The notes under the pieces were generated by a model, which worked only from the letters and a program-made list of their open reading frames with translations, did no database searches and was not told the origin of the DNA. A stretch of DNA of 64,000 nucleotides from Octopus vulgaris (lineage: Eukaryota). This document shows, in pieces, positions 1-64,000 of this stretch. Both the position numbers and the translations under genes were made by a program. Positions within the stretch are counted from its first letter, which is position 1, and every line of letters begins with the position of its first letter. The stretch spans positions 12,772,001 through 12,836,000 of the forward strand of contig OX597839.1 in the NCBI GenBank assembly GCA_951406725.2, read 5' to 3'.

Positions 1-14
1 ACACATGGCAGTAA

Positions 15-147
15 CTTCCGCCTACCGAATTCAATCACAAAGCTTCGGTCGACTCGGGGCTATAGTAGAAGACACCTACCCAAAGTGGAACTGAACCTGA
101 AACCATGTATCTAGGAAGCAAGCTCCCTAACCATACAGCCATGCCAT
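15..147 (-). mobile_element. tRNA-derived SINE, 5' part (partial)
   Basis: Reverse complement of the SINE head seen intact at 31495-31890. Confidence 0.7.
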
Positions 148-177
148 ATATATATATATATTCATTTATATTTATAT

Positions 178-500
178 ACAGTGGCTGTGTGGTAAGTAGC
201 TTGCTTGCCAACCACATGGTTCTGGAAAATTGTCTTCTACTATAGCCTTGGGCTGACCAAAGCCTTGTGAGTGAATTTGATAGACGGAAACTGAAAAGAA
301 ACCTGTCATATATATGTATGTATATATGTGTATGTTTGTGTGTCTGTGTTTGTCACCCCAACATTGCTTGGCAACTGATGCTGGTGTTTTTACGTCCCCG
401 TAACTTAGCGGTTCGGCAAAAAGAGACAGATAGAATAAGTACTAGGCTTACAAAGAATAAGTCCTGGTGTCAATTTGCTCGACTAAAGGCAGTGCTTCAG
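178..500 (+). mobile_element. tRNA-derived SINE with CR1-like tail (internally deleted)
   Basis: gtggctgtgtggtaagtagcttgc head, internal TG/TA microsatellite and gatagaataagtactaggcttacaaagaataagtcctgg body, as in the other copies. Confidence 0.75.
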
Positions 501-1221
501 CATAGCCTTCCTAATGTCAACCATTCTGTGAGTATAGTGTGTGCTTTTTACGTGCCACCGGCATGAACGCCAGTCAAGGTGGTGCTGGCATCAGCCACGT
601 TCGGATGGTGTATTTTATGTGCCACCGGCACAGGTGTCATAACTACAATTTCCATTTGATTTTTATTTTGATGTTGATGTACTTGACTCAGTAGGTCTCC
701 TCAAGCACAGTAGGTTGCCCTATGATCCAAGGTAAACACAGCAGGCCGTCCTGCGAGCCATGCAGCAGGTTGCCCTACAATCCAAGGTAAGCACAGCAGG
801 CTGTCCTGCAAGCCATACACTCTCTTCATTTGTTGGGTCTTCACATATATTTATATACATTTATATTTATATATATATATTCTTTTACGCTTTTATTTGT
901 TTAGTATGGGAGTGCTGGTGCTGTATAAAAAGCACAGGTGATGGTGCCACATAAAAAGCACCCAGCACACTCTGTGGAGTGGTTGATGTTAAGAAGGGTA
1001 TCTATCCACAGAAAACAAAAGCAATGCAATGTAGTTATGATTGAATCTGCCATGTTAACATGTACCTCCTTGCAGCAATGTGAATGTGCATTTAATCAAG
1101 ATATCCTTGGTTTGAAGAGTAGCCTGTGGTATACACCACACCTGAATATTTACTTCTGAGGCTCTGCTCACTATTTAACATATGTAACTCTTGAATATAT
1201 AACTCTTGTATATGTAACTCT

Positions 1222-1480
1222 TCATCATCATCGTTTAATGTCCGTTTTCTGTGCTAGCACAGGTTGGATGGTTCAACCAGGGTCTGGGAAGCCAGGAGGC
1301 TGCACCAGGCTCCAGTCTGATCTGGCAGTGTTTCTACAGCTGGATGCCCTTACTAACGCCAACCACCCTGTGAGTGTAGTGGGTGCTTTTTACATGCTAC
1401 CGGCACAGGTGCCAGGGGGGGCTGGCAGCAGTCACGATCGGTTGCTGCTTTTTACGTGCCACCGGCACAGAAGCCAGTCA
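1222..1480 (-). mobile_element. RTE-LINE 3' tail fragment with (GAT)n tail
   Basis: Matches the 3' terminus of the RTE at 19764-20000. Similar pieces lie at about 505-660, 1966-2260, 43330-43600 and 63585-64000. Confidence 0.7.
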
Positions 1481-2359
1481 AGCTTATAGTATTTATGACC
1501 ACTGGGAAAATGTTCCTTAATGAACATGTGGCTTAGCTACATTGGTGGAAACTTCTAGGTTAAATGGAAAATTGAAACAGATTATCTTTCTCTTTCTGGT
1601 CATCTTTGAGTGTGAGGGTAGAGGTTGGGAGTCTTCCATATATGCTAACTTTTCAGAAAATTCACTCCTCACCAATGGATCATTGTAGTAGAGAGCATCC
1701 CTGTTGAACATGAGCTTATAAGCTGAAAACTTGAATGGTCTTCTGCTAACACCTGAAACTAGGTTTCTAATTATAGCAGGTGAGTGTTTCAAACTTCTGT
1801 GGATGTACACAGTTACCTTGTTGGGCTTCCTGTGAAGCAGTACTTACCTGTTTTCAGGTCTAGGGATCATTTCAAGGAAGTTGACCACGGTCAAGTCGGT
1901 GGTAACTGTTGGGGACTGATTGAATTTCTTGAATATTTTTCTTAGGTATGTGTGTGTATGTGTATCATCATCCTCACCACGATCATCATCGTCATTATCA
2001 TCATCATCATTTAATGTCCACTTTCCATGCTAATATGGGTTGGACAGTTTGACAGGAGTTGAGAAGCCAGAGGACTGCACTAGGTTTTACTGTTTGCTAT
2101 GGTTTGGCTTTTACAGCTGGATGCCCTTCCTAATACCAACCAGCACTGGCGGGGTCAGCCTCAGCATGGTTTTTACAGGTGGATGCCCTTCCAAATGCCA
2201 ACCACTTTATAGTGTGAACTGGATGCTTTTTGTGTGGCACCCAGCACTGGTGGGGTCACCAAGCACCTTAACAAACAAAGATCCTTTGAGAGCAGATTGT
2301 TGGAGGAGGTAACCTTGTGTCAGGTGGTGAAAAGTTAGTGTGACAGAGGGACAGAAACA

Positions 2360-3185
2360 GGAGGATTTCATAGATTTATTTGATAAAGATAAGCATCCCC
2401 TGACAAATGAGGATTTGATAGAGCTTCACGAGCAGAAAAATAAAGAAGAGGAAGTCGAACATGAGCCACATCACTTTACCATTAAGAAAATGCAGCAAGC
2501 ATTTGCATATATCAGGAAAGGTCTTTCTATGTTCGAGGATATGGATCCAAATGCTCAACACTTTTCCGAGATTATGGGTGCTTTTGCTCCTTATAATGTA
2601 ATCTTTGAGGAAAAGAAGAAGACAGTTCAAGGAACTCTCAACTGGTTTTTTAAGCATATCGAACAACAAGAACAGCCAGAGTCAGCTATTGATGTTGACG
2701 ATCCACAGCCATCTACATCCGCAATGTAAACCACCAAATCGTATATACGTATTGGTAAATTTTAAATAATTTAGTTCTTTTTACTATTGCAAAATAATAA
2801 TAATTACTGAATTTGATTTTTAAGCTTAAAAAAGGCTTTATTTTACCATGTCTTATTCCAAACTGCATTCATAAATTATGTGTTCGCAATGTTTGGTAAA
2901 CATTGCCAAATTGTATTCATAAATTTAAATTACTTTTTTTTTTTACTGTACTGTATTAAAAAATAAAAATTATTTGTTTGTAAGTTTAAAATAGGTTTTT
3001 ATTAAACATATATTATTGAAAATGCATTCATATATAAAGTACAAAACTGGAAATGGTTATTGTCGGTTTAGCCTACAGACAAGTAAATTGGCCTAGCCTA
3101 GAGACAAGTTAATTCAACTTAAGATGTTTTTTTACTTAAGTCGTATCTCCTGGAGCCAATTACCAATGTAGAATGAGGTATATCT
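2360..3185 (+). mobile_element. Tigger/pogo DNA transposon 3' remnant (transposase C-terminus plus terminal repeat)
   Basis: ORF 2340-2729 (PLTNEDLIEL...FEDMDPN...EEKKKTVQGTLNWFFK...QPSTS) resembles the Tigger/TIGD1 C-terminus. A Tigger-like end (...gaggtatatcta) lies near 3185. Confidence 0.7.
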
Positions 3186-3204
3186 ATATTTATATATATA
3201 AATA

Positions 3205-3458
3205 TATATATAATTAGGGTTCAGCTCACTGCTTCACTGCATACCAAAATTAGAAAAAGGAGTTAAAAATTCCTTTTTTAAATCCTTTTTCTAATTTCGG
3301 TATGTGGTAAAGCAGTTAGGTGACCCCTAATTATAATTATGTGGATAATTTTACCTATAATGGTTATTTTAACGTACCGATCTACTTGGTAAAATTGTTA
3401 ATTAATTGATTAATTAATTAATTAATTTAATTAATAAATTTTACCCTTCTATTATTAA
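3205..3458 (+). mobile_element. Fold-back fragment of a Penelope-like non-autonomous element in (TA)n
   Basis: Imperfect inverted repeat (about 3208-3265 vs 3280-3335) followed by the ctacttggt...accctt terminal hairpin shared with the ribozyme-bearing elements; TA-flanked. Confidence 0.55.
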
Positions 3459-3480
3459 TATATATATATATATATATATA

Positions 3481-4127
3481 AGTAAATAAATGGAGTTGAA
3501 CGAAGATGTCATTAAAATTCTTTTACTTTCGACATATGTTTCGAAGCCAACATTGGTTTTATTCCAGAGGAATAAACGGTGTAAAATGCAATCTTCTCAT
3601 CAGGAAAGAAAGAGAGTCTATCTCAACAACAAGACATTATAACAATTACGATGACTGCCTAAATGATAAATAGAACGTTATTAAGTATTTAAAAAAACCA
3701 TTTAGTAGATTTGACGTCAGATACTAGGAAGAGAAGGGTAAAAGAAATAATAAGTAGAGAACAAATAAAGAGGGATACGTTGGTTGAAAAAATGTTCAAA
3801 GGCTTAGAAGTAGATTTCTCTATTGAAGTAAAGTGCACGTTAAACTAACTGTTCAAACTATAAAGACTGGCGAAATCACTTATATGAGTTAAAGGTATGT
3901 TTCTGCCAGTGTTTACATTTGTAAGATCGCTCTATAAAATCAATGTTGTCTTCGAAACATATGTCGAAAGTAAAAGAATTTTAATAACATCTTCGTTCAA
4001 CTCTATTTATTTACTTATACTACACAAATTACTGCACATTAACCTGGAGTTTCTACCTTTGAATAGGTCGCTTCATCCGTGTTACTTGTATGTTAACGGT
4101 AAACAAAGGATAATTCATTCATCCATT

Positions 4128-4130
<3 letters not shown>
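3481..4130 (-). mobile_element. Hammerhead-bearing Penelope-like/retrozyme element, family A, with partial inverted copy
   Basis: TA-flanked. 3481-3557 recurs inverted at about 3941-4015. Full hammerhead on the minus strand. Confidence 0.75.
3526..3608 (-). ncRNA. Type I hammerhead ribozyme (family A)
   Basis: Minus strand reads ctttc-CTGATGA-gaag...cttc-GAAAC-atat-GTC-gaaag; all three stems pair. Predicted cleavage after the C at 3531. Confidence 0.85.
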
Positions 4131-4171
<41 letters not shown>

Positions 4172-4700
4172 TGTACATATATATGTATGTATATATACAC
4201 ATACACGTATATGAGTGCATGCACGTGTATGTGTGTGGGTATGTGTAGCATTCCAATACGGCATGTGTTTGTTTTCAATCAGGAAATTCGTTGCAAACGA
4301 TAAACTGAGTTTTGGCAGATTGAATAATGACATCAGTAAAATTCTGGCCAACAAAATTGTATACAAACATCCCCACCAGTTATTCAAGAGATAACATCAT
4401 CGCAGACCTGTCCAATAGACTTGTTCTGAAGTATTTATTAAAAGAAACTTACAGAAGTCAACAGACAGCAAAAAAGAAAAAAGACGGGAGCAAACAACAA
4501 GTAGAATTACAAAGAGGAAAGGTGGGGAGAGAGAAAGAGACAACTTCGGGTTTCATTCATTATCAGCTGATGAGGTAAACCAGATGCACTAAATATGAAA
4601 TATCTGCAACACGAAATGATCTAGCTTCTACTAGCAGAAGGCTAAATTATGTTAGATAACACTCGTATTTATCCACTCATCCCATTTCTCTGTCTTTGCT

Positions 4701-4742
<42 letters not shown>

Positions 4743-4789
4743 CCTCTCTCTCTCTCTAGATATCTCTCTCAGCTACACACATCCATAGA

Positions 4790-5075
4790 AGCTGTTTAAC
4801 CAAAGCCTTGTGAGTGGATTTAGTAGAAGGAAACTGAAGGAAGTCTGTTGTGTATATATTTATATATGTATGTATATGTTTGTGTATCTGTGTTTGTCCC
4901 CCCCAACATCGCTTGACAACCAATGCTGGTGTGTTTACATCCCTGTAACTTAGCAGTACAGCAAAAGATACCGATAGAATAAGTACTGGGCTTGCAAAGT
5001 CCTGGGGTTGATTTGCTTGACTAAAGGTGGTGTTCCAGCATGGCCACAATCAAATAACTGAAACAAATAAAAGAA
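4790..5075 (+). mobile_element. SINE, 5'-truncated
   Basis: Body and tail (ccagcatggccacaatcaaataactgaaacaaataaaag) match the SINE family. Confidence 0.7.
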
Positions 5076-5093
5076 TACATATATGATATGATA

Positions 5094-5218
<125 letters not shown>

Positions 5219-5383
5219 AAATCAAAATTGCGATAAAATAAAAATAATTATAATCGCTGGTATTACTAACACAAGCCATATATTTTTCATATATCAGTAC
5301 ATTAAGGCGAAATATGTGCTAGGAATACAGAAGCTTGATAAATTAAGTGAAATGAAGATAAAAACATTTACTAAACCGGTAAT

Positions 5384-5455
5384 TCTCAGACTGCAGTTTC
5401 TTTCTTTTCAGCAATAAAGATAATTTATTTGCTCAGGGAGAATTCTTCAGTGAGA
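5384..5455 (-). ncRNA. Type I hammerhead ribozyme (family B, copy 1)
   Basis: Minus strand reads tctca-CTGAAGA-attct...agaaa-GAAAC-tgca-GTC-tgaga; the base of stem II is imperfect. Confidence 0.75.
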
Positions 5456-5780
5456 CCCTGTTTTTCTGGGATCCTAACTCACTAGAAGCATGTGCTTCTA
5501 ATGATTTACTCTCCCTAACTAATCATATCACTGCGCAGACTCCGAACGTCCCGACAGAACTAGGGAATTCTGGTATATCGCCTGGCACTCATAATTTATC
5601 GAGAAATATGTAAACAAATCAAAATTGCGATAAAATAAAAATAATTATAATCGCTGGTATTACTAACACAAGCCATATATTTTTCATATATCAGTACATT
5701 AAGGCGAAATATGTGCTAGGAATACAGAAGCTTGATAAATTAAGTGAAATGAAGATAAAAACATTTACTAAACCGGTAAT

Positions 5781-5852
5781 TCTCAGACTGCAGTTTCTTT
5801 CTTTTCAGCAATAAAGATAATTTATTTGCTCAGGGAGAATTCTTCAGTGAGA
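5781..5852 (-). ncRNA. Type I hammerhead ribozyme (family B, copy 2)
   Basis: Same motif as 5384-5455, shifted by one 397-bp unit. Confidence 0.75.
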
Positions 5853-6203
5853 CCCTGTTTTTCTGGGATCCTAACTCACTAGAAGCATGTGCTTCTAATG
5901 ATTTACTCTCCCTAACTAATCATATCACTGCGCAGACTCCGAACGTCCCGACAGAACTAGGGAATTCTGGTATATCGCCTGGCACTCATAATTTATCGAG
6001 AAATATGTAAACAAATCAAAATTGCGATAAAATAAAAATAATTATAATCGCTGGTATTACTAACACAAGCCATATATTTTTCATATATCAGTACATTAAG
6101 GCGAAATATGTGCTAGGAATACAGAAGCTTGATAAATTAAGTGAAATGAAGATAAAAACATTTACTAAACCGGTAAGTATATATATATGTATATATATAT
6201 ATA

Positions 6204-8135
6204 TCATCATCATCATCATCATCATCATTTAGCGTCCGTTTTCCATGCTAGCATGGGTTGGACGGTTCAACTGGGGTCTGGGGAGCCCGAAGGCTGCACC
6301 AGGCCAGTCAGATCTGGCAGTGTTTCTACAGCTGGATGCCCTTCCTAACGCCAACCACTCCGAGAGTGTAGTGGGTGATTTTATGTGCCACCGACACAGG
6401 TGCCAGACGAGGCTGGCGAACGGCCACGCTCGGATGGTGTTTATGTGCCACCGACACAGGTGCCAGACGAGGCTGGCAGACGGCCACGCTCGGATGGTGT
6501 TTTTATGTGCCACCGACACAGGTGCCAGATGAGGCTGGCAGACGCCCACGCTCGGATGGTGTTTTTATGTGCCACCGACACAGGTGCCAGATGAGGCTGG
6601 CGGACGGCCACGATCGGATGGTGTTTGTTACGTCCCCAAAGCACGGAGGCCAGTCTATGCGGTACTGGCTACGGCCACGTTCGGATGATTTTCTTGTGTG
6701 CCACCGGCACTGGTACCACAAAGATACAAATTCCATTTATGTTCATCTATTTTGATTTGTTTTGATTTGATTTGATTTTCACTTGCCTCAACAGGTCTTC
6801 ACAAGTGTCACAAGAAGGAAGGTATGCACAGGTGGACTGTCTACGTCGCCGGGTCTCCGGGTGGTGTCTTTATGTGCCACCGACACAGGTGCCAGATGTG
6901 TGGAACCACAAAGATACAAATTCCATTGATGTTCATCTATTTTGATTTGGTTTGATTTTCACTTGCCTCAACAGGTCTTCACAAGTGTCACGCGTGTCAC
7001 ACACTTGCCTCAACAGGTCTCCACAAGTGTCACACACTTGCCTCTGCCTCAACAGGTCTTCACAAAGTGTCACACACTTGCCTCTTCCTCAACAGGTCTT
7101 CACAAGTGTCATAAGAGGGAAGGTATGCACAGGTGGACTGACTACGTCGCCGGGTCTTTGGATGGTGTTTTTATGTGCCACCGACACAGGTGCCAGGTGA
7201 GGCTGGCGAACGGCCACGATCAGATGGTGTTTGTTGTGCCCACAGCACGGAGGCCAGTCGATGCGGTACCAGCTACGGCCACGTTCGGATGGTTTTCTTG
7301 TGTGCCACCGGTACTGGAACCACAAAGATACAAATTCCATTGATATTCATCTATTTTGATTTGGTTTGATTTGATTTTCACTTGCCTCAACAGGTCTTCA
7401 CAAGGGTCACACACTTGCCTCAACAGGTCTCCACAAGTGTCACACACTTGCCTCTGCCTCAACAGGTCTTCACAAGTGTCACACACTTGCCTCAACAGGT
7501 CTTCACAAGTGTCATAAGAGGGAAGGTATGCACAGGTGGACTGACTACGTCGCCGGGTCTTCGGATGGTGTCTTTATGTGCCACCGGCACAGGTGCCAGA
7601 TGAAGCTGGCGAACGGCCACGATCGGATGGTGTTTGTTGTGCCCACAGCACGGAGGCCAGTCGATGCGGTACTGGTTACGGCCACGTTTGGGTGGTTTTC
7701 TTGTGTGCCACCGGCACTGGTACCACAAAGAATACAATTCCACTGATGTTCATCTATTTTGATTTGTTTTGATTTGATTTGATTTTCACTTGCCTCAACA
7801 GGTCTTCATAAGTGTCACAAGAAGGAAGGTATGCACAGGACTGACTACGTCCCAGGTCGGGGCAGCGGGTTATGGCCTGACTAGTCTTGCCGGGTCTTCT
7901 CATGCACAGCATACTTCCATAGGTCTCGGTCTCTAGACATTTCCTTAGTGAGACCTAAAGTTCGAAGGTCGTGCTTCACCACCTCGTCCCAGGTTTTCCT
8001 GGGTCTACCTCTTCCACAGGTTCCCTCCACTGCTAGGGTGTAGCACTTTTGCACACAACTATCTTCAGCCTTTCTTGTCACATGACCATACCAGCGCAGC
8101 CGTCTCTCTTGCACGCCACAACTGACGCTTCTTAG
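6204..8135 (-). mobile_element. 5'-truncated RTE LINE with tandemly expanded 3' UTR
   Basis: ORF end 7881-8114 (QERRLRWYGHV...GRGRPRKTWDEVVKHDL) matches the RTE C-terminus. The 3' UTR has about 60-bp and larger repeats and a (GAT)n tail near 6204-6228. Confidence 0.85.
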
Positions 8136-8145
8136 GTTCTAGCTT

Positions 8146-9555
<1,410 letters not shown>

Positions 9556-11322
9556 TACTCTTTTACTCTTTTACTTGTTTCAGCCATCCGGCTGAGGCCA
9601 TGCTGGCGCACCGCCCTTGTTGCTACCCTCTCTAAGTCCAGTTTGCCGTGGCTGGCCACTGATCTAAGAGAGAGTTTGTAGCTGCTGCCCTTAGGTTACC
9701 TTCGTACCTTGCAGTGGGTTCATCTGGGATCCCGGAAAGCAGCTTGTCTAGATGTTTTTTGAAAATGTCCACATCCGCATCATGTAGATCTCTTAGTTTT
9801 CTTGGCAGTTTGTTGAAAAGCTGAGGGCCCCTGAACCCCAGGCTATTACAGTATCTGCTCCTTACCCTGGATGTGGAAGACGGGACCTTTGGCACCACAC
9901 AGTGACGTCCTGTACGGGGATTGGAACAGCTCTCAATTCCAAAATTTGGTGCTAGTCCCTCCAGGATTTTCCATATGTATATCACTGCATATCTCTCTCG
10001 TCTTCGTTCCAAGGAGTACAAATTGAGTTCCCTAAGCCTCTCCCAATAGTTCTTTTCTTTCATGGTGGAAATCCTCTTGGTGAAATGTCTTTGGATTGTC
10101 TCAAGCTCTGTGGTTAGTGTGACACTATGCGGTGACCACAGTTGGGAGCAGTAGTCCAGGCGGCTTAGGACAAATGTCCTCCATAGTGTCAACATGGTCT
10201 CGCAGTCTCTTGTCCGGAATGTCCTCAGGATCCAGCCAGTGAGTCGTCTGCACATTGTCGCCACCTTCGCGATGTGTGAAGAAAAAGATGCATCGTCACT
10301 CATGTCTATCCCCAGGTCCCGTATTGATTTCGATACTGGGATTTCGATCCCTCCTGGACCAGTATAGTTGTGTTGTAATGTATATGTGTTTACAGCTTGA
10401 TATTGTAAGGCTTGAAATTTACCAGCATTAAATTGCATGTTGTTGTCTTCAGCCCATTTGTATATGGCATCCAGATCTTGTTGTAAAAGGTCAGCATCAG
10501 CTGGGTTTTTGATTGCCTGTGCTACCTTTGTGTCATCAGCATAGCTAGTGAGGGATGTTGTTTGTGCTACCAAGGGCATGTCAGAGAGCGCCACCAAAAA
10601 CAGCAAGGGTCCCAAGACTGTGCCCTGTGGCACCCCGCTTGCTATTGGTGTCTTTCCCGAGAGGGCTCCATTGGCTGCAACCATCTGGCTTCTGTCCTTC
10701 AGGAAGTCATGTATCCACTCACCTACTTTTCCTGTTATGCCGAGTCTGAGTAATTTGTGACATATCACTCCGTGGTCGACTTTGTCAAAGGCCTTCGCAA
10801 AGTCGAGATATACCACATCCACCTGTGAGCGATCCAGTAGTTGTTTCAGTACCCAGTCGTAGTGTTGTAACAGCTGCGTAAGGCAGCTTCTTCCTGGGCG
10901 AAAGCCATGCTGTGTGTCAGTGAGACGGTTAGTTTCTTCGAGGAACGTGATCAGTTTTTTTCTGACGATTCGTTCCATGACCTTACTTATGTGTGACGTC
11001 AGGGAGACTGGCCTGTAGTTTTTGGCCTCTGCTCTACTCCCTCCTTTGTGGATAGGGCATATGGTGCCTTCTTTTAGCGCCCTGGGCAGTTTACCGTTAG
11101 CCAAGGAACCACTGAAGAGCTTCTTCAGTGGTCCCGCTAGGGCATGCCTGCATGTTTTTAGGAGGACTGCTGGGAATCCATCTGGTCCAGCAGCTGAGTT
11201 TATTCTCATTTCTTCTATGGCAGATATTACATCCCTCTCTGTTATGTCTATGTGGTCGATGGTTGTTGTTTGGTTTTGGAGTGTTGTGGCATCAAAGAAA
11301 ACTTCTGGGTTTGTGATTTGCA
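9556..11322 (-). mobile_element. 5'-truncated CR1-clade LINE with open RT domain
   Basis: Open frame 11320->9632 with [42 protein letters not shown] and YSLERRRER; (GTAAAAGA)n tail. Confidence 0.92.
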
Positions 11323-13010
<1,688 letters not shown>

Positions 13011-13059
13011 ATATACATATATATATATGTATATATATATATGTATATACATATACATA

Positions 13060-13115
<56 letters not shown>

Positions 13116-13175
13116 TATACATATATATATACATATATATACATATATATATACATATATATACATATATATACA

Positions 13176-13204
<29 letters not shown>

Positions 13205-13206
<2 letters not shown>

Positions 13207-16200
13207 GCGCGCCACAAACAGCCAACATGATGTTGTCGAAAGAGCAGCTGCTGAGCAACAATCTTTTTTGTGCATGGCACAAAAGATTGTACAGCAGCTG
13301 ACCTGGCTTCATCAAACCCAAGCCCGCAGTTGGGACTACCCACTATATACCAGACCACCACAGCAAACAGACACAGGATGGACACCGCCGGCAACAATGT
13401 ACACCTCACCTCGATGCTCCTACTGAACATCAGAGGACTGCAAACACTCAGTAACAGGACAAAGATCCCGTTCCTGAGAGACTTTGTTGCATGCAATCAA
13501 GCCTTATGCATAGCACTTACAGAAACGCACCTGAAACCGGACATAGCAGATGCGGAGTTACACATACCACAGTATGCTGTACTACGGACCGACAGGAAAG
13601 AAAGGAGTCATGGAGGTGTTGCTATGTACATCCGTGAGGACCTCACACCCCAGGTCCTCTTGTCATACTCAAACTCGGTGTGTGACACACTAATTGTACA
13701 TATTAGGCAACTTGATGTAGTTGTGTGTGCTACATATCGCCCTCCAGATGCCCCAAGCCATGTGGGCAAGTTTGAAGACTGCCTTATAAAAATAGAAGAA
13801 GTTCTAACCACATTAGAACAACACATAGGTGTGCTTCTTATGGGAGACTTCAATCTGCCCAATGTCAGATGGCCCGAGGGCCTTTCTCTCCCAGGAATGA
13901 CAAGATGTGAACGAGGACAGGCGAGGTCCCTCCTGAACCTCATCAACACCCTGTACATGGAGCAGGTAATACTCCAACCAACCAGGGCAGGTAACACACT
14001 GGATCTCTGCTTCACAAATGACATGGATCTCATCCATAATGTGAAAGTGACACCGACACTACTCTCGAATCACAACATGATAGAGCTGACCATGTACGGG
14101 CCAAAAGAGAGCACGGACATGCAGCCTACAAGAAACCCTCAAAATCTTTCCAGCTTGAACTACCATAAGGCAAACTGGAAACAAATTGAGAAAGAGATCC
14201 TCAAACAAAACTGGCCTAAATGTCTCTCCTCGCCAGACATCGACGTGAAACTTCAACAATTCATGTCTGTAATGCAAGCCATATGCTACAAATGTGTCCC
14301 AGAGAGAAAGGCCACTGTACACAAGAACAAAATCCCCAGAGAGAGGAAAATTTTAATGAGACGGCGTACGAAATTTTCAAATCGCCTAAACAAACAGATT
14401 GAAAGCAGTGAAAAGTCCTGCCTAAAAATAAAACTGTTGGAAATCGAAAAATGTCTGCAACTCTCCCATGAAAAAGAAAGAGCAGACAAAGAAGCCTGGG
14501 CTATAGAAAATATAAAATCTAACCCCAGAGCTTTCTACAGGTATGCCAAAGAAACAGCTACAGTGCACTGTAGAATAGGGCCACTCCTCGAAAAGGATGG
14601 CACACTTACAGGAAAACCAATGAGGGTAAGTGAAATACTGAATGAGCAATTCAAGAGTGTTTTCACTCCGCCCCTCGGGCATCTCCAAATCACCAATCCA
14701 ACTGACTTTTTTACCACTGCAGATGTAAAATCAGAGGCGGCGACGATAGATTACATCGATATAAAGGAAGACGATGTAACCAAGGCTATAGATGAAATGA
14801 AAAACAGACTCAGCTACTGGCCCCGATGGATTCCCGGCAATCCTCCTAAAAGCATGTAAGAGAGTCCTAGCAAGACCACTGCAGTTCCTCTTTCAGAGCT
14901 TCCTTGCAGCTGGCAAACTTCCAGGAAAACTGAAGGAAGGTAAAATATGTCCCATTCATAAAGGAGGTAGCAGAGCGGAAGCCAAGAACTATAGACCTAT
15001 CTCTCTGACCTCACACATCAGCAAGGTCATGGAACGAATAGTCAGAAGGAAGCTGATCACCTTCCTTGAAGAGAATGACTTGCTGCCCGACACCCAACAT
15101 GGTTTCCGACCAGGGAGAAGCTGTTTAACTCAGCTCCTACAACACTATGACTGGGTGCTGAAACGGCTGCTCAACCACTCAAATGTGGAAGTGATATATC
15201 TCGACTTTGCAAAGGCCTTTGATAAAGTCGATCATGGAATGATATGTCACAAACTGCGTGATCTCAACATAGTTGGAAAACTGGGAGAATGGCTTCATGA
15301 ATTTCTGAAGGATAGAAGTCAGGTGGTAGTAGCCAATGGGGCCACCTCCATTAACACACAAATAGTGAGCGGTGTTCCGCAGGGCACTGTTCTGGGACCA
15401 CTACTGTTCATAATGGCCCTCTCAGACATGCCCTCAGCCACACAGAGAGCCACGATCACAAGTTATGCAGATACAAAAGTTTCACAGGCAATACAGAACC
15501 CTGAGGACACTAAACACCTGCAATGTGAGCTGGACGAAATATACAAGTGGGCTGAAAAGAATAGCATGCAGTTCAATGCTGGAAAGTTTCAAGCTTTATA
15601 CTATCAGCATGCAAAACTGAATGCAATACCCAATGAATACACTGGACCCGGAGGGATTGCAATCCCAGAGGCACAATCAGTGCGTGACCTGGGTATTCAC
15701 ATGAGTGATGACGCGACCTTTCATGTACATGTTGCTAAACTGACAATGAAATGTAGACGGCTGGCTGGATGGATTCTTAGAACCTTTAGAACAAGAGAAC
15801 AAGAAACCATGATGGTCCTCTGGAAGACACTTGTCCTAAGCCACTTTGACTATTGCTCTCAGCTATGGTCACCATCCAGTGTCAAGTTAATCACAGAACT
15901 TGAGGCGATCCAACGAAGCTACACAAAGAAGATAGCCTCTATGCAGAATGTAAGCTACTGGGAAAGACTCAAGAGATTAAAATTATATTCCCTGGAGCGT
16001 AGGCGGGAAAGATATGCCATAATATACATCTGGAAGATCCTGGAGGGAAGTGTCCTGAACTTTGGCATCGAGAGTTACGCAAATGCCAGAACTGGGCGCC
16101 ACTGCGTGGTGCCTAGGACTCCAAACCTGCCATCAAGATGTAGGACAAGATACTGTGATAGCCTGGGCTTCCGAGGCCCACAGCTCTTCAATATCCTCCC

Positions 16201-16460
16201 GAAGAACCTGAGAGACCTGCATGGGGTGGATACAGATGTCTTTAAAATGAAGCTGGATCTCTTCCTGTCAGGTGTCCCAGATGAACCAACTTCACGGCAG
16301 GAGGGGCAGATGAGGGCAGCTGCATCAAACTCTCTCATGCACCAAATAGCAGTTGCTAGAAAGCCTCCATGAAGTGAAACCAAGTAGCAACACCAAATGG
16401 CGGTGCCCCAGCATGGCCACAGCTCATAAGCTGGAACTAGAATCAATCAATCAATCAATC
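13205..16460 (+). mobile_element. CR1-clade LINE ORF2 (APE endonuclease + RT), disrupted
   Basis: EN motifs LNIRGL, LTETHL, YRPP, GDFN, LDLCF in ORF 13270-14859. Frameshift in an A-run near 14800. RT in ORF 15029-16372 has YADT instead of YADDT. (ATCA)n tail. Confidence 0.92.
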
Positions 16461-16588
16461 ATATATATATACATATATATATATATACACATATATATAT
16501 ATATACATATATATATACATATATATATACATATATACATACATATATACATATATATATATATACATATATACATATATATATATAT

Positions 16589-16661
<73 letters not shown>

Positions 16662-16688
16662 TATATACATATATACATATATATATAC

Positions 16689-16757
<69 letters not shown>

Positions 16758-16764
16758 TATATAC

Positions 16765-16795
<31 letters not shown>

Positions 16796-16820
16796 CATAT
16801 ATACATATATATATATATAC

Positions 16821-16885
<65 letters not shown>

Positions 16886-17023
16886 CATACATATATACAT
16901 ATATATATACATATATACATACATATATACATACATATATACATATATACATATATATATACATATATACATACATATATGTATATATATATATGTATAT
17001 ATATATATATGTATGTATATATG

Positions 17024-17055
<32 letters not shown>

Positions 17056-17056
17056 T
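16461..17056. repeat. Compound (TA)n microsatellite
   Basis: Direct read. Confidence 0.95.
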
Positions 17057-17812
17057 CATCATCATCGTCATCATCATTTAACGTCCGCTTTCCATGCTAG
17101 CATGGGTTGGACGGTTCAACTGGGGTCTGGGAGCCCGAAAGCTGCACCAGTCCAGTCAGATCTAGCAGTGTTTCTACAGCTGGATGCCCTTCCTAACGCC
17201 AACCACTCCGAGAGTGTAGTGGGTGATTTTATGTGCCACCGACGCAGGTGCCAGACGAGGCTGGCAAACGGCCACGCTCGGATGGTGTTTTTTATGTGCC
17301 ACCGACACAGGTGCCAGACGAGGCTGGCAGACGGCCACGCTCGGATGGTGTTTTTATGTGCCACCGACACAGGTGCCAGATGAGGCTGGCAAACGGCCAC
17401 GATCGGATGGTGCTTGTTACGTGCCCACAGCACGGAGGCCAGTCGACGCGGTCCTGGCTACGGCCACGTTCGGATGGTTTTCTTGTGTGCCGCGTGCCAC
17501 CAGCACTGGTACCACAAAGATACAAATTCCATTGATGTTCATCTATTTTGATTTTCACTTGCCTCAACAGGTCTTCACAAGTGTCACAAGAAGGAAGGTA
17601 TGCACAGGTGGACTGACTACGTCCCAGGTAGGGGCCATGGGTTATGGCCTGACTAGTCTTGCCGGGTCTTCGGATGGTGTTTTTATGTGCCACCGACACA
17701 GGTGCTAGATGAGGCTGGCGAACGGCCACGATCGGATGGTGTTTGTCATGTGCCCACCGCACTGACTACAGCACTGATGGATTTCTTGTGTGCCACAGGC
17801 ACTGGTACCACA
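17057..17812 (-). mobile_element. RTE 3' UTR copy (same subfamily as 6204-8135)
   Basis: Near-identical to 6204-6840, includes the ORF stop region (ctagtcttgccggg), (GAT)n tail. Confidence 0.8.
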
Positions 17813-18080
17813 GTATATATAAATGCATGTGTGTGTTTGTCCCCACAAGATCACTTGACAACTGATGGTGGTGTGTTTACGCCACTGTGACTTAGTGGTT
17901 CAGCAAAAGAGACTGATAGAATAAATACTAATACAAAGACTAAGTCCTGGGGTCGATTTGCTCGACTACAGGCCAGCATGGCCACAGTCAAATATATATA
18001 TTCCCACGTGTATATCTGTATATATATTACACATACATACACATTCACACACACCTGCACTCCCATATATATTGTTTGTT

Positions 18081-18197
18081 TCAGTGCCTTTCATCCTTCC
18101 GGAGTCAATAAATTAAGTACCAGTTACGTACTGGGGTTGATCTAATCAACTGGCCCCCTCCCCCAAAATTTCGGGCCTTGTGCCTAGAGTAGAAAAG
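18081..18197 (+). mobile_element. SINE fragment with Nin-domain-like core
   Basis: gcctttcatccttccggagtcaataaattaagtaccagtt core; a related copy lies on the minus strand at 28105-28277. Confidence 0.55.
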
Positions 18198-18949
18198 TCT
18201 TTGTTCATTTGTTATAATAATAATGTTCGTCCTTCGGGTTCGAAGATGACCATTGACATCATTTGGTGGAATTGAATTACTGGTGGATTGAATTACACCC
18301 CTTCCCATTAAAAATGTAAAACTGAACAATTTATTAAGCAGACGACAACAAAATAAGTACCAGATGAATATAATGGAATTGATAAGATTGAGTAAAACCT
18401 TTGTAGGTGACTCAGCTGTAGAACAACAGTCCAATGACTAAAACCAATAAATGGACAATCATAATCATCATCAGCTATTGTTTACAATTTGTGCAAGCAT
18501 TGGGAAAAGGATAGATGCACCACGCATACTAACCCATCATCACTGTCTTTCTTAAATTCATCAGCACTAATCATACAACCATCGTTCATCAGGATTTTGA
18601 TGATGGTTTTGGAACAATGCCTCTGTGTGTGTGTGTGTGTGTGTGTATAAAGAGAGGGGGGGATGAAAATCTCTTGACTCAAAGATCAAAGATACCAAAA
18701 TCTAATCACAGTAGGATTGCCTAAAACTATACAGTTGTGAAGCAAACATCTCAACCATTCAGCCATGCCTGTGCTTATAACTGTGTGCTTCCAACCTTGT
18801 TTAGTTTCTGCAGTTACCCTCACCCCTACACATTGTATCAGTCAAATATGACACAACATACAATATATGCCAGGATATTGCTTCTAATATTACATGTTAC
18901 AACAGACACAGACATAGTCCCCTCTACACTTCATATAGTATCTCCTCTA

Positions 18950-19480
18950 CACTTCAACTTGTAACTCTCAAAATCTACTAAAAGAATCTGCCTCTCAAAG
19001 GCTGTCATCTACAGAGCCACCCTCATACCATCCGATGACATCACAAAACATTACCTGGAGAGGACAGCCAACAACTTTAAAGGAAAATACAGACAACAAA
19101 TCCTTCAGGTGTAGGACAGGTAAAACTTCATGTCCCTTTAGTCTTGTGTCATCTGGACAAATCCTTCAGGTGTAGGACAGGTAGGACTTCATGTCCCTTT
19201 AGTCTTGTGTCATCTAGAGGCACCAGGGCGATTGAAAAGACTTTCCGAACATCACATGGAGCCTTACCATACACACATGGAGCCATACTTGCCAACTCTA
19301 CCTCCATGAGAAACTAGACACACTTCACCAGCTCACAATATCCATTTATACGAAAAATGACTTCCTTATTGTTGTAAAAAAAAGCATATTTTGTGAATGA
19401 ACTTCAAACTTTTGTTCATTGATAACTCCAGACCTGGATGACCCCCACACAAGGGTAGATTATACAATTCATACAACCCT
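18950..19480 (+). pseudogene. Decayed Penelope-like element 3' end (GIY-YIG endonuclease remnant)
   Basis: Broken frames read CLSKAVIYRAT...KHYLERTANNFKGKY...SF and PYTHGA..CQLYLHEKL, resembling the VIY...YIG and CxLCLxEK motifs of Penelope-like endonucleases. An internal 61-bp duplication lies at about 19095-19215. Confidence 0.55.
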
Positions 19481-20580
19481 CACCTTGAGGGTATATTCTA
19501 GCATCTCATCACCACATTTTCTCTCATACGGGCATGTGTGTGCATGTGCATGCATATATGAGTGTGCATGTGTATGTGCTTTGTGTGTACATGTAGGTGC
19601 AGGCATGGCTGTATATGTACACATAAAATTTGCTTTACAACAATTATGTGCTTTTAGGTTTGATCCTACTGTACATACTTTACATAAGTCCTTTCTACTC
19701 TAGCTGCATACAGTAACTAGAATTTGAAATTTGAAAGACTTAAACAGTATAGAAGGCCATGATATCATCATCGTCATCATCGTCGTTTAACGTCCGTTCT
19801 CCATGCTAGCATGGGTTGGACGGTTCGACCGGGGTTCTGGGAAGCCAGAAGGCTGCACCAGGCTCCAGTCTAATCTGGCAATGTTTCTACAGCTGGATGC
19901 CCTTCCTAACGCCAACCACTCCGTGAGTGTAGTGGGTGCTTTTTACGTGCCACCTGCACAGGTGCCAGGCGGGGCTGGCAACGGCCACGGTCAGATTGGT
20001 GTATTTTATGTGCCACCGGCACGGAAGCCAGTCGAGGCGGTGCTGGCATCGGCCACGAGTCGGATAGTGCTTTTTACGTACCACCAGACCAGGGATCCTG
20101 GCTGGTTCAATTCGATTTCGATTTCGCTTGCCCCAACATATCCTCACAAGCAAAGGGGGTTGGCATGGGTGCCTGTCGTACGGTCGCATTGGAGTATTTT
20201 ACGTGCCACGGCCACGAGTTGGATAGTGCTTTTTACGTACCACCAGACCAGGGATCCTGGCTGGTTCAATTCGATTTCGCTTGCCCCAACATGTCTTCAG
20301 AAGCAAAGGGGGTTGGCATGGGTGCCTGTCGTACGGTCGCATTGGAGTATTTTACGTGCCACGGCCACGAGTTGGATAGTGCTTTTTACGTACCACCAGG
20401 CCAGGGATCCTGGCTGGTTCAATTCGGTTTCGATTTCGATTTTGCTTGCCCCAACATGTCTTCGCAAGCATGGGGGGTTGGCATGGGTGTCTGTCGTCGG
20501 ATGAGGTTCTATATCGACTTCGCTTGCCTCAACCGGTCTTTGTGTCCAAGGGAGGAAAGGCATTCATAAGTGGGCTGGGC

Positions 20581-23500
20581 TCACTTGTCCTGCCTGGTCT
20601 TCTCACGTACAGAATATTTCCAAAGGTCTCGGTCTCTGGTCATTTCCTCAGTGAGGCCTAAAGTTCGAAGGTCGTGCTTCACCACCTCGTCCCAGGTTTT
20701 CCTGGGTCTACCTCTTCCACGGGTTCCCTCAACTGCCAGGGATTGGCACTTTCTCACACACCTATCTTCATCCATTCTCGCCACATGACCATACCAGCGC
20801 AATCGTCTCTCTTGCACACCACAACTGATGCTTCTTAGGTACAACATTTCTCTCAAGGTGCTAACGCTCTGTCGAGTATGTACACTGACATTACACATCC
20901 ATCGGAGCATACTGGCTTCATTCCTCACGAGCTTACGCATGTCCTCAGCAGTCACGGCCCATGTTTCGCTGCCATGTAGCATGGCTGTTCGTACACACGC
21001 ATCATACAGTCTGCCTTTTACTCTGAGCGAGAGGCCTTTAGTCACCAGCAGAGGTAAGAGCTCCCTAAACTTTGCCCAGGCTATTCTTATTCTAGCAGTT
21101 ACACTTTCAGCGCACCCACCCCCACTACTGATTTGGTCACCTAGATAACGGAAGCTATCAACTACTTCTAGTTTTTCCCCCTGGAAAGTGACGGAAGTTG
21201 TTTTCTGCAGATTTTCGGAGGTTAATGCTCCCGAGCATCTGCCACATACAAAAACTATCTTCCCAGTTAGCCTACCTTTGACATTGCTGCACCTCTTATG
21301 TGTCCATAGCTTACACTGGGTACATCTTATAGAGTTTCTACCTACACCTTTTCTACAGATCGAGCAGGGCCATCTTCCTGAAGATATTTGTGGATTGTCT
21401 ACCTTTCTACTTATTAGTACTTTGGTTTTAGCTAGGTTGACTCTAAGGCCCCTTGATTCTAAACCCTCCTTCCACACCTGGAACTTCTCCTCCAGTTCTG
21501 ATAGTGACTCAGCAATAAGAGCAAGGTCGTCAGCGTAGAGGAGCTCCCAGGGACAGCCTGTCTTGAATTCCTCCGTAATTGCCTGGAGTACTATGATAAA
21601 TAGGAGGGGGCTGAGTACTGAACCCTGGTGGACCCCAACCTCTACTTTGAATTCTTCTGTGTACATGTTGCCAACCCTAACCTTACTTACGGCATCTCTG
21701 TACATGGCTTGCACAGTCCTCACCAGCCATTCATCTTATCCCTAGTTTCCTCATTGACCACCAGATAAGGGATCGGGGGACCCTATCAAAAGCTTTCTCC
21801 ATGTCAACGAAAGCCAGGTACAGGGGCTTATCTTTGGCTAGGTATTTCTCCTGCAGCTGCCTTACCAGGAATATAGCATCAGTGGTACTTTTCCCTGGCA
21901 CGAACCCAAACTGCATCTCATCTAAACTAACTCTCTCTCTAATTAGTTGGGCTATGACCCTCTCCGTAACCTTCATTACTTGATCCAACAGCTTGATACC
22001 TCTGTAATTATTTGTATCTAGGGCATCACTTTTACCTTTGTAGCAGTTGACTAGTATGCTGCTGCACCAGTCATTGGGTATGACTCCTTCGTGTATCACC
22101 TGGTTGACTATACGGGTGACTAGGTTATAGCCGACACTGCCAGATATTTTGAGCATCTCTGCAGTAATTCCTGATGGGCCTGGGGCTTTCCCTGTCTTCA
22201 TGCTTCTAATTGCCTTAGCTACCACGGAACTATCAACTCGGATAGCTGGTCCCTCTGTAGGGTCAACATTCGGCAGACTCTCTTTATCCCATTCATTTTC
22301 CTCATTCAGTAACCTTTCATAGTGGCGTCTCCAAGCTTCTCTCTTTGCATCCTCATTTAGCGCAAGTGAACCATCCTCCATGCGAACACATTTCTCTCCT
22401 ACCACATCACGATTCTCTCTCACACACTGTCTTGCAACACGAAATACCTCAAGTCTTTCATCCTCACGGCGCAGGACATTGGCAAATTTTCTCTTATCTG
22501 CTTCCCCTCTGGCTAGATAGACCTGTCTCCTAGCTTCCCTTCTGGCAGTCTGATACTCTTCCCTGCTACCACCGTTCTTCCAGGCCTTCCAAGCCTGTTT
22601 CTTTTGTCTAATAGCCCTGTCAACAATATTGTTCCACCACCACGTTATTTTGGGTCTTAAGGGGACTTTGCACCAGCCACAGATCTGGTCAGCGGCTTTC
22701 AGCAGGTTGTCCCTCAGAAACGTCCAGTTGTCTTCTACCCCATGTGTAGCTATACCCCCTTCCACTTCGTCAAAGGCTTCAAGTAACATATCTCTAAATC
22801 TCTGTCCATTCGCAGGGGCTTTAAGCTTCCAGACCCTTCTTCTCCATGTTGGTCGTCTTCTAGTCGCCCTCTTAGTCCTGATCCTAAAGTCACTAACTAC
22901 CAGTCTATGTTGTGGGGTGCATTCTTCGCCTGGGAAGGTTTTGGCATTTATAAGCAGCCATCTTTCCCTTTTTCTGGCAAGGATGTAGTCGATTTGGCTA
23001 GTATGCCGGCCCGATCGGTAGGTGACCAGGTGGCTTGTTGGTTTCCTGAAGTTAGTGTTGCAGACCATAAGACTATTCGCATCGCAGAACTCCAGCAGCC
23101 TGGTTCCCTCCTCGTTGCGGGAACCATAACCGTAGCCTCCATGTACGCCATGGAAGCCCCCAGCATGTCGTCCAACATGCCCATTGAAATCACCAGCCAC
23201 AAAGAGAAGGTCCCTGTCGTTCGTCGATGAGGTGGTCTGCAGTAGGGTGTCATAGAAACTGTCTTTCTGTCCATCGGGTAGCCCTGGCTGAGGGGCATAG
23301 GCCGATATAATGGTTGCTAATCTATTATGAAGCACTATTCTAATCTTAAGTATTCTGTCACTTACTCTGATTACCTCAATTACTCTATCTATCCATTTCT
23401 CAGCGATAAGTATACCCACGCCACCAACCCCGTCAGTGTTCCCTGCCCAGAAAATCTTGTACCTGTGTTCCTTGCCTGTGAGGACCCTAGCAGATCCTCC

Positions 23501-23704
23501 TCTCCACCTTATTTCTTGCATACAACATACATCAACACGTCTCCGTTCAAGCATCTCGACTATCTCGCCAGACCTACCTTTCAATGTGCCAACGTTGAGG
23601 GTGCCCACCCTGAGGGTGTGGGAGGTGTGGGCCTCTGAGACCCTGGGATGAGGGACAGCAGTGTTATATACCTGAAAAGAAAGCTTGCATTTGCCAGATA
23701 TCAT
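20581..23704 (-). CDS. RTE endonuclease/reverse transcriptase (frameshift near 21735)
   Basis: Complete APE and RT motifs with intact YADD, plus a C4HC3 finger after the RT palm. Confidence 0.85.
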
Positions 23705-23867
23705 ACTGAGACTCTAGACTACAACCTGCATAAATTTCACAGGTTTTGCGCTATATGATCACAATAAACCCTACATAGGGGTGCGGGGGGGGGGGGTCAA
23801 GAAAGATAGAAAACAGAAACTTCCGGTTCTGGTGGATGGGTGGGATGGAGGGCGGGCGGGGTCACCT

Positions 23868-24490
23868 CGAAGGAACAACAGGTTTTAAGTTAATACGTAG
23901 GGAATTTTCTGCAACAGAAATTACTGAACATCTAGGAACTTCAGGGTTCGAGAAGAACGTAATATAAATAAGAGAGAGAGAAAAAATTTCGTAGGGAATT
24001 TAGGGTATCTTTGGGGAAAGGAATAACGACGAAGGAACAACAGGTTTTAAGTTAATACGTAGGGAATTTTCTGCAACTGAAATTACTGAACATCTAGGAA
24101 CTTCGGGGTTCGAGAAGAACGTAATATAAATAAGAGAGAGAGAAAAAATTTCGTAGGGAATTTAGGGTATCTTTGGGGAAAGGAATAACGACGAAGGAAC
24201 AACAGGTTTTAAGTTAATACGTAGGGAATTTTCTGCAACAGAAATTACTGAACATCTAGGAACTTCGGGGTTCGAGAAGAACGTAATATAAATAAGAGAG
24301 AGAGAAAATATTTCGTAGGGAATTTAGGGTATCTTTGGGGAAAGGAATAACGACGAAGGAACAACAGGTTTTAAGTTAATACGTAGGGAATTTTCTGCGA
24401 CAGAAATTACTGAACATCTAGAAACTTCGGGGTTCGAGTAAAACATAATATAAATAGGAGAGAGAGAGAATATTGTAGTGAATTCTGGGG
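23868..24490. repeat. 162-bp tandem repeat, about 3.8 copies, at the RTE 5' end
   Basis: gaaggaacaacaggttttaag recurs at 23869, 24031, 24193 and 24355. Confidence 0.9.
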
Positions 24491-24528
24491 ATGGAATAAT
24501 AACAGGATGACACTGAAATTAAAGGAGG

Positions 24529-25403
<875 letters not shown>

Positions 25404-25404
<1 letters not shown>

Positions 25405-25791
25405 CTAGCAGTATCGCCCGGCGTTGCTCAGGTTTGTAAGGGAAATAACTATAAAGCATTTTTAGAGAGTTATAGCCAAAAAATAGCAAAAAATGGGAAA
25501 AAAATGATGGTAAATTTTTTTTTGAGAGTTAAAAAAGGATGGAGTTGCGTCCCCTAGACAGTTTGTGGTTCATGTTTCTGATTCTGGACCCCATGTCGAA
25601 TTTATCGATTCTTTTCAGAACTGGGGGAACTTTTCAAAATTTTGGGTGCGTTAGTTTTGAATTATGACATTGGGCTATATGTGTGTCAAGTTTCATCAGA
25701 ATCGGTTGAAAGCCGTGGTCAGGGTGAGGGTACAAGCAAACAGACACACAGAAACACGCAGAGACAAACTGCCGTTTATATATAGAGAGAT
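25404..25791 (+). mobile_element. Non-autonomous Helitron-like element (Lep1-like termini)
   Basis: Starts actagcagtatcgcccggcgttgctc and ends aagtttcatcagaatcgg...acagac...tttatatatagagagat. Second copy at 52973-53359. Confidence 0.55.
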
Positions 25792-25910
25792 ATACATATA
25801 TATATATATACATACATATATATATATATACATATATATCTATATACACATATATATATACATATATATATATACATACATATATATATATACATATATA
25901 CATATATATC

Positions 25911-25974
<64 letters not shown>

Positions 25975-25980
25975 CATATA

Positions 25981-26270
25981 AAATTTAAAGGACTGACCAC
26001 TAAAAGTGGACGGTCAATATGCTAGATATAGACGTCAAAATCTCTATTTTCCACGAAGAATGTGTTCTCAAATAAAAACTCAGCACAACCCAAAGTGTAA
26101 AAAATAAGCAAGAGAAGTGAAAATATATATATATAAGAAAATAGTTGACAATAGAATAAATTATTATCTTTTGAACCTCACTAGCTTACAGGTGTTTTCA
26201 CTATAAGATGTGGTGGACTCATATTTGAGTGCTTCTGTAATACCCTTCAGCTTCATCAGAGCTTGGAACA
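25981..26270 (-). mobile_element. Older relative of family E with a degenerate hammerhead (26183-26263)
   Basis: Shares aaggactga..cac..aaagtggac.gtcaa.atgctagatatagacgtcaaa with 51308. Minus strand reads agct-CTGATGA...GAAAAC-acct-GTA-agct. Duplicate at about 53551-53840. Confidence 0.6.
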
Positions 26271-26459
26271 TGAACTGCTTTTTGTTTGGGAAGACAAATA
26301 CATTTAAGCATATTTGGAGGAAAGTATTACTGATGTGGATGCATATGTAGTTCATTTTAAGATGTTTTTCGTCTCTTCTCTCTCTAGGTAACTTCATTTC
26401 CTCCTCACTTGTTCCTGTAACTCTTTTTCTTTCTCCTATTGTATAATATGCACACTTAA

Positions 26460-26680
26460 CCCTTTTGTTACCAACCTGGCCAAAACCGCCTCTGGCTCTG
26501 TAGTACAAATGTCTTGTTTTCCTAAGTTTTGAATTAAAATCTTCCACCAAACCTTAGTCACAATTTATGTTCCTAACACTAGCTTAATGGTAACTAAGTT
26601 ATTTTATTAAATTCTTTGTTATATTTAAAATAATTGAAAGAAACACAGAGCATCTCAACAGAAATATGGTAACAAAAGGG
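26460..26680. mobile_element. piggyBac-type MITE
   Basis: TTAA target sites (26456-26459, 26681-26684) and cccttttgttacca/tggtaacaaaaggg terminal inverted repeats. Duplicate at 54030-54250. Confidence 0.85.
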
Positions 26681-26753
26681 TTAAATATATACATTCATGT
26701 TTGTGGAATCAACTCATAATAGATATTTTGTTCATCTTTCATTTTTATTCCAG

Positions 26754-27232
26754 AGAAGATGAAACTGATGCTGTACCATTAAACAATTCTGAAACCAATA
26801 CAGAGCCTGTATGCTTTGAAACGTCCATCAGTAACTCTGATACATTACCTAGTCTTAGTGAAACTCCAGAAACTAAAGCAGTGCCCATAATTAATGAAAA
26901 TGACAGAAATGATGACGATTCAATACCCAAGCCTACAAAAGAAAGCCACAATAAAATAAGGGCAATACCCAAATCTAATGAAGATAGCGACAGTAAAACT
27001 GATGCAGTACCTCAACCTTGTGATTATCCTAGCAAGAATACTCCTGCCATGTTGGTCCGTGAAGGAACTCGTAGCTATAATATGCAAGCAACACTCCTTC
27101 CCAGAGAGGATCCCAGAAAAGAATTTGACCCAAGATGCCATAAAGATGATCTATTTCACAACCAGCCAGACTCCTCTTATAATGATCCTCATTCAGAAGG
27201 AGCAAAAGCTCTAAACATGTTTTCACAATGCT
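26754..27232 (+). CDS. Exon 2: acidic region with periodic IBM-like motifs
   Basis: Pyrimidine tract plus cag acceptor at 26753; open frame EDETDAVPL...ETKAVPI...KIRAIPK...KTDAVPQ. Confidence 0.7.
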
Positions 27233-29586
27233 GTATGCTCCAATCTTTTTTATATTTCCTTAGATAAATTCATCATCATTACTTTGCATTGCTTCCCTAT
27301 CATAATTTCTTAATTATCATTACTTATTATGCTGTCATCATTACTTTTCCATCGCTTATTTATCATCATTACTCTCTTATTATTATTTACAAATATTCTT
27401 TGTAATCATTACTTTCCCGTTATTACTTCATCATCATTACTTCTCCATCAGTCTTTGTCAATCATTACTTTGTCATCATTGCTATTTTTACTTTGTTAGC
27501 AACACTTCGTCATTATTATTTTGTTATCCTTACTGTTTCATCCTGAATTACCTACATCATCTACATCATCGCTTTGTTTTCCCTTTGTCATAATTCATCA
27601 TCATCTGATTTGGAAACTTACTTGTACCAATACAACTCTCCCATTCCAAGTATCCCGAATAAGCCATATGGCATGCACATCTGGCCTGGGTTTTAATCAC
27701 CTTGGTCTTTCATGAGCTAAAATATCTCACTTGCACTTGCCACAACTACAGATAAAAGCAGTATTTTGCTAACAAGACAATCCTGATCATTAACACTTTG
27801 TTGTTTGTTCATTCACTCAGCATCTAGTGGCATTTGTCACTGATTCAAGAAATTAGTTTGCCAAAATAATTCACATTCACCATGCTGCATCCCATAACTT
27901 CAGTGTACCCTGGCTCAGGTAGTTTCATGCTATTTAGGCCTTATCTGGGACTCTGACAGGTGCTACTACTCAGGCCAAAGTAGACCTGGGAACAACAAAC
28001 AGTGGCTAACAGAGGTGGTTCCACATTCCTCAAAACCCTGGTGGTCCTGAACTACTGGATGGGGTTTCACTCTTTAGCATTTAAACTGGCCATATCTAAC
28101 TCAAATATTCTTATTTCTTTATTGCCCTCAAGGGGCTAAACATAGAGGGGACAAACAAGGACAGACAAAGGAATTAAGTCGATTATATCAACCCCAGTGC
28201 GTAACTGGTACTTAATTTATCGGCCTCGAAAGGATGAAAGGCAAAGTCGACCTCGGCGGAATTTGAACTCAGAACATAACCAGTCTGCCAAATGAAGCAC
28301 TAGCTCTGCTCATTCTGTATGTGATTTCCTGGTCCAGTCATGCATTATCTGAGATGGTACTGCCTAGGTATTTGAATGCTTTGCATTGGGCCAGCCTTTC
28401 ATATCTAATAGTGATGTTTTCTTCTGTTACAGGCACATGTAGGTTCTCCACAGGTTGGTAAAGGCATTTGGTTTTTCTAATGTTAATCTTTAAGCTGAAT
28501 TTTTGTGCAGCTCTAGCAAAGTTACCTACCAGATTCTGCATATCTTCAGCACTGTAGGCAACTGGTGCACTATCATCAGCATCTTTTGCAATAGGGCCTT
28601 TATAATGCATGTCTTTGCTTTATATTGTGCAGCCTTGAACAGATCAACATCATGCCACATCTAGATGTAAGCCCCACTCCAACTTCCTTAAAGGCAACTT
28701 CCAACACTGCTGTGAGATAGAGGGAGAACAGTGCTGGAGCAAGTATGCACCCCTGACTAACTTCATTTATCACTGCAACCTCACTTGAGGTATTACTATT
28801 TTGTACTATAAATGCTTGCATTCCTTCGTGTAGGACTGATACTGTGTCAAAAGCCATTGTGACATCTATGAAAACTACATACATAGGCATATTCAGCTCA
28901 ATGCATTTTTCCTGAATTTTGCATAGACAGAAGATCATATCCACAGTGCTTCTGCAATGGAAGCCACACTGAGTCTCAGGTAAGACAGATATACTCATTT
29001 AGTCTGTTTAATAGAATATGAGCCAAGATCTTCCCAGCTATTGATAGAAGAGATATTCCTCAGTAGTTTCCAGAGTTCACTTTACAACCTGTTTTGAAGA
29101 CAAGAATGATGCCTGTGTCTTTCCAGTCTTGTGGAACCGTTTCCGTCTTCCAGATCTGGAGCACAGTGCTATACAGGCTTTTAATAATCTCTACACCTCC
29201 ATGCTTCCAGATTTCAGTGGGTATTTACTTTCGTTCAGTTGTTTGATTACGTCATTGAATTGATTGTAAACAGGTTTGTCATCTAAGGATTGGATGATTA
29301 GCTGTTGCATAACCTTCTTGAGAGTGTCATAGTCCATTGATACTTGGGATATTAAGTAGGCTGTCAAAGTGACTGGCAAATCTATCAAGGATCTCCAGGT
29401 TTTCCTGGAATATCGTTTGGCCACCAAGACCTATGAGTTTTGTTGCGCCTCTACTCTGTGGCTCGCATACCATTCAAAGTCCTGAATAACATGTTTTCAT
29501 ATCATTTTTATCAGCATAATGCTGTAGCTCTTCAGGGTGTTTGTACTTAATCATTTAGATCACCTGTGAACTAAACCCCCATACTT

Positions 29587-29633
<47 letters not shown>

Positions 29634-30683
29634 AGTAAAGGGTAATGACCTCCTTCAGTCATGAATGACCATGGGATTGCACCTAGGTTCCCCTCTGAGG
29701 CACAAGTCTGGTCAAGTTTTTTTGTGGAAAACCAGCTGTCACCCATGCATACCAGCCCCCCTCTCCGCACCACTGATGTTGTCTAAGGGAAAGGTAATGA
29801 CTAATACAGCTTGGCACCAGTGATGTCACAACTCATTTCTACAGCTGAGTGAACTGGAGCAATGCGAAATAAAATGCTTTGCTCAAGAAAACAACACAGA
29901 GCCCGATTCAGGAATTGAAGTCATTACCTCATGATTGTGAACTTGATGCTCTAACCACTGGGCCATACATACACATGCACACAAACGGGCTTCTTTCAGA
30001 TTTTATCTATCAAATCTACTGAAAAGATTTTGGTTGACCTGGGGCTATATTAGGAGAGTCTTGTCCAAAGTACCTTGCACTGGGATTGAACTTGGGACTA
30101 TGTGGTTGAGAAGCAAACTTCTTAATACACAGCCATGCCTATGTATATATTATATTCTCAAAAATTTATGCTCTAATGCTAAGTTAGAATTTTATACATT
30201 TATTCTAGCAAATATTAATATTGGAATGAGCAATGTATTCATTGGTAACGCTAATGTCACAAATGTATACCCTTCAGAAGATATGAGGATAAATTGCATG
30301 AATCATAGGGAGAAATTCAGCAAATATTTCAGTAAGTAAACGCAGTTTCTCTTTGTTGATTTCATATTAATCTTTTATTTGTTTCAGTTATTAGACTGTT
30401 GCAATGCCGGGGCACTGCCTTGAGGGATTTTAGTCGAACTATTCGACCCCCAGCACTCATTTCCTTTTTAAACCTCTTTACTCTTTTACTTGTTTCAGTC
30501 ATTTGACTGTGGCCATGCTGGAGCACCACCTTTAGTCGAGCAAATTGACCCCAGGACTTATTCTTTGTAGGCCTAGTACTTATTCTATCAGTCTCTTTTG
30601 CCGAACCGCTAAGTTACAGGGACGCAAACACACCACCATCGGTTGTCAAGTGATGTTGGGGAGACAAACACAAACACATAAAT

Positions 30684-30732
<49 letters not shown>

Positions 30733-33700
30733 TAAATACGACGGGCTTCTTTTCAGTTTCCGTCTACAAATCCACTCACAAGGCTTTGGTCAGCCTAAGG
30801 CTATAGCAGAAGACACTTGCCCAAGATGCCACGCAGTGGGAATGAACCCAGAACCATCTGGTTGGTAAAGCAAGCTACTTACCACACAGCCACTCCTGCA
30901 CTTAGTAGGAGTGGCTGTGTGGTAGTTATTCTCTCAGCGCTCTTTTGTTGAACTTCTAAGTTACAGGGACATAAACACACCAACACTGGTTGTCAGTCAG
31001 TGTGGGTGGCGGGGGGAGGAGACAAGCACAGTCACAAACACACATGCGCACGCATATATACACAATGAGCTTCTTTCAGTTTCTGTCTACCTGTCTACCA
31101 AACCTCACAAAGCTTTGGTGGGCTTGAGGCTAAAGCAGACGACACTTGCTCAAAGTGCCATGCTATGGGACTGAACTTAGAATCATTTGGTTTGGAAACA
31201 AACTTCTTACTACACAGTCATACCTGTAGATTTTGTATAATATTTTTGTAAGGCTTTCAATGTCATGAAATTGCATTTGACACCCTAGCCCTTAACTGAT
31301 GAGGAGATGGTGTCCCATGTCCTTTTTCTGTTCATTTGTTTATTACGCTACATGTTTGACTCCTGAAAATATTATTCATGTAACACAATGCACTCCTTAT
31401 TTTTTTGTACCTATACACACACACACACATGTATATAAGTGAATAAAATGACAGTGAAGTGTATGCAGGTTGAAACCTATTTGTACTTATACATAGGCGC
31501 AGGAGTGGCTGTGTGGTAAGTAGCTTGCTAACCAACCACATGGTTCCGGGTTCAGTCCCACTGCGTGGCATCTTGGGAAAGTGTCTTCTGCTATAGCCCC
31601 GGGCCGACCAATGCCTTGTGAGTTGATTTGGTAGACGGAAACTGAAAGAAGCCTGTCGTACATATGTATATATATGTGTGTGTATATGTCTGTGTTTGTC
31701 CCCCTAGCATTGCTTGACAATCGATGCTGATGTGTTTACGTCCCCATCACTTAGCGGTTCGGCAAAAGAGACCGATAGAATAAGTACTGGGCTTACAATG
31801 AATAAGTCCTGGGGTCGATTTGCTCGACTAAAGGTGGTGCTCCAGCATGACTGCAGTCAAATGACTGAAACAAGTAAAAGAGTAAAGAGTATACGATATG
31901 TCGGTCAAGCATACATGCAAGCTTGCTTTCTAGATGCAAAATGCTATCCCCCATCCCTGTGTCTCCCTGGCCCACACCTTCCACACCCTCAGATTTGCCA
32001 CACACATTTAATGGGGCACATTGATAGGCTGAAAGGTAAGTTTGGGGAGATTGTTGAGATGCTTGAACAGAGGAATGTAGAGTGTGTTGCATCTGAGAAG
32101 TAAGGTGCAGAGAAGGTTCTGCTAGGTTTCTCATAGGCAAAGACCATAGGTATAAAATCTTCTGGGTAGGAAACAGTGATAGGGTTGGGGGTTGTCCTTG
32201 GGAGCTTCTGTACACTGATCACCTTGTTCTTATAGTTGAATCACTACCTGACCTAGTGAAGCAATATCAGGTCTAGAAACAAGATCTGGAATCTAAGGGC
32301 CTTAGGGTTAATTTTGAAAAAACCCCAACTTATTTTTTAAAATGGATTGATAAGGTAATCGAGGTAGTCAGAGTGTGTGATAGAATACTTAGGCTTAGAC
32401 TGGTGTTGCAATGTGGAGCAGCAACCATTAGCTTGGGCTATTCCCCTCAGCTGAGACTACCTGATGAACAGAAAGACCGATTTTATGACACCCTTTTGCA
32501 GACCACCTCATTGATGAATGTCAGGGACCTTCTCTTTGTAGCTGGCAACTTCAATGGGCATGTTGGACAACATCTTGGTAGCTTCCATGCCATGCATGGT
32601 GGCAACAGATTTGGTTCCTGTAATGAGGAGGGAGCCAGGCTGCTGGAGTTCTGTGATTCAAATGACCTTATGATCTACAATACTAATTTCAGGAGACCTC
32701 CCAGTCACCTGTTCACCTACCAATCTAGAGGGTACACTAGTCAGGTTGACTACATTCTTGCCAGAAAATGGGGAAGATGGCTACTTATAAATGCCAAAAC
32801 TTTCCCAGGTGAAGAATGCACCCCACTCAACATAAGTTAGTTGTTAAATACTTCAGGATCAGAGATAAATGGCTGCCCAGATGACAACCTGTATGGAAAA
32901 GAAAGGTTTAGAAGCTTAAGGATCATCTGAATGGACAGAGATTTAGAGATGTGTTACTTGAAGGATTTGCTGGAAAAGAGGAAGATATAGCAACATATAA
33001 TGTGGAAAACAACTGGAGGTTCCTACAAGACAACCTGTTAAAGGCTGCTGTTTAAATCTGCTAAGTCCCTTCTTGATCTGTGGTGACATGGTGATGGAAC
33101 AGTATAGTTGACAGGGCCATTAGAGAAGAAAAGAAACAAGCCTGGAAGTGTGATGGTATCAGGAAACTATATCAGATAGTCAGAAGGAAAGTTATGAGAT
33201 AGGTGTACTTAGCCAGGGAAAAAGCAGAAAAGAAGTTTGCCAATGTTCTGCTACATGAGGACCAGAGACTTGAAGTGTTTCAGATTGCAAGACAGTGTGT
33301 GAGAGAAAATTGTGATGTCATAGGAGAGAAATGTGTCTGCATGGATGATAGTTTACTTGCATTTAATGATTCTGCTAAGAAAATGGCTTGGAAATGCCAT
33401 TATGAAAGGCTGTTAAATGTGGAGAACTAATGGGAGGAGAGTCTGCCAGATGTTGGCCCTACTGAGGGACCAGCTATCTGAATCGATAGTAACTTGATAG
33501 ATAAAGCAATTAAAGACATGAAGAGAGGAAAAGTCCCTGGCCCATCAGGAATCACTGCTGAGATGCTTAAAATATCTCGAGTAGGATATAGCTTAGTCAC
33601 TAGTATATTTAATCAGATTGTCCATGAGGGAGTCATACCCAATGATTGGTGTAGCAGCATTATAGTCAACTGCTACAAAGACAAAAGTGATAATTACAGA

Positions 33701-36700
33701 GACATCAAATTGCTGGACCATGTGATGAAAGTCATAGAAAGAGTCATAGCTCAATTAATTAGGAACAGAGATAGTGTAGATGAGATGCGGTTCAGATTTG
33801 TGCCAGGCAGGAGCATGACTGATGCCATAATCCTGGTTAGACAACTGCAGGAGAAATATTTGGCTTAAAATAAACCTCTGTACCTGGCTTTTGTCAACAT
33901 GAAGAAAGCCTTTGACAGGGTGCCCTGCTCCCTTATCTGGTGGTCAATGTGAAAGCTAATAGTGAATGAGTGTTTAGTTAGAGTGGAACAAGCCATGTAC
34001 AGGAATGCTGCCAGTAAGGTGAAGGTTGGCAATGAATTCAGTGTATAGGTGAGAGTCCACCAAGGCTCAGTTCCCAGCCCCCTCCTGTTTATCTTAGTCC
34101 TCCAGGCCTTAACAGAGGAATTCAAGATTGGTTGTCTTTGGGAGCTTCTCTATGCTGATGACCTTGTTCTTATAGCTGAATCACTGACTGACCTAGTGAA
34201 GCAATTTCGGATCTAGAAACAAGATCTAGAATCTAAGAGCCTTAGGGTTAATTTAGCAAAAACCAAAAGTCCTAGTAAGTAGGGAAACAGATAAATCACA
34301 AATCCCTTCTAGGAGATGGTCCTGCTTGGTATGTAAGAAGAGCGTAGGTAGAAACTCCTCATGCAAACTTTGAACACATAAGAGGTGCAGCAGTGTCAAA
34401 GGAAGGTTAACTAAGAATATAGTCTTTGTGTGTGGCAAATGTGCAGGTACAATAAGCACTAAAAATATGCAGACAATAGACTCCCTCAAATGTTTGGGTG
34501 GATCATTAGAAGTAGTAGTATATGCATAACAGAGTGTAAATGATTTAAGGGGAAAACTGGGTATAAGAGGCATCATATGTTGTGTGCAAGAGAGAAGACT
34601 GTGCTGATTTGGTCATGTGATGCCTATGGATTAGGATAGCTGCATAAAGAAGTGCTGAGCTCTAAATGTGGAGGAACATATGGAAGGAGTAGACCCAGGG
34701 AGACATGGAATGATGTGGTGAGAAAAAATGGTGAAGATGATATATATTTAATACACACAATGTATGTTTTTATGTGCTACTATTAGTTTCACATGCTGAG
34801 GATTTGCCAGTCAGTGTTTTATAACATGTCTGGTGTCCTAGCACAATCATCAGACAGTGCCAACATGGCATAAGTGTCTGATGACTGTGCTGGGACACTG
34901 GATGTGTTATAAAACACTGATTGGCATGTTCTCAGTACATGAAACTAATAGTAGCACACAGAAACATATATTATGTTTTTAGTAAATATTATTTATCTCT
35001 CCCTGGATGGAGTACTTTTTTTGTTGATCTTACCATTCTGAAACAGTACAGTATATGTGGTCAGTTGAGGATGGGGGACAAGAGAGAGATGTATGGAATT
35101 GGGAGCAGATGATAAGTGAGCATGGCATCAGCAACACTTACATTATTTGGAAAATGCAATGGAAAGAGTACAGTGAAATTGTCATGGAGAGTGGAATGTC
35201 CAGCATTTAAGATAGAGTGTGAAATTTGATGGCGATTTGACTGTTATTTCTAAACAAAAAAGTAAATATGAAACATTTCAATATAAATTCTTAAGAATCA
35301 TGGAAATATTTTTGCAGAGTCTAATACAATACTGACTGAGAAACACCTCAACAAAATATCCATATACTTAGGGAATAAATGGAAGCGTGTTGGTAAGTAT
35401 AAAATATACATTGCTTTAGATGTTTTGCTTCTATCATATCTTTATTTTTTACTTGCTTCAGCCATTATGTTGTTGCCATGCTGGAGCAGCACATCGAAAA
35501 ATTTTTAGTCGGATGAATCCAATACTTTCTTTTCTTTTTTTTTTTCTTTAAGCCCGGTGCTTATTCTATCAGTCACTTTTGCTGAACTGCTAAGTTACAG
35601 AGATGCAAACACACCAACCCTGGATGACAAGCAGTGGTGGAAACATGCACACACACGTGTGACAGGCTTCTTTCAGTTTCCATCTACCAAATGCACTCAC
35701 AAGGTTTTGGTTGGGCTGGGGCTATAGTAGAAGACACTTGGCCAAGGTCCCATGCAGTGGGAATGAACCTGGAATCATGCAGTTGGGAAACAAATCTTCT
35801 TGCCACCTAGCCACCCCTACACCTATCTAACTACAAAATAATGTTTAGTGAGTGATACGATACTTAATGTGATGAAGAAAAGATTTCAGTTAAAGTTGTT
35901 CTTGCTAGGAGGAGAAGAAAAGAATCGTCACCCTTTTGCTACCATACTTTTGTTGGAACACTTCTTTTGTTGTAATTAATGTTGAAAATAATGAATTTAT
36001 GAATATAACTGTTTTGTTATTAAGCTTCTTCTTTATGACTTTAACCCTCCAATGTGGAGTATGTGTGTGACCTCCTTCGGTCACGAATGACCACGGAATT
36101 GCACCTAGAAAGTTACCCTCCAAGGCACAAGTCTGGGCAAGGTTGTTTATGGAAGACCAGCAGTCGCCCATGCATATCACCCTTCCCTCTCCACATCACC
36201 GATGTTATCCAAGGGAAAGGCAAAGGCCGATACAGCTTGGCACCATTGACGTTGCAGCTCATTTATTAACGTGCAAGTGGCTGAGCACTCCACAGATACG
36301 TGTACCCTTAACGTAGTTCTCGGGGAGATTCAGGGTGACACAGAGTGTGACAAGGCTGGCCCTTTGAAATACAGGTATAACAGAAACAGGAAGAAAGAGT
36401 GAGAGAAAGTTGTGGTGAAAGAGTACAGAAGGGATCGCCACCACCCCCTGCAGGAGCCTCGTGGTGCTTTAGGTGTTTTCGCTCAATAAACACTCACAAT
36501 GCCCGGTCTGGGAATCGAAACCGCGATCCTACGACCGTGAGTCCACTGCCCTAACCACTGGGCCATTGCGCCTCCACAATGTGGAGTATAGGCCACTTAT
36601 AATTGAAATCCTTGTCGCATAATTTTTCGCTTCTGTACTTTGCCATGAATGTCCCCCTTTCTCTAGTTCCTTTTGTGTTGATCTATGCCATGAGTTCTTA

Positions 36701-39205
36701 GGCCTGCCTTTCTTTCTATATTCATCCGGATTCCACTGTAAAACACTTTCCGCTACATTTGGTGTGTCTTTTCAAATTGTGCTACCAATCCACTTCCACT
36801 TTTGTTAACCCTTTCGTTACTATATTTCTGACCAAAATACACCCCTCATGAGTTTCAATTAAATTCTAAAATAATCATGAATCTAGGCTTGTTTCATTAA
36901 ATAACTGTAACTTTTTTACTTATCAACATATTAATGTGATATTTGGAACATAATTAAAGAAAGGGTTCTTAATCAATTCTATTGCATAACTTTTGTCTCA
37001 AAGTGACTTTAATTACAGGTAAATCCAGGTAAATTGAGCAAAAGGTAAAAATATTAAAATTTTGTTTAAACATCACCACAGAAAATGAATCATCAGCTAA
37101 TATTCAAATGGGTATGCAACAAAATTTTGATAAAGAAGAATTGTGCACATTACTATTTCATCAGTTGAATTTAATGCACAACAGGTGTACCATAAAGGTG
37201 GAATAAATTGAAATACTTGAATCCAGAACTAAAGAAATCGGTCAAAAAATAATATACGGCCCTGGTTATGGTATGGAAGTGATAAATTCCAGACCACATC
37301 GTTCCCTAGGCCATGCTGACTAACATTATTTTCCCTGTATAAAAACTAAATCCACGCAGTACCCAGTATTTGCTTCACAAATTTTCCGAAATTTGAACCC
37401 CCATTTTGTGTTTGTTTACGTTCTGCGTAAGTTTGTTTCCACATTGATCACTTCAAACAATAACATCCGGACCACATCATACCCTAAGCCATGCTGACTT
37501 AACATTAGTTTCCCTGTATAAAAACTAAATCCACAACAGTACCCAGTATTTGTTTCACAAATTTTCCAATTCGGAATCAATGCTTGATAACATGAAACTC
37601 CTATCCATTTTCAAAGTTGAAGAAAAATCGATGCCGAAAAAATGTGGAAAAAAATCTCCCAAAATTCAGGGAATTAAAATTACACGTCGATCTTTGTACA
37701 AAATTGTAGATGAACTGTTTACGAAGCATAATCACGTGTTTTCACGAATGTAATAAAGAGATTTGCTCTGATATTCTCATTTAAATATGAATAGGTAAAT
37801 TCGGGCGGGTTTGGTCACATTAACCAAAATTTTTTTCGAGCGGCTTTGGGCGGTTTGGTAACGAAAGGGTTAAATCGAAACTTAATTTGTTCTTTGCCAT
37901 ATTGTGTTCAGGCCATCAAATTTTAGGAAAGTTGAATGGGCTAATCACCCGTGCAATGGATTTTCACATTGATTACGAAAACACTGATAATTGGCAAAAT
38001 TTGTAGCATAGAACCAAAGTCAGTATCAAAAAGTTAGTGTTAACGAAATCGAATTCAAGACGAAGGGAGACAACTTCGAAATTGTAACTAATCAAAGTTT
38101 GAAATAATACAATGAGGAGATAAAGACATTATTAGCTAGAGAGGCTTAGTGAGTACAGTGGCAGCTGTGGACATATTTTGGGTACAACCTTTATGCTAAG
38201 CGTCAGTCACATCATCATGATCTTCCCTTATTTGGTAATATAGATCTTTTCACTTTTCCTACATTAACTGAATATGGCCAGTTTCCAGGTTTATCTGACC
38301 TATATATATTTTCTTCTGGATGGGATGGGATGGTGGTCCATCACAGGATTACTCATTATTGCCTGCTGAGTGGATTGGAGGGTTAATGTGAAAGGAAGTA
38401 TATGACTTAATAGAGCTGTTGCTGTTTAGTTATGTATTTAGGAGTGGTTGTAATTTACTTAGGGAATTTATGATATCTGAGGGGCAGCTGATGATGGAGA
38501 GATTTTGGATTATTCCAGCAGTTGTTGGAATTGCAGAAGCAACAGCAACTGTTAGTACAACGGCTACAGAAGAAAACAGAAAATATATCAAAACGATGTG
38601 TTATAATACTATTCCACAGCCATACCAACAATCCAGGAATCGAAACCACAATCTTACAATCACGAGTCCAACACTTTAACTACTTAGCCACATGCCTCCA
38701 CACTGCATCTTATGAAGTTCTCCATGTAATATCTATGTACCTTTAGTGCCATTTTCTGTATGACGTATCTATGTTTAGGTCATTTAGCTTATGTGCTTGT
38801 CCACATCACTTATAATCATTTCAGTATCACTAATTATTATCTCGATTCTTTCTATTTTCAGTCCCCAGATTCTGCTTGTTTCCATTTCCAGATCTTCATA
38901 TTTGGATATTTTTTTTTTCATTATCTATTTTTGTCCTTCGGAATTGATATATGACTTACTATTATTATTCTTCTTGTCAATGATATAATATTTTATTTTC
39001 AGGTCGGGATCTAGAAATTAAAAACGCTGAGCTGGAAAACATAGAAGCAAACAACCAAAATAATGTTGAAGAACAAAGTTTTCAAATGTTAAACAGATGG
39101 TTACAGATTTCCAAGCCGGACACATGTACAAGTGGCAATTTAGCTAATGCTCTCTTTGAGGCTGGATGTTATGATTCAATTCAATTTTTACCATTAGAGG
39201 AGTGA
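26754..39205 (+). CDS. imd: IMD/RIPK1-like adaptor, copy 1 (exons 26754-27232, 30209-30331, 35318-35392, 39003-39205; exon 1 not found in window)
   Basis: AG/GT-bounded exons with compatible phases join in frame to give a caspase-site/IBM-like array, a RHIM-like motif and a death domain. The exon-2 donor (T|GTATGC at 27232) is the weakest junction. The symbol is assigned from domain architecture only. Confidence 0.75.
28105..28277 (-). mobile_element. tRNA/Nin-like SINE
   Basis: B-box-like gagttcaaattcc and gcctttcatcctttcgaggccgataaattaagtacc on the minus strand. Duplicate at about 55675-55846. Confidence 0.6.
28280..29500 (-). pseudogene. Degenerate RTE/BovB-like LINE RT fragment
   Basis: LPETQCGF, STVDMIF, QEKCIE, QGCILAPALF and FKYLGS motifs in broken frames. 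Duplicate at about 55850-57070. Confidence 0.8.
29635..29968 (-). mobile_element. tRNA-derived SINE (second family)
   Basis: tggcccagtggttagagc head on the minus strand; body related to 36063-36576. Confidence 0.6.
30209..30331 (+). CDS. Exon 3: RHIM-like motif (NINIGMSNVFIGNANVTNV)
   Basis: ttattctag acceptor and A|gtaagt donor, 123 nt, phase 1-1; VFIG-x-x-N resembles the RHIM core. Confidence 0.75.
30477..30900 (-). mobile_element. tRNA-derived SINE, full length
   Basis: Reverse complement of 31495-31890; a more decayed copy follows at about 30930-31225. Confidence 0.85.
31495..31890 (+). mobile_element. tRNA-derived SINE, full length
   Basis: A-box tggctgtgtgg, B-box gggttcagtccc, internal TA/TG repeat and CR1-like tail gaaacaagtaaaagagtaaagag. 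Duplicate at 59051-59446. Confidence 0.88.
31900..34725 (+). pseudogene. Decayed RTE LINE (same family as 19764-24490)
   Basis: Colinear EN-RT-finger similarity with many stops and frameshifts. Duplicate at about 59456-62280. Confidence 0.88.
34763..34968. repeat. Long imperfect palindrome (MITE-like hairpin)
   Basis: tgtgctactattagtttca...tcagaca / tgtctga...tgaaactaatagtagcaca arms of about 95 bp. Duplicate at about 62319-62524. Confidence 0.8.
35318..35392 (+). CDS. Exon 4: death domain N-terminal helices (LTEKHLNKISIYLGNKWKRVG)
   Basis: tttgcag acceptor and G|gtaagt donor, 75 nt; the LGxxWKxVG pattern is typical of death domains. Confidence 0.85.
35440..35825 (-). mobile_element. SINE, diverged
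   Basis: Reverse complement similarity to 31495-31890. Confidence 0.7.
36063..36576 (-). mobile_element. tRNA-derived SINE with 13-bp target-site duplication
   Basis: TSD caatgtggagtat at 36050-36062 and 36577-36589; head tggcccagtggttagggc...ggtttcgattccc on the minus strand. Confidence 0.85.
36809..37869. mobile_element. Non-autonomous piggyBac element
   Basis: TTAA sites (36805-36808, 37870-37873) and ccctttcgttac/gtaacgaaaggg terminal inverted repeats; internal duplication near 37293 and 37471. Confidence 0.85.
39003..39205 (+). CDS. Exon 5 (terminal): remainder of the death domain
   Basis: ttttcag acceptor; RDLEIKNAELENIEANNQNNVEEQSFQMLNRWLQ...GNLANALFEAGCYDSIQFLPLEE*, stop TGA at 39203-39205. 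Confidence 0.88.
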
Positions 39206-39382
39206 TTATTAAAAAAAAAAAAATGTTCTCTACCATGGTGTGTGTTTTGAATAAGAAGAGCATTACTACATCATTTAATATCTAAATATCTGCTTATACC
39301 AGTATTAATATGATCTATATTGAAACACTAAAATCTTTTAAGTGCTTAGGGCTTCTATAGGTCTTAATCCAGCCCTGCCTAT

Positions 39383-39795
39383 TCTTTTACTCTTTTACTC
39401 GTTTCAGTCATTTGACTGTGGCCATGCTGGAGCACCGCCTTTAGTCGAGCAAATCGACCCCGGGACTTATTCTTTGTAAGCCCAGTACTTATTCTATCGG
39501 TCTCTTTTGCTGAAGCGCTAAGTGACGGGGATGTAAACACACCAGCATCGGTTGTCAAGCAATGCTAGGGGGACAAACACAGACACACAAACATATACAT
39601 ACACACACATATATATATATACATATATACGATGGGCTTCTTTCAGTTTCAGTCTACCAAATCCACTCACTAGGCATTGGTCGACCCGGGGCTATAGCAG
39701 AAGACACTTGCCCAAGATGTCACGCAGTGGGACTGAACCCGGAACCATGTGGTTGGTTAGCAAGCTACTTACCACACAGCCACTCCCGCGCCTAC
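39383..39795 (-). mobile_element. tRNA-derived SINE, young full-length copy
   Basis: Close reverse complement of 31495-31890. Confidence 0.88.
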
Positions 39796-40639
39796 ATATA
39801 TATGTAGTTCAAAATATAAACAACAATAAACCATGAAATAAATTTTTATTTTTCAAAATTGTTGTGGAAGGATCCTGAACACCTCCATGTGACAAAAAAA
39901 CGGACTAACGGATTTTCAATAAATAAAGAACTGTGTGAACTATCAGAAAGTTGATAGCATTGATTGTCCATATTGGTTACTGTGTTAGTTTAATATCATA
40001 GCTAGGTTTGGAGTAGTACGGAGTGCATTCTGTGTTAACGTAATAATTCTGTGATAGGTTATTCTAGGTAACCATATCCAAGTAATTATTTGGGTAATAC
40101 TATTCTTACACACATGTCATAATATTTTTGGTGATGAGGATATTCGAACCCATGCTGGACAGGTTATTGTTTGAACATGGAAGATTTACTAGCTCTGGTA
40201 ATTCAATTACAGAAACAGCGGCAATACCAGCAGTTGTTGGAATTGCAGAAGCAACAGCAACTGTTAGTACAATGGCTATAGAAGAAAACAGAAAATATAT
40301 CAAAAGGATGTGTTATAATACTATTCCACAGTCATACCAACAATCCAATAATACTAATCCATGTATACAAAAACAGCCATACCAATAATCCAACATATCC
40401 CCATCATCAGCTGCCCATCAGATATCATTATGGTTTTAACACCTGGGCAGTACCATTCAATCTGGCAGTGTCAACAGCACTAAAATAAGTGTTGTTTGGG
40501 AACAAGTAAACCAAAGAAACCACAACTTTCAAACACATTTACCCAATGTACAAACATATCGATAAATACATTCCATAAGTAAATTACAACCACTCCTAAT
40601 TACATAACTAAACAGCGACAGCTCTGTTAAGTCATACAA

Positions 40640-41835
40640 AAATTGTAATCCCAACGGTCTTCTGTAGTATAATATAAAGGTAAAAGCTTTATGACAACAT
40701 TATTTCAATCAATCAATATATAGGCAGAATGTGTAGTTCATTCTGACATGGTCGCAAACTCCATCTGAGAGTTTGTATATAACCCAGAGGAGGGTACTAC
40801 TTTTCCTTCTTACTTTAGAGGGTATGAAGAAATTTTTAAAGATGAGTGCTCTGACTAGCAAGACGATAAATCAAACCTGACTTTTGTTGAGATAGCTGGC
40901 TTCAGCCAAGCATGAGAAATATTGAAATTACATATTACCAAAGAGACCAGGTAAAGTCTGTTTTGAAGAAAATGTGAATATTCTGTCTAAGATTTTCAGC
41001 GAAAAAGCTCTTTATTTAATATGCATTGGCAATGCATGAATATTACAGAAAAATAAGATGAATATTTTATTACATATACTGGAATTGTTAATAGGGATAG
41101 AGAATGTGAGAGATTTAAAAGTAATGAGCTATATGTTTAAATATTTAATTTTCGTGAAAAGTTTAATAGCAAAGAAAATGTGGAAATTCGGAACCAAATT
41201 CTGACTAAATTAGAGCAGAATCAGAAGCTAATATTACAAGATATATCTAAAATATCTGAGGAATGCCGATCACATATACAATTGGTGTGACCAAAGGTAA
41301 GTAATGAAAAGGAGAATATTAACCCATGTTTTAGATGTGGAGAATTACACTACAAATTTGACTGTCCTTATAAAAATTGAAAATGCTTCAAGTGTAGTAA
41401 GATAGGTCATAAAAAATCACACTTTTAAACAAAATCTAGAAAATGGTTCAACAGAAAAAAATCACGTAAACTGTTTATCAGTGACAAGAAATAAAGATGA
41501 GACTTAAAAGAAATTTATGTATGTAAAATTTAATAATACAAATGTAAAATTACAGTTAGACACAGGTAGTGACATTATTTTAATTAATGAAAATACATGG
41601 AAAAAAAATCAGGAAACCTTCACTACAGAAAACCTCAAAGCTTGCTCGTGGAGTCTTGAGGATTAAATTAATTTTTGAAGGTGAAATTATTTGTAATGTT
41701 ACATTTCATTGTAAAACTATAAAAGCAAAAGCTTATGTATTACAAAATACAAGCATTCATTTTGAAATTGACTGGTTGTAACTGTTCAACTTTAGCATGC
41801 CCTGCAACCCCATAACAGCTATTTGCAATAAAGAA
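40640..41835 (+). pseudogene. Gypsy LTR retrotransposon remnant (LTR end/PBS, gag zinc knuckles, protease)
   Basis: ...ctgaCA followed by TGGtcgca near 40748; CFRCGELHYKFDC and CFKCSKIGH knuckles at about 41325-41420; LQLDTGSDI protease motif near 41550. Confidence 0.7.
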
Positions 41836-41842
41836 GAAGTTT

Positions 41843-43030
41843 CAGGTGTGGAAGCAAGTCAGTCTAGCAAAATCTAAAGTCTTAGTAAATAGGAAGGCAG
41901 ACAAATCACAATTCCCTTCAGGTAGATGGCCCTGTTTGATCTGAAGAAAAGGCATAGTTAGAAACTCCATAAGATGTACCCGGTGTAAGTTATGGACACC
42001 TAAAAGGTATAGCAATATCAAAGAAAGGTTAACGGGGAATGTAGGTTTTGTGTGTGGCAGATGCACAGGAGCAATAAACACCTAAGATGTACAGAAAATA
42101 GATTCCATCACATGCCAGGGGGAAAACTAGAAATAGTTGATAGCTTCTGTTACCTAGTTGACCAAGTCAGTAGTTGGGGTGGATGCTCTGAGAGTGTAGC
42201 TGCTACAATAAGAATAGCCTGGGCAAAGTTCAGAGAGTTTCTACATCTGCTGGTAACAAAGAGCCTCTTGCTCAGAGTGAAAGGTAGACTGTATGATGCA
42301 TGTGTGTGACCAACCATGTTATACAGGGCTGTGACTGTTGAGGACATGCACAGGCTTGAAAGAAATGAAGCTAGTATGCTCTGCTGGATGTGTAATGTCA
42401 GTGTGCATACATGACAGAGTGTAAGCGCTCTGAGAAAAAAGTTGGACATAAAAAGCATGAGATGTGGTGTGCAAGAGAGACAACTGTGCTGGTATGGTCA
42501 TGTGTTGCATATGGATGCGGAGGGCTGCATGAAGAAGAGTCACACCCTAACTGTGGAAGAGGTAGACCCAGGAAGACATGGGATGAAGTGGTGAAGCATG
42601 ACCTTTGAATGTTGGGCCTTACAGAGTCAATGACAAGTAACCGAGACTTTTGGTGATATGCTGTGCTTGAGAAGATCTGGCAAGCTTGTGAGATCATAAC
42701 CATGGCCAATGCCAGTGTTGTACAACCAGCCTGTTTAAAAGTACCCTTTATTCGTCAGGCAATATACTGTGCTTGTAAAGATTTGTTGAAAGACGTGAAA
42801 TTGTTGCCGTGACAGATGCCAGTGCCTCCTGACTAGCACCCGTGCCAATGGCATGTAAAAGACATCCTCTACACTCTTTGAGTGGTTGATGTTAGGAAGG
42901 GTATCCAACTGTAGAAACCTTGCCAGAATAGAGTGGAGCCTGGTGCAGTCTCCCGGCTTGCCAGTCTTCAGTCAAACCATCCAACCCATACTAGCATGGA
43001 AAATGGACGTTAAGCGATGATGATGATGAT
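41843..43030 (+). mobile_element. Decayed 5'-truncated RTE LINE
   Basis: RIAWAKFREFL and GRGRPRKTWDEVVKHDL motifs, 3' UTR and (GAT)n tail. Confidence 0.85.
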
Positions 43031-43699
43031 ATATATAAGCATAAACATACATATAAAGGTCTTCTTTCAGTTTCCATCTACCAAATCTACTCACAAGGAT
43101 TTGGTTGGTCCTATGTTATAGTAGAAGTCTATATTAATATAAATACATACACACAAACACACACACACATATACATATATATATGTATGTATGTATATAT
43201 ATGTGTGTATATATATAGATATATATGTATATGTATGTATATATATATGTGTGCATATTTATATATATGTGTGTGTATATATATATATATATACAGAAGT
43301 GTATATATACACACACACGCATATATATATATATCATCAACATCATTCAACATCCACTCTCCATGCTGGCACGGGTTAGACAGTTTGATTGGAGTTGATA
43401 TGCTGGAGAGCTGCAAGAGGTTCCACTTTGATTTGGCATGGCGTCTAAGGCTGGATGCCCTTCTTAATGCTAACCACTCCAGGAGTTTAATTGGTACTTT
43501 TATGTGCCACCACCACAGATGCTATTTACAGACACCAGCAACGATCACAATCACAATTCAGAGGTGCTATATACAGGTCACCAGCAACGACGGGTGCCAT
43601 TCCACTTTGTTTTTTTGTAGTTTTTTGGTGGCCGAGTGTTAAAGTAAATATCAACCTTTTATATTTTTGGTATATATTTTAGCCTGTGTCCAGAAATCT

Positions 43700-44700
43700 G
43701 GAAAATCCAGAATTCTGGACCATCTCTGGTCACAAGATTGCTGGATATGAGGTTCAGTGCCTGTATATATATACGTGAGCAAATAGATATCTTTGTGAGT
43801 TTGTTGTACATTGGTATGTCCACTGATACTGACTGTCACTCGATCATGACCTTTATCAATATATTTGCTAGTATATTTATCTGATTTTACAGATGCACAT
43901 ATCTCTACATTAAAATGACCTCCTTTTTTGACTAAAAAGAAGTGAGGAATATGGTACTACTGAACGATTATCTAATTCAATATTCGACTTTGTAAATGTA
44001 AAAACCATTATTTCGACATCGCTAAAGTGGATAGCCATTATACCTGTGTAATGTATTTTCCTGAAAGTCTTTAGGGAAATGTTCCTAACATTTCCCATCA
44101 ACCATACATGTTGCATTGGATTTATCTCTCCCACATGAACCATCTAGCATGTTGTTGGTGACATGTCGAAACAGAATTGGCTGTGTTTGTGGATTGGAAG
44201 TTCTGCATAAACGAATTTATCATAATGTTCTGGATCTTTTTTTAATACGAACAACATATGACAATGGAGTAGCACATGCTTTTGAAACTCTATAGTCCAC
44301 ATGTACCCTGCAACCTCTCCCACATGTACCCTACAACCTCTTCCACATGTATTCTGTAATCTCTTCCACATGTACCCTACAACCTCTTCCACGTGTATTC
44401 TGTAACCTCTCCCACATGTACCCTGCAACCTCTCCCACATGTACCCTACAACCTCTTCCACGTGTATTCTGTAACATCTCCCACATGTACCCTGCAACCT
44501 CTCCCACATGCACCCTACAACCTCTCCCACATGTACCCTGCAACCTCTCCCACATGTACCCTGCAATCACTCCAACATGTTCTCTGCAACCTCTCCCAAA
44601 ACATTCTTCTCCAAAACATCATGCAAGAGTTCCCAAACTTTCATATTAAATATTCTGTCAGTTAACTCTGGTCTGTCTGCTAGTGTCTGTCCTGGATAAA
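43700..44700 (-). pseudogene. Helitron Rep (HUH endonuclease) remnant
   Basis: TIEFQKHVLLHCHML (cf. EFQKRGLPHxH), DKFVYAELP, MVH, LDNRSVVPYS and DKGHDR in broken frames. Confidence 0.75.
44298..44598. repeat. 23-bp minisatellite, about 13 copies
   Basis: Unit cacatgtaccctgcaacctctcc with variants. Confidence 0.92.
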
Positions 44701-44904
44701 CTTCATCTGTGATACTGGTCGAGCGACAAAAATTCTGACACGAAATGAAAATTAAATTACGGCGATGTACTTACGTAGAAAGTAATTTGATCTGAGATCA
44801 TATGCTGAAACAATATCAGTTGCAGCGTGGAAGATGATTATCAGCCATTTAAGAAAATAAACAGGGAGAGAATGACAAAAATTTGTAGAGTTCAGCAGTC
44901 CAAC

Positions 44905-45125
44905 ATGGTGAACATATGTATGTATTTGTGTGTCTGTGTCCCCACCACCATCGCTTGTCAACAGATGTTGGTGTGTTTACATCCCTGTAACTTAGCAGTT
45001 CGGCAAAAGAGTCTGATAGAATAAGTACTAGGCTTACAAAGAATAACTCCTGGGGTTGATTTGTTCAACTAAAGGCAATGCTCCAGCATGGCTGCAGTGA
45101 ACTGACTGAAACAGGTAAATGAATA
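44905..45125 (+). mobile_element. SINE 3' half
   Basis: Family body and tail. Confidence 0.7.
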
Positions 45126-45270
45126 ATTGTGTGCATGCATGAGAGAGATAGAAACTGATGACCTAAATACAATTATGTAATTGAAATCGTCTATTGTATC
45201 AGTGACTGCCACTACTACCCACTCCCACTCTGTCATTCACTTTTTTTCCTCACCTGCGTGAACAGCTACA

Positions 45271-45278
45271 TATATAAG
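45271..45278 (+). promoter_or_regulatory. Possible TATA box of IMD-like copy 2
   Basis: tatataag about 75 bp upstream of the ATG; weak evidence in AT-rich DNA. Confidence 0.25.
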
Positions 45279-45347
45279 CTATATATTGTGTTTCTTGTGC
45301 TGTAGCTTCTTGTTGAACGTCATTCACAGAAAATAGTTGGGACCACC

Positions 45348-45373
45348 ATGGATGGATACAAAGAAATACATCG
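45348..45373 (+). CDS. Exon 1 (coding part) of IMD-like copy 2: MDGYKEIH(R)
   Basis: Strong Kozak context accaccATGG; phase-2 donor CG|gttagt matches the phase-2 acceptor of exon 2 (CG+A = Arg). Confidence 0.65.
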
Positions 45374-46064
45374 GTTAGTTAACTTTTCAAATAAGTTTTA
45401 GTTTTAAATAACCTCATTCTTTTTGTTAGTTTATATTCTGTGCCTGTTAGATCTCTATCGAATCCTGAAACTTTCTTATATTAAAATGAACTATCTTAAT
45501 ACTGTACTGCCAACCAGGAAGTAACAGCACTCCATATAACTTATAACTTTTTGATTTTTTTGGAATTTTCTGAAAATTTTAGTGATCTTGTGTTCTATAC
45601 ATGGGAATTCATATGTGTTCTATACACAGGAATTCATATGTGTTCTATACACAGGAATCCAAATGATTATGAAAACTTAATACTGTACTGCCAACCAGGA
45701 AGTACCAGCACTCCATAAAACCTCTTATAACTTTTTGATTTTTTGGAATTTTCAGAAAATTTTTGTGTGTTTGTGTTCTATACATAGGAATTCTTATGTT
45801 TATGAAACCTAAAACATTTGGTGTGTGCGTTTAAGGCAATATAACTTTATTTTAGCACAGCTCACAAATACCTCATGTCTTCCTTGCATTGATGTTTTTC
45901 AATGTTTTTCTCCCCATAAACACATTTAATGGAATGATGATGCACTCAAGGGTGGTTAATTGCTGGAATTTATTAATAAGAAAAAAAATTGAAAAAGTTT
46001 CAACTTTTAGGAGTAGAGTTAAAAAAAATTAAGAAAAGAAAATTTTTTTTCATAATCATATATG

Positions 46065-46480
46065 GAGGCATGGCTGTGTGGTGAGAAGCATAGTTCGCAA
46101 CCACATGGTTCTGGGTTCAGTCCCATTACATGGCACCTCAAGTAAGTGTTTTCTATCATATTCTCAGGCCAACCAAAGACTCAAGAATGGATTTGGTAGA
46201 TGGAAACTGAAAGAAGCCCACATATATATGGCTATTTATATACATGTATATATAAATGTAGCCATGTGTGTGTGTCTTTATGTCTATGATTGTCCACCCG
46301 TCATCACTTGACAACTGGTATTGGTGTGATTATGTCACTGTAACTTTGCAGTCCAGCAAAAGTGACTGATAGAATAAATGCCAGGCTTAAAAATAAGCAC
46401 TGGAATTGATTTGTGACCCCTTCAAGGTGATACTGTAGTATAGGCTCAATCAAATGACTGAAACAACTAGAAAAAATAAG
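46065..46480 (+). mobile_element. SINE, diverged
   Basis: tggctgtgtggtgagaagc...gggttcagtccc head and family tail. Confidence 0.7.
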
Positions 46481-46542
46481 GAACAAATTCATCATTCCAT
46501 TAAAAGTCCCATCATTATACGTTGGGGCCCACACTGTAAGCA

Positions 46543-46581
<39 letters not shown>

Positions 46582-46583
<2 letters not shown>

Positions 46584-46880
46584 CAATAAGAAAATGGAGG
46601 GGATCAATAGGTGGATCATCAACTTTTAGACACTATATTATAAATAAAGAAGTTAACATAACACAATGTGATGAACCACCTCTTGATCCCCTCTATTTTC
46701 TAATTGCTCTATAAATTAATGGTAAAATATCTCTTTACCTTCACCCATTTAGTACACTAGGTAAAGTAATTGCAATGCAATAAAAAACACTTGTGTATTA
46801 ATAATTGGGTATTCTACCAACAGTATATTGGATAAATTTTATCCCTTAGTGGGTTGCATTCATAACCTCTAACTTTCTTA
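46582..46880. mobile_element. TA-flanked fold-back insert (probable Penelope-like fragment)
   Basis: Inverted repeat agcaat..gaaaatggaggggatcaataggtggatcatca / tgatgaaccacctcttgatcccctctattttc..attgct. Confidence 0.5.
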
Positions 46881-48758
<1,878 letters not shown>

Positions 48759-48911
48759 AAAATAAATATAAGAGAGTGGTCACTATATGGCTCACTCTAG
48801 CACCAGTTAATCCAAAAGGTTTCAACTACAAAAATACATGTTTCCCATGAAAGTCAGTACGATTGTTAGCTCACACGGACAGGGCAAATAAAAAATAACA
48901 AATACAGATTA

Positions 48912-48993
48912 TTTTGGGACAATTGTTTCGCTATTAATGAATTAAATGTAATTTTACTTACAATAAAATCCACTTGTAGCTCTTCAGCCAAAA
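48912..48993 (-). ncRNA. Type I hammerhead ribozyme (family D)
   Basis: ttttgg-CTGAAGA-gcta...tagc-GAAAC-aatt-GTC-ccaaaa on the minus strand. Confidence 0.87.
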
Positions 48994-49444
48994 CTATCTG
49001 GATGAAATCCACTCAATCACACGCCAGATTTTACCATAACGATAAATACGCGTGTGGTTCAATTGATTACATCCGACGTTATAATTCAAATGCCCCAACT
49101 AACAGCGCGCCAAATTTTCACGGAAAACAAATACAGCATTTAGAAATAAATGCAGCATAATTATAATTAATTAATAAGGGTGAGAGAATTAGATACTAAT
49201 TTAATAGTATATCTATTCTACACCAAGTGGCCTAGTGCTCCGAGAAACCTGGATTATTATAATATTTTATAATATATTATAATATTTTTACAAAATAAAT
49301 ATAAGAGAGTGGTCACTATATGACTCACTCTAGCACCAGTTAATCCAAAAGGTTTCAACCACAAAAATACATGTTTCCCATGAAAGTCAGTACGATTGTT
49401 AGCTCACACGGACAGGGCAAATAAAAAATAACAAATACAGATTA

Positions 49445-49526
49445 TTTTGGGACAATTGTTTCGCTATTAATGAATTAAATGTAATTTTACTTACAATAAA
49501 ATCCACTTGTAGCTCTTCAGCCAAAA
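49445..49526 (-). ncRNA. Type I hammerhead ribozyme (family D)
   Basis: Same motif in the second unit. Confidence 0.87.
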
Positions 49527-49975
49527 CTATCTGGATGAAATCCACTCAATCACACGCCAGATTTTACCATAACGATAAATACGCGTGTGGTTCAATTGAT
49601 TACATCCGACGTTATAATTCAAATGCCCCAACTAACAGCGCCAAATTTTCACGGAAAACAAATACAGCATTTAGAAATAAATGCAGCATAATTATAATTA
49701 ATTAATAAGGGTGAGAGAATTAGATACTAATTTAATAGTATATCAATTCTACACCAAGTGGCCTAGTGCTCCGAGAAACCTGGATTATTATAATATTTTA
49801 TAATATATTATAATATTTTTACAAAATAAATATAAGAGAGTGGTCACTATATGGCTCACTCTAGCACCAGTTAATCCAAAAGGTTTCAACCACAAAAATA
49901 CATGTTTCCCATGAAAGTCAGTACGATTGTTAGCTCACATGGACAGGGCAAATAAAAAATAACAAATACAGATTA

Positions 49976-50057
49976 TTTTGGGACAATTGTTTCGCTATTA
50001 ATGAATTAAATGTAATTTTACTTACAATAAAATCCACTTGTAGCTCTTCAGCCAAAA
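49976..50057 (-). ncRNA. Type I hammerhead ribozyme (family D)
   Basis: Same motif in the third unit. Confidence 0.87.
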
Positions 50058-50299
50058 CTATCTGGATGAAATCCACTCAATCACACGCCAGATTTTACCA
50101 TAACGATAAATACGCGTGTGGTTCAATTGATTACATCCGACGTTATAATTCAAATGCCCCAACTAACAGCGCGCCAAATTTTCACGGAAAACAAATACAG
50201 CATTTGAATTATAACGTCGGATGTAATCAATTGAACCACACGCGTATTTATCGTTATGGTAAAATCTGGCGTGTGATTGAGTGGATTTCATCCAGATAG

Positions 50300-50381
50300 T
50301 TTTGGCTGAAGAGCTACAAGTGGATTTTATTGTAAGTAAAATTACATTTAATTCATTAATAGCGAAACAATTGTCCCAAAA
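50300..50381 (+). ncRNA. Type I hammerhead ribozyme (family D, inverted copy)
   Basis: ttttggctgaagagcta...tagcgaaacaattgtcccaaaa read directly; predicted cleavage after 50375. Confidence 0.87.
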
Positions 50382-50832
50382 TAATCTGTATTTGTTATTT
50401 TTTATTTGCCCTGTCCGTGTGAGCTAACAATCGTACTGACTTTCATGGGAAACATGTATTTTTGTGGTTGAAACCTTTTGGATTAACTGGTGCTAGAGCG
50501 AGCCATATAGTGACCACTCTCTTATATTTATTTTGTAAAAATATTATAATATATTATAAAATATTATAATAATCCAGGTTTCTCGGAGCACTAGGCCACT
50601 TGGTGTAGAATAGATATACTATTAAATTAGTATCTAATTCTCTCACCCTTATTAATTAATTATAATTATGCTGCATTTATTTCTAAATGCTGTATTTGTT
50701 TTCCGTGAAAATTTGGCGCGCTGTTAGTTGGGGCATTTGAATTATAACGTCGGATGTAATCAATTGAACCACACGCGTATTTATCGTTATGGTAAAATCT
50801 GGCATGTGATTGAGTGGATTTCATCCAGATAG

Positions 50833-50914
50833 TTTTGGCTGAAGAGCTACAAGTGGATTTTATTGTAAGTAAAATTACATTTAATTCATTAATAGCGAAA
50901 CAATTGTCCCAAAA
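50833..50914 (+). ncRNA. Type I hammerhead ribozyme (family D, inverted copy)
   Basis: Same motif. Confidence 0.87.
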
Positions 50915-51204
50915 TAATCTGTATTTGTTATTTTTTATTTGCCCTGTCCGTGTGAGCTAACAATCGTACTGACTTTCATGGGAAACATGTATTTTTGTGG
51001 TTGAAACCTTTTGGATTAACTGGTGCTAGAGCGAGCCATATAGTGACCACTCTCTTATATTTATTTTGTAAAAATATTATAATATATTATAAAATATTAT
51101 AATAATCCAGGTTTCTCGGAGCACTAGGCCACTTGGTGTAGAATAGATATACTATTAAATTAGTATCTAATTCTCTCACCCTTATTAATTAATTATATAT
51201 ATAC

Positions 51205-51235
<31 letters not shown>

Positions 51236-51258
51236 CATATATATATATACATATATAC

Positions 51259-51295
<37 letters not shown>

Positions 51296-51468
51296 TCTAT
51301 ATATATACCAATTAAGGACTGAACACGAAAAGGTGGACAGTCAACATGCTAGATATAGACGTCAAATAGCCATTCTCCACAAAGATTTTGTTCTCAAATA
51401 AAAATAAAATTCAGCACGACCTAAAGCAATGGATGAGACAAAAGAAATATACTAAATGGAATAATTAC

Positions 51469-51528
51469 CTACGTACTGCAGTTTCAGTTATTAATATCAC
51501 AAGGATATCTGTAACTTCATCAGCGTAG
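51469..51528 (-). ncRNA. Type I hammerhead ribozyme (family E, GUA triplet)
   Basis: ctacg-CTGATGA-agtta...taact-GAAAC-tgca-GTA-cgtag on the minus strand. Confidence 0.87.
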
Positions 51529-52268
51529 TTTGTTATGAGCATAATATGCTGTACTAGATGAAAAACGGTACCGGAGTCCCGCATGCAAAAAGTACAACCT
51601 ATTACGTTCGGATGTATCTTTCGAATGCCTCTACTTTTGGCGCGCTGATAATCGAAAAACTAGCCTGCAGCCAATAAATTAGCAGCAGTCAATTTATCGG
51701 TTTGAGAACATATATTTCATGTTTAAAAATTAAGGGTAGAAATTGATATTAGTCAATTAAAACCAGTGGTCTAGCACATTAAAAAGAATCCGAAGATTAA
51801 AATATTTATATATACCAATTAAGGTATATACCATTTAGTATATTTCTTTTGTCTCATCCATTGCTTTAGGTCGTGGTGAATTTTATTTTTATTTGAGAAC
51901 AAAATCTTTGTGGAGAATGGCGATTTGACGTCTATATCTAGCATGTTGACTGTCCACCTTTTCGTGTTCAGTCCTTAATTGGTATATATAAATATTTTAA
52001 TCTTCGGATTCTTTTTAATGTGCTAGACCACTGGTTTTAATTGACTAATATCAATTTCTACCCTTAATTTTTAAATATGAAATATATGTTCTCAAACCGA
52101 TAAATTGACTGCTGCTAATTTATTGGCTGCAGGCTAGTTTTTCGATTATCAGCGCGCCAAAAGTAGAGGCATTCGAAAGATACATCCGAACGTAATAGGT
52201 TGTACTTTTTGCATGCGGGACTCCGGTACCGTTTTTCATCTAGTACAGCATATTATGCTCATAACAAA

Positions 52269-52328
52269 CTACGCTGATGAAGTTACAGATATCCTTGTGA
52301 TATTAATAACTGAAACTGCAGTACGTAG
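52269..52328 (+). ncRNA. Type I hammerhead ribozyme (family E, inverted copy)
   Basis: ctacgctgatgaagtta...taactgaaactgcagtacgtag read directly; predicted cleavage after 52323. Confidence 0.87.
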
Positions 52329-52645
52329 GTAATTATTCCATTTAGTATATTTCTTTTGTCTCATCCATTGCTTTAGGTCGTGCTGAATTTTATTTTTATT
52401 TGAGAACAAAATCTTTGTGGAGAATGGCGATTTGACGTCTATATCTAGCATGTTGACTGTCCACCTTTTCGTGTTCAGTCCTTAATTGGTATATATAAAT
52501 ATTTTAATCTTCGGATTCTTTTTAATGTGCTAGACCACTGGTTTTAATTGACTAATATCAATTTCTACCCTTAATTTTTATATACAAATATATATATATA
52601 TACAAATATATACATATATATATATATATATATACATATATATAC

Positions 52646-52702
<57 letters not shown>

Positions 52703-52717
52703 TATACATATATATAC

Positions 52718-52897
<180 letters not shown>

Positions 52898-52902
52898 TAT
52901 AC

Positions 52903-52973
<71 letters not shown>

Positions 52974-53474
52974 CTAGCAGTATCGCCCGGCGTTGCTCAG
53001 GTTTGTAAGGGAAATAACTATAAAGCATTTTTAGAGAGTTATAGCCAAAAAATAGCAAAAAATGGAAAAAAATTATGGTAAATTTTTTTTTGAGAGTTAA
53101 AAAAGGATGGAGTTGCGTCCCCTAGACAGTTTGTGGTTCGTGTTTCTGATTCTGGACCCCATGTCAGAATTTATCGATTTTTTCAGAACTGGGGGAACTT
53201 TTCAAAATTTTGGCTGCGTTAGTTTTGAATTATGACATTGGGCTATATGTGTGTCAAGTTTCATCAGAATCGGTTGAAAGCCGTGGTCAGGGTGAGGGTA
53301 CAAGCAAACAGACACACAGAAACACGCACAGACAAACTGCCGTTTATATATAGAGAGATATACATATATATATATACATACATATATATATATACATATA
53401 TATCTATATACACATATATATATACATATATATATATACATACATATATATATATACATATATACATATATATC

Positions 53475-53544
<70 letters not shown>

Positions 53545-56500
53545 CATATAAAACTTAAAGGACTGACCACTAAAAGTGGACGGTCAATATGCTAGATATA
53601 GACGTCAAAATCTCTATTTTCCACGAAGAATGTGTTCTCAAATAAAAACTCAGCACAACCCAAAGTGTAAAAAATAAGCAAGACAAGTGAAAATATATAT
53701 ATATAAGAAAATAGTTGACAATGGAATAAACTATTATCTTTTGAACCTCACTAGCTTACAGGTGTTTTCACTATAAGATGTGGTGGACTCATATTTGAGT
53801 GCTTCTGTAATACCCTTCAGCTTCATCAGAGCTTGGAACATGAACTGCTTTTTGTTTGGGAAGACAAATACATTTAAGCATATTTGCAGGAAAGTATTAC
53901 TGATGTGGATGCATATGTAGTTCATTTTAAGATGTTTTTCGTCTCTTCTCTCTCTAGGTAACTTCATTTCCTCCTCACTTGTTCCTGTAACTCTTTTTCT
54001 TTCTCCTATTGTATAATATGCACACTTAACCCTTTTGTTACCAACCTGGCCAAAACCGCCTCTGGCTCTGTAGTACAAATGTCTTGTTTTCCTAAGTTTT
54101 GAATTAAAATCTTCCACCAAACCTTAGTCACAATTTATGTTCCTAACACTAGCTTAATGGTAACTAAGTTATTTTATTAAATTCTTTGTTATATTTAAAA
54201 TAATTGAAAGAAACACAGAGCATCTCAACAGAAATATGGTAACAAAAGGGTTAAATATATACATTCATGTTTGTGGAATCAACTCATAATAGATATTTTG
54301 TTCATCTTTCATTTTTATTCCAGAGAAGATGAAACTGATGCTGTACCATTAAACAATTCTGAAACCAATACAGAGCCTGTATGCTTTGAAACGTCCATCA
54401 GTAACTCTGATACATTACCTAGTCTTAGTGAAACTCCAGAAACTAAAGCAGTGCCCATAATTAATGAAAATGACAGAAATGATGACGATTCAATACCCAA
54501 GCCTACAAAAGAAAGCCACAATAAAATAAGGGCAATACCCAAATCTAATGAAGATAGCGACAGTAAAACTGATGCAGTACCTCAACCTTGTGATTATCCT
54601 AGCAAGAATACTCCTGCCATGTTGGTCCTAAAGGAACTCGTAGCTATAATATGCAAGCAACACTCCTTCCCAGAGAGGATCCCAGAAAAGAATTTGACCC
54701 AAGATGCCATAAAGATGATCTATTTCACAACCAGCCAGACTCCTCTTATAATGATCCTCATTCAGAAGGAGCAAAAGCTCTAAACATGTTTTCACAATGC
54801 TGTATGCTCCAAACTTTTTTATATTTCCTTAGATAAATTCATCATCATTACTTTGCATTGCTTCCCTATCATAATTTCTTAATTATCATTACTTATTATG
54901 CTGTCATCATTACTTTTCCATCGCTTATTTATCATCATTACTCTCTTATTATTATTTACAAATATTCTTTGTAATCATTACTTTCCCGTTATTACTTCAT
55001 CATCATTACTTCTCCATCAGTCTTTGTCAATCATTACTTTGTCATCATTGCTATTTTTACTTTGTTAGCAACACTTCGTCATTATTATTTTGTTATCCTT
55101 ACTGTTTCATCCTGAATTACCTACATCATCTACATCATCGCTTTGTTTTCCCTTTGTCATAATTCATCATCATCTGATTTGGAAACTTACTTGTACCAAT
55201 ACAACTCTCCCATTCCAAGTATCCCGAATAAGCCATATGGCATGCACATCTGGCCTGGGTTTTAATCACCTTGGTCTTTCATGAGCTAAAATATCTCACT
55301 TGCACTTGCCACAACTACAGATAAAAGCAGTATTTTACTAACAAGACAATCCTGATCATTGACACTTTGTTGTTTGTTCATTCACTCAGCATCTAGTGGC
55401 ATTTGTCACTGATTCAAGAAATTAGTTTGCCAAAATAATTCACATTCACCATGCTGCATCCCATAACTTCAGTGTACCCTGGCTCAGGTAGTTTCATGCT
55501 ATTTAGGCCTTATCTGGGACTCTGACAGGTGCTACTACTCAGGCCAAAGTAGACCTGGGAACAACAAACAGTGGCTAACAGAGGTGGTTCCACATTCCTC
55601 AAAACCCTGGTGGTCCTGAACTACTGGATGGGGTTTCACTCTTTAGCATTTAAACTGGCCATATCTAACTCAAATATTCTTATTTCTTTATTGCCCTCAA
55701 GGGGCTAAACATAGAGGGGACAAACAAGGACAGACAAAGGAATTAAGTCGATTATATCAACCCCAGTGCGTAACTGGTACTTAATTTATCGGCCTCGAAA
55801 GGATGAAAGGCAAAGTCGACCTCGGCGGAATTTGAACTCAGAACATAACCAGTCTGCCAAATGAAGCACTAGCTCTGCTCATTCTGTATGTGATTTCCTG
55901 GTCCAGTCATGCATTATCTGAGATGGTACTGCCTAGGTATTTGAATGCTTTGCATTGGGCCAGCCTTTCATATCTAATAGTGATGTTTTCTTCTGTTACA
56001 GGCACATGTAGGTTCTCCACAGGTTGGTAAAGGCATTTGGTTTTTCTAATGTTAATCTTTAAGCTGAATTTTTGTGCAGCTCTAGCAAAGTTACCTACCA
56101 GATTCTGCATATCTTCAGCACTGTAGGCAACTGGTGCACTATCATCAGCATCTTTTGCAATAGGGCCTTTATAATGCATGTCTTTGCTTTATATTGTGCA
56201 GCCTTGAACAGATCAACATCATGCCACATCTAGATGTAAGCCCCACTCCAACTTCCTTAAAGGCAACTTCCAACACTGCTGTGAGATAGAGGGAGAACAG
56301 TGCTGGAGCAAGTATGCACCCCTGACTAACTTCATTTATCACTGCAACCTCACTTGAGGTATTACTATTTTGTACTATAAATGCTTGCATTCCTTCGTGT
56401 AGGACTGATACTGTGTCAAAAGCCATTGTGACATCTATGAAAACTACATACATAGGCATATTCAGCTCAATGCATTTTTCCTGAATTTTGCATAGACAGA

Positions 56501-57155
56501 AGATCATATCCACAGTGCTTCTGCAATGGAAGCCACACTGAGTCTCAGGTAAGACAGATATACTCATTTAGTCTGTTTAATAGAATATGAGCCAAGATCT
56601 TCCCAGCTATTGATAGAAGAGATATTCCTCAGTAGTTTCCAGAGTTCACTTTACAACCTGTTTTGAAGACAAGAATGATGCCTGTGTCTTTCCACTCTTG
56701 TGGAACCGTTTCTGTCTTCCAGATCTGGAGCACAGTGCTATACAGGCTTTTAATAATCTCTACACCTCCATGCTTCCAGATTTCAGTGGGTATTTACTTT
56801 CGTTCAGTTGTTTGATTACGTCATTGAATTGATTGTAAACAGGTTTGTCATCTAAGGATTGGATGATTAGCTGTTGCGTAACCTTCTTGAGAGTGTCATA
56901 GTCCATTGATACTTGGGATATTAAGTAGGCTGTCAAAGTGACTGGCAAATCTATCAAGGATCTCCAGGTTTTCCTGGAATATCGTTTGGCCACCAAGACC
57001 TATGAGTTTTGTTGCGCCTCTACTCTGTGGCTCGCATACCATTCAAAGTCCTGAATAACATGTTTTCATATCATTTTTATCAGCATAATGCTGTAGCTCT
57101 TCAGGGTGTTTGTACTTAATCATTTAGATCACCTGTGAACTAAACCCCCATACTT

Positions 57156-57204
<49 letters not shown>

Positions 57205-57779
57205 AGTAAAGGGTAATGACCTCCTTCAGTCATGAATGACCATGGGATTGCACCTAGGTTCCCCTCTGAGGCACAAGTCTGGTCAAGTTTTTTTGTGGAA
57301 AACCAGCTGTCACCCATGCATACCAGCCCCCCTCTCCGCACCACTGATGTTGTCTAAGGGAAAGGTAATGACTAATACAGCTTGACACCAGTGATGTCAC
57401 AACTCATTTCTACAGCTGAGTGAACTGGAGCAATGCGAAATAAAATGCTTTGCTCAAGAAAACAACACAGAGCCCGATTCAGGAATTGAAGTCATTACCT
57501 CATGATTGTGAACTTGATGCTCTAACCACTGGGCCATACATACACATGCACACAAACGGGCTTCTTTCAGATTTTATCTATCAAATCTACTGAAAAGATT
57601 TTGGTTGACCTGGGGCTATATTAGGAGAGTCTTGTCCAAAGTACCTTGCACTGGGATTGAACTTGGGACTATGTGGTTGAGAAGCAAACTTCTTAATACA
57701 CAGCCATGCCTATGTATATATTATATTCTCAAAAATTTATGCTCTAATGCTAAGTTAGAATTTTATACATTTATTCTAG

Positions 57780-57902
57780 CAAATATTAATATTGGAATAA
57801 GCAATGTATTCATTGGTAACGATAAAGTCACAAATGTATACTCTTCAGAAGATATGAGGAGAAAATGCGTGAATCATAGGGAGAAATTCAGCAAATATTT
57901 CA
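57780..57902 (+). CDS. RHIM-like exon, copy 2 (NINIGISNVFIGNDKVTNV)
   Basis: Same splice sites as 30209-30331, with 7 substitutions. Confidence 0.7.
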
Positions 57903-58238
57903 GTAAGTAAACGCAGTTTCTCTTTGTTGATTTCATATTAATCTTTTATTTGTTTCAGTTATTAGACTGTTGCAATGCCGGGGCACTGCCTTGAGGGATT
58001 TTAGTCGAACTATTCGACCCCCAGCACTCATTTCCTTTTTAAACCTCTTTACTCTTTTACTTGTTTCAGTCATTTGACTGTGGCCATGCTGGAGCACCAC
58101 CTTTAGTCGAGAAAATTGACCCCAGGACTTATTCTTTGTAGGCCTAGTACTTATTCTATCAGTCTCTTTTGCCGAACCGCTAAGTTACAGGGACGCAAAC
58201 ACACCACCATCGGTTGTCAAGTGATGTTGGGGAGACAA

Positions 58239-58289
<51 letters not shown>

Positions 58290-61200
58290 TAAATACGACG
58301 GGCTTCTTTTCAGTTTCCGTCTACAAATCCACTCACAAGGCTTTGGTCAGCCCAAGGCTATAGCAGAAGACACTTGCCCAAGATGCCACGCAGTGGGAAT
58401 GAACCCAGAACCATCTGGTTGGTAAAGCAAGCTACTTACCACACAGCCACTCCTGCACTTAGTAGGAGTGGCTGTGTGGTAGTTATTCTCTCAGCGCTCT
58501 TTTGTTGAACTTCTAAGTTACAGGGACATAAACACACCAACACTGGTTGTCAGTCAGTGTGGGTGGCGGGGGGGGAAACAAGCACAGTCACAAACACACA
58601 TGCGCATGCATATATACACAATGAGCTTCTTTCAGTTTCTGTCTACCTGTCTACCAAACCTCACAAAGCTTTGGTGGGCTTGAGGCTAAAGCAGACGACA
58701 CTTGCTCAAAGTGCCATGCTATGGGACTGAACTTAGAATCATTTGGTTTGGAAACAAACTTCTTACTACACAGTCATACCTGTAGATTTTGTATAATATT
58801 TTTGTAAGGCTTTCAATGTCATGAAATTGCATTTGACACCCTAGCCCTTAACTGATGAGGAGATGGTGTCCCATGTCCTTTTTCTGTTCATTTGTTTATT
58901 ACGCTACATGTTTGACTCCTGAAAATATTATTCATGTAACACAATGCACTCCTTATTTTTTTGTACCTATACACACACACACACATGTATATAAGTGAAT
59001 AAAATGACAGTGAAGTGTATGCAGGTTGAAACCTATTTGTACTTATACATAGGCGCAGGAGTGGCTGTGTGGTAAGTAGCTTGCTAACCAACCACATGGT
59101 TCCGGGTTCAGTCCCACTGCGTGGCATCTTGGGCAAGTGTCTTCTGCTATAGCCCCGGGCTGACCAATGCCTTGTGAGTGGATTTGGTAGACGGAAACTG
59201 AAAGAAGCCTGTCGTACATATGTATATATATGTGTGTGTATATGTCTGTGTTTGTCCCCCTAGCATTGCTTGACAATCGATGCTGATGTGTTTACGTCCC
59301 CATCACTTAGCGGTTCGGCAAAAGAGACCGATAGAATAAGTACTGGGCTTACAATGAATAAGTCCTGGGGTCGATTTGCTCGACTAAAGGTGGTGCTCCA
59401 GCATGACTGCAGTCAAATGACTGAAACAAGTAAAAGAGTAAAGAGTATACGATATGTCGGTCAAGCATACATGCAAGCTTGCTTTCTAGATGCAAAATGC
59501 TATCCCCCATCCCTGTGTCTCCCTGGCCCACACCTTCCACACCCTCAGATTTGCCACACACATTTAATGGGGCACATTGATAGGTTGAAAGGTAAGTTTG
59601 GGGAGATTGTTGAGATGCTTGAACAGAGGAATGTAGAGTGTGTTGCATCTGAGAAGTAAGGTGCAGAGAAGGTTCTGCTAGGTTCCTCATAGGCAAAGAC
59701 CATAGGTATAAAATCTTCTGGGTAGGAAACAGTGATAGGGTTGGGGGTTGTCCTTGGGAGCTTCTGTACACTGATCACCTTGTTCTTATAGTTGAATCAC
59801 TACCTGACCTAGTGAAGCAATATCAGGTCTAGAAACAAGATCTGGAATCTAAGGGCCTTAGGGTTAATTTTGAAAAAACCCCAACTTATTTTTTAAAATG
59901 GATTGATAAGGTAATCGAGGTAGTCAGAGTGTGTGATAGAATACTTAGGCTTAGACTGGTGTTGCAATGTGGAGCAGCAACCATTAGCTTGGGCTATTCC
60001 CCTCAGCTGAGACTACCTGATGAACAGAAAGACCGATTTTATGACACCCTTTTGCAGACCACCTCATTGATGAATGTCAGGGACCTTCTCTTTGTAGCTG
60101 GCAACTTCAATGGGCATGTTGGACAACATCTTGGTAGCTTCCATGCCATGCATGGTGGCAACAGATTTGGTTCCTGTAATGAGGAGGGAGCCAGGCTGCT
60201 GGAGTTCTGTGATTCAAATGACCTTATGATCTACAATACTAATTTCAGGAGACCTCCCAGTCACCTGTTCACCTACCAATCTAGAGGGTACACTAGTCAA
60301 GTTGACTACATTCTTGCCAGAAAATGGGGAAGATGGCTACTTATAAATGCCAAAACTTTCCCAGGTGAAGAATGCACCCCACTCAACATAAGTTAGTTGT
60401 TAAATACTTCAGGATCAGAGATAAATGGCTGCCCAGATGACAACCTGTATGGAAAAGAAAGGTTTAGAAGCTTAAGGATCATCTGAATGGACAGAGATTT
60501 AGAGATGTGTTACTTGAAGGATTTGCTGGAAAAGAGGAAGATATAGCAACATATAATGTGGAAAACAACTGGAGGTTCCTACAAGACAACCTGTTAAAGG
60601 CTGCTGTTTAAATCTGCTAAGTCCCTTCTTGATCTGTGGTGACATGGTGATGTAACAGTATAGTTGACAGGGCCATTAGAGAAGAAAAGAAACAAGCCTG
60701 GAAGTGTGATGGTATCAGGAAACTATATCAGATAGTCAGAAGGAAAGTTATGAGATAGGTGTACTTAGCCAGGGAAAAAGCAGAAAAGAAGTTTGCCAAT
60801 GTTCTGCTACATGAGGACCAGAGACTTGAAGTGTTTCAGATTGCAAGACAGTGTGTGAGAGAAAATTGTGATGTCATAGGAGAGAAATGTGTCTGCATGG
60901 ATGATAGTTTACTTGCATTTAATGATTCTGCTAAGAAAGTGGCTTGGAAATGCCATTATGAAAGGCTGTTAAATGTGGAGAACTAATGGGAGGAGAGTCT
61001 GCCAGATGTTGGCCCTACTGAGGGACCAGCTATCTGAATCGATAGTAACTTGATAGATAAAGCAATTAAAGACATGAAGAGAGGAAAAGTCCCTGGCCCA
61101 TCAGGAATCACTGCTGAGATGCTTAAAATATCTCGAGTAGGATATAGCTTAGTCACTAGTATATTTAATCAGATTGTCCATGAGGGAGTCATACCCAATG

Positions 61201-62873
61201 ATTGGTGTAGCAGCATTATAGTCAACTGCTACAAAGACAAAAGTGATAATTACAGAGACATCAAATTGCTGGACCATGTGATGAAAGTCATAGAAAGAGT
61301 CATAGCTCAATTAATTAGGAACAGAGATAGTGTAGATGAGATGCGGTTCAGATTTGTGCCAGGCAGGAGCATGACTGATGCCATAATCCTGGTTAGACAA
61401 CTGCAGGAGAAATATTTGGCTTAAAATAAACCTCTGTACCTGGCTTTTGTCAACATGAAGAAAGCCTTTGACAGGGTGCCCTGCTCCCTTATCTGGTGGT
61501 CAATGTGAAAGCTAATAGTGAATGAGTGTTTAGTTAGAGTGGAACAAGCCATGTACAGGAATGCTGCCAGTAAGGTGAAGGTTGGCAATGAATTCAGTGT
61601 ATAGGTGAGAGTCCACCAAGGCTCAGTTCCCAGCCCCCTCCTGTTTATCTTAGTCCTCCAGGCCTTAACAGAGGAATTCAAGATTGGTTGTCTTTGGGAG
61701 CTTCTCTATGCTGATGACCTTGTTCTTATAGCTGAATCACTGACTGACCTAGTGAAGCAATTTCGGATCTAGAAACAAGATCTAGAATCTAAGAGCCTTA
61801 GGGTTAATTTAGCAAAAACCAAAAGTCCTAGTAAGTAGGGAAACAGATAAATCACAAATCCCTTCTAGGAGATGGTCCTGCTTGGTATGTAAGAAGAGCG
61901 TAGGTAGAAACTCCTCATGCAAACTTTGAACACATAAGAGGTGCAGCAGTGTCAAAGGAAGGTTAACTAAGAATATAGTCTTTGTGTGTGGCAAATGTGC
62001 AGGTACAATAAGCACTAAAAATATGCAGACAATAGACTCCCTCAAATGTTTGGGTGGATCATTAGAAGTAGTAGTATATGCATAACAGAGTGTAAATGAT
62101 TTAAGGGGAAAACTGGGTATAAGAGGCATCATATGTTGTGTGCAAGAGAGAAGACTGTGCTGATTTGGTCATGTGATGCCTATGGATTAGGATAGCTGCA
62201 TAAAGAAGTGCTGAGCTCTAAATGTGGAGGAACATATGGAAGGAGTAGACCCAGGGAGACATGGAATGATGTGGTGAGAAAAAATGGTGAAGATGATATA
62301 TATTTAATACACACAATGTATGTTTTTATGTGCTACTATTAGTTTCACATGCTGAGGATTTGCCAGTCAGTGTTTTATAACATGTCTGGTGTCCTAACAC
62401 AATCATCAGACAGTGCCAACATGGCATAAGTGTCTGATGACTGTGCTGGGACACTGGATGTGTTATAAAACACTGATTGGCATGTTCTCAGTACATGAAA
62501 CTAATAGTAGCACACAGAAACATATATTATGTTTTTAGTAAATATTATTTATCTCTCCCTGGATGGAGTACTTTTTTTGTTGATCTTACCATTCTGAAAC
62601 AGTACAGTATATGTGGTCAGTTGAGGATGGGGGACAAGAGAGAGATGTATGGAATTGGGAGCAGATGATAAGTGAGCATGGCATCAGCAACACTTACATT
62701 ATTTGGAAAATGCAATGGAAAGAGTACAGTGAAATTGTCATGGAGAGTGGAATGTCCAGCATTTAAGATAGAGTGTGAAATTTGATGGCGATTTGACTGT
62801 TATTTCTAAACAAAAAAGTAAATATGAAACATTTCAATATAAATTCTTAAGAATCATGGAAATATTTTTGCAG

Positions 62874-62948
62874 AGTCTAATACAAAACTGACTGAGAATC
62901 AACTCAACAAAATATCCAAATACTTAGGGAATAAATGGAAGCGTGTTG
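62874..62948 (+). CDS. Death-domain exon, copy 2 (LTENQLNKISKYLGNKWKRVG)
   Basis: Same splice sites as 35318-35392, with 4 substitutions. Confidence 0.8.
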
Positions 62949-63584
62949 GTAAGTATAAAATATACATTGCTTTAGATGTTTTGCTTCTATCATATCTTTA
63001 TTTTTTACTTGCTTCAGCCATTATGTTGTTGCCATGCTGGAGCAGCACATCGAAAAATTTTTAGTCGGATGAATCCAATACTTTCTTTTCTTTTTTTTTT
63101 CTTTAAGCCCGGTGCTTATTCTATCAGTCACTTTTGCTGAACTGCTAAGTTACAGAGATGCAAACACACCAACCCTGGATGACAAGCAGTGGTGGAAACA
63201 TGCACACACACGTGTGACAGGCTTCTTTCAGTTTCCATCTACCAAATCCACTCACAAGGTTTTGGTTGGGCTGGGGCTATAGTAGAAGACACTTGGCCAA
63301 GGTCCCATGCAGTGGGAATGAACCTGGAATCATGCAGTTGGGAAACAAATCTTCTTGCCACCCAGCCACCCCTACGCCTATCTAACTACAAAATAATGTT
63401 TAGTGAGTGATACGATACTTAATGTGATGAAGAAAAAATTTCAGTTAAAGTTGTTCTTGCTAGGAGGAGAAGAAAAGAATCTTCACCCTTTTGCTACCAT
63501 ACTTTTGTTGGAACACTTCTTTTGTTGTAATTAATGTTGAAAATAATGAATTTATGAATATAACTGTTTTGAGATTAAGCTAGT

Positions 63585-64000
63585 CATCATCATCATCATC
63601 ATTTAACGTCTGCTTTCCATGCTAGCATGGGTTGGACGATTTGACTGAGCGCTGGTGAACCAGATGGCTCTACCAGGCTCCAATCTTGATCTGGCAGAGT
63701 TTCTACAGCTGGATGCCCTTCCTAACGCCAACCACTCCGAGAGTGTAGTATGTGCTTTTATGTGCCACCGGCACGGGGGCCAGTCAGGCGGTACTGGCAA
63801 CGACCTCGCACGAATCTTTTTACACATGCCACCGGCTCAGGTGCCAGTAAGGTGACGCTGGTAACGATTACACTCGAATGGTGCCTTTTATGTGCCACTG
63901 GCACTGAAGCCGGTTAGCTACTCTGTCAGCGATCACACTCGTATGGTGCTCTTTGCCAGTCATTGAACTTGATTTTGATTTTGATTTAAATTAACATAAA
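63585..64000 (-). mobile_element. RTE 3' tail insertion specific to duplication copy 2
   Basis: (CAT)n followed by ttaacgtctgctttccatgctagcatggg; absent at the equivalent site (36027) in copy 1. Confidence 0.8.

Follow-up and report, generated by a model that had tools for sequence, protein, structure and literature searches.

Structure of the A1 gene

We analysed a window of 64,000 nucleotides from Octopus vulgaris (contig OX597839.1 of assembly GCA_951406725.2, positions 12,772,001 to 12,836,000), which contains exons 2 to 5 of a gene, here called A1, and most exons of a downstream second copy (Table 1). Exons 2 to 5 have AG acceptors and GT donors where expected and, as a preliminary description of this DNA had proposed, the in-frame splice gives 906 nt encoding 301 amino acids. 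The 26-nt first exon in that description, encoding MDGYKEIHR, had been borrowed from copy 2; the true first exon encodes MDGSSELHR and lies upstream of the window, across an intron of ~29 kb. The gene had also been thought hidden, but it is already annotated in octopus as "RIPK1-like", and its orthologues in O. bimaculoides and O. sinensis are annotated too.

The predicted A1 junctions were found in transcript-like contigs. The exon 1-exon 2 junction was present in contigs from 4 of 4 sequence runs, which are RNA only by automatic guess, none being recorded as RNA, and 3 of the 4 continue to exon 5. Beyond exon 5, contigs from runs X5, X6 and X11 extend as 3' UTR to ~39396-39415. A 453-aa O. 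vulgaris record, whose first 301 residues are identical to the A1 protein, represents a fusion with copy 2 and was rejected because the contigs run from exon 5 into the 3' UTR. Two other candidates for exon 1, an O. sinensis-type exon at window position -21288 and the MDGYK exon, were discarded because four contigs carry the exon at -2381.

Table 1 Features of the A1 locus and its neighbouring copies (window coordinates; a slash within a motif marks the predicted cut).
Feature	Position	Strand	Basis or remark
A1 exon 1, 26 nt coding (MDGSSELHR)	-2381..-2356, ~2.4 kb upstream of window	+	contigs of 4/4 runs
Duplication arm 1, 11 kb	25006..36026		99.0% identical to arm 2
A1 exon 2, 479 nt; codes from the end of residue 9 through residue 168; N-terminal, disordered	26754..27232	+	AG/GT ends, frame; contigs of 4/4 runs
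Predicted caspase site and IAP-binding motif DETD/AVPL (D14/A15)	26758..26781	+	sequence
Second possible site SKTD/AVPQ (D92/A93)	26992..27015	+	sequence
A1 exon 3, 123 nt, RHIM-like cores and linker into death domain; fast-evolving	30209..30331	+	contig of run X11, direct
RHIM-like core INIG, residues 171-174	30214-30225		own profile
RHIM-like core VFIG, residues 178-181	30235-30246		own profile
A1 exon 4, 75 nt, death domain start	35318..35392	+	mRNA presence inferred from record positions of 3 contigs
A1 exon 5, 203 nt coding incl. stop, remainder of death domain	39003..39205	+	Pfam Death; contigs X5, X6, X11
B-type coding exon 1 (MDGYKEIHR) before copy 2	45348..45373	+	~98% identity with exon 1 of four further copies, 70% with the A1 exon-1 region
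Duplication arm 2	52579-63581		99.0% identical to arm 1
Copy 2 exon 2, 478 nt	54324..54801	+	1-nt deletion near 54629
Copy 2 exon 3	57780..57902	+	7 substitutions vs A1, all non-synonymous
Copy 2 exon 4	62874..62948	+	sequence
Copy 2 last exon, B-type	64218-64423, just beyond window		sequence; 52% identical to A1
Duplication third copy	~108.6-119.2 kb		sequence

The A1 protein has no kinase domain, and a Pfam scan of full proteins likewise found no death effector domain (DED). In the transcript-supported exon 1 an in-frame stop precedes the ATG, and six queries against 464 kb gave no kinase match with an E-value below 0.21. RIPK1 is defined by an N-terminal Ser/Thr kinase domain (PMC12119088), which A1 lacks, so the annotation of A1 as a "RIPK1 kinase" is a misnomer. 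In the O. bimaculoides orthologue, residues 1-200 have a pLDDT of ~45-54.

Predicted cleavage site and RHIM-like stretch

The motifs quoted in the preliminary description (caspase site with IAP-binding motif, RHIM-like stretch and death domain) were all located in the A1 sequence. Besides the two sites of Table 1, a third, weaker possible site, NDDD/SIPK, lies at D64. With patterns that, like the RHIM profile below, were picked after inspection of the data, D-A-[VIT]-P-hydrophobic occurred in 38 of 20000 shuffles (4 of 20000 within the first 40 residues), and 18 shuffles out of 20000 held three D[AS]xP motifs. The O. bimaculoides orthologue has DEID/AVPL at the corresponding site. In a comparison of two octopus species, conservation was highest over residues 1-30 (27/30). 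The protein P0016, ~30% identical to A1, has three D/AxP[VI] motifs (0/20000 shuffles). An N-terminal D[AS]xP was found in 12 of 16 short matches with a RHIM-like tetrad, most of the 12 and 16 being related arthropod proteins, compared with 1 of 32 without the tetrad. When an octopus BIR domain with zinc was modelled together with the 30-residue segment that follows the predicted cut, the complex reached 0.30, against a mark of 0.34, and was given no weight in either direction.

A RHIM-like motif, likely able to form amyloid, is present in exon 3 as had been described, but VFIG (17.1 bits), the core originally named, is not the best one; INIG scored 24.5 bits with our own profile, and 0 of 2000 shuffles scored as high. 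The best of 28 other death-domain proteins reached 6.9 bits. In O. bimaculoides (12.8 bits; cores ITIG and LSIG), Argonauta (17.3) and P0016 (20.9), too, the profile score exceeded that of every shuffle. The Pfam RHIM model gave no match to the A1 protein; among RIPK1-like kinases it likewise failed to detect 2 of 7 of the vertebrate type and 5 of 5 of the invertebrate type. By sequence, the A1 cores agree with the IMD-type cryptic RHIM, with Gly at core position 4, as defined elsewhere (PMC10268257). Between two octopus species the RHIM stretch is conserved at 19 of 28 positions, compared with 108 of 130 in the disordered linker.

Death domain and its relatives

Pfam Death matched exon 5 alone with E 7.9e-7, and 4 of 4 full proteins with E 3e-10 to 6e-10. 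Among solved structures RIPK1 was the best match to the A1 death domain (E 1e-11), followed by TRADD/FADD (2e-4), and the best Foldseek matches were RIPK1 death domains. In control searches octopus FADD matched FADD first, an ankyrin-RING death domain had no clear preference, and the arthropod IMD-like profile matched RIPK1 first. The death domain did not fall with an unrelated family, and the order of parts proposed earlier, in which Asp/Ala-Val-Pro near the N-terminus is followed by a RHIM-like stretch and then a RIPK1-type death domain without any kinase, stands against shuffles and controls.

We constructed a FastTree phylogeny of 143 death domains over 92 columns, from which 11 sequences that were duplicates or fragments had been removed along with 6 short rows; its deep branches were without resolution. 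In a separate tree A1 grouped with arthropod IMD-like proteins (80/89), a stray FADD included. This placement was the cheapest in likelihood, at 0.68 log units, compared with 10.7 for a grouping with kinase-bearing RIPK1. AU tests rejected 0 of 4 placements, the latter grouping having a p-AU of 0.175. A profile-profile comparison of the non-arthropod and arthropod sets matched at 99.8%, over the death domain only. Death-domain sequence trees are compatible with IMD orthology and with independent loss of the kinase from RIPK1 alike. In reciprocal profiles of eight octopus death domains all preferred the A1 locus, including the FADD profile, which preferred it over octopus FADD; this uniformity arises because all members were retrieved with the A1 orthologue, and the comparison was set aside.

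A genome search with a vertebrate RIPK1 death domain gave one match, which was FADD and not the A1 locus, and a beetle IMD-like protein gave none; the A1 death domain is split over two exons. Two kinase-RHIM-death queries found no kinase-bearing RIPK1 in octopus, such a search being weak for multi-exon genes, and the three top kinase loci from one of these queries had no death domain in open frames. Shared-word homologue searches returned only 2, 3 and 3 proteins, and atlas matches, which scored <0.9, served as leads only.

The death domains nearest to A1 are those of a large octopus ankyrin-RING-death family (with MIB1-like annotations), which forms a clade with the A1 locus and P0016 (94/95). 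Family members and A1 have a two-exon death-domain cassette in common, with the same exon boundaries and intron phase, and an A1-type exon 4 was found in 9 of 10 ankyrin-RING-death-type loci examined. In this family, ankyrin repeats and a RING finger replace the caspase/IAP-binding/RHIM region of A1.

A six-copy cluster with a divergent exon 3

The locus had been taken for a tandem pair, but the cluster has six copies, and copy 2 differs from A1 by a 1-nt deletion and by first and last exons of the other type. The resulting frameshift ends the copy-2 protein at ~161 aa, ahead of the RHIM and death domain. The deletion, in a run of C, is either real or an assembly error. Three diverged B-type copies have intact-looking frames and keep the death domain, and both motifs are absent from them. 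An assembly gap directly follows the fourth copy. The proteins seen for O. sinensis and O. bimaculoides amount to a single A-type and a single B-like one per species.

Across exon 3 of the three ~99%-identical copies we counted 10 codon changes, every one non-synonymous. The rate of change is 15-20 times that of the introns, and the 100 nt of flanking intron on either side contain no change. Diversifying selection is likely to act on the RHIM/linker exon. Such a purely non-synonymous burst suggests pathogen pressure, or self-specificity, acting on an amyloid signalling motif.

It is possible, though in our view unlikely, that the additional copies and the differences in their third exons arose in assembly, as unpurged haplotypes or errors, leaving one A and one B gene and a spurious signal of selection; this would concern the cluster and not A1. 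The 99% identity across 11 kb, the deletion, the assembly gap and the single A-type and B-like proteins of the other two species could be explained this way. However, errors would hardly be confined to exon 3 and to non-synonymous sites while sparing the adjacent introns, and the A/B chimeric junctions are unlike a plain haplotype duplicate. If the copies were alleles, the exon-3 signal would mean balancing selection.

Comparison with known systems

Drosophila IMD is cut by DREDD, which exposes an IAP-binding motif; it has a cryptic RHIM that forms amyloid, and its death domain comes last. Arthropod IMD, cut by DREDD/caspase-8, binds an IAP and is K63-ubiquitinated; it assembles into amyloid together with receptors that bear a RHIM (PGRP-LC/LE or SRB2) and switches on Relish. 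Like A1, insect and crustacean IMD proteins have no kinase, an N-terminal Asp/Ala-x-Pro site with an IAP-binding motif, a RHIM-like tetrad ending in Gly and a C-terminal RIPK1-like death domain. In size they are similar, at 240-280 aa in insects (PMC6626034). They differ from A1 in having one site rather than two or three, while A1 has two tetrads seven residues apart and belongs to a six-copy cluster with motif-less paralogues. Arthropod IMD signals with a RHIM-bearing receptor, whereas the Pfam RHIM search of the octopus genome gave one match, in a 16-aa frame, and no such receptor for A1.

RIPK1 of vertebrates, lancelets, zebra mussel and annelids resembles A1 in carrying a RHIM-like stretch just ahead of the death domain, and the A1 death domain is closest to RIPK1. 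In contrast to the kinase-RHIM-death order of RIPK1, A1 is without the kinase, its INIG and VFIG cores do not match the (V/I)-Q-(V/I)-G tetrad, and its predicted cleavage would leave an IAP-binding motif at the new N-terminus. A1 also differs from FADD, lacking the N-terminal DED in the Pfam scan. A further likeness is to the death-domain protein called Imd in the nemertean Lineus ruber, a spiralian; in the accessible part of its source, that assignment rests on the death domain, and a RHIM survey of the L. ruber transcriptome by the same authors was empty (PMC9835746).

Interpretation of A1

A1 encodes a kinase-free RIPK1/IMD-type death-domain protein, and we consider it reasonably probable that this acts as an IMD-like immune adaptor for caspase/IAP/NF-kB signalling. 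Within the same protein family, A1 might instead be a different switch, descended from a RIPK1 whose kinase was lost, with DETD cut by effector caspases in cell death and AVPL serving as a Smac/Reaper-like IAP antagonist, or with a cut that stops signalling as in RIPK1; we judge this rather unlikely. Effector caspases prefer DxxD, AVPL resembles the end of Smac, and A1 has several candidate sites in series. Such an origin would also fit the P4 Asp of A1, which is Leu in the insect IMD sites LETDA/LTTDA/LEKDA (PMC6626034), the full kinase-RHIM-death RIPK1 in Spiralia (PMC12119088; Owenia P0027), the D/A sites between kinase and RHIM in some spiralian RIPK1 kinases, and the AU result for kinase-bearing RIPK1. 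Against it are the position of the site near the N-terminus, exactly as in the IMD-like proteins, and the lower likelihood cost of the arthropod grouping.

That A1 serves chiefly to scaffold the expanded ankyrin-RING-death ligases through its death domain, its N-terminal motifs and RHIM-like stretch being relics without a role, appears very improbable. The common exon boundaries with its nearest death domains, the fast drift of the RHIM stretch and the three motif-less B-type paralogues with intact-looking frames are all compatible with it, but residues 1-30 would then hardly be the best-conserved part, nor would both motifs reappear in P0016 and the RHIM in Argonauta. An exon 3 that changes faster than introns and only at non-synonymous sites is not what relaxed selection predicts.

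By analogy with fly IMD and zebra-mussel RIPK1, A1 as an IMD-like adaptor may be nucleated via its RHIM-like stretch and would recruit FADD and a caspase-8-like enzyme. Cleavage at Asp14 would expose the IAP-binding end, the lysine-containing disordered region could undergo IAP-dependent ubiquitination, and the exposed end would lead to NF-kB activation. The same genome carries genes for FADD (separate from A1), a tandem-DED, caspase-8-like caspase, BIR proteins and PGRP domains. The kinase-free C-terminus of zebra-mussel RIPK1 activates NF-kB in a RHIM-dependent manner (PMC12119088). Because they retain the death domain and lack both motifs, the B-type neighbours may act as dampeners or decoys.

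A broader and distinctly speculative proposal, which we think improbable as a whole, is that an IMD-type amyloid/caspase/IAP relay still operates in cephalopods, and that the octopus adaptor multiplied into RHIM-diversified activators and motif-less decoys and gave two death-domain exons to dozens of ankyrin-RING ligases. If true, these ligases would be a variable sensor layer feeding the A1-type adaptor through death-domain contacts.

The accessible part of a 2023 paper reports that no Imd was found in molluscs or brachiopods (PMC9835746), though the mollusc A1 protein shows the whole IMD sequence grammar under a "RIPK1 kinase" label. Judged from sequence, an IMD-type immune switch may operate in molluscs. 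With D14, A15 and the INIG core, A1 offers a concrete handle on whether IMD-type signalling is older than arthropods or the kinase was repeatedly lost from RIPK1, and it is a candidate hub of antibacterial immunity in farmed octopus.

Gene model and transcripts

Exons 2-5 of A1, the RIPK1/IMD-like gene under study, lie within the window, which spans G000:C26:12772001-12836000 of the 2.8-Gb octopus genome (Table). The splice sites and in-frame 301-aa product given for these exons in the preliminary description were borne out, with junction evidence from transcript-like contigs. Its exon 1 at 45348 was wrong: contigs from all four runs examined join exon 2 to an upstream exon encoding MDGSSELHR. 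With the 26-nt exon 1, the coding sequence totals 906 nt. Residues 1-301 of CAI9741230.1 are identical to the model built with the MDGSSELHR exon; the full 453-aa CAI9741230.1 model, which erroneously runs on into copy 2, was rejected as the A1 product. Orthologues are annotated as RIPK1-like in O. bimaculoides and as uncharacterised in O. sinensis. The gene is already known, and the new part is the interpretation of its motifs.

The A1 stretch was contained in 20 of 24 listed runs. The four examined came from four studies, and their RNA status was the tool's guess, none being recorded as RNA. In each, a single contig spanned exon 2 without mismatch and extended into exon 1. In three, this contig extended to exon 5 with 197 bases intervening, a spacing compatible with exons 3 and 4 with one base shared. 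Exon 3 was matched as its own piece in one run, and exon 4 was placed from the record positions of contigs.

The A1 protein has no kinase domain, because an in-frame stop precedes the ATG within exon 1 and six kinase queries across 464 kb around the gene gave a best match of only E 0.21. The introns carry remnants of LINE-type frames, and many SINE copies and TA microsatellites are also present.

Features of the A1 cluster and other loci (window coordinates unless prefixed by G000, the octopus genome, and a C-numbered contig)
Feature	Position	Remark
A1 exon 1	2.4 kb upstream of window	encodes MDGSSELHR
A1 exon 2	26754-27232	AG acceptor, GT donor
A1 exon 3	30209-30331	AG acceptor, GT donor
A1 exon 4	35318-35392	AG acceptor, GT donor
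A1 exon 5	39003-39205	AG acceptor; last exon
Copy 2 (exon 3)	57780-57902	first and last exons of B type; 1-nt deletion in exon 2
Fourth copy (exon 3)	113506-113628	A type; beyond the window; interrupted by assembly gap at 119213
Three B-type paralogues	74-162 kb	269-270 aa
B2		AG acceptor of exon 3 lost
B1, B3		remaining B-type copies
Tandem repeats	5209-7819; 74.6-85.0 kb	units of about 400-414 bp
LINE-type endonuclease/reverse-transcriptase remnants	13255-16369; 20584-23713; 32340-34476; 59896-62032	in introns; translations judged by eye
Multi-BIR IAP genes	G000:C2:40.77-41.03 Mb	at least five, in tandem cluster
CRADD-like genes	G000:C14:75.56-75.60 Mb	two, single-exon; apparently CARD + death domain, labelled by eye

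A six-copy cluster with a fast-changing exon

A1 belongs to a cluster of six copies in about 165 kb, rather than the tandem pair initially proposed. The three paralogues of the diverged B type retain the death domain but not the first Asp|Ala site. Annotations of O. sinensis and O. bimaculoides also include B-like proteins, so the A/B split predates these species. The downstream repeat array, of about 25 units, separates a B-type exon 1 from exon 2.

Exon 3 of A1 differed from copy 2 at 7/123 positions (binomial P 7e-8) and from the fourth copy at 5/123 (P 2e-5). Against the same two near-identical copies, the introns differed at 24/8608 (0.28%) and 23/8617 (0.27%) positions and exon 2 at 1/478 and 3/479. 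All 10 distinct codon changes in exon 3 were non-synonymous (four in the RHIM stretch, six in the linker), and about 100 nt of flanking intron on either side showed no differences. Selection on exon 3 is the simplest reading; the differences may also be unpurged alleles. Exon 4 showed 4/75 differences, of which two match B-type copies and may come from conversion.

Predicted caspase sites and the RHIM-like stretch

Caspase-3/7 prefer DxxD, and AVPx is a Smac-type IAP-binding motif (IBM). DETD|AVPL at residues 14/15 is a predicted caspase site and IBM; SKTD|AVPQ at 92/93 and, more weakly, NDDD|SIPK at 64/65 are further candidates. With patterns defined post hoc, the sequence having been seen, the strict Asp|Ala motif arose in 38/20000 shuffles and three loose motifs in 18/20000. 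Residues 1-30 are identical to O. bimaculoides at 27/30 positions. The homologous protein P0016 has three D|AxP[VI] motifs (0/20000 shuffles). An early D[AS]xP occurred in 12/16 short homologues with a RHIM-like tetrad versus 1/32 without, the 12 being mostly related arthropod-type proteins and not independent events. This count covered the 48 of 149 homologues that start with Met, are no longer than 400 aa and have 90 or more residues ahead of the domain, with four octopus-locus rows excluded. The insect IMD sites in the available part of PMC6626034 (LKSDA, LTTDA, LETDA, LEKDA) have Leu at P4, whereas A1 has Asp.

The IMD-like order of predicted caspase site/IBM, RHIM-like stretch and death domain proposed earlier is present in the sequence, but the suggested Pfam RHIM search was negative on A1, as it was on the full proteins. 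That model also missed 2/7 vertebrate-type and 5/5 invertebrate-type RIPK1-like kinases, whose taxon labels, other than Owenia, were assigned by sequence similarity. We used 33 hand-anchored windows taken from other homologues to build a 20-column profile (leave-one-out range -10.4 to 34.8), which scored 24.5 bits at INIG (171-174) and 17.1 at VFIG (178-181) of A1. None of 2000 shuffled A1 sequences equalled its score, and the maximum among 28 other death-domain proteins was 6.9. Scores also exceeded all shuffles in O. bimaculoides (12.8), Argonauta (17.3) and P0016 (20.9); two B-type proteins gave no signal (712 and 119 of 2000 shuffles scored as high). The fourth-position Gly is described as the sole invariant residue of cryptic RHIMs in the portion available of PMC10268257. 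Identity with O. bimaculoides was 19/28 in this stretch, lower than in the linker (108/130) and death domain (73/91), which we counted against the RHIM reading.

The death domain and its descent

Pfam Death, the other suggested profile search, matched 4/4 full-length proteins (E 3e-10 to 6e-10). The closest solved structure to the A1 death domain was RIPK1 (E 1e-11), followed by TRADD and FADD (2e-4). As controls, octopus FADD ranked FADD first, an arthropod IMD-like alignment ranked RIPK1 first, and an ankyrin-RING death domain had no clear preference. In the AlphaFold model of the O. bimaculoides orthologue, residues 1-197 are predicted, at low confidence, to be unstructured, followed by a confident helical bundle whose best fold matches are RIPK1 death domains.

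We constructed a death-domain tree of 65 rows and 95 columns, omitting unlabelled homologues and 8 labelled rows. The octopus locus, P0016 and ankyrin-RING-death proteins formed a clade at 94/95. This clade joined the arthropod IMD set, labelled from published insect IMD site motifs and two source names, at just 80/89, with a stray FADD included. AU tests on 36 rows rejected none of four placements (with arthropod IMD, p 0.47; FADD, 0.28; kinase RIPK1, 0.18; gastropod-type proteins, 0.08), and thus the death domain cannot decide descent. Searching the genome with a vertebrate RIPK1 death domain recovered FADD alone and not the A1 locus; a beetle IMD-like query gave no match.

P0016 (299 aa) has a near-canonical RHIM, VQFG, and its death domain clusters with the octopus locus. 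P0027 (Owenia) is an annelid kinase-RHIM-death protein; P0113 (Nucella) and P0052 (Plakobranchus), from gastropods, and P0086/P0159 (Tubulanus), from a nemertean, are kinase-free death-domain proteins. Most of these spiralian proteins carry a RHIM-like stretch. Spiralia hold both architectures, kinase-RHIM-death and kinase-free.

The last exon of A1 had 101 genomic matches at E <= 1 and 55 at E <= 0.001, five of the latter within the cluster. Its acceptor position was common to all 10 loci opened (L060-L069, on contigs C29, C31 and others) and the 75-nt exon to nine; a RING exon was directly visible at just one. The matched death domains are similar to annotated ankyrin-RING-death proteins and fall inside the IMD-like clade, which suggests that a death-domain cassette spread from A1 by exon shuffling.

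Novelty and putative function

The preliminary description correctly spotted a probable IMD-like adaptor but had exon 1 and the copy number wrong; two features are added here, the rapid change of the RHIM exon and the sharing of the death-domain cassette. Reports of IMD-like sequences from bivalves make priority uncertain. No paper in the literature searched dealt with A1 or with a molluscan protein that combines an IBM, a RHIM and a death domain. In the portions of these sources available, Imd is stated as not found in molluscs (PMC9835746), an octopus 'RIP' transcript is mentioned (PMC4199593), as are oyster RIP1 and a mussel 'RIP-like' (PMC4892480), and no RIPK is reported in Aplysia and Biomphalaria (PMC9334734, PMC8995041). 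PMC4262963 ties the RHIMs of insect IMD to RIP1/3, and a word search of it for molluscs found nothing; the accessible text of PMC3308963 and PMC5484132 held nothing relevant, and 'Octopus' is absent from the PMC12119088 accession supplement (file 26) and 12 further supplement files.

Candidate partner genes in the genome include FADD and a caspase bearing tandem DEDs as well as His and Cys motifs, and there are 26 BIR and 3 PGRP matches; a Pfam RHIM search of the genome identified no RHIM-bearing receptor. The predicted cut and IBM could also make A1 an IAP antagonist, or the cut an off-switch, which we consider unlikely; that the N-terminal motifs are relics seems more improbable still. A1 is probably an IMD-like adaptor for caspase/IAP/NF-kB signalling. 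By analogy with fly IMD (available parts of PMC6626034, PMC10268257, PMC13506858), a receptor would seed RHIM assembly of this adaptor, FADD and caspase would be recruited, and a cut at Asp14 would allow IAP binding, to be followed by ubiquitination and NF-kB activation. The closest functional parallel is the zebra-mussel RIPK1 C-terminus, which, in the part of PMC12119088 available, activates NF-kB without the kinase in a RHIM-dependent manner.

Follow-up and report, generated by a model that had tools for sequence, protein, structure and literature searches.

Why does an octopus gene encode, many times over and at regular intervals, what resembles a site known in single copy from the adaptor IMD? 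The window (the whole stretch of DNA analysed, 64,000 nucleotides from Octopus vulgaris) contains an open frame of this kind. An earlier note had read it as a periodic array of nine IAP-binding motifs behind varied P1 residues, amplified in tandem from an IMD-like caspase site and possibly serving as a tripwire for several proteases. The question has three parts: is the frame coding, is the repeat real, and what might its sites be for?

The frame is coding. It forms exon 2 of a spliced octopus gene of 301 aa and is joined to downstream exons in the contigs of all four runs. In each of these runs, whose RNA nature is a guess for three and has no status for one, a single contig spans from exon 2 to the last exon, and the sequence in between has the right length. 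The exons were located by mapping two octopus protein clusters with a Pfam death domain, found with exon 2 as the query, back to the DNA:

L020:7619, 2.4 kb upstream of the window: exon 1 of gene 1 (ATG, 26 coding bases)
26754..27232, + strand: exon 2, residues 9-168 of 301, with AG/GT ends and contigs of four runs
30209..30331, + strand: exon 3, which carries the RHIM-like motif (INIG...VFIGN) and opens the death domain
35318..35392, + strand: exon 4, death domain, first part
39003..39205, + strand: exon 5, remainder of the death domain and stop (Pfam Death, E 5e-7)

Exon 2 is preceded by a pyrimidine tract and an AG at 26753, and a GT donor follows 27232. In the contigs, the pieces matching exons 3 and 5 are separated by a gap of 74 bases, which agrees with exon 4. 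The spliced product is identical to residues 1-301 of P0003, which its source named an Octopus vulgaris RIPK1-like protein. P0003 itself is a 453-aa model in which exon 5 (39003-39205) is joined to the frameshifted exon 2 of a neighbouring gene (gene 2, from 54324). This model was rejected: the contigs pass the exon 5 stop and run on into 3' sequence to about 39400, so the fusion is likely an annotation error. A RIPK1 gene with kinase exons further upstream was also considered and rejected, as the contigs hold only 26-291 bases before exon 2 and tblastn with four RIPK kinase domains gave no match at E ≤ 1 in the 224 kb around the gene.

The nine registers of the array have their P1' codons at 26770, 26806, 26842, 26878, 26920, 26962, 27004, 27046 and 27088, in a single frame of the + strand and with spacings of 36, 36, 36, 42, 42, 42, 42 and 42 nt. 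All nine tetrapeptide pairs listed in the earlier note were found where it had placed them (↓ marks the putative cut):

26758..26781, + strand: unit 1, DETD↓AVPL (D14↓A15), a canonical site of the IMD type close to the N-terminus
26794..26817, + strand: unit 2, TNTE↓PVCF, decayed copy without an IAP-binding motif
26830..26853, + strand: unit 3, SNSD↓TLPS (D38), Asp retained, motif weak
26866..26889, + strand: unit 4, PETK↓AVPI (K50↓A51), motif intact behind Lys, no caspase site
26908..26931, + strand: unit 5, NDDD↓SIPK (D64), Asp retained, Ser-type motif
26950..26973, + strand: unit 6, NKIR↓AIPK (R78↓A79), motif intact behind Arg
26992..27015, + strand: unit 7, SKTD↓AVPQ (D92↓A93), last Asp site, start of the predicted 209-aa final fragment
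27034..27099, + strand: units 8 and 9, KNTP↓AMLV and YNMQ↓ATLL, in register in the DNA, no Pro at P3'

A repeat search ignorant of the motifs, which scored chains of 36-nt windows at equal distances, kept the best and used 150 codon shuffles as its control, recovered seven of the nine registers, a result matched by none of the shuffles. The chain of five windows fell on units 3-7 (mean identity 0.556 versus at most 0.458 in the shuffles) and the chain of seven on units 3-9 (0.501 versus at most 0.435). A nine-unit chain also exceeded the shuffles (0.461 versus at most 0.400), though its register was shifted; the z-score of this chain, 2.3, is unreliable and the shuffle count (0/150) was used instead. 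Repeat detection, the check named together with the proposal, was run in this way and bears out the tandem amplification of the site. Identity between in-register pairs of units ranges from 28 to 67%, while the background averages 30%. Tandem Repeats Finder did not report the array, and a general repeat search returned two-copy families only, two of them in register. Because the shuffles never reach the chain score, while the pairs have diverged this far and Tandem Repeats Finder misses them, the array is a real but old and decayed tandem repeat. An alternating higher-order repeat of two units, with Asp at units 1, 3, 5 and 7, was considered and rejected: the pairwise identities show none. The sequence A-[V/I/T]-P is present four times in the array, a count reached in 0 of 20000 shuffles, which can be explained by the repeat origin alone.

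The units differ in what they have kept. Pro is found at P3' in units 1 and 3-7 but not in units 2, 8 and 9 (PVCF, AMLV and ATLL). Only four of the nine proposed IAP-binding motifs are canonical A-[V/I]-P; a fifth, in unit 5, is S-I-P, and the motif of unit 3 begins with Thr. DxxD occurs in one register only. The AVPI of unit 4 is the Smac motif.

The protein that carries the array has the architecture of IMD. Like IMD of Drosophila and other arthropods it combines a disordered N-terminus, a D↓A-x-P site near its start, a RHIM-like motif and a C-terminal death domain of the RIPK1/IMD type in a kinase-less protein of similar length. In the predicted fold of the O. bimaculoides protein (P0005) residues 1-198 are disordered and residues 199-294 are helical with a pLDDT of about 90 or more. 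Pfam gave no match in exon 2 or exon 4. The RHIM-like stretch in exon 3 aligns with the RHIM-like stretches of insect and oyster relatives. RIPK1 is the nearest of the solved structures to the death domain (E 9e-12), followed by TRADD (2e-4); arthropod death-domain clusters were its Atlas neighbours at 0.89, which is a lead only. The octopus protein resembles vertebrate RIPK1 in this nearest death domain, in the order RHIM then death domain, and in the RIPK1-like name given to the octopus proteins by databases. It differs in that the gene, its contigs and the surrounding 224 kb contain no kinase domain. The link to IMD that had been proposed thus holds at the level of gene architecture (D↓AxP site, RHIM-like motif, death domain, no kinase). 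With a D↓AxP site as described for IMD, the protein shares the sequence features of that family and by its anatomy would work like IMD. The D-A junction is described as conserved across insect IMDs (PMC6626034).

This combination of features is found across the family. HMMER gave 153 matches, of which 150 were listed, and 44 of these 150 passed a filter on length (150-330 aa) and on position of the death domain (C-terminal). Among these 44 short relatives from the matches listed, the 15 with a RHIM-like motif include 12 that have D↓[A/S]xP, the 29 without it none (Fisher P 2e-8, using a RHIM-like pattern written after viewing the sequences). The bearers include an Anabrus protein named immune deficiency and proteins from a beetle, a stick insect, a leafhopper and a pearl oyster. 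Nine of the 12, among the matches listed, have one site and one has two, the second probably by chance; P0015 has three and the O. bimaculoides protein four. At the octopus Asp sites P4 is D, S, N and S, whereas most other IMD sites have a hydrophobic residue there. The pearl-oyster protein P0153 (Pinctada imbricata), annotated as a hypothetical protein, shows the full IMD signature with LEED↓ACPS, the RHIM-like LQIG and a death domain.

A death-domain tree of 41 rows chosen by us from the matches does not join the octopus proteins to arthropod IMD; its backbone has a support of 40/39 only, and arthropod IMD, vertebrate RIPK1 and the octopus proteins stand in separate clades. P0015 lies near the octopus proteins (90/89) on a long branch. 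The nearest clade to the octopus proteins consists of octopus ankyrin-RING-death proteins, whose linkers also contain tandem repeats. About 50 more death-domain exons are present in the genome (contigs C29, C31 and others of G000; P0012, P0013, P0022 and P0023). Word-index protein searches returned either the two octopus clusters alone or P0015 itself, and no squid, cuttlefish or other octopod orthologue of the array.

What, then, might several sites do in a protein of this kind? In Drosophila, DREDD cleaves IMD after Asp, the new N-terminus binds BIR2/3 of DIAP2, and K63 ubiquitin follows (PMC6626034, PMC9496462). Judging from the sequence we favour, with a probability of roughly 0.55, the reading that the array consists of decayed tandem caspase/IAP-binding sites and that its Asp copies are redundant caspase cuts, any of which would expose an IAP-binding N-terminus. 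The strongest of these sites are likely to be D14↓AVPL and D92↓AVPQ above all, with D64↓SIPK and D38 as weak ones. By analogy with Drosophila IMD, the death domain would recruit FADD and a caspase-8-like protease, the caspase cut would expose A-x-P, an IAP of the BIR3 type would bind and add K63 ubiquitin, and TAK1/IKK/NF-kB signalling would come next. A cut at any site would leave a fragment with the RHIM-like motif and death domain behind an IAP-binding N-terminus, and lysines are present downstream of A93 in the final fragment. Successive cuts would shift the N-terminus to A93 and shed peptides of 24-28 residues that also start with an IAP-binding motif. Units 4 and 6, which have lost the Asp, would probably be silent for caspases, and units 2, 8 and 9 may be debris. 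Recognition of a free A-V-P N-terminus by a BIR domain is textbook knowledge. The genome contains 26 matches to BIR domains. One is BIR3-like, its groove region can be aligned to cIAP1, XIAP and DIAP1, and it belongs to the IAP at G000:C2:40.77 Mb. Five or more multi-BIR IAP genes lie in tandem at 40.77-41.03 Mb of that contig (L024). Cephalopods have 8-11 IAPs (PMC13159474).

The array might instead have grown by neutral slippage, with one working site (D14↓A15 or D92↓A93) as in an ordinary IMD and the remaining units as decaying debris in a disordered linker. We consider this unlikely. Tandem repeats do occur in the linkers of the octopus death-domain proteins P0012, P0022 and P0023, which would suit such an origin. 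A lone non-Asp A-[V/I/T]-P is found in 5 of 43 other short death-domain proteins among the matches listed, and no D↓AxP array is seen in a partial Argonauta relative that lacks the N-terminus; both points also favour slippage. Against it stands the codon pattern of the units. At codon positions 1 and 2 the mean identity in units 1-7 is 0.67 for P1'-P3', 0.62 for P1 and 0.41 for the flanks. The third positions of the flanks are near random (0.38), while the Pro has persisted in six units through three different codons. The P1'-P3' motif therefore looks to be under selection, as far as codon comparison can tell; its conservation value is reached by 5 to 16 of 220 three-column subsets, a count biased by the fact that the motif columns partly set the register.

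The genes next to the array gene bear on the same alternative. Six IMD-like genes lie in tandem at about 12.77-12.93 Mb (G000:C26; 26754-64000 of the window and L008-L017), and the array gene is the first. Gene 1 is an intact type A. Gene 2 is a chimera whose first and last exons are of type B and whose middle is of type A, with a frameshift behind unit 8:

45348..45373, + strand: gene 2 exon 1 (type B)
54324..54801, + strand: second copy of the array exon, in gene 2; loss of one base near 54629 puts the sequence behind unit 8 out of frame
57780..62948, + strand: gene 2 exons 3 and 4
L008:217, just outside the window: gene 2 last exon (type B)

The gene 2 array exon lies within an 11-kb duplication (25003-36026 to 52580-63581, 99.0% identical). 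Gene 4 has a type-A middle, and no last exon was found for it; genes 2 and 4 may be duplicates made by the assembly. Genes 3, 5 and 6 belong to type B; their sites are few, their RHIM is degenerate, and they are possibly decoys. Exon 2 is 41-43% identical in these three genes. In type B the Asp-Ala codons of unit 1 are deleted and unit 4 is missing entirely (a gap of 39 bases). Unit 5 reads N↓AVPK or N↓VVPK, unit 6 reads R↓EIPK, with the Arg kept and the motif gone, and unit 7 reads IETD↓ALPV (L005) or ETN↓ALPP. This comparison of copies suggests that an ancestral D↓A-x-P unit decayed differently in each of them. Slippage would account for the deletion or mutation of most sites in the paralogues, and also for a dN/dS between paralogues of about 0.7 in exon 2 versus 0.44 in the death-domain exon.

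It fits less well with P0015. This protein of 299 aa contains three repeats of about 50 aa, each with a D↓AxP site (IKID↓AMPV, PKTD↓ANPI and LKPD↓AMPI). The repeats are related to one another (0 of 500 shuffles for each pair) but not to the octopus units (score reached by 396 of 500 shuffles). Amplification of the site has thus occurred in a second lineage, where the unit is of a different length and none of the three copies has lost D↓AxP. This speaks for a use of multiple sites and against diversification of P1 as their purpose.

Redundant caspase sites, the reading favoured here, do not explain everything: K↓AVPI and R↓AIPK, both intact, are left unexplained by a model with caspases alone. 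The idea that started this analysis was a multi-protease tripwire, in which caspases would cut at the Asp units and Lys/Arg-specific proteases of host or pathogen at K50↓A51 and R78↓A79, exposing IAP-binding ends and bypassing the receptor. We regard it as doubtful, more so than slippage. Its wide range of P1 residues (D, E, K, R and Q) did not survive closer inspection, because the E, P and Q registers precede units without an A/S-x-P motif and the diversity shrinks to D, K and R. In the six units with an xxP motif P1 reads D, D, K, D, R and D; four Asp in six has a binomial P of 0.002, calculated from the Asp content of the array and ignoring the common ancestry of the repeats. P0015 has Asp at three of three sites. 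P3' alone is more constant than P1 in the six xxP units. In units 3-7 (codon positions 1 and 2) the motif columns P1'-P3' are better conserved than P1 (0.75 versus 0.50, with flanks at 0.45), as a tripwire would have it. On these sequences P1 appears either to be kept as Asp or to be no more variable than the flanks, with no excess of change.

Comparison with O. bimaculoides points in both directions. The window protein differs from its counterpart at 26 of 159 residues; unit 1 reads DEID↓AVPL there and the motif of unit 3 reads SLPS. Across P1-P3' of the six xxP units 1 of 24 positions has changed versus 3.9 expected (P 0.06, for two close species). The two best non-Asp motifs, AVPI and AIPK, both stand behind basic residues and are unchanged, which would suit a tripwire; yet with 0 of 8 positions changed versus 1.3 expected in two octopus species this conservation is not significant (P 0.23). 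The array shows no sign of evolving faster than the rest of the exon (12/96 versus 14/63 changes, two species). The paralogues count against a tripwire too, as they retain KIR while losing the motif behind it and have no unit 4.

NLRP1 and CARD8 are protease tripwires. The octopus array resembles them and Persephone (PMC5823974), a bait region from invertebrate immunity, in being an exposed stretch, predicted to be disordered, before a signalling domain. Unlike such baits it shows no sign of rapid evolution in the two species compared, and its output would need a cut exact to the residue to free the Ala. A bolder version, in which a cephalopod IMD would be a multi-input switch, seems to us equally doubtful: host caspases would act at four Asp sites, and at the two basic ones proteases specific for Lys/Arg, from the host or from microbes, would lead to NF-kB without receptor or caspase-8, while Smac-like peptides would be shed; amplification would have arisen two or more times, in octopus and in the lineage of P0015.

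Short peptides in the cytosol are usually short-lived, and the proteasome cleaves after acidic and basic residues. That the array is mainly a reservoir of short Smac-like peptides, released by caspases or proteasome so that IAPs run low and the cell moves to shut-off or death, would give K↓AVPI and R↓AIPK a role and agrees with the 24-, 26- and 28-residue pieces starting AVPL, TLPS and SIPK that are predicted from cuts at the four Asp sites. A preprint offers a precedent, reporting that the proteasome frees internal IAP-binding motifs which lower cIAP1 and activate caspases (10.1101/2023.02.06.527237), but it deals with forced degradation in human cancer cells. We regard the reservoir as very improbable.

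The octopus protein differs in several ways from the systems it resembles. Arthropod IMD has a single site and characterised IMDs are described with one caspase/IAP-binding site each, whereas the octopus array departs from this with six motifs, four behind Asp and two behind basic residues, in a tandem repeat of 12-14 residues, within a six-gene cluster that includes site-poor paralogues. P0015 and the Pinctada protein P0153 share with it the combination of RHIM, death domain and D↓AxP; the repeats of P0015 differ in length, sequence and constant Asp, and P0153 has one site. Like Smac/DIABLO and Reaper/Hid/Grim the octopus protein contains A-x-P tetrapeptides. In those antagonists the motif stands at the mature N-terminus, while the octopus motifs are internal, ahead of the RHIM-like motif and death domain of a signalling adaptor whose own N-terminus is MDGSS.

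IMD- or RIP-like transcripts have been reported earlier from mussels. A 2023 paper states that the Imd adaptor had not been found in molluscs and reports the same for a PGRP receptor with a cryptic RHIM (PMC9835746). The full signature of site, RHIM-like motif and death domain is seen here in octopus and pearl oyster. In a literature search that covered mainly freely available papers, titles and abstract openings mentioned neither a tandem array of IAP-binding sites in IMD nor an octopus IMD; supplementary alignments could already show multi-site proteins. The presence of tandem arrays with unrelated units in two lineages suggests that site number may be tunable. Extra sites make several roles testable: redundancy, signal timing, release of IAP-antagonist peptides and sensing of other proteases. 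If the basic sites were used, a cytosolic protease sensor would lie inside an NF-kB adaptor.

The window contains a few other features. Intron 2 of the array gene holds an open frame of 79 aa (29194-29430, - strand) with a copy at 56763-56999; nothing in Pfam matches it above the cut-off, and 29245-29492 is covered by one contig of run X2. An AT-rich block at 48500-52500 consists of tandem and inverted repeats of about 530 bases. By eye, the window also carries what we take to be LINE-like elements or fragments with endonuclease/reverse-transcriptase sequences at 13255-16369 (+), 20581-23713 (-), 32277-34600 and 59833-62200, and a possible DNA-transposase fragment at 2331-2726 (+).
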